From positions 186,001 to 250,000 of the forward strand of contig NIVC01000317.1 of assembly GCA_002269645.1 (NCBI GenBank): a DNA stretch of 64,000 nucleotides, written 5' to 3'. The notes below the pieces were generated by a model that saw only the letters and a program-made list of their open reading frames with translations, ran no database searches and was not told where the DNA came from. Numbering within the stretch: the stretch's first letter is position 1; every line of letters starts with the position of its first letter. This stretch comes from Macrostomum lignano. Its lineage: Eukaryota. Both the position numbers and the translations under genes were made by a program. Shown here piece after piece: positions 1 to 64,000 of this stretch.

Positions 1-290
1 GTGTCAGGGGTTTTGGGTGTCAGGGGTTTTGAGTGTCAGGGGTTTTAGGTGTCAAGGGTTTCGGGTGTTAATGGTTTTGGGTATCAGGGGTTTCGGGTGT
101 TAATGGTTTTGGGTATCAGGGGTTTCGGGTGTTAATGGTTTTGGGTGTCAAGGGTTTTGAGTGTCAGGGGTTTTGAGTGTCAGGGGTTTTGAGTGTCTGG
201 GGTTTTGAGTGTCAGGGGTTTTGGGTGTCAGGGGTTTTGGGTGTCAGGGGTTTTCGATGTCAGAGGTTTTGAGTGTCAGGGGTTTTGGGA
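1..290. repeat. 16-bp minisatellite (GTGTCAGGGGTTTTGG variants) in a kinesin intron
   Basis: GTGTC recurs at 1, 17, 33, 49, with degenerate units to ~290. Confidence 0.9.
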
Positions 291-329
291 GGCCCTAAGC
301 AGCCGCAATCCCCACCCCAACTCTGGCAG

Positions 330-1281
330 ATCGCCTGCGTGAACCCCAGCCCCGAGCAGGGCAGCGAGACTGTCAACACGCTCCGGTACGCCAGCAGGGC
401 CAAGCGGATCGAAGTTTGCCCGGAGGTCAACTTGGTGAGTTGAATACCGTTGCCTACAGCTGCACTCTACTTTAAGCATCAGCACAGGGCAGCTTAACCT
501 TGCTCAGCCAGTCTCACTGCCTTACCCTAAACATCGGCTACCTAACCCCTCTCTACCCTAAACATCGGCTACCGAACCTCACTCTACCCTAAACATCGGC
601 TACCCAACCTCACTCTACCCTAAACATCGGCTACCCAACCTCACTCTACCCTAAACATCGGCTACCCAACCTCACTCTACCCTAAATATCGGCTACCCAA
701 CCTCACTCTACACTAAACATTGGCTACCCAACCTCACTCTACCCTAAATATCGGCTACCCAACCTCACTATACACTAAACATCGGCTACCCAACCTCACT
801 CTACACTAAACATCGGCTACCCAACCTCACTCTACCCTAAACGCAGGACCCGCAGGAGAAGCTGCTGCGCTCGCTGAAGCGGGAGGTCGCCAGCCTGCGC
901 CAGGAGAACGGCTCCCTGCGCGAGCAGCTCCGCACCAGCGCCGCGCAAAGCGAAGCTGGCGGTGCCGCCGCCGTCGACCGCAGCGGAGGCCGCGGCGACA
1001 CGGGGCGCCTCGTCAGGAGCCGGGAGGCGAGCCTGGGCGGCTCCGATGATCAACGGTCAAATCCAGCGGCAGCCGGCGCCGCGGCAGCCCGGCCGGTGCC
1101 GAAGGGCAGCTACCAGAGCCTGTACGAGATGCTGCAGGAGTACATGCAGGAGAATGAGACGCTGCGCTCGGAGAACATGGACCTGGCCAAGCACCAGACC
1201 GACTACAGGCGCGAGCAGAACCAGCTCTCTGAGGAGAACCGGCGGCTGGCCAGCCAGCTGAGCCGGATGAGGCGGCAGTTC

Positions 1282-1321
<40 letters not shown>

Positions 1322-2421
1322 GGACGCCAGTCTACGTGGTCTCGAACCCGGAGACTCCGACTCGACTGCCGTTGATCGAAGCCAGACGAGAGGCTGAGCC
1401 GATGGCGACCCGAAATTCTGCCCGACTGCCGCCGCGCTCGCCGCGGTGGTCGCTGCCGCCGACAGACAATCGGGAGTCTCAGCGGCAGCAACAACAGCAG
1501 CCTGTTGCGACATTTGCGCCGACGCCTCCGCTTTCGATGCCGATTCCGGATGTTGATCGGCAGCCGAGGCCCATCCCTATGCCGCCGCCTCCGCCTCCGC
1601 TTCTGCCAGCTTCTCAGCAATACCCGCAGCAATACCCGCAGCAATCCACATCTCGCCTGATGTACCCGGAGGCTCCGGTCTACGTGCCGCAGCCGGGCGA
1701 GCGCACCTACCGGGAGAGATTTGAGGCGGCCGCTGGCCGGAACAAGCTGCGAGGAGACGGCGGCGCCGCCCAGGTGGACGGAGCAAACAACCGGACGGGT
1801 AAGAGCATCCATGAAGGTGGCGGCACATCAAACAGTTAATTGAAGGTGGCGGCACATCAAACAGTTAATTGAAGGTGGCGGCACATCAAACAGTTAATTG
1901 AAGGTGGCGGTACATCAAACAGTTTTAGAGTGGCGGCACATCAAACGGTTTTAGTGTGGCGGCACATCAAACGGTTTTAGTGTGGCGGCACATCAAACAG
2001 TTAATTGAAGCTGGCGGCACATCAAACGGTTTTAGTGTGGCGGCACATCAAACAGTTAATTGAAGCTGGCGGCACATCAAACGGTTTTAGAGTGGCGGCA
2101 CATCAAACGGTTTTAGTGTGGCGGCACATCAAACGGTTTTAGAGTGGCGGCACATCAAACAGTTTTAGAGTGGCGGCACATCAAAAGCTTAATTATTTAA
2201 TTTTCTATTTGTTAAGGCTGGCTGGACGGCGGGCCAAAGGTAACCCCCACCCCCTTATCGCACCTGACCGACCCCCCGCAGTGCAATCGCTGGCCCGCCT
2301 GAACGCCAGCCTGCGCGGCGAGTTACGTCAGCTGGACGGCGCCATCCAGCAGCACCAGCGGGTGAACGCCCTGCAGAGCGACATCCGCCGCAACGAGGGC
2401 CGCAAAGTGCTGTCCATCTGA
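330..2421 (+). CDS. KIF12: Kinesin-like protein, KIF12-like; last three exons (5' part lies outside the window)
   Basis: Exons 330-434, 847-1798 and 2282-2421 have GT-AG ends and matching phases (0, 1). Translation: IACVNPSPEQGSETVNTLRYASRAKRI (end of kinesin motor), DPQEKLLRSLKREVASLRQEN, LYEMLQEYMQENETLRSEN, LNASLRGELRQLDG. The family call is from recalled similarity to invertebrate KIF12. Confidence 0.75.
521..843. repeat. 31-bp minisatellite (CTACCCTAAACATCGGCTACCCAACCTCACT) filling intron 435-846
   Basis: Period 31 (553 to 584); the last unit runs into the acceptor ACGCAG. Confidence 0.9.
1812..2185. repeat. 26/29-bp minisatellite (GTGGCGGCACATCAAAC core) in intron 1799-2281
   Basis: Repeated core with two alternating tails, AGTTAATTGAAG and GGTTTTAGA. 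Confidence 0.9.
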
Positions 2422-3548
2422 ATCTCTCTTAAATATTTGAAATTGAGCGTTTGGACAAAGGTGGCGAGCTCTATTTCCATGAAATTCGACCTCACGGTGC
2501 GCAGAATATTTTCGTTTATTTATTCACTTTCGATCTGACAGAGCCCTCAATTATTCTAATTTTACTGGCAAAACTGTAAATATGCGGTAAATGCTACTGC
2601 TACTACTGCCGAGTCAGTAGGCTGCGAGTAAATTTTGTCACTCGAGCAGTTATTTCCTTGGCAGCGAACCAAAAACTGCGACTCGCCCACCTGTCAATCA
2701 CAATGTTTTTCTATTTTTGACCTCGATAAAACTTTTTATTTGTTTGTATTCGCTTTCTGTGCTACTTATCAGTAGCATATCAGTAGTATATGCTGTGAAA
2801 CCACGCTGCACAAATACACTGGCGAGATAGCAAGTTTAAAGAGATTTAAAGAGATATTAAAACTTTCATATTTTCCTCTTAAAATTCTAAAATGCTTAAT
2901 TCTTACTCATTTGAATCGCCTTAAATTAAAAAACAACGTACTTTTTTTCCTCAATCACTTTGAAAAATTTATCAGACTTAAAACAAATTCAACTTTATAT
3001 TCAACAGACAGAGTGTGCAGTTCGGTGCTCCGAGTTCGTGTAAATTTTGACAGATATTTAACAACCTCGTGCTGACAGGAAATCGGTGCGCTGCTCCCAG
3101 GAGACACAGAACAGACGGACAGGCACAGAGAGACACAGAGCTAGTGTGAAAGAGACTAAGAAAGATACGTTCAGAGGACAGCAACAGCTATTGACAAGCA
3201 ACAGGACAAGTAAAACGGATACAGTTAATGAATAGCAGAAGTTGGTTAATAACAAAAAATTCTGCACAGCTTCTTAGCAACTCAGCGATTCAGAAAGTCG
3301 CTCCGATGGGATATGGGGATTGGGAATAAAAACGGACGAAGCATGGGACGCGACGGACTGACAAAACTGGGAAAGGACGGAGTTGGGAGAAACTCTTATT
3401 CTGCATAGTTCGAAACAATCAAGTGTGCAATTCGATTTCGCCACTGACTCGACTGAACAATAAAGGACTGCACAGGCTCAAAACGGTCTACTATGAGTAG
3501 AGAAAAAAAGTTTTTTAAAACAACAAAAAAACTACAATTGAAGGTCGA

Positions 3549-6692
<3,144 letters not shown>

Positions 6693-7849
6693 CCTGCTGG
6701 GATCACGAGGCGAGTTGGCAACACTGCATTGAAAAAAAATTTAGCTGGGAGCTGAGCTGGCGAGATGGGGCACAGCGGCTGTATATAGAGGCCTTCAGAG
6801 CCTTGAGCAGCTTGTGTGTGTGCGCGGAGGCTGGGTGGGGCCCCCGGGGCTCAGGGGAACTAGAACAAAGGAGGCTGGAGTGGGGAACGCTCGCGAAAAA
6901 TAGAAAAGAGAAAAGAGAGGCCCCGTGTAAGAGCCGTGAGCTTTGGATTGGAAAAAGGAGAGAGAGAGAGGAGGATTGAGTGGAGGCTGGGGAGGAGCGA
7001 CGTGTGCCGCCGTCTCGGGTTTGTGTGCAGGCCGCGCCGCCTCTTCATCTTCACTCTCCCTCTCTCTCTCTCTGCTGCTCCGCACGCAGCGCGTGAGCTC
7101 GCGCTAGTGTGTGTGCGTGGAATGGGAGATGGGAGGGGATGAGGGGGAGGGGACGCCCAAATTCCCTCCCAAAATCCCAGCGTGTGCGGGCGCGCGTGCT
7201 CGCGACCTGAAAACCAGAGGGAGGGAGAGGCTTTGGATTTTTTCGAACCAGAAAAGATGGGGCGGCGGCTCGAATCGGGCGCGGCACGCACGCGACTCGG
7301 GAGGCCTCGGCGGGTGGCCGAGTTTGTGAGCTGTGCTCAGGGGGGGGGGACACAAAGCTCGTTGCTCGACCTGGGCAGCTGTGTGCCGCACACTCGGAGA
7401 TGTGACTCAGCCTTCGATTCGGACGGGTTGAGAGAGCCTTCAATGCAGACTTCTCACCTGAGCTTAAAGCTAAAGTAGTTCCATATTGGCGATTCGCTGT
7501 TTATATTTTTTCTTGATATGGCCATGGAAACTGCGCCAAGTTTGAATAAACTCACTCAGAGTTACACCAGACACAAAATACCTACTCCTGAATTCTAAAT
7601 CGAATATCTTAAATCCCCCATTCCGAATCCCACTTACTACAACCCCAATCCTATGCCCCAAATCCCAAGTCCCAAATTTCACATCCAAAAATACCAAATC
7701 TTACGTCAAATTCTATACCCGAGATCCAAAATTCCCAAATCCCACATCCCTAATCATGTATCGTAAATCCAGCATCAATTTCTATTCCCTAGATCCCAAA
7801 ATCTTTAATCCTACATTCCAAATCCAAAATCTAAAATCTAAATCTTAAA

Positions 7850-8320
7850 TCTCACATCCCAAATCCTAAACCCCAATTCCTAAATCCCAAACCCCAATTC
7901 CTAAATCCCACATCCCAAATCCCAAATCCCACATCCCAAATCCTAAATCCCAAACCCCAATTCCTAAATCCCACATCCCAAATCCTAAACCCCACATCCC
8001 AAATCCCAAATCCCACATCCCAAATCCCAAATCCCACATCCCAAATCCCAAATCCTAAACCCCAATTCCTAAATCCCAAACCCCAATTCCTAAATCCCAC
8101 ATCCCAAATCCTAAACCCCAATTCCTAAATCCCAAACCCCAATTCCTAAATCCCACATCCCAAATCCTAAACCCCACATCCCAAATCCCAAATCCCACAT
8201 CCCAAATCCCAAATCCCACATCCCAAATCCCAAATCCTAAACCCCAATTCCTAAATCCCAAACCCCAATTCCTAAATCCCACATCCCAAATCCTAAACCC
8301 CACATCCCAAATCCTACGCC
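7850..8320. repeat. C/A-rich degenerate satellite (AAATCCC/CCTAAA/CCCACA subunits), telomere-like in composition
   Basis: Strongly strand-biased short subunits in higher-order blocks; decayed versions extend to ~7560 and ~8470. Confidence 0.8.
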
Positions 8321-9726
8321 CTAAAGCCCCGAATATATTCTAATTCTACACCCTAGATCTCAAAATCACAGATCCCACATCACAGGTTCCAATTAGACAA
8401 TCTCTATCACAAATTCAAAATCCTACACCGGAAACTCTTCATCCTGCAATTCAGCGTCGAAGCCAACCCCATCCCGAATTCAGCAGCTTTAAAATCCCTT
8501 GAACAGTTCGCATCACTTACCTGTTGAATATTCAGTGAGTTATTTTCTAATCCTGTCTGCCTCTTTCAGTGGAAGACAATTGCAGAGACTTGCAGGGCCA
8601 GGCGGAGTCTCTGACAATAGGGAACAGGAATGGTGCTTTTTGGTGGATGCGGCAGATGCAGCCAGGGGAGGGGAGGAGGGAGGGGCTGGGCGGGCAGGAG
8701 CAGATGCTGTGTGCCGCAGTGCCCCGCGGAGCCATTCATTGGTCTCAGCACGGATGCAGAACCAAGTTTGCAGCCGCCCCAGCAGCACAGACGCACAAAA
8801 AACCTCCCCCCCCAGACCCCTCTGCGTCTGTCTCAGTGTTTTTCTTCCCTTCTTTCAGCGTCCCCGTGAGAGGGGAGACTGTAGCAATGAAACAATCTGC
8901 TGCTTCTGCTTCTGGCTGGCGAGCTCTGGAGGCCACCCCGGAGCGCGCCTCAATTGTCTTCTGGCTAAGGGCAGACTGGGGGGAGACAGCGGACACACAG
9001 AAGAACTGCATGGGATGAATACTTTTCTCCCAATGGCCCACCCCGGCCTCAGCTTCAGCCTGTTTCACCTGAAATCCTGGGGGCGGGGGGGGTTGGTTAA
9101 TGCTTGTCGTCCTTCCCCCCTTTCTCTTGCTCGGTGCGTACAATCGAGGCAGGTGCCAACATCTGTGCCCGAGTGGTCCGCAGAGCTGCAGGCCTCGTCA
9201 TCAAATTTTAGCAGCAGAAACAGCAGAAGCAACAGTTGAGAACCTGCCGGCACAGAGCTCTCACCCCCGCGCCCCAAACCGCGCACAGAACCATCCCAGA
9301 CACGGCCAGCTTCCCAGACTCCCTCTCCATCAGGCCTCCCACTAACCCGGAGCTGCCAACCCAAACTATTTGAAAGGGGCAGCAGCTGAGGGTACAGAGC
9401 TACTTTCGGAACAGGAGACGGGAGAGGAGAGAGATATGGGAGAACAATAGGAGAAGAGGGTTGTGAGAGGTGCAGCTGGGGATGTCCCGGCATTGGCACG
9501 CCATTCATCCATGGGAGGCTGAACTCTGTGAGTGCCGCGTGCGTGCCTGGCACACCCAGGCTGAGGCAGAGGTTTTTTTGGCCAGAGCTCTCCGCAATTC
9601 AATTCTGCAACAATTTGCTTTTGCAGCAGCCGGGAGGAGTGGCAGGTGAATGCAGCCGGAGAGTGCGGTCGATTCCGCTTGGTTTAGGTATTGGCTGGTG
9701 GAGGTCTCATGGAGGTCTCAGTCGGC

Positions 9727-10527
9727 GAGACTCAGGTTGGGGAGACTCAGGTGGGGGAGACTTAGGTGGGAAGGCTCAGGTGGGGGAGACTCAGGTGGGG
9801 GAGACTCAGGTGGGGGAGACTCAGGTGGGGGAGACTTAGGTGGGAAGGCTCAGGTGGGGGAGACTCAGGTGGGGGAGACTCAGGTGGGGGAGACTCAGGT
9901 GGGGGAGACTTAGGTGGGGAGACTTAGGTGGGGGAGACTTAGGTGGGAAGGCTCAGGTGGGGGAGACTCAGGTGGGGGAGACTCAGGTGGGGAAACTCAG
10001 GTGGGGAGACTCAGGTGGGGGAGACTCAGGTGGGGAAACTCAGGTGGGGAGACTCAGGTGGGGGAGACTCAGGTGGGGGAGACTCAGGTGGGGAAACTCA
10101 GGTGGGGAGACTCAGGTGGGGGAGACTCAGGTGGGGGAGACTCAGGTGGGGGAGACTCAGGTGGGGGAGACTCAGGTGGGGGAGACTCAGGTGGGGGAGA
10201 CTCAGGTGGGGGAGACTCAGGTGGGGAAACTCAGGTGGGGAGACTCAGGTGGGGAGACTCAGGTGGGGGAGACTCAGGTGGGGGAGACTCAGGTGGGGGA
10301 GACTCAGGTGGGGGAGACTCAGGTGGGGAAACTCAGGTGGGGAGACTCAGGTGGGGGAGACTCAGGTGGGGGAGACTCAGGTGGGGAGACTCAGGTGGGG
10401 AAACTCAGGTGGGGAGACTCAGGTGGGGGAGACTCAGGTGGGGGAGACTCAGGTGGGGGAAACTCAGGTGGGGAGACTCAGGTGGGGAGACTCAGGTGGG
10501 GGAGACTCAGGTGGGGGAGACTCAGGT
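9727..10527. repeat. 14-15-bp G-rich minisatellite (GGGGGAGACTCAGGT)
   Basis: About 50 units, each with a G4-G5 run. Confidence 0.95.
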
Positions 10528-10535
10528 GGTCCTGT

Positions 10536-11117
10536 AGGACCAATGCTACACAGGACCAATGCTACACAGGACCAATGCTACACAGGACCAATGCTACACA
10601 GGACCAATGCTACACAGGACCAATGCTACACAGGACCAATGCTACACAGGACCAATGCTACACAGGACCAATGCTACACAGGACCAATGCTACACAGGAC
10701 CAATGCTACACAGGACCAATGCTACACAGGACCAATGCTACACAGGACCAATGCTACACAGGACCAATGCTACACAGGACCAATGCTACACAGGACCAAT
10801 GCTACACAGGACCAATGCTACACAGGACCAATGCTACACAGGACCAATGCTACACAGGACCAATGCTACACAGGACCAATGCTACACAGGACCAATGCTA
10901 CACAGGACCAATGCTACACAGGACCAATGCTACACAGGACCACTGCTACACAGGACCAATGCTACACAGGACCAATGCTACACAGGACCAATGCTACACA
11001 GGACCAATGCTACACAGGACCAATGCTACACAGGACCAATGCTACACAGGACCAATGCTACACAGGACCAATGCTACACAGGACCAATGCTACACAGGAC
11101 CAATGTTACACAGGACT
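10536..11117. repeat. 16-bp minisatellite (CAGGACCAATGCTACA), nearly homogeneous
   Basis: Directly abuts the G-rich array. Confidence 0.95.
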
Positions 11118-13177
11118 AATTATAAAAAACTGTTGCTCCCCAAATCCTCAAACATGCACACTTATTGCATTCTATAAATGGTCATATTAACTGCTATTTC
11201 CCAGATGGATTGAAAATCTGAAGTCTCGTAGATGGGTATAGGCGCACTGCACTCAAAAGTGACTGAGCAGTCCATCGCGCACAAAACGCCAAACCCTAAC
11301 CTTTCTCAACCCTATTCTTAACCCTACCAACCCCCTCCCCCCCCCCTGGCTCGGGTTTGAATTTTGGGCGAACGAAATGAAGTGAGGCTGCACGCTAGGC
11401 GATGAGATGGGGAAGGCATGGTTGAGCGAGGGGCGTGGCTCGAGTCCCGGGGCTGCTATTCTCTACAAGCCCCGTTTGCACACGCACCGATGCGACTGGA
11501 GGAGGGCTGGGTAAGCGAAGAACAACATTTTTTTCGCGAGTCCCAGCGAGTCTATAAAGGGAGAGAAGGGGGGGAAGACATTTTATTCCGCAATTGGGAG
11601 CTCTGCTCTCCCCCACAGCCCACACTGTTACTTCCTTCAACTCGTCCGCATGCGTGCCTTTTGTCTCAGACCCGCAGCCGCCCCCATCCCGTTCCCCTCT
11701 CTCGCTCTGTGCCGCTCCGCTCGCTACTAATTCTCTGCTGCATTTCTAAAAGCCTGCCTGCACTGCCGTCCGCGACCTCCTGTCCCGCATCAGCGCAGGT
11801 GGGCTTGGGTGGGAGATGAGGCACGGAAAGGAAAGAGGAAAGAGGATGCTGAGGAACAAGCGTGGGGGATGGGAGCAAGGCGGATAGATGATGAAGGGAC
11901 TGCATCGAGAGCCACCTGTGCGATGCCGTGTGTGTCTGTGTGTGAGAGAGAGAGAGAGCTAGCACAGTCTCGGGCACTGTGTCGTCATGGAGATCACGCG
12001 AGGCTTAGAGAGAGCCTGGTCGCTGGGACGCATTTTTCCCAGATGCAACAGCAGAAAATCTTTTCTTTCCTCGTGGGTGGCAGACTATAGGGTGCTTCAG
12101 CAGAAACAGTAGCTTCATAGCTTTTTGTGAGCTTGGAAAAAGTTGCATTCTGCTGACAAGGAAAGCGTTTGTGTTTTTTTTCACTAGAACAGCCCGAATC
12201 CAAACAATTGGACGAGTTTAATGCACATTATAGTTTTGCTGCGCTATGGCAGGATTATAGCAGGATTGTATGTAACTGCACACCTTAAATTTTTGCATGA
12301 GAGCCATTCATCAAAAACAACTAACCAAACTAAAAAATTACTTATAGAAATATGGCGTTGGGAAGGCATACTTGGAAAACTTGGATTTCTAAAATGATTA
12401 TTTTGAAGTCCGAGACTGCGAAAATGCTTGCAAACTCGGGTAACTGTGCATGTACTCCTTATGGTACGAGCAGAATTTATATGTAACATGAATAAGCAGA
12501 CACGAAATGAACAGTGTATTGCAAAAAAATTAAACAATATATTTTGCAATACGAAACAACTTGGATTCTATAAAATATAAGATCTACAGAGAAATTTTTA
12601 GCTGCCGGTCGGAATATTTCAGCAATAACGTTTGCAGAAGAGCCTTGTGAGAAAAAATAAACCCATAAATTTATCTCTTCTGCTTTTAATGCAATTTAAA
12701 GACTAAAGGTTGTCCTTGATTTAGGTTTTTTGAAGTTCATAAACGGTATGTTTTTCTTTAGTTTTTGCAAGCCGGATAAAACAATCCGGACCGACAGTTT
12801 TACGCACGATAAACAAAATTATTTTTAACTGAAAATTACAAACTTAAAACTCAGCAAGCTTTTGCAGCACAGAAATTACAGCGTTTAAAAATTCTGTCCT
12901 CTTTTAATAAAAGTTGTTAATATTTAATATCTTCTGTGATAATGAAACATTTTCACTATTTTAAATTTCGACTCGAAGATCACGAGTTTGGAGTTTCCAT
13001 CTTAATTAACGTTTCAGTCAAGAGTACGCAATTTTTGTTTAACAGGGAAATGAATTTATATACTAGCCAGTTTTCTCATGTTTTGAGTGAATTTTAGCCT
13101 TGTTTAAAAATTCGCGCAATGTATTTGGCTTCCTATAAATTTATTTAAAGAAATTACAAATATTTATCGCAAAGACC

Positions 13178-33413
<20,236 letters not shown>

Positions 33414-35439
33414 CTGGACAGGCCCTTGAAGCAATAGAATTCTAATAGACTGTATTGGTTTGATGACTTTAAAAGACTTCCTAATTAATTCGACCGTAGA
33501 GTATTAACTGGGGAAAGGTCATGAAGCAGTGTCTGTCAAGCAGCCGGGTATTGTGTGTACAAATTCACAAATAATTTATCAGAGAATAAATAGACAACAA
33601 AATCTAATATCAGATTTCTATTTCTGTACGCTTGTATTCTAAAAAAACAAAAGTAAATGCTGATTTTTAACTGTCCGTTAAGTCATAATCGGGTATAAAA
33701 TCAAATTGATACATACGCTCCTATATCCGGGTACTAGTACTACTATAGGCTCCCGAAATGTTCCTTTTTGAAGGTGGGCTATGTGTCCGATCGATATTGG
33801 ATTCCCCTCCTATTGGCTGTCGCCCACTCCCTGTACCCTACCTCCCCCCAGCCCAGCTTCTCTTAGGTTCCCAGCCCAGTCCCTCTCGCCCTTCCAACAG
33901 CGCCTGTCATAGGCCTCCCGGGGAACAAAGGCTTCCTTGGCCAAAGCCGGCCAATAGACTGATTTGCCAAGTGGACTCTATAGCCTGTCTCCGACGCTAC
34001 CACATACTGCTTGGCGGTCACCTCCGCTCGGCTGGGCCGAGGTGCCCCTAGCGCGAAGATGCCATTTAATTGGCCAAGGCCCTTGTCATATAAACCGACT
34101 TGGCCCGGCAGAGTGAAGGATGGCCTTACGTATTCATATGCAAAAAGCAACGAAAAATTAAATAATCCATAGAAATAAAGACTTTCCGTGACAATATTTG
34201 CGTTCCCCGGGATTTTATTTGGTAATATTCAATAATATCCCGTCAAGTCTTTATGTCTATGGTTTATACGAGATTACACATGCCTTTTTCGGGAGTTATT
34301 TTCATAAATCCCTCGGGCCTCAGGCCCTCGTGATTTATACAAATAACTCCTTCAAAAGGCATGTTAGTGCTTCCAGCAACAAAGGCAATTAAAACACGAA
34401 CTTGGCACAGAAACGAAGCGGGCCTCCGTCAATAAAAAAGTGTTTCGAACTTCAATCTACGAGTATATTTGGCTTAAAGCAAACTTAACACGAAAAAGAA
34501 AAAAAAATCACTGCGAGAAGGCAAAGTGAGCCGCCAGTAGAGCGCGACGGGGGTTTAAAAACACCCCTGCCACCCAAGGGGGGGGCAGGCGGCGATGTAC
34601 AATCAACGCGCTGGGCACTAAAGCCGGTTTGTGCACTTTCGCCGCACAAACCAGTCCATTTAATCTGATACACAATAACAAAGAGTAAATTTTATTTTTC
34701 GATGCTAGCAAAACACCGGGAAACTGTTTAACAAATAAATTGTATGTTAATCAGTTAATACCAGTTTTAACAAGAGATTCTTAAGAACTGAGAACTCAGC
34801 ACTTGGCGGCTCGCCTCGCAATTGACAATCGTAGCAGAACAAAATCAAAAGGGTACGCGCAGTCTACTCTTGAGCTAGGTATATTTATTCTCAATATAAT
34901 ATATGGCGGGGTTGACACAGGCTTTAGCGGGGGGTTGTAAGTGTGCATGACTTGCAATGTACGTTATAACAAATCAATATGGAGGCGGTGAGAAAAGGTG
35001 GCGTGAGGCGCGGAGGGTGGCAGGTCCACTAGGCGAAGCATGAGTATAAGTAAAAGTACAGACGTACAATCAATAAGAAACCTTCACTCTTCAATCCAAC
35101 CAGGCCTACACAGTAACGTCACTCGGTCTGAACAATTACATTGCAATAATAGCATTGAATGAAGAAAACTATTTTTAACTGGCGTGAAGCAATGACTGAA
35201 TTGGCATTGCTATGCACTTTTGGTGACAATAACACGCGCGTGGGATGCGTGATAATGTCACTTTGGACATTAACACGCAACGGCAATTTAAACAATAACA
35301 AAGGGTAAATTTTATTTTTTTATGTTAGAAAAACATCAAAAACTGTTCAACAAAGAAACCGTATGTTAATCAGTTAATACCAGGCCTATATAGTAACGTC
35401 ACTCAAAAAGAATATCGATCGGATTGCGACTGCCGCCAA

Positions 35440-35991
35440 TTACTGGTCACTTTCATCTTCTTTGACGGAGCAGCCTGCACACGTAGTGTGCCGTCGGTCT
35501 GGACAGGCTCTTGATAAACATCCGCACATTCCTCCAACGTAGCCTCGCTTATTGTGATTGGATTTTGGACGAGCTAGCTTATCAATCTCATTGACATTAG
35601 TTTCGGAAACTGTATGATCCAGCGCCTGATCCACAGCCTGAGATGCCCTATACAAACTGTGATCAAGACGCCTCGATAAGTAGCGCTTAACAGTTCGCTC
35701 ACACTTTTGCCCAGTGATGAGCATGATCTCCTGGATAGTCTGGCCACAGGGATCCAGGTCGAACACTCTAGTTACTCTGCAGTTTAAGAAAAGTTGGCAA
35801 CTGATTAATCTAGATGCAAATGTGTTCACAGAGAAACATTATAAATATGGTGGGCAAAAGCACAGGTCAAACTACCTACCGTATGCAGCGGTTGGTGTAC
35901 ACCCTACTAACGCCTGATTTCTCACTGACGTTCTTCATAAACTCTTGAAGATAGCGAAAGCCTCTAGCAGTTTTCTCGGAGAATATATAGC
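35440..35991 (-). pseudogene. Crypton-type tyrosine recombinase copy A, C-terminal part (with an intron at 35879-35777)
   Basis: GFRYLQEFMKNVSEKSGVSRVYTNRCIR | VTRVFDLDPCGQTIQEIMLITGQKCERTVKRY aligns with NHSIR...SGHK...RY of copy B. Both catalytic His positions are substituted (R and Q). Confidence 0.65.
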
Positions 35992-36421
35992 AGTAGTAGG
36001 AGTTAGCAGAACACGGCCGCAGGAAATTCCGTGGAAATTCCGTCACTGGTTTACGTACTGGAGAGATGGCTCCTAGAGCCCTGATCGCCTAAAACTTACA
36101 AGCCTTCGCTGAGTACCAGGTATGGGGGAAGGATGAGCATTGCAACTACATGTATAGGATTTCATGTAAGCATAAAGCAGCGGTAGGAGCAGAAAACGAG
36201 AAGCGCGTATGAATAAAATAAATAGTGGTGCTGCGCGTGTACTGTGCATGTATATGGCTGTGTCTGACTTTTGATATGGTATAGAAATGCAACTGTTTTT
36301 TAATCATTTATGCATAGTAGAAGATACTAAAATTATAATAGGCTCGTATGCTTTTAAAAATTTGCCAATTCGCAGGTTTTTGTTTGCTTACTCTTTCGGC
36401 CTGGAGCTTCTTTTTTGCAAA
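35992..36421 (+). repeat. Polinton left terminal inverted repeat
   Basis: Reverse complement of 49070-49488; only a few substitutions in the outer ~330 bp and one diverged patch near 36325-36350. Confidence 0.9.
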
Positions 36422-36689
36422 GTATGGCTGCGCCTTCTTCAGAGATCAATTAAGTTGTAAACTGATTTAAGGTAGCCTTGAATTTTCGCCCTCTCCAGAT
36501 AACGCATTGCAGCGAAGTGATATCGGGGTTGTCTGGCTGGCTCGATAGGGGCAATAAAGTTTTGGACCATTACTGTTAAAGATTATATTCCAAGTTGTTT
36601 TCGTCATAAAGCAACGGTTTGTATTATGCTTGCCTCGGCATAACGTTTTGAAAAAGGATGAAATGGGCCCTTTCGTTTTTATAAGATAA

Positions 36690-39600
36690 CGAGGCCAACT
36701 CCTCCTCTGGAGGAGAAAGGGGAAGAACTCCCATCACCGGAATTCCATTCCCTGAAATCCATCAGCTGAAATTCCATGACTTGAATCCCATCTTCCAAAT
36801 CATCTCCAAATCCTCTGTAAAGCCTTTCAAATACCATATCTTGTTTTCCCTGTTCGCAAAAACTGACTGCCATTGTCCAGACTCAGATTCTTCTGTCTCC
36901 TCTCTTCTCTTTTCTCTCCTCTCACGTCTCTCATCTCTACCACCTTATTTATCTCTTCTCCCTCGTCTTTCGTCTTTCTCTTCTGTCTCCTTTATCCCCT
37001 GTTTTCTCCTCTCTCCTCTCTCCTCTCTTCTCTCCTCTCTCATCTCTCATCCCTCATGCCTCATCTCACTATTTCTTTCTCCTCTACTCTCAGCTCCTCT
37101 CTTCTCTCTCCTCTCATCTCTCCTGTCTCCCTCTGCTATCTCATATATTCCCTCTCATCTCCTCTCTCCTCTTTTCTTCTCTCTCCCTCTTCGTTCCCGC
37201 CTTACTCCCCTCTTCTCTCCCATCTGTCATGTCTAATCTGTCCTCTCTCATCTCTACTCTCTTTTCTATAATCTCTTCTCTCTTCTCTTTTCACTCTTCT
37301 CTTTACTCTCTTTACTGACTGACTGAAGATACCAAATCCATCAAAATCCCTCCGTGAAACAGAAATCCTCTCCGCGAAACAGAAATCCTCTCCGCGAAAC
37401 AGAAATCCTCTCCGTGAAACTGGGCTCCATGGAAATCCTCTGAGTGAAACTGACATCCATCAAAATCGTCTCCGTAAAACAGAAATACATCTAAATTCTC
37501 TCCACGAAAAATAAATCCTCTCCGTGAAACCGAAAACCATCAGAATACTCCGTGAAACTGGACTCAATCGAAATTTTCTCTGTCAAAAAGAACTTAACTT
37601 TCAGAATTCATTGGTTAGGGTTAGGGTTCGAGCTGCACAGAGCTGCGTGTTGAATTAATTGAATCAATTAATTGCGCAAACCATTTCTCAGTCAGACAGT
37701 ATCAGTCTTATTTAAAGTTAAATAAACAGTTGCGCAATCTAAATCAACCCTCCAATACACAGCAGCAGTGAGAAGTTGAACCCTCCCCCAACTTTATCTA
37801 TTACGTCTCGCAAAACTAAGTACAATCTTTGCAGAAAGTTAAAAGTATGAAAATAGTTTTTCAAATGCTGTGCTTTTTCTTTTCATATATAAAGCAAACA
37901 ACTTATATCCCCAAACTCAGCGTTGCAAGATCTTTCCAGCAATATAAGTCTCTCCTCTCAAAGTTTAAAACTCGAGGAACAGTTAGCGTTTGAAATTTAC
38001 TAGAGAAATTTGCTAGAGAAGCTCGCAGTCGCAATTCATTGAATTTCACTGCCAAGCTAATACACAGGGCTGGCTGCCTATGGAGAAAAAAGGCGCCGAT
38101 AATAAAACCAAATGAATTTCGACACAGTCTATCTATTTACACTGTACAACTGCTATGTACACTCAGCCCAAGCCCAACCCCCGTTCTGGGGGAAGCATTA
38201 AATTTAACTCGACCCCCCAACACGCGGGGTTTTATTTGCATTGAACGCAGAACACGCGCACCCACCACCCCTCAATACACAGCGGCCCGCGGGCGGAGGT
38301 TGGGGTGGCTATTTTTACAAACTGGCTGAAGCCCCAGGCAGAGTGACCAAAGAAGGTTATTGGGGGTTAAAAAAGCAGTTTTCTGCTTTTTTAGGGATGT
38401 TAAAATGTGAAAATTAAAAATTAAAATAGCCTAAAGCCTGCTCCGGAAAATTTGCAGTTTTCCCATATAAGTTTCGACGTTGACTTGGCAGAATTGTAGG
38501 AGTTCACTTGCTACATACAGACAGACAGACATACAGACAGACAAACATCGCGTCGGTTTTAGTATTAGGACGAGGCCAACTCCTCCTCTGGAGGAGAAAG
38601 GGGAAGAACTCCCATCACCGGAATTCCATTCCCTGAAATCCATCAGCTTAAATTCCATGACTTGAATCCCATCTTCCAAATCATCTCCAAATCCTCTGTA
38701 AAGCCTTTCAAATACCATATCTTGTTTTCCCTGTTCGCAAAAACTGACTGCCATTGTCCAGACTCAGATTCTTCTGTCTCCTCTCTTCTCTTTTCTCTCC
38801 TCTCACGTCTCTCATCTCTACCACCTTATTTATCTCTTCTCCCTCGTCTTTCGTCTTTCTCTTCTGTCTCCTTTATCCCCTGTTTTCTCCTCTCTCCTCT
38901 CTCCTCTCTTCTCTCCTCTCTCATCTCTCATCCCTCATGCCTCATCTCACTATTTCTTTCTCCTCTACTCTCAGCTCCTCTCTTCTCTCTCCTCTCATCT
39001 CTCCTGTCTCCCTCTGCTATCTCATATATTCCCTCTCATCTCCTCTCTCCTCTTTTCTTCTCTCTCCCTCTTCGTTCCCGCCTTACTCCCCTCTTCTCTC
39101 CCATCTGTCATGTCTAATCTGTCCTCTCTCATCTCTACTCTCTTTTCTATAATCTCTTCTCTCTTCTCTTTTCACTCTTCTCTTTACTCTCTTTACTGAC
39201 TGACTGAAGATACCAAATCCATCAAAATCCCTCCGTGAAACAGAAATCCTCTCCGCGAAACAGAAATCCTCTCCGCGAAACAGAAATCCTCTCCGTGAAA
39301 CTGGGCTCCATGGAAATCCTCTGAGTGAAACTGACATCCATCAAAATCGTCTCCGTAAAACAGAAATACATCTAAATTCTCTCCACGAAAAATAAATCCT
39401 CTCCGTGAAACCGAAAACCATCAGAATACTCCGTGAAACTGGACTCAATCGAAATTTTCTCTGTCAAAAAGAACTTAACTTTCAGAATTCATTGGTTAGG
39501 GTTAGGGTTCGAGCTGCACAGAGCTGCGTGTTGAATTAATTGAATCAATTAATTGCGCAAACCATTTCTCAGTCAGACAGTATCAGTCTTATTTAAAGTT

Positions 39601-42600
39601 AAATAAACAGTTGCGCAATCTAAATCAACCCTCCAATACACAGCAGCAGTGAGAAGTTGAACCCTCCCCCAACTTTATCTATTACGTCTCGCAAAACTAA
39701 GTACAATCTTTGCAGAAAGTTAAAAGTATGAAAATAGTTTTTCAAATGCTGTGCTTTTTCTTTTCATATATAAAGCAAACAACTTATATCCCCAAACTCA
39801 GCGTTGCAAGATCTTTCCAGCAATATAAGTCTCTCCTCTCAAAGTTTAAAACTCGAGGAACAGTTAGCGTTTGAAATTTACCGATTTCCCGACTGCTTGC
39901 TAGAGAAGCTCGCAGTCGCAATTCATTGAATTTCACTGCCAAGCTAATACACAGGGCTGGCTGCCTATGGAGAAAAAAGGCGCCGATAATAAAACCAAAT
40001 GAATTTCGACACAGTCTATCTATTTACACTGTACAACTGCTATGTACACTCAGCCCAAGCCCAACCCCCGTTCTGGGGAAGCATTAAATTTAACTCGACC
40101 CCCCAACACGCGGGGTTTTATTTGCATTGAACGCAGAACACGCGCACCCACCACCCCTCAATACACAGCGGCCCGCGGGCGGAGGTTGGGGTGGCTATTT
40201 TTACAAACTGGCTGAAGCCCCAGGCAGAGTGACCAAAGAAGGTTATTGGGGGTTAAAAAAGCAGTTTTCTGCTTTTTTAGGGATGTTAAAATGTGAAAAT
40301 TAAAAATTAAAATAGCCTAAAGCCTGCTCCGGAAAATTTGCAGTTTTCCCATATAAGTTTCGACGTTGACTTGGCAGAATTGTAGGAGTTCACTTGCTAC
40401 ATACAGACAGACAGACATACAGACAGACAAACATCGCGTCGGTTTTAGTATTAGGACGAGGCCAACTCCTCCTCTGGAGGAGAAAGGGGAAGAACTCCCA
40501 TCACCGGAATTCCATTCCCTGAAATCCATCAGCTGAAATTCCATGACTTGAATCCCATCTTCCAAATCATCTCCAAATCCTCTGTAAAGCCTTTCAAATA
40601 CCATATCTTGTTTTCCCTGTTCGCAAAAACTGACTGCCATTGTCCAGACTCAGATTCTTCTGTCTCCTCTCTTCTCTTTTCTCTCCTCTCACGTCTCTCA
40701 TCTCTACCACCTTATTTATCTCTTCTCCCTCGTCTTTCGTCTTTCTCTTCTGTCTCCTTTATCCCCTGTTTTCTCCTCTCTCCTCTCTCCTCTCTTCTCT
40801 CCTCTCTCATCTCTCATCCCTCATGCCTCATCTCACTATTTCTTTCTCCTCTACTCTCAGCTCCTCTCTTCTCTCTCCTCTCATCTCTCCTGTCTCCCTC
40901 TGCTATCTCATATATTCCCTCTCATCTCCTCTCTCCTCTTTTCTTCTCTCTCCCTCTTCGTTCCCGCCTTACTCCCCTCTTCTCTCCCATCTGTCATGTC
41001 TAATCTGTCCTCTCTCATCTCTACTCTCTTTTCTATAATCTCTTCTCTCTTCTCTTTTCACTCTTCTCTTTACTCTCTTTACTGACTGACTGAAGATACC
41101 AAATCCATCAAAATCCCTCCGTGAAACAGAAATCCTCTCCGCGAAACAGAAATCCTCTCCGCGAAACAGAAATCCTCTCCGTGAAACTGGGCTCCATGGA
41201 AATCCTCTGAGTGAAACTGACATCCATCAAAATCGTCTCCGTAAAACAGAAATACATCTAAATTCTCTCCACGAAAAATAAATCCTCTCCGTGAAACCGA
41301 AAACCATCAGAATACTCCGTGAAACTGGACTCAATCGAAATTTTCTCTGTCAAAAAGAACTTAACTTTCAGAATTCATTGGTTAGGGTTAGGGTTCGAGC
41401 TGCACAGAGCTGCGTGTTGAATTAATTGAATCAATTAATTGCGCAAACCATTTCTCAGTCAGACAGTATCAGTCTTATTTAAAGTTAAATAAACAGTTGC
41501 GCAATCTAAATCAACCCTCCAATACACAGCAGCAGTGAGAAGTTGAACCCTCCCCCAACTTTATCTATTACGTCTCGCAAAACTAAGTACAATCTTTGCA
41601 GAAAGTTAAAAGTATGAAAATAGTTTTTCAAATGCTGTGCTTTTTCTTTTCATATATAAAGCAAACAACTTATATCCCCAAACTCAGCGTTGCAAGATCT
41701 TTCCAGCAATATAAGTCTCTCCTCTCAAAGTTTAAAACTCGAGGAACAGTTAGCGTTTGAAATTTACCGATTTCCCGACTGCTTGCTAGAGAAGCTCGCA
41801 GTCGCAATTCATTGAATTTCACTGCCAAGCTAATACACAGGGCTGGCTGCCTATGGAGAAAAAAGGCGCCGATAATAAAACCAAATGAATTTCGACACAG
41901 TCTATCTATTTACACTGTACAACTGCTATGTACACTCAGCCCAAGCCCAACCCCCGTTCTGGGGGAAGCATTAAATTTAACTCGACCCCCCAACACGCGG
42001 GGGTTTTATTTGCATTGAACGCAGAACACGCGCACCCACCACCCCTCAATACACAGCGGCCCGCGGGCGGAGGTTGGGGTGGCTATTTTTACAAACTGGC
42101 TGAAGCCCCAGGCAGAGTGACCAAAGAAGGTTATTGGGGGTTAAAAAAGCAGTTTTCTGCTTTTTTAGGGATGTTAAAATGTGAAAATTAAAAATTAAAA
42201 TAGCCTAAAGCCTGCTCCGGAAAATTTGCAGTTTTCCCATATAAGTTTCGACGTTGACTTGGCAGAATTGTAGGAGTTCACTTGCTACATACAGACAGAC
42301 AGACATACAGACAGACAAACATCGCGTCGGTTTTAGTATTAGGACGAGGCCAACTCCTCCTCTGGAGGAGAAAGGGGAAGAACTCCCATCACCGGAATTC
42401 CATTCCCTGAAATCCATCAGCTGAAATTCCATGACTTGAATCCCATCTTCCAAATCATCTCCAAATCCTCTGTAAAGCCTTTCAAATACCATATCTTGTT
42501 TTCCCTGTTCGCAAAAACTGACTGCCATTGTCCAGACTCAGATTCTTCTGTCTCCTCTCTTCTCTTTTCTCTCCTCTCACGTCTCTCATCTCTACCACCT

Positions 42601-44231
42601 TATTTATCTCTTCTCCCTCGTCTTTCGTCTTTCTCTTCTGTCTCCTTTATCCCCTGTTTTCTCCTCTCTCCTCTCTCCTCTCTTCTCTCCTCTCTCATCT
42701 CTCATCCCTCATGCCTCATCTCACTATTTCTTTCTCCTCTACTCTCAGCTCCTCTCTTCTCTCTCCTCTCATCTCTCCTGTCTCCCTCTGCTATCTCATA
42801 TATTCCCTCTCATCTCCTCTCTCCTCTTTTCTTCTCTCTCCCTCTTCGTTCCCGCCTTACTCCCCTCTTCTCTCCCATCTGTCATGTCTAATCTGTCCTC
42901 TCTCATCTCTACTCTCTTTTCTATAATCTCTTCTCTCTTCTCTTTTCACTCTTCTCTTTACTCTCTTTACTGACTGACTGAAGATACCAAATCCATCAAA
43001 ATCCCTCCGTGAAACAGAAATCCTCTCCGCGAAACAGAAATCCTCTCCGCGAAACAGAAATCCTCTCCGTGAAACTGGGCTCCATGGAAATCCTCTGAGT
43101 GAAACTGACATCCATCAAAATCGTCTCCGTAAAACAGAAATACATCTAAATTCTCTCCACGAAAAATAAATCCTCTCCGTGAAACCGAAAACCATCAGAA
43201 TACTCCGTGAAACTGGACTCAATCGAAATTTTCTCTGTCAAAAAGAACTTAACTTTCAGAATTCATTGGTTAGGGTTAGGGTTCGAGCTGCACAGAGCTG
43301 CGTGTTGAATTAATTGAATCAATTAATTGCGCAAACCATTTCTCAGTCAGACAGTATCAGTCTTATTTAAAGTTAAATAAACAGTTGCGCAATCTAAATC
43401 AACCCTCCAATACACAGCAGCAGTGAGAAGTTGAACCCTCCCCCAACTTTATCTATTACGTCTCGCAAAACTAAGTACAATCTTTGCAGAAAGTTAAAAG
43501 TATGAAAATAGTTTTTCAAATGCTGTGCTTTTTCTTTTCATATATAAAGCAAACAACTTATATCCCCAAACTCAGCGTTGCAAGATCTTTCCAGCAATAT
43601 AAGTCTCTCCTCTCAAAGTTTAAAACTCGAGGAACAGTTAGCGTTTGAAATTTACCGATTTCCCGACTGCTTGCTAGAGAAGCTCGCAGTCGCAATTCAT
43701 TGAATTTCACTGCCAAGCTAATACACAGGGCTGGCTGCCTATGGAGAAAAAAGGCGCCGATAATAAAACCAAATGAATTTCGACACAGTCTATCTATTTA
43801 CACTGTACAACTGCTATGTACACTCAGCCCAAGCCCAACCCCCGTTCTGGGGAAGCATTAAATTTAACTCGACCCCCCAACACGCGGGGGTTTTATTTGC
43901 ATTGAACGCAGAACACGCGCACCCACCACCCCTCAATACACAGCGGCCCGCGGGCGGAGGTTGGGGTGGCTATTTTTACAAACTGGCTGAAGCCCCAGGC
44001 AGAGTGACCAAAGAAGGTTATTGGGGGTTAAAAAAGCAGTTTTCTGCTTTTTTAGGGATGTTAAAATGTGAAAATTAAAAATTAAAATAGCCTAAAGCCT
44101 GCTCCGGAAAATTTGCAGTTTTCCCATATAAGTTTCGACGTTGACTTGGCAGAATTGTAGGAGTTCACTTGCTACATACAGACAGACAGACATACAGACA
44201 GACAAACATCGCGTCGGTTTTAGTATTAGGA
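36690..44231 (-). mobile_element. Four head-to-tail copies of a ~1.88-kb non-autonomous Helitron-like element
   Basis: Units 36690-38570, 38571-40456, 40457-42344, 42345-44231. On the minus strand each starts TCCTAATACTAAAA with a (TGTC)n tract and ends with hairpin CTCCTCC-AGA-GGAGGAG followed by TTGGCCTCG. Confidence 0.7.
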
Positions 44232-44456
44232 GAGATTTAAACTTGAGGCCGAGGGTATATAGAGTCTACATTGGCTGCTTGAATTTACTTGTGAATAAAA
44301 GACCATTATAAACGTATAACGCTATGCATTGAACTGGATCCTATTCAAGATCTGGTGGCCCGTTACTGCTGATAGTAAATTTGAAAAGAATATAAATAGA
44401 GAGGAGCAGCAGCTGAAGATCAAGTAGCGATTATTAGTGAATAATTTCAAATTAGA

Positions 44457-46008
44457 ATGTCGTCCGATTGGCAACACGAGGTGTGCATGACTTGTAAAAA
44501 ATGCAAACAAGGTGGACTCCGACCGGATCGACATAAAAACTGCACGAACGTGACGAAGTGGAGTGTCTGCTGGCAGTGCTCAAAGGTTTCTCTATATGAA
44601 GCGAAGAAGAGCGCTAAGCAATGTAAGGCTCATCGGGGTCACCAATTGCTGCCTGGGACTAAAGACACAGCGCGATCTTTTCGACGAATGGTAATGGGAG
44701 CGGCGAGGCGACACATGGAGCATCAAACGGCGGAAGTGGCAGCAGCCAAGCAGCGATCGAGCGTGCTCAGTCAAGTAATTAATGGTGTAATTCAAGCTCG
44801 AAACGACAGCCTAAGTTCCAGCGATGAGTTCGTAGACGTAAATACTAGAGAACCCTCGATACTTCCTCAGCCAAACAATGGAATGGAAACTGGGACAGCT
44901 GACGCAGTGCAAGCCATTGCACCTATTAGACGTGCTCCATCCATAAGAGGCAAGCAAATGGTTCAAATCGATAGTTCGATGATTGAAGAAGAAGGCGACG
45001 AGATGGAGGAGGACATCGAACTTGACGGCTTTGCTTCTGCTGCTGCTGGTGTCCCGGTTGGCGCCGACTCTGCTGCTGCTGCAGCTGCTGGTGTCCCGGT
45101 TGGCGCCGACTCTGCTGCTGCTGCTGGTGTCCCGGTTGGCGCCGACTCTGCTGCTGCTGCTGCTGCTGGTGTCCCGGTTGGCGCCGACTCTGCTGCTGCT
45201 GCTGGTGTCCCGGTTGGCGCCGACTCTGCTGCTGCTGCTGGTGTCCCGGTTGGCGCCGACTCTGCTGCTGCTGCTGGTGTCCCGGTTGGCGCCGACTCTG
45301 CTGCTGCTGCTGGTGTCCCGGTTGGCGCCGACTCTGCTGCTGCTGCTGGTGTCCCGGTTGGCGCCGACTCTGCTGCTGCTGCTGGTGTCCCGGTTGGCGC
45401 CGACTCTGCTGCTGCTGCTGCTGCTGGTGTCCCGGTTGGCGCCGACTCTGCTGCTGCTGCTGGTGTCCCGGTTGGCGCCGACTCTGCTGCTGCTGCTGGT
45501 GCCCCGGTTAGCACTGACTCTGCTGCTTCAAACAAAATTCCAGCCGCAGTCACTGATGCAGCTGTTACTGTTGCAAATGGTCATGATGAGCTCAATGAGC
45601 TGCTAGCGTCCATCGACCTGCCAACGACGACGATGACGCCGGCAAATGTTGCTGATATTAATGAAAATGCTGGTGCTAACTATTTTACTTTAAATCTGCT
45701 ATTGCCGCACGTGAGTGGAGTGGCTATGTTGTGCAAGTTGACGGCAATAAAATCACTCTTACCCCGTTGTAATTTCCTATTTTATTTTCTCTGTACTCAC
45801 ACAAATTCGTTTTTATTTGGGTTGGTGTGGAGTGTGGACGTTGGTTACAATATATTAGAACCGTGGGTTGGTAAAGCATCCATGAGGATATTGGAGTAGA
45901 AAAAGAAATACTTGTGTGTGTGCACTATCCAAATATTAATATTCAAACGAAACCCATATCAGCTTCTGTTTTGCTCGTAATGGTTTTCAGGACTACTTCA
46001 AATGCTAG
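44457..46008 (+). CDS. Polinton cargo protein of unknown function (Cys/His-rich N-terminus, acidic stretch, VPVGADSA4-6G repeats)
   Basis: ATG at 44457 with an open frame of at least 418 codons. Donor GTGAGT at 45711 and acceptor TTTTCAG at 45990 would add DYFKC-stop; the unspliced ORF ends at 45899. AATAAA signals lie downstream. Confidence 0.55.
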
Positions 46009-46613
46009 GGTGTGTTGCTATAGGGGATATAGGTTGATTAAATGGTTTTTATGATGTACTTTTCACCTAATATAATTGCTTAATAAACTTATTTAATGTT
46101 TCGAACTCTTGGTCAGTGTTCTTCAAACTTATGCATGCATGCTGCAGTTTCAAATGGAGCTCGCTGCTGTTAATTGTCAGGTAATAAACATTGCATGCCC
46201 TACTGAATCAAAATAAACTTGCTAGTAAATTAGCTACAGTGAAAGTGAGTTTTCAAAGTTTTTGCTTTACTTCTTTATAAAAAATGGATCTAGATAAGTA
46301 CGCTCATAGATAAACAGATTCTGTGTGATTTGATTCGCAAATTAAAAAAATCAGTGGATTTTTTTTGAATAATAATTTAAAGTGGCATGTCTGTTAGACA
46401 ACTGTCTGTTAGACAACTGTATAACGCTTTAAATTGCAAGCTCTTAGCGCGAATAAGTAAACTTAATCATTAAATTTGCATATTTAAATGAAAAATTAAA
46501 AATTAATTAAAAATTAAAAATTAAAGTAACTAGGAGTACCTTCAGCATGCTCACTGTTAATCAAAATAGTTCGCATTATAATCATAAACTACATGATGAG
46601 GGATGTGCCAAAG

Positions 46614-47654
46614 CTAAACCTTTCTTAAGTCTTTTTCATCCACCCAGCCTGTCCAATCGTAGCCGGCCCACTTGACAAGATAGATTGACAACACTTTCTC
46701 AATCACGTATAGTCGCTGTGAGTCCGGCACCGCCTGCAGCTCGTGCTCGTGAAAGAGGCCTTGAATCTCTTCTCCCTTCATGTCTCGGATCTTGTACATG
46801 TAAGGATAATGTTTCGGAGCTTTTGCAACTACAGTGTACACTTCCTCACTCCAGTTTGCTTTGTACCCTTTTTTCAATAGCCGGGGCGCGTTAGAAATTC
46901 TTACAGTTTGATTTTCACTGAACTTTGGTTTCCTGACTTTATCCAAAGTTTCTATTGCCTTGCCATCATACAGGTTCATCCACACTTCCGACTCATTTTG
47001 CTTGCAAACATTTCTTGGCGCCATTCTGATGCTTCTGTGAAAAGTAGCATTGTACGACTTCACTAACTTTGGTAGCACATCTACCCAGTGCAGAGTGCTG
47101 TTGTGAGTGAAGTATCGCCACATTTTATTCTTCAAAGTTCGGTTCCATCTTTCTACAATCGCTGCTTTCTGCTCGCTGTTTGTTTTAAACGCTAAAATGC
47201 CATTCTCTATGCAGCTCTGTCGAAAGCTTGAGTTGACAAATTCTTTCCCCTGATCTGAGCGAACTGTTCGCGGCCTGCGCTTCGTGCTCTTCAAAATTGC
47301 CTCGAAAGCAGACCGCACTTCTGCTGATTTATTCTTTAGTGGCTTGGCCCAAGCAAACTTTGACAGCACATCGATGCATGTGAGGATATACTTGTATCCG
47401 TGATTGTACTTTGCGAACGGAATCATTTCTACCAGATCCAGTTTCCACTGATCATCCATAGCTCGAACTACAATTGGTGCTCGGGGATAGTTTCTTCTTG
47501 ATGGTTTGTGTAAAGTGTAAACTGCCTGTTCGTTAAGCCAATTCTTAACAGATTTTTCTCCCACTTTGATACCTTGTTTTCGAGCCTCATTCAGAAGTTT
47601 GTTGCAACCAGAAAAACAGGCAGGCTGCTCGGGATTAAAGAATATCTTTTCCAT
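46614..47654 (-). CDS. Polinton/Maverick retroviral-like (rve, DDE) integrase with C-terminal chromo-like domain
   Basis: Intact 346-aa ORF: DQWKLDLVEM, IDVLSKFAWA, VRSDQGKEF, KAAIVERWNRTLK, VIEKVL...LVKWAGY. Confidence 0.9.
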   Translation of the reverse strand: MEKIFFNPEQPACFSGCNKLLNEARKQGIKVGEKSVKNWLNEQAVYTLHKPSRRNYPRAPIVVRAMDDQWKLDLVEMIPFAKYNHGYKYILTCIDVLSKFAWAKPLKNKSAEVRSAFEAILKSTKRRPRTVRSDQGKEFVNSSFRQSCIENGILAFKTNSEQKAAIVERWNRTLKNKMWRYFTHNSTLHWVDVLPKLVKSYNATFHRSIRMAPRNVCKQNESEVWMNLYDGKAIETLDKVRKPKFSENQTVRISNAPRLLKKGYKANWSEEVYTVVAKAPKHYPYMYKIRDMKGEEIQGLFHEHELQAVPDSQRLYVIEKVLSIYLVKWAGYDWTGWVDEKDLRKV

Positions 47655-48144
47655 TTGCTAAAAAATCAACTGAGACAGCTTTCTTTCTTAAATGCTTAAG
47701 GGCCTGCGACGAATAAAGTTTGAAAGAACAACAGTGTATTTTACATGCAGTAACATATATACGCTAAAGCAAGCATTCAGCGGAGCACAACACAGTGAGC
47801 ATTTACTTCAGTGATTCGATTCAGAACAGTTACAGACAAAAGAAAGGAAACTGAGTAAAGTTTAAATGAAATCAAGTTGTTAGTCAAATTGTTGAAAATG
47901 AAGTCACGCGAACTTCTGAATAAATTTTGATTTTTTACCACAATTTTTTTCTCGATTATTATAATTTTTATATGCGCATGGTAATCAAAGAAATACAAAA
48001 TGCGAACGATCGCTGTCATTTAAAAACAAGTTCACTCATCATCTTCGTCCGAGTTCGGCAGCTCGTCGCGGGGCATCCACCTCGGCCTCTTGACCGCATC
48101 CTGCCTGCGCAGAGCCCACGGTTGCTTGCTCTTTCTGCTGTTGT

Positions 48145-48348
48145 TCACCGCAGCCGCATGAGCCCGGAATTGATACCATACCGGATCTTCTTGCAAGTTT
48201 GTGTCCTCTGACGGGATGTAGTAACGAACGTCAGGTCTGTTGGTGAGCGGGCCTCTTCTTCACCCTCATTCGGCTCAATCTTGACGGGAAGCTTCACGGT
48301 GACCTCTTCATCATTGTCAGATGAACTCAGCTCATAGTTCATTCGCAT
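48145..48348 (-). CDS. Small acidic ORF inside the Polinton, unknown
   Basis: ATG-started 67-aa ORF co-oriented between the PC4-like gene and the integrase; no recognisable motif. Confidence 0.3.
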   Translation of the reverse strand: MRMNYELSSSDNDEEVTVKLPVKIEPNEGEEEARSPTDLTFVTTSRQRTQTCKKIRYGINSGLMRLR

Positions 48349-48396
48349 GCTTCGAGAGGGCTCTGCCAGCTGCTTGTCGATCCAGCCAGAAGCGTG

Positions 48397-48741
48397 TCAC
48401 AGTTTTTGCCACAAAAGCGGAGACAGAGGCACTGTTTTGCGTCTCAGAAACTCTTCGCAACAGTCCTCGGGCAGTCGCTTCAACCAAATTTTTCCTTGTC
48501 TAACCTCAATAAACTTGTCAAAGCCCAATTTCACAACCTTGGTTTCACCGCTTAGAGCAGCCTTCACGAGCGAGCGCTTTACCTCCTTCAGTTTCGCCCA
48601 CTGATGCGTATTCAGATTGAAGCCGGGAACTCCAGGCTTGAGGCTGGCGCTGCTGCCATGCCGAAAAAACTTCCTTATGGCGATGAATTTTTGCCCTTCA
48701 AATTCCTGCACCTGTACCTTGTAGCCTTCGCCGATGTCCAT
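48397..48741 (-). CDS. PC4/Sub1-like ssDNA-binding protein (one clear domain plus a degenerate second repeat)
   Basis: IGEGYKVQVQEFEGQKFIAIRKFF...KPGVPGFNLNTHQWAKL matches the PC4 pattern (VxVxxFxGxxxIxIR...PgxxGixLxxxQW). Confidence 0.7.
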   Translation of the reverse strand: MDIGEGYKVQVQEFEGQKFIAIRKFFRHGSSASLKPGVPGFNLNTHQWAKLKEVKRSLVKAALSGETKVVKLGFDKFIEVRQGKIWLKRLPEDCCEEFLRRKTVPLSPLLWQKL

Positions 48742-49069
48742 GATTCACGTGAAGTCTTCAGAGATAAAAAAGTGAAGTATGATCTTAAAAATGCTTTTCA
48801 AAGCTGGCCCTTTTATATCCTCATGGCGGAGTGGGGTGGGTGAATGCTAGGAAAGGGTTGGCCAGTATACATTAGCCTCCCCCACTCCAGATGCACAGCA
48901 CTTCACACTGCAGGCACAGTGCTGGGCTGATTTCAATTCAAGCAAGCATATTACAAACATAAAACAGCAGCGGCTCCACCCAATTTCAGTGGCTTTCCCT
49001 GCGACAGAGTGCACCAACGCATTTACATAGGCGCTGTGTTCACACACTAGACAGCGATAGTTCGCATTT

Positions 49070-49488
49070 TTTGCAAAAAAGAAGCTCCAGGCCGAAAGAG
49101 TAAGCAAACAAAAACCTGCGAATTGGCAATTTTTTAAAAGCAAAAATGATTTTGCTCTTCTACTATGCATAAATGATTAAAAAACAGTTGCATTTCTATA
49201 CCATCTCAAAAGTCAGACACAGCCATATACATGCACAGTATACGCGCAGCACCACTATTTATTTTATTCATATGCGCTTCTCGTTTTCTGCTCCTACCGC
49301 TGCTTTATGCTTACATGAAATCCTATACATGTAGTTGCAATGCTCATCCTTCCCCCATACCTGGTACTCAGCGAAGGCTTGTAAGTTTTAGGCGATCAGG
49401 GCTCTAGGAGCCATCTCTCCAGTACGTAAACCAGTGACGGAATTTCCACGGAATTTCCTGCGGCCGTGTTCTGCTAACTCCTACTACG
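49070..49488 (-). repeat. Polinton right terminal inverted repeat
   Basis: Ends CTCCTACTACG (terminal base G instead of T), followed by the TSD. Confidence 0.9.
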
Positions 49489-49494
49489 TATAGC

Positions 49495-49659
49495 GATTCG
49501 CTGCATCTCGACTGTCTAATGACCTTGGGCATGATCGAATGACGTGCAAATCAAGTCGAACTCGCCGGATGTTACTCCTGAAATCTCACCATTCGGCATA
49601 GCTCCGTAGTTAAATAGAGGCAGAACTTCTGCCACTGTAGTGTGCTCTGCGTCAGCCAT
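49495..49659 (-). pseudogene. Crypton copy A, N-terminal part
   Basis: MADAEHTTVAEVLPLFNYGAMPNGEISGVTSGEFDLI resembles MLNYKGIAEKEISGLSSHELQF of copy B; in-frame TAG follows. Confidence 0.5.
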
Positions 49660-49931
49660 GGCGATTTCGTTTGCGTAAATGAAAGATGCAAGCAATCAAA
49701 TCTGCTGTCTTTCTACTCAGCTCTCTTATCCCTTCTGTCTCCCTTTTTATGGGGTCAAAAAACTACAGTGCTTATTAATGTCGATGTGGGCCATAGACTA
49801 AAATTTATTTAAATTTTATTGTAAAAAGTGGGGGCTTTTCTCCCACATCCCCATTATCACTCTCCACACCTCGACTCCTTCCGGCATCAACTAATGCCAT
49901 AGACGAAAGCGCATAGCAATGTTTCTACTGC

Positions 49932-50067
49932 ACTATTTTTGAGTGTTAATGTCATTACCACGCTCGCGCTAAGGGGTGTGGGGGTGGGGCGGCGAGCCCC
50001 CACTAGCCTTACTAATGCCAGGGGTGTGGGGCGCGGCGAGCTAATAACATTAACACTCAAAAATAGT
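49932..50067. mobile_element. 136-bp fold-back / MITE-like element
   Basis: Perfect 21-bp inverted repeats at 49932-49952 and 50047-50067, with further internal complementarity. Confidence 0.55.
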
Positions 50068-50814
50068 ATAAGAATATATCATTGAGAACCAAAATATCGC
50101 AAAATTTCATCCAATAAATTGGAAGAACTTGCGGTGGAATCTCTCGGCGGAGTGACGAATGAAGAGCTTTTGGACTTCTTGAACTTTAGATACGTAAAAT
50201 ACTTCCGATTTTCCGATTTTTCTGAAACTTTTAGAGGGTGTCCAAAATGATAATTAAGAAAAAACTACAAAAAATACCCTCAAAGGTAACTCGAGCTCGA
50301 TTTGTTAATCTATGTTATTAGTGATAATTTGATACAAACAGTTTCGGAGAATTGTTGCGTTTGAAAATGAACTTTTTTAGAATATTAACTTTTAATCGTA
50401 TATATTTCCAAAAATTTGATGAATTTATTCTTGAGCAACATCCAGAGGATTTTAAACAAATGGAGTGTCTATTCTAAGTTTTATTTACTCAATTTGTTAT
50501 AGTGCAGCGACAGTGCCACTTCAGTTTAGTGGTTTTAAAAAATGCTGACTCACGGTTCGGCACCACCCTCACCTACCGCTTTTTTATTTACTTACCTATA
50601 CTAATTTCTACTAATTTGCGTTGCCTCCATTCTGAAGGTATCTACAGCTGCTGATATTAATTAGTTTTGAAGTATAATTTTTTCTCCATGGAGGTGCTCA
50701 TGGACACCTGTGATTGTACCATAGACTATGTGGCTGAGTTATACGAGCGCATGAGCTGCATTGATGAATATGGGCATGGGGGTGTGTGGGGGCAAATGAT
50801 GGGGTGTGTTTCAA

Positions 50815-52641
50815 CCATAGACATAATGATTTAGTGATTATACAGTTCAATTAAAAGAGAAAGAATAAAGAAGCGAAGAGAAGCTAAAAACGAGAGAAAG
50901 AAGTGAGACTGCTGCCGTCATATTCAAGATCGACCATGCTGAACTACAAAGGAATTGCAGAGAAAGAAATTTCTGGTCTCTCATCGCACGAACTTCAATT
51001 CGTGACCATGCTTAGTGTTGGACGGTGCGAGGAAGAAGCTGTTTCTCAGTTCACGGGACTGCCAGTACTTGAGGCGGAAATGATTGATACTTTTCTGGCT
51101 GAAGTATCAAAATGTCCGGCTATGACTGAACAAGACCTGAATGAAATTGCCAAGATGGAGGACATGGGCAAAGTCTGGTCTACTGAGAAGGCAACAGCTA
51201 CGTACGCTGCTCGTTTCCGAAAGTTTCTTGAAATCGAGGACTGCCATCACAACTTGAGACGATACCGACTCGATATTTATGTCAGTATCTGCGCCTGTAC
51301 TTTTCTGTGGTTAAAAAGGATGATGGAACCGCGTACAGTTGCAGTTCTCTGGTATGTATGCGCGCAGGAATCCACCGGTACTTGAAAAATTTACGAGGAT
51401 TGGATATCATCGGCAATGTTGAATTTAGCGCTTTTGAGAAGACTTTCAGGGCTGCTCTTACGTACTCGCTGAAGAAACCAGCTTCAGTGATGGATGGTGA
51501 CGGTGGGTATCGCGCATTAGAGCCTGAAGATTTGGCGTTGTTGCATGCGTATTTTGACCGTAGCTCGCCACAGAAACTGCAACTGGAAGTCTTCTTTCTC
51601 CTGAGCTCGCACTTTGCCTTTCGTGGACGTGAATGGATTCGAGGGCTTGAGAAAAAAGATGTCATTCTGCGGGAATCTACTGTGGGTATGACATGCGTTG
51701 ACTTATCGAAGGAAAAGAAAGAAAAGTATGTGTCCGCCGATGCCCCTCGGTCCAATCGGGAGATTGGGATTTTTCCTGTGCAAGACAAGTCTGGGTGTCC
51801 AGTTGAAGCGATCAAACTGTATCTTTCGAAGCTTCTGTTTCCTATTCTGTTTTCCAAGAATAGCTGTCTGTTTCCCAGGCCTGCCATCAAGTGGCCAAAG
51901 TATTGCCCAAAGGACGTATTGGGCAAGAACTCATTGGCCAACATGATGAAGACGATCTCGAAAGCGGCCAGGCTCTCGCGGGACTGCACTAACCATTCTA
52001 TCCGCGCAACAACCATAACAAGCCTGTCGTCTGCTGGATTCAGTGCCGAAGCGATTCAAACCGTCTCCGGACACAAAAAGGTGGATAGTGTTGTCCGTTA
52101 TACAAAGCGGACAACGGTGCCCCAGAAGTGAGCATTGTCTTCTGCAATCACATGCAATCACATGCCTCTACGTTGAGCGTGGTCAGTCATCAAGCACAAG
52201 AGTCAGTTGCGCTGTGCGAACAGTCATCTAGCGTTCCAACTGCCGTCACAACTATTGGCCAGCCTGATAAATCCGGCCCGACGATCGTCTTGGAGAAAAA
52301 CGGGGCTAAATGTTATGTTTATATGTGAGTGCGAAAAGGACGCTTTGCAAAAGTTGAGTTTGTTCTGGACTCTGACTGCTTTGTTTGATTTGCTTGTTTG
52401 TTTTTGTTCATTTGGTTGAAATACATGAAATGGAAATAATCTATTATCGGCCCGACTTTTTGGGCCAAAATGAAATCGTCTATGGCAATAATCGAATATC
52501 AGCCCGCCCGATAGCCACGTAGTCATGGTACAATGTTACTAATAATGTTTTAATGTAAATTGTTGTTTTGTTTGTCACCGCACAATTTTAAACTTGTAAC
52601 AAAAACATTGAATAAAATAAGACGTGCAGAGTTGTCTATGG
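50815..52641 (+). mobile_element. Crypton-like element (copy B) bounded by CCATAGAC...GTCTATGG
   Basis: Inverted motifs at 50815-50822 and 52634-52641 (alternative pair at 50719 and 52478) enclose the recombinase gene. Confidence 0.55.
50936..52131 (+). CDS. Crypton-type tyrosine recombinase (DUF3504-like), one frameshift at ~51238
   Basis: KKDDGTAYSCSSLVCMRAGIHRYL, HFAFRGRE (R), CPVEAIKLYLSK, LGKNSLANMMK, TNHSIRAT (HxxR), SGHKKVDSVVRY (H, Y). Adding one G at GAGGACTG restores IEGLPSQLETIP...YLRLYF. Confidence 0.85.
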
Positions 52642-53019
52642 CCATGTTAAGCAATGGGGGGTTGTCTGGAAGTGAGGATTAATGGTAATGGCAATAGACA
52701 CAAAGCGGCAATAGCCGCGAGTGTCAATTTGGCCATTACAATGTTTTCTCACTTCCAGATAACTTCACTGGTCAATTTGTCCATTAGGATCCGAGTGGGA
52801 AGGGGGAATGCGGGTGTGGGGGCGAAGCCCCCACTTACAACCATAGATTATTTTATTTTACTCTCATAGACGGCTCATAGATGGAATAGTTACAGTTCAA
52901 GGCAATGACAGAGTCCATAGAACTAATAGGAATGAAATGTCAGTGGTCCAGAACAACTTAGGTCAGGTTTAAAGGCTCTCGTTTAACGCTCAACTAGCAA
53001 ATTTAAATTTCGCTAAAGA

Positions 53020-53501
53020 ATGGAAGACATCCACTTCCTAATCAATTAGCGCAATCTGCCATGCCACGAGCTCGGTAATGTCGATTCTTCTGAATTGAAC
53101 TTCATTTCTGAGTCCTCCACTATCGACAGACATGACGAGTTTGCTTCGTTCCTCAACTTTATTCAAAGTGACCGTTCTGACGAGGAACCGCCTTGTCTAG
53201 ATGAAGAGCAAATGGACATCTCCGAGATTGATCAGATTGAGATTGAAGGTTTGCCAAACAAGACGCGCAAGCAAATGTATTAGCACGGCGAACGGTTTCG
53301 CGATTTCCTCGCGAATGAGAAACTTCGAGAGGCCACAGCTGTACCTACCGAAACGCTTAATCAGTCCTTAAGGTACTATTACTATAAACTCAAGAAGCAA
53401 GATGGAAAGCCTTATTCACCAGCTTCTCTTATCTGCATCAGGGCGGGGATACAGAGGCATCTGCGCATGATTCATAAATTAAAAGTCGATATCATCACTG
53501 A
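53020..53501 (+). pseudogene. Crypton tyrosine recombinase copy C, N-terminal half, truncated by an LTR insertion
   Basis: MEDIHFLIN*...ELGNVDSSELNF...EGLPNKTRKQMY*HGERFRDFL...LRYYYYKLKKQDGKPYSPASLICIRAGIQRHL...DIITD; two nonsense codons. Confidence 0.75.
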
Positions 53502-56500
53502 TGTAGTGATCCGCTAGTTAGTGTTAGGCGTCGCACTATGTCAGCAGTTTCCCTCGCTTTCGCCCTCGCCCTGGGTTGCTGTCTGCCGCAGGTCAGCTTC
53601 CCGCCTCCCTTGTCTGTCTGTTTGCTGCCCTTTTCCCCTTGTTTTGCTTGTTTCATGCGCCTCTGTTCTCAGCCCTCAGCCTCTCTGCTGTGGTTTGTTT
53701 CGGTTTCGTTCCAGTCCCGGTTTCCCCTGTCATGTGAGCAAGTAACATGACAAATCTTGTGTTCTTGGAGTCCTAAAGTGCAGTAAACATGTTTACCGCA
53801 CTCGCTGGTCCTGTTTACGGGGAGAATCACGTGCCTAAGGTCCTTCCCTTCTCTAAGGAGAGAAGTGACTCATGTTTCTAAAAATAGACACTGAGTCACA
53901 GCCTAGTGCACTCTGCCCGGAGACCCCAAGTGACGTCAGTTCTAAAAATAGAACAAGTCACGAGGTCTTGTGCACATTGGGACAGTGGAGAATCCCGCGC
54001 TATAAATAGGACCCCCTCTCCCTTGTTTCCGTCAAGGAGTTTTCCAAGTTTCTGAGAGTCTAAGTTTCCGAGTCTGAGTCACTCGTTCTTTAAGTGTCTG
54101 TCTGAACTGAACGCCCATTCTGCGTACAACTACCTCTCTGCTATTGGTCTGACTGAGACCCTCTAAAGCCAACCCCGAGCCTACGAGAGGCTAACACAGC
54201 CCTCCCATCCACCAAACAAGCCCGGAAGGTACTGCCGACGAGACGCCCTATACGTTAAGCTGCAAATCTGCACGTTGTGCTGACTTCGTTGTCTTCGTTA
54301 TTTCGTTTCGACGGGAAGCTCACCTCACCGAAGGCCGAGACCTGAAGGACTGGTGGCAGCACTACATACGCTACTAAGAGCTAAGAAGGCTTCCGACGAG
54401 AGAAAAGGTTCGAGACTTAGAGACTCTCTAGGACTCTCTTAGACGGGCCGCTAGATGACGGTGTGTTAAACTGAGAGGCAAGCCTGAGTGTAGTGTGGCG
54501 CTGGCAGACCAGTCAGCTGTTACTTGGTGGTCATGTAGGTAAGGCCCCAGCCACCTCAGGATGGTGAAACTATGCTATGTTGAGGCAGAAGCATGGCCGA
54601 AGCCTAGATGACTGTTCAGTAATGGCGGCTGGATGCCGGGGGGCTCCAGTTCGAAAAATGGCTCCACTACTGGGGAAACCTGGTAGAGGGTGAACATTAC
54701 TGATCAGGATTCCGGGCTAAAGCTTTGCTTCTATTGCGGATGATTGTGAGGATTGTTCTGCCTTCGGATTGGGTGGCACCCCGCACCCGGTTCGGTCTGG
54801 TGGTTCGATTCTCACTGGAGGGATCCTTGCTCCGTAGGTACGCCCTTGGAGTAGGGGGAACTTCGATCGAATTGAAACACGGATCAGCATCGGGCCTGCA
54901 CGCGCTATGGTTGGGTGCGGCTCGAACTTTAACATACTTTCATTTTGTCGGTCTCCGCTCAGGCGGGTCCGGATTTCGATTCGGATGTTGATGATCGCAG
55001 GGCAAAGGCGCGATGGCAGAGCTGGCTCGTCTTGGCGACGCCGGAGTGCTAATCCCTGTCTGACAGTGTTGGTGCCTCTAAGTGGCGAGAGTCGGGCAAC
55101 GGTACGATCGAGTGCGATGTATATCTTAATTATTTATTGTTCCTTATATTTTCTGATTTCATTTTATTAATTTTTTCAACAATAATTTTTAATTTTCGGT
55201 AATTGTTACCTTTATATTTCTCATTATTGTTTTTATGACCTACATCGTATTCGGGCGTACCGGCTGAATCTCACTGTCTAAGCAGCTAGTTCTGGGTTAG
55301 CTCCCCGGTTCTGGCTTTGTGTCATCCACAGGCTCCTAAGACTACTAAGAAAAATTCGAACTCGGCCACTGCCGAGTCGCAGGGTGACACCTGCACCTCC
55401 CCGAAAGGGGGTCAGGGTGCCAGTTGGAGCTGTCCGGATTGTGAGAGAGTGTTTTCGACCAAGACGGGGCTTGGAGTCCACCGCAGGGTTCGGCACCCGA
55501 GTAGCTTTCATCAGCAGAAGTGTGAGGAAGTTGAGAAGCAGAGTAAGAGACGTTGGACAGATGAGGAGAAGCATATCCTAGCTAGAGCTGAGGCAGGGTT
55601 TAGCGGAGCCGAGGCAGGAATTAACGACTTACTAGTAGCAGCAAATATTCTTCCGGGGAGGACTAAGGAGAGTATTAAGGGGGCCAGAAAGGCGGCAGCT
55701 TATAAGCTTTTAGAGAGGAGCGTAGTACCGAGCTTGTGGGTCAGGGAGGCAGTGCTGTAACTAGGGACGTGGAGGAGAGTGCAGCTACAAGGAATAACGT
55801 TGGCAGTGAGAGTAGCAAGGAGAATGAGTCCAAACCGGATTTAACAACAAAACCCCAAAAAACTAATATAAAAAGCAGAAAAAACCCAAAAAAGATGATA
55901 CAGTAGACAGTGCAGGTCCGTCCTCCTCCATGGGGTCCGGGGCTTGCTCTCCAGGGTTGGCAGGTATCCCGGAAGTTGGGTCCGAGTTGAATAAGGCAGA
56001 GGTAGAGGCTCGTAGAGGTATTAATAGGAAAGCTGTTGAGTGGGTTCTTGAGATCGAGCCGGTGAAGAGTTTTGAGAAGCAGTGCAGTGAGATTAGATCA
56101 GCGATCGCAGATGAGAAGTGGGTTGAGTGTAGTGAGCTTGTTGAGGCATGTTTCCTTAGCTATTGTGAGGAGAAGAAGAGCAACGCCAAGAGGCCAGTTA
56201 GAAAGAAGGCTGTCAAGAGAGAGCTTAAGAACAGAGAGAAGCGGAGAAGAGTTTATGGTGAGATGCAGAGAATCTATAGTAAAGATAGAAAGAAAGCAGC
56301 GGCTGCGGTCTTTAGTGGCGCGTGGAGGCTGTGGAGTGAGCCTAGAGAGGAGAATAAGCAGTTCGAAGAACGGAAGATGGAGTATTGGAAGGGAGTTCTG
56401 AGTAGGGAGTCTGACCCGGATGGCCGTCCGGTTAAGCCTCTGTGGGAGCCAGTTGTAGAGATCGAAGAGCCGGTTAGTTTAGCCGAGTGCAAGAAAGCGC

Positions 56501-58927
56501 TGAGAGATCTTAAGCAGACAGCATCGGGGCCAGATGGCGTTAGTTGGAACAGTGTGAAGGGCATGGGTCCAGGTTGGCTTCAGTACCTTTTCAATTCCAT
56601 CTTGGCGTGCGGGTATCCTACAAAATCCTTTAAAAATTTGCGCACAGTGCTGATTCCAAAGACCGAAAAATCTAGCGACCCGGGGGAGTTTAGGCCCTTA
56701 GCGATTGCGAGTGTCTTTGGCAGAGTTTTCCATAGAATTCTAGCTAGCAGGTTGGGAGTCTGGGCGCCGTTAGGAGCGAGTCAGCGAGCCTTTCAGGTTG
56801 GGATCGATGGGGTCTCTATGAACCACCTCATCTTGGAGGCAGCTCTAGCGGCGGCTAGAAGGGGAGATAGTGAGCTCTACCTAGCTTGGTTAGACCTTAG
56901 AAAGGCACTTGACTCGGTGAACCATCAATCTTTGCTTCGAGCAGCTCGTCGTGCAGGATTGCCTGAGTCCACCTTGGGCTACTTGGGTAACCTGTATGAC
57001 GGGGCGGTCACCGAGTTGAATGGGGTTGCTATTAAGATTAGTAGGGGGGTAAAGCAGGGGGATCCTCTATCACCAATTCTCTTCTGCTATCTGATAGATG
57101 AGTTAATTGATAACCTAGATAGCGGTATTGGGTTCCCGTTGGCGGGGCATCGAGTCAACGCGGCAGCCTTTGCCGACGATTTGGCTATCCTGTCTAGGTC
57201 TAAAGCCGGATTGCAAGCACTCTTGGCAAGCTTGGCTGACTCACTTCTTCCCACTGGGCTTGAGGTGAACCCTGCTAAGTGTTCCACGCTTGCTATCGTT
57301 TGGGACGGGAAGAATAAGCGGTGGCTGCATGATGCCACGGGGCAATTTAAGTTTAGGGGTCTACCCTGCCAGCACTTGGTGTTGAAGAGTCGTATAAGTA
57401 TTTAGGATTACAGTATGGTTCGAAGGGCAATTTAAAGACTGGGCTGGAGATGCTTAAGAGTATGCTCAGGGAATTGAAGGAGGCGCCGTTGAAACCGCAG
57501 CAGCGAGTGTTCCTGCTCAGAAGCAATGTTCTACCTAAGATAATGTATTATCTAGTTAACGGACGCGTACACCAGTACACTCTTCGCGAGTGTGACAAGT
57601 GTGTTCGTCGATTCCTTAGGGAGGCTCTCCATCTGCCGCACGACACTCCAGTGTCTGCCTTTCATGCGTGTGCGAAGGATGGAGGCCTCGACATCGACTA
57701 TTTTGAGTCGCTTGTTCCAATGTATAAATGGCAGAAGTTGGTGAGCCTCGAAGAGGTTCCGGACGCATTGGTCCGTGACTTGTCCCAGCTACCTGCCATT
57801 CGCAAGAGGTTTCAACTGAAAGGTGCGCAAACCAATTTTAACGACAGAGCTGAATACCGAGTGTTCTGGAAGAACAAGTTGCTGGATAATCTCGACGGTT
57901 TTGGCTTAGGTGAAGCAGCGGACGTTCCTCAAGTCCACTTTTGGGTGACGGATGGTTCGTCCCCGCTCACAGGTGAAATGTACATCAAATGTCTTAAGAC
58001 TAGGTGGAATATTTGGCCGACTGCAGCTCGTGCGTCCAGAGGTAGGAGGCAGGCTCCTCTTTGTGATGCGGGCTGCAGGCAAATTGAAGGGTTGGGACAT
58101 ATTCTGCAGCAGTGCAACAGGACCTGGGATAAGAGAGGGGCTAGGCATGATAGAATGGTAGAGTTCGTTGGGAGTCAGTTGGAGCGGCTAGGGTTCAGCG
58201 TTCTGAAGGAGAAGTCTTTTGCGACTCCTAGGGGGCATAGACGGCCTGATTTAATCATATTTAATAAGGATAGGGTTTGGATTGCTGACGTTACGATCTG
58301 TGCAGACAGAGGAGCGGGGCATATGGCTCTCGCTAGGGACAATAAAATTTAATACTATTCAGATGAAGGTCTTGCGACCGAGGTCGCGAAGGTGGCGGGC
58401 CCAGGTGCCCAGAGTGTTGTTGGCTTGGTATGGAACTGGAGGGGCTGTTGCGAAAAGAGGACCGATGAATGGCTTAAGAAGATGGGCGTGCCGATTGAGT
58501 CTAGGAGGCTGGCTTCGGTCAGAGTGCTTGAAGGCTCGGTCTGGTGCGCGGAAGTTTTTAGTAAGAGGACTGGGATTAATTTCGCGCAGGTTGGTGGTCG
58601 CAATCGGAGCGAGTAATTGTCGTGTTGGTGGCTCCGGCGTTCGGTAACGTCCGGACCAGCTTCAGGCATCCGCCCGGCAGTCCCAGCTGGTCCCATGTTT
58701 ATGACGCTGCTCTATATAAAGAGTTGGCCGACTTGACCACCTGGACGGGGGGTTGTACCGGTTTTCCAGCGGTTTCCACGCCATAAAACCAGCTAATATT
58801 CTACCCGGATGATGGGCCAGTATAGGCTCGGGCAGTAGCCCAATGCTTCTTCGCGAAACCTTCGGGACAGCACTTCAAAATAAACTTAAGTGCCTAAACC
58901 GGGAAGCGAACAGTGATTTCTACTTCA
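53502..58927 (+). repeat. 5' LTR (~1.03 kb: 53502-54441 plus 58836-58927) split by the R2 insertion
   Basis: TG...CA ends, TATAAATA at 54001, AATAAA at 58879. The internal split points are inferred. Confidence 0.5.
54442..58835 (+). mobile_element. R2-clade non-LTR retrotransposon (ZF-Myb, RT, CCHC, restriction-like endonuclease), disrupted
   Basis: 55317-55760: CPDCERVFSTKTGLGVHRRVRH plus RRWTDEE Myb. 55930-57405: RT (RPLAIAS, QRAF, LDLRKALDSVNH, GVKQGDPLSP, FADDL). Frameshift at ~57365. 57450-58616: CDAGCRQIEGLGHILQQC, RHDRMV, RPDLII, IADVTI, with TAA at 58350. Element ends are inferred. Confidence 0.85.
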
Positions 58928-58928
58928 T

Positions 58929-58946
58929 TGGTGGCAGCGGTAGAAT
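58929..58946 (+). other. Primer-binding site complementary to the tRNA-Leu 3' end
   Basis: TGGTGGCAGCGGTAGAAT, one base after the LTR-terminal CA; the first 13 nt match the recalled reverse complement of the metazoan tRNA-Leu(AAG) 3' end. Confidence 0.75.
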
Positions 58947-59230
58947 CCGACTACGACACACCCAAGCCAACTGCTCTTTCGAGAACGACATCAGCCAGCG
59001 ACTACGACGAGTTCAACATGTTCAACAAGCGAGACGAGAGCCGGTGCAGCAGCCGGCTGGATTAGAACATTAGCAGTTCGAGGCCTGCGGCAGCAGATGC
59101 CCCCGCGGCAGCAGCAGCGATCAACGACCTTGGTCATCAGCCAACGCCGGGGCGAGGTGCGAGAAGCGACGTGTCCGACGACCCTCCAGACGAGCTTCTG
59201 TAAGGCCTGGACAACATCGGCCGGAACATC

Positions 59231-60055
59231 ATGCACCAGGACGCGAGGACCATGATGGCAGCTCCGCAGCAGCAGATGGAGCGGCCCGTGAGTAAACAAG
59301 TTAAGATTGTTAAATTTACTCCAAGACAGGAAATTCATGTCTGGCTTGCCGCGTTCGAGCAGCGTTGCGAGATGGAGCGCATCGTCGACCCGTTCGAGAT
59401 TAAGCAACACCACATCGCGAGTCTTGCTTTGGCTACTGCATATCCTTCCTTGCTTGGTATGAATCTTCCACGTTTCGCCAGCTATGAAGAGGTTAAGCAG
59501 CGTCTGATTGAGCGATTTGCCCGTCATGGTGGTGCTGATGAGTATTGAGAACTGTTGCGATGTCGTCAACAAGATAAGAATGAGTCAGCAGAAGAGTTTT
59601 CTGACTCCCTGAGAACGCTTGGTGATCGTGCGTACCCTCGAATGCACCCTGAAGATCGCGAGAAGGAGATTGCCGATCAATTTCTTGCTGGTATCCGGAC
59701 GACTCCAGACTTGCGTGAACGGCTGTACTGGGTTCGCCCAAATAATCTTCTTGCTGCGATTCGAGAGTTGCGACGACTAGAAGGCGCCAAAGAATTGGCG
59801 CAGCGAACCGCTCAACCCCTGGTTCAGATGTTGGACGGGGAGCAGGACGACGACCTGAAGCCCGACGTCACCACCCAAGCCTTGCAGACCTTAACCGACT
59901 TGATTGAGAAGCAGCAGCGACTGCTTGACCACCTGGTGCAGCGTGACCAACAGCAGACAGCCAGCCCGCCACAGAGCTGTGATCTGCTATGGCTCGGACA
60001 GCCCGGTCACCGCAGTGCACAATGCCAGTTTCGCCAGAACCAGGGAAACGGCTAG
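59231..60055 (+). pseudogene. Gypsy gag (in-frame stop at 59546, frameshifted CCHC knuckle at ~59990)
   Basis: EIHVWLAAFEQRC, YEEVKQRLIERF, QDKNESAEEFSDSLRTL, DQFLAGI; knuckle ICYG(C)GQPGHRSAQC. Confidence 0.75.
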
Positions 60056-60304
60056 CCGGAGAACGACAACGGCACCGCCCTCCGAGAGGTCCAAGCACAG
60101 GCTACTTGGCAGACTCCGAGAGGTCACCAGAAGAGAATGTCGGCTGTGCAGGCGCCCTTGCAGGATTCCCAGTCCGACAGTCGCTCGTCAGTAAGTGACG
60201 CGGAGTGCGGAGGTTTCGTGGACACCTCCCAGAATCAAAAAATCCATGCGCGCGAGGCCGATCCGTACGTCACAGGTCGAGTAGCAAGTTGAGAAGTCCC
60301 TTTC

Positions 60305-61869
60305 TTGCTAGACAGCGGCAGCCGGAAAAACTTCCTTGGTTCGTCAACTTGGGCCGCTATTAGACGCCGTAATCCTCGTTGTACTATATCGCATGCTATT
60401 CCCGATTGCGTAACAATGTATGATGGGACGCAGCTCCCTCTTGCTTGTAAGGTGACCATCCCGGTGAAGTTTGGTGATATCGTCGCGGACACCGAATTCC
60501 TCGTCACGGTCTCCGATTGTGAAAACTTGCTTTGCGTATCGTTTATGCGAGAGCACTGCCAGAACTTGGACTTCGCTCAAGGAATGTTGAAGTTTAACAA
60601 TGGCGCGTGCATCCCCGTTCGCTATTCACGTCGTGAGCTTCAGACCTGCCGAGTGTAAACCCCATGAGAAGTGCACCCTGCCGCCTAGAAGTTCAGCGCT
60701 GCTTGCCGTCAGATTGGACGACGGCCACCCCGAGAATCGAGGATCGCCATCAATTGTCGACTGGTTAAGTCGAGGCTGTATTCCAGCTGCACCGCTCTGG
60801 AAGCAGCGCCTGCTCTGATGACGATGCCTAAAGGTCACGGCTACATTGAGGTCGTCAACACCGCCGACAGCGAGGTGTTCCTGCAAGCCGGTATCCGTGT
60901 TGGTGTTGCGACGCCACTCCGAACTGCCGACCTGATGTACCTGAGTGAGACGCCTGGACCTGAAGTGCGACACCTCCCGAAGAACTCTGAAGAGTCCAGC
61001 ACCGCATGACTAGATGAAGTCGAGATCAACAGCGAACTGTCCAAAGAACAACATTAGAGAGTGCGAGAACTACTAGTTGAATGTCAAGCGGCCTTCTCCA
61101 AGCACCTGCTAGACGACGCTGGCCTGACTCACCTGGTGACCCACGAGATCATCCTGAAGGACCGGACACCAGTTGCGCTACCACCGCGTCGAATCCCGCC
61201 TCATCTGAAGGACAAACTGGACGCCTTGCTTGATGAGATGCTGGCAAAGCACATCATTCGCCCTGCCTACTCGAGCTACAACTCGCCGATGCTCATCGTG
61301 CCCAAGAAAGACAGCAACATCCGACTGGTTCACGACTTCAGAGCTCTCAACGACCGGTGTGTATATCACCCTTATCCCTACCGCATATCCAGGAGACCTT
61401 TGCGAAGCTTCGTGGTGCTCAGTGGTATTCCAGCTTGGACCTTGCTCAAGGATTCTGGCAGATTCCACTGCGCGACTGCGACCAGCACTTGACAGCGTTC
61501 TCAGTGATCGACCGCGGCCAATTCTGCTTTAACTTTCTACCGATGGGTCTCCACGATAGTCCCGGCAACTTTCAGCGTTGCATTATTAAGCTCCTGGACG
61601 GCCTGACGCCAAAGACTGCGCTTAGCTACGTGGACGACATCGTGGTGCACTCAGTGACTTTCGAGGAACAGCTGGACAACTTGCGAACTGTACTCCAGCG
61701 CATCATCGCAGCCAATCTCAAAGTGAAACCGAAAAAGTGTCATTTGCTCCTCAAGGAGCTGCATTATTTAGGTCACGTCGTGACTCCCGACGGCCTGAAG
61801 ACCTGTGAGGACAAGATTGCGCAGATCATTGATTGTCCCGTGCCACAGTCCGTTACTCAACTGAGACGG
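60305..61869 (+). pseudogene. Gypsy pol: aspartic protease and reverse transcriptase with several frameshifts
   Basis: LLDSGS protease; SSYNSPMLIVPKKD, HDFRALN, SSLDLAQGFWQI, LPMGL, SYVDDIVV, LHYLGHVV; homology ends after PQSVTQLRR. Confidence 0.85.
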
Positions 61870-63590
61870 GTCTACGACGTTTGCCTGCGGGACGTTTGCC
61901 AGCCGGACATTTGTAGGCGGCAATTGGTTAAAGAAGTATGCCCTCTCTAGACTTACATGTACTTGCATTTGAAAACTGTGGACATAGCACTAATCTAATT
62001 CCACCTCGCTCCCTACTACCGCTATTAAATATACAGGTTACTAACAAACTACTGTTCAGGCTCATTGAAGTTATTGCTCTTGTCTGCCTAAATAGAAAGG
62101 TAAAAATACAAAATAGGAGTTTCCATCGTCACAGTTGATGTCTATGTACTCGTATGCCATGGAATGGCCCTTCCCATCTCATTGGCCAAACAAGCTAAGT
62201 GTTTACAAGCTAAATGGGAAAAGACTGAGACATCCATAATCGTATAGGCTTAGGTTCGCCTATATATACTTAACCCAAAAGCCTAACTCTGCTTAACGGA
62301 GTTTGGCCATGACAGCGTGAACTTGACAAGCTGCATTGGAATTAATTCACTTACTTTTGGATCTCCCAATGAACTGGGAAATATATAAGCCAGAATTATC
62401 GTTCAGAAGTTCTTTTATTTGCTCAAAACTTGGCTCACTGGACATTCCCATTTAAATTTGCGTGTCTTCATTCGCAGATCAAAAATCAAGCATCTCAAAC
62501 TGGGAGAAGCGATACAAAAGCGTCAGAAGTTAACTTTATAATATTTTCATATTCAAAGAAAATTTTGTTAAACTAGATGTTAGATTGATGAACTGCATAA
62601 TTTGTATAGATTTTGTTTTCGAACTTTTATACATATGAATAAGCGTCAAAATATTGGACTAAAAACCGGTGTAGTGCATGCGCCCTTGTCAGTTGGCAGG
62701 GCGCGTTGCACTTTGGGGCTGGTTGGGGGGGGGTTGGCGGGCGTGGCAGGGTCTGGCCGCCGGCTGGGCTTTGCGCGTGCCCCTCCCCAGCCGTGCCCCT
62801 GCCCCGTGCTCAGGGCTGGTTGGCTGCGGCTGGGCCAGCTTTGGCGCGGGTGCAGCCCCTCCCCCCTAGGCGGGGTTTTGATTGGCGGCCATTCTCTATT
62901 TTTGTTGGGGTAGCTTGCTTGGGTGGGCTTAGCCGGTGGGGCCATCGGCCCCAGGGTTTGGTTATTATTTAATGCGGCTCTGGGCCTTGCTCACGCCCTT
63001 CGCGCTGTTTTCTCTGTTTGCTCTGTTTGTTCTGTTTGTTCTGTTCGTGCTGTTTTGTGTTTTGAATTGGTGTGCTTGGAGAGTACAAGTGCGAGACTAG
63101 ACGGTTAAACAGCAATTCTAGCTATTGAATACGAGAAAAGAATCAGAAGAGCCTTAAGAAGAATCTTGGAAGTTAGAACCTGCACTGTACAACGAGCGAA
63201 TCAATAAACGTAACGGCGATTTGGCCACTGGTAAGCCGCCTGCTGCTTGAGTTCGTTCTTTTCTGGGAGCTTGTTAGGCTGAGTTCTTGCCAGAGCGTCA
63301 TAACGCCGGGAGATCATATAGCTTTTTGTAGTATTGTACCATCTACTCTATATAGTGTGTACAACCTACAGTATTGAAACTAGAAGCACTCGAGAGTGTC
63401 ACCACACCTCAAGTCGCAGCGTGAACTCGGAGTGTCACAACACCAGAGGGATCGAACTATTATCGCAGAGCGTCGTCACGCCTGCTCGTATTCATAAAAG
63501 TACAGACATAGCGTCACTACGCCTGTATATTACGTATAATATATATTGTACTCGGGACTGTGCACCCAAACCGACCCGAGTTACAACTCG
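61870..63590. other. Unassigned insertion(s) interrupting Gypsy pol between RT and RNase H
   Basis: No pol homology; contains a possible non-LTR C-terminal relic (LTGHSHLN near 62435), a GC-rich block and LTR-like sequence. Confidence 0.5.
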
Positions 63591-64000
63591 ACTCTTGAGC
63601 ATCAGGTAGCGTTCGACACTCTAAAGAAGTTGTGTTCGACTGAAGTTCTCGCTCTGCCAGAGTTTAACTCTGATCCTGCTGTGAATTTTTTCCTCGACAA
63701 GGATGCCTCAGATATTTGAATAGGCGCTTGCCTTGGACAACTGCAATCCGACGGCGTCAAACGTCCAATTGCATTCTTTAGCCGTAAACTTCGCGATCCC
63801 GAGAAGCGCTACATGGTCACGAAGAAAGAGCTGCTTGCAATTGTGGACGCTATGCGACATTTCCGTCATTATTTAATTGGCAAGAAGTTTGAAGTTCGAT
63901 CCGATCATAGGGCCTTACTGTGGTTACTGAACCAGACTCAGGCCACGGGTATTTTAGGCCGCTGGATTGAACGCCTAAGCGAGGTCCGCATCCAGCTCAA
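63591..64000 (+). pseudogene. Gypsy RNase H domain
   Basis: EHQVAFDTLKK...DASD*IGACLGQ...RPIAFFSRKL...ELLAIVDAMRHFRHYL...SDHRALLWL...RWIERL; contains a stop and a frameshift. Confidence 0.85.

Follow-up and report, generated by a model that had tools for sequence, protein, structure and literature searches.

A decayed R2 element with 28S-like sequences at both ends lies in a Ty3/Gypsy LTR of Macrostomum lignano

An R2 element within a Ty3/Gypsy LTR

The window analyzed here, a 64-kb stretch of Macrostomum lignano DNA, contains a single-ORF R2 element that is bracketed by 28S-like tags in the expected order and orientation. The R2 interrupts the 5' LTR of a degenerate Ty3/Gypsy element. The features of the R2 and its host are as follows.

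53499 to 54413, + strand: left (U3-R) part of the 5' LTR, starting TGATGTAG, with TATAAATA at 54001-54008
54444 to 55319, + strand: R2 5' UTR, strongly structured (fold z-score of -3.5 for 54420-54720)
55320 to 55757, + strand: N-terminal part of the R2 ORF, with one C2H2 zinc finger (CPDCERVF...HRRVRH) and the Myb-like motif RRWTDEEKHILA
55930 to 57360, + strand: reverse transcriptase (RT) of the R2 ORF, with the FADD motif (Pfam RVT_1, E=5e-27)
57360 to 58617, + strand: C-terminal part of the R2 ORF, with the CCHC motif CDAGCRQIEGLGHILQQC and a restriction-like endonuclease (RPDLII...IADVT...DNKI)
58618 to 58835, + strand: R2 3' UTR, ending ...GGCTCGGGCAG
58853 to 58927, + strand: right (R-U5) end of the 5' LTR, with AATAAA at 58879-58884, ending ...CTACTTCA
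58929 to 58948, + strand: primer-binding-site-like (PBS-like) sequence TGGTGGCAGCGGTAGAATCC, one base past the LTR end
59231 to 64000, + strand: degenerate Gypsy gag (CCHC knuckle), protease (DSG), RT and RNase H, read in three-frame translation

The element belongs to a Macrostomum R2 family of D-type architecture, in which one zinc finger is combined with a Myb motif. That it is an R2, as the original prediction had it, is borne out by its zinc finger/Myb, RT, CCHC and endonuclease and by its homology to R2s in 28S. Homologues whose contigs show 28S junctions give protein matches with E of 1e-149 to 1e-93, and the protein is 31-37% identical over ~85-90% of its length to three relatives in 28S (L001, L004 and L005). 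Its identity to M. lignano R2 gene models is 89-100% depending on the segment, with 98% in the N-terminal part. There the zinc finger is found by Pfam (zf-C2H2, E=1e-4) and the Myb match is weak, and both motifs can be read in the translation. Pfam has no model for the C-terminal part, which was assigned from motifs in the translation and from R2 protein alignments that extend to the C-terminus; the endonuclease, following the RT and CCHC, is of the PD-(D/E)xK type with RPD...D...K motifs. The N-terminal part terminates at a frameshift and a low-complexity stretch (55740-55930), the RT segment is out of frame with both of its neighbors, a further frameshift lies near 57346-57362, and an in-frame stop occupies 58350-58352. 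With at least three frameshifts and one in-frame stop in its ORF, this old copy is dead and inactive.

The extent of the R2 is supported independently of the tags, since M. lignano gene models cover its 5' UTR from 54888 and its 3' UTR up to 58783. Model P0004 aligns to 54888-55121 and picks up again at 55332; the intervening 210-nt segment (55122-55331) is bounded by GT..AG and is AT-rich in its first half. Model P0006 reads through the 3' UTR at 94% identity, and no excess folding energy was found there. The M. lignano models related to this R2 form at least seven clusters, and they place this R2 beside a second R2-like element with no obvious rRNA adjoining, which hints at dispersed copies. 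Self-comparison of the window (blastn with word sizes 11 and 7, and nhmmer) found no second R2 copy, and the 3' and 5' ends of the R2, used as exact patterns in two scans, had 0 matches in metagenome contigs.

The interrupted LTR spans 53499-58927, with the R2 in its R/U5 part, ~90 nt from its 3' end. Its terminal inverted repeat matches at 10 of the first 13 positions (10/17 of those compared). The predicted insertion into a Ty3/Gypsy LTR was recovered from LTR features on both sides, the PBS-like sequence and the gag-PR-RT-RNase H region downstream. The TG...CA ends, the PBS beside the LTR and the order gag(CCHC)-PR-RT-RNase H are those of Ty3/Gypsy, an assignment made from one LTR, with the integrase and 3' LTR beyond the window. 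The Gypsy RT matches Pfam RVT_1 at 61357-61947 (E=5e-26); the coding part is broken at ~61950-63560 and continues past the window edge. The same blastn and nhmmer searches detected no second LTR copy in the window, nor does the window hold a tRNA gene for comparison with the PBS-like sequence. The junction-spanning ORF and the Gypsy gag, searched together as protein, gave no match at E<=1e-5. A 10-nt direct repeat, TGGTGGCAGC (54351-60 and 58929-38), might have marked the target-site duplication of some larger unit, an idea rejected because both the PBS and the terminal inverted repeat point to an LTR that ends at 58927. The segments 54054-68 and 54412-26 form an inverted repeat of just 80% over 15 nt.

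28S-like tags at the R2 ends

The sequences that resemble the 28S target directly abut the R2.

54414 to 54443, + strand: three imperfect tandem units resembling 28S -13 to -1, namely GACTTAGA (54414-21), GACTCTCTAG (54422-31) and GACTCTCTTAGA (54432-43)
58836 to 58852, + strand: downstream tag TAGCCCAATGCTTCTTC, 14/17 against 28S +1 to +17

The upstream tag, GACTCTCTTA at 54432-54441 on the + strand, matches 28S at 10/10 positions and sits in the last unit, GACTCTCTTAGA. Both motifs were read directly where the original prediction had placed them, and its match counts are correct against the canonical target (...GGTAAACGGCGGGAGTAACTATGACTCTCTTAAG upstream, TAGCCAAATGCCTCGTCATC downstream) as checked on the three relatives in 28S. 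The upstream match lengthens to 13/14 when CTAGGACTCTCTTA (54428-54441) is set against 28S -17 to -4. A partial copy had also been described upstream of the R2; it is present (GACTCTCTAGG, 54422-54432, + strand) but belongs to the middle of the three units, to which TRF gives no repeat score. The units are alike in their TAGA/T-AG ending, where 28S has TTAAGG. Judged from this shared ending, they appear to have been copied from the element's own leader, rather than from 28S or the target.

The similarity to 28S is limited to about -17 to +17 and is not significant farther out on either side. Apparent extensions, whether past +17 or upstream of 54422 (where AAAAGG..GAG seems to match the RUM region), did not exceed shuffles. 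The full 30-mer target is absent from the window with up to 3 mismatches. As predicted, there is no other rDNA, with no Rfam rRNA family, or any other, reaching threshold in the 64 kb. This copy is therefore not at TTAAGG/TAGCC of a 28S rRNA gene, a statement about the copy that says nothing of the family as a whole.

Could both motifs be chance matches, unrelated to the R2 target? Either motif singly is not rare, with 0.27 hits expected per 64-kb window for the upstream and 0.13 for the downstream motif. In fact each has a single match in the window, both strands included, and they stand in the correct order and orientation at the two R2 ends, with a joint chance of the order of 1e-8 or less and an upstream match that reaches 13/14. 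We regard coincidence as extremely improbable. For practical purposes a chance origin is excluded, because each tag is unique in the window and abuts an R2 of independently supported extent.

Origin of the 28S-like ends

The identity and decay of the R2, its LTR context, the lack of rDNA, and the extent and non-chance nature of the tags are directly established. We infer that the tags were template-borne and had diverged before insertion. To the reading that the insertion is ectopic and that its tags are termini borne by the template and already diverged, we give about an even chance. The R2 would have been reverse-transcribed into a non-28S site, the R/U5 part of the Ty3/Gypsy 5' LTR, and the short 28S-like ends would have arrived with the RNA template and not from the LTR. 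The 5' leader unit GACTCTCTTAGA may have been imperfectly reiterated during formation of the 5' junction, or may already have been so in the source copy, and the 3' tail on the template would be TAGCCCAATGCTTCTTC. If a 28S tail had been pristine at insertion and decayed along with the copy (2-5% divergence), at least 3 changes in 17 nt would arise with P=0.005-0.055, so the tags had probably diverged already. The range of -17 to +17 is that of known RNA-borne leaders and duplications.

A possible but doubtful alternative is that the LTR natively held a 28S-like site, about GACTCTCT..AGG/TAGCCCAATGCTTC. Either the R2 ribonucleoprotein would have nicked this site, or priming would have been guided by homology between 28S-derived RNA ends and the LTR DNA. 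In that case the flanking similarity would belong wholly or mostly to the LTR, the second or third 5' unit perhaps having been added from an RNA with a leader, and the uninterrupted LTR should read ...GACTCTCT(TA)AGG-TAGCCCAATGCTTCTTC..., with GACTCTCT..AGG joined to TAGCCCAATGC. The 3' junction lies exactly at the equivalent of T+1, reading the site after 54432 gives 3/4 key RASIN positions (T-6, A-3 and T+1), and an imperfect identity of 14/17 is natural for such a site. Tandem target-plus-leader duplications are also a known product of cDNA end joining without a heteroduplex. A non-28S insertion of R2Bm at a target-like site with RUM and RASIN is on record, as far as the account in PMC10499050, citing Xiong 1988, describes it, and it counts against template-borne ends. 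So does the ~2.6-fold enrichment of GAGTC/GACTC words in the LTR, mostly in the opposite orientation, by which the first 5' unit could be LTR sequence.

Set against a native site is the flank itself. The essential R2Bm upstream motif (RUM, A-31WWWGCNNNA-22) has no acceptable fit at -31 to -22 in either register, and T-5 is C. The similarity is strongest where R2Bm tolerates mutation, in the spacer and at +2 to +17. R2Bm recognition rules may not apply to a flatworm R2 that is ~30% identical. By chance, a 0.75-Gb genome should contain ~0.007 native composite sites as good as this one, or 0.0009 at 27/31. A chance mimic in the LTR and a pristine tail decayed after insertion are both poor fits, each at roughly the 1% level. 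The original prediction had offered either a 28S mimic in the LTR or captured flanks on an R2 that would insert non-specifically; the internal evidence leans to ends owned by the template, and the mimic branch is weakened because the upstream motif required by R2Bm is missing from the flank and chance composites are so rare. To these two we add a third variant, in which the template was a read-through 28S co-transcript.

A covariance search for an HDV-like ribozyme had also been proposed. The Rfam search gave no match at the R2 5' end, with a model that does detect the ribozyme of the L003 R2 (E=0.019). A descriptor scan yielded a sole, hand-built candidate of low confidence, and none that is convincing.

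54764 to 54808, + strand: candidate HDV-like ribozyme core, with P2 54764-70/54802-08, P3 54772-75/54784-87 and L3 54776-83

Its P1' (54788-94) pairs with P1 at 54444-50, and shuffle tests gave p ~0.06 for the score and ~0.013 for score plus position. Such a ribozyme would cut at 54443/54444, after the tag, leaving a processed RNA without the leader; this counts against template-borne ends and would make the upstream tag target-derived, as a native LTR site predicts. A first descriptor was too permissive (>10,000 solutions) and was discarded. An 8-bp helix between leader and interior in the MFE fold (54435-42 with 54471-78) has no P3/L3 core before it and was judged to be at chance level, and for the HDV-like wording CCCAGCC.CCTC at 54546-54557 the fold could not be completed.

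It is also conceivable, though improbable, that the tags arose at the DNA level, recombination, repair or gene conversion having brought into the LTR a piece of R2-interrupted rDNA with a few 28S bases per side, or that the arrangement is an assembly chimera. Elsewhere, R2 copies are known that keep short 28S stubs away from intact rDNA; for example, L003 has ~55 nt of 28S-like sequence upstream of its R2 ribozyme and no rRNA gene within 9.7 kb. Here, the stubs are very short, stopping only a few bases from typical RNA-end positions, the flanking halves fit one LTR (TATA, AATAAA, terminal inverted repeat and PBS), and the sequence bears no sign of a misjoin.

A bolder version of the template-borne reading, which we consider unlikely, is that the Macrostomum R2 lineage has internalized diverged copies of both 28S half-sites as its termini and now transposes outside rDNA. 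Such an R2 would be target-independent while carrying both half-sites along, and where copies came to lie side by side or nested, R2 landing sites could be reconstituted in ordinary chromatin.

Comparison with known R2 systems

R2 is a model for site-specific target-primed reverse transcription and is under engineering for gene insertion. Natural off-target events show what really fixes the insertion site. If the tags are template-borne, this copy documents the use, outside rDNA, of an R2 RNA whose ends derive from 28S; if the LTR had them natively, R2 has a secondary landing pad in a multicopy LTR family. In both cases, this is one dead copy of a precedented phenomenon. The tags most likely came along with the element, an oddity of a known sort and not a new mechanism.

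Like the D-type R2s in 28S (R2Bm and the relatives L001, L004 and L005), the Macrostomum element has a single ORF with one C2H2 finger and Myb, a FADD RT, and CCHC plus restriction-like endonuclease, and its termini adjoin sequences matching TTAAGG/TAGCC. Unlike them, the copy is outside 28S, its ORF is broken, and it has ~13-17 nt of imperfect 28S-like sequence per side.

Many R2 lineages have 28S-derived sequence, less than identical to 28S, in the element itself or in its processed co-transcript. At the 5' end it stems from a ribozyme cut inside 28S or from a junction duplication that became part of the element, and at the 3' end it forms a 28S-like tail. Cleavage at -13 or -28 and tandem duplications of 13-28 nt at R2 5' ends, some with 1-3 substitutions, are described (PMC3774820). 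Reduced-identity 28S-like sequence has been reported within R2 3' UTRs (PMC5035012). The short, substituted 28S-derived termini found here resemble the 5' duplications of sow bug, earwig, horseshoe crab and jewel wasp (PMC3774820), the 28S-like 3' UTR of fish R2 (PMC5035012), and L004, an R2 in 28S with a TAGCCAAATGCC duplication at its 5' end. Tandem duplication of a ~13 nt leader is common to such R2s and the Macrostomum copy. However, those elements are still in 28S, whereas the Macrostomum copy is tagged at both ends and hosted by an LTR.

Non-28S R2 lineages are indeed reported from flatworms (PMC5035012), as the original prediction stated. R2NS-1_SMed and R2NS-1_CSi share with our copy a flatworm host and a location outside rDNA, and the Schmidtea family is R2D-type, but their published flanks are without 28S similarity (PMC5035012). 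The off-target R2Bm insertion (Xiong et al. 1988), to the extent that its re-examination in PMC10499050 sets it out, is likewise outside rDNA with target-resembling flanks. According to the same account, RUM and RASIN are both preserved and correctly spaced at that site, with little other similarity; the Macrostomum copy has the opposite pattern.

A decayed R2 element within a Gypsy LTR

Domain order, Pfam and R2 protein matches establish that the element between the two 28S-like motifs is a single-ORF R2, and its surroundings place it within an LTR, both as the original prediction had claimed.

R2 coding regions and downstream priming site (window coordinates, forward strand)
55320-55757, +, N-terminal part of the R2 ORF: one C2H2 finger and a Myb-like motif
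55930-57360, +, reverse transcriptase with FADD motif (Pfam RVT_1, E=5e-27)
57360-58617, +, C-terminal part: CCHC motif and restriction-like endonuclease
58929-48, +, PBS-like TGGTGGCAGCGGTAGAATCC, downstream of R2

In the database search, seven UniRef gene models of Macrostomum lignano match best, with identities of 98% at the N-terminus, 92-100% in the early RT and 89-94% at the C-terminus. These identities assign the window to M. lignano or a very close relative. The next matches, at no more than 37% identity, are ordinary R2 elements, several shown in the 28S site. Since the M. lignano models also extend into both UTRs, covering the 5′ one from position 54888 on and the 3′ one as far as 58783, the element is bounded independently of the motifs. 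By the sequence-based membership tests it is an R2; this copy is not inserted in 28S. The copy is dead because its ORF has at least three frame changes and an in-frame stop at 58350. Its 5′ UTR shows an unusual amount of structure (z=-3.5), and the same kind of folding test found no unusual structure in the 3′ UTR.

One of the gene models, P0004, omits exactly a GT..AG-bounded 210-nt segment of the R2 5′ region (window 55122-55331; joining ...NGAVECD to APKTTKK...), the first half of which is AT-rich. The omitted stretch could be an error of gene prediction, an insertion, or something like an intron that the retroelement has kept. Two others, P0002 and P0003, are chimeras, arranged R2a-R2b(-R2a), of this R2 family and a second, different R2-like element that bears three zinc fingers at its N-terminus. 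Therefore, two R2 families adjoin in the same orientation in the M. lignano assembly.

The R2 lies in the R/U5 part of a ~1-kb 5′ LTR, ~90 nt from the LTR end. We place it there because of the PBS-like site; gag with a CCHC knuckle, DSG protease, RT (Pfam E=5e-26) and RNase H, all degenerate, downstream on the same strand; AATAAA within 58853-58927, which terminates ...CTACTTCA; a TATA box at 54001 in the left part, which begins TGATGTAG at 53499; and the imperfect terminal inverted repeat formed by the start at 53499 and the end at 58927. The partner LTR falls outside the window, within which no second copy of the LTR or R2 was found. Between RT and RNase H, ~1.6 kb of unrelated sequence, in part of low complexity, breaks the Gypsy pol frame (61950-63560). 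An ORF fragment at 53040-53498 stops exactly at the LTR start. It matches the QRICH1 domain weakly (E=8e-5, short of the Pfam cut-off) and is apparently what is left of a gene or domesticated element into which the Gypsy element inserted.

The window also holds satellite-like arrays at 10392-11150, 14828-16600 and 17212-18700 (units of 16 bp, 33 bp and 8/12 bp), a tandem repeat at 36700-43100 with a period of ~1.88 kb, seen from periodic pattern matches, and an inverted pair of ~430 nt, 95% identical and 12.6 kb apart (35993-36421 and 49070-49487).

The 28S-like tags

Re-reading the sequence gave exactly the predicted motif coordinates, 54432-54441 upstream and 58836-58852 downstream, within ...GAGACTTAGAGACTCTCTAGGACTCTCTTAGACGGGCC... 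(54412-54449) and ...GGCTCGGGCAGTAGCCCAATGCTTCTTCGCGAAACC... (58825-58860). We took the canonical target from the actual junctions of three R2 relatives in 28S (upstream GGTAAACGGCGGGAGTAACTATGACTCTCTTAAG, downstream TAGCCAAATGCCTCGTCATCTAATTAG), against which the claimed 10/10 upstream and 14/17 downstream matches hold. The upstream match is in fact longer, 13/14 (CTAGGACTCTCTTA vs 28S -17..-4); further upstream and beyond +17, 28S similarity is not significant. The window is free of rDNA, as predicted, with no Rfam family, rRNA included, at threshold in 64 kb. Each motif is unique in the window on both strands, where 0.27 and 0.13 matches are expected. The tag observation is real and non-random, and coincidence is very improbable.

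The partial copy described upstream does exist, but as one of three imperfect tandem units.

Tandem units at the R2 5′ end (forward strand)
54414-21, +, unit 1, GACTTAGA
54422-31, +, unit 2, GACTCTCTAG
54432-43, +, unit 3, GACTCTCTTAGA, followed by CGGGCCGC

The three units are alike in ending TAGA / T-AG, unlike 28S TTAAGG. A 10-nt direct repeat, TGGTGGCAGC, flanks the tagged R2, with one copy ~70 nt upstream (54351-54360) and the other ~80 nt downstream (58929-58938); the downstream copy is the start of the PBS-like site. A target-site duplication was one reading of this repeat, but it is probably a coincidence.

Origin of the tags

A native 28S mimic in the LTR could have served as the R2 target, though we hold this to be rather unlikely. 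The 3′ junction is the exact T+1 equivalent, which speaks for it, but a composite site this good should occur ~0.007 times per 0.75-Gb genome (~0.0009 for 27/31). To our knowledge, R2Bm is the only well-studied single-finger R2. It requires both an upstream motif whose spacing is fixed, A-31WWWGCNNNA-22, and the RASIN T-6TNANNT+1, while a mutated spacer and mutated +6..+37 are tolerated; a natural off-target insertion at a target-like site is on record, which speaks for a mimic (PMC10499050). By the R2Bm rules, however, the site has no acceptable upstream motif in either register, T-5 is replaced by C, and similarity is concentrated in dispensable positions.

In the suggested search for an HDV-like ribozyme, Rfam gave nothing for the R2 or its 5′ end, with the threshold relaxed to E<=10. 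As a control, the Rfam HDV model detects the textbook ribozyme of L003, an R2 relative outside intact rDNA, at E=0.019. A hand-built descriptor recovers that ribozyme cleanly, together with one pairing with 28S sequence in L004, a relative inserted in 28S. In the window it gave a single P1/P3/L3 solution, a weak candidate.

Candidate ribozyme from the descriptor (forward strand)
54444-50 / 54788-94, +, P1/P1′, 337 nt apart
54764-70/54802-08, +, P2
54772-75/54784-87, +, P3
L3, GCACCCCG

Of the shuffled sequences, 6% reached its score, and 1.3% reached both its score and its position. If real, it would cut just past the tag and so would favor the native mimic; it is too weak to decide between the models.

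Alternatively, a co-transcript might have brought in pristine 28S ends that decayed after insertion. This reading is heavily penalized, since at least three changes in 17 nt at 2-5% divergence, the range implied by the segment identities to the M. lignano models, have P=0.005-0.055. A DNA-level move or assembly artefact is improbable.

We lean towards template-borne ends: the tags would belong to the R2 template and would have diverged from 28S beforehand. We rank this first, at about even confidence, since it avoids both ~1% penalties and accounts for how far the similarity reaches and for the likeness among the units. R2 ribozymes often cleave within 28S (-13, -28, up to -36), which leaves a leader on the RNA; tandem duplications of 13-28 nt occur at R2 5′ ends, and in several lineages 28S duplications that differ by 1-3 substitutions are fixed (PMC3774820). 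L004 has TAGCCAAATGCC at its own 5′ end. There (104-170), following GACTCTCTTGAGG, it repeats 12 nt of the downstream target half.

Comparison with known R2 lineages

A further R2 outside intact rDNA is L003, which lies on an ENA contig of 44 kb. Its ribozyme (P1 GGUUGGG at 5280; features at 5220-5360 and 9680-9751) is preceded by ~55 nt of slightly diverged 28S-like sequence, and the 9.7-kb locus holds no rRNA gene; on its upstream side there is part of another R2, and on its downstream side the ribozyme occurs a second time. In L004, the P1 of the likely ribozyme pairs with 28S sequence ~40 nt upstream of the insertion site. The R2 studied here differs from the published non-specific flatworm families of the R2NS type because their flanks are without 28S similarity, whereas its own are 28S-like. 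Its nearest counterparts are R2 lineages in which the element itself carries 28S-derived ends, and the rare off-target copy of R2Bm.
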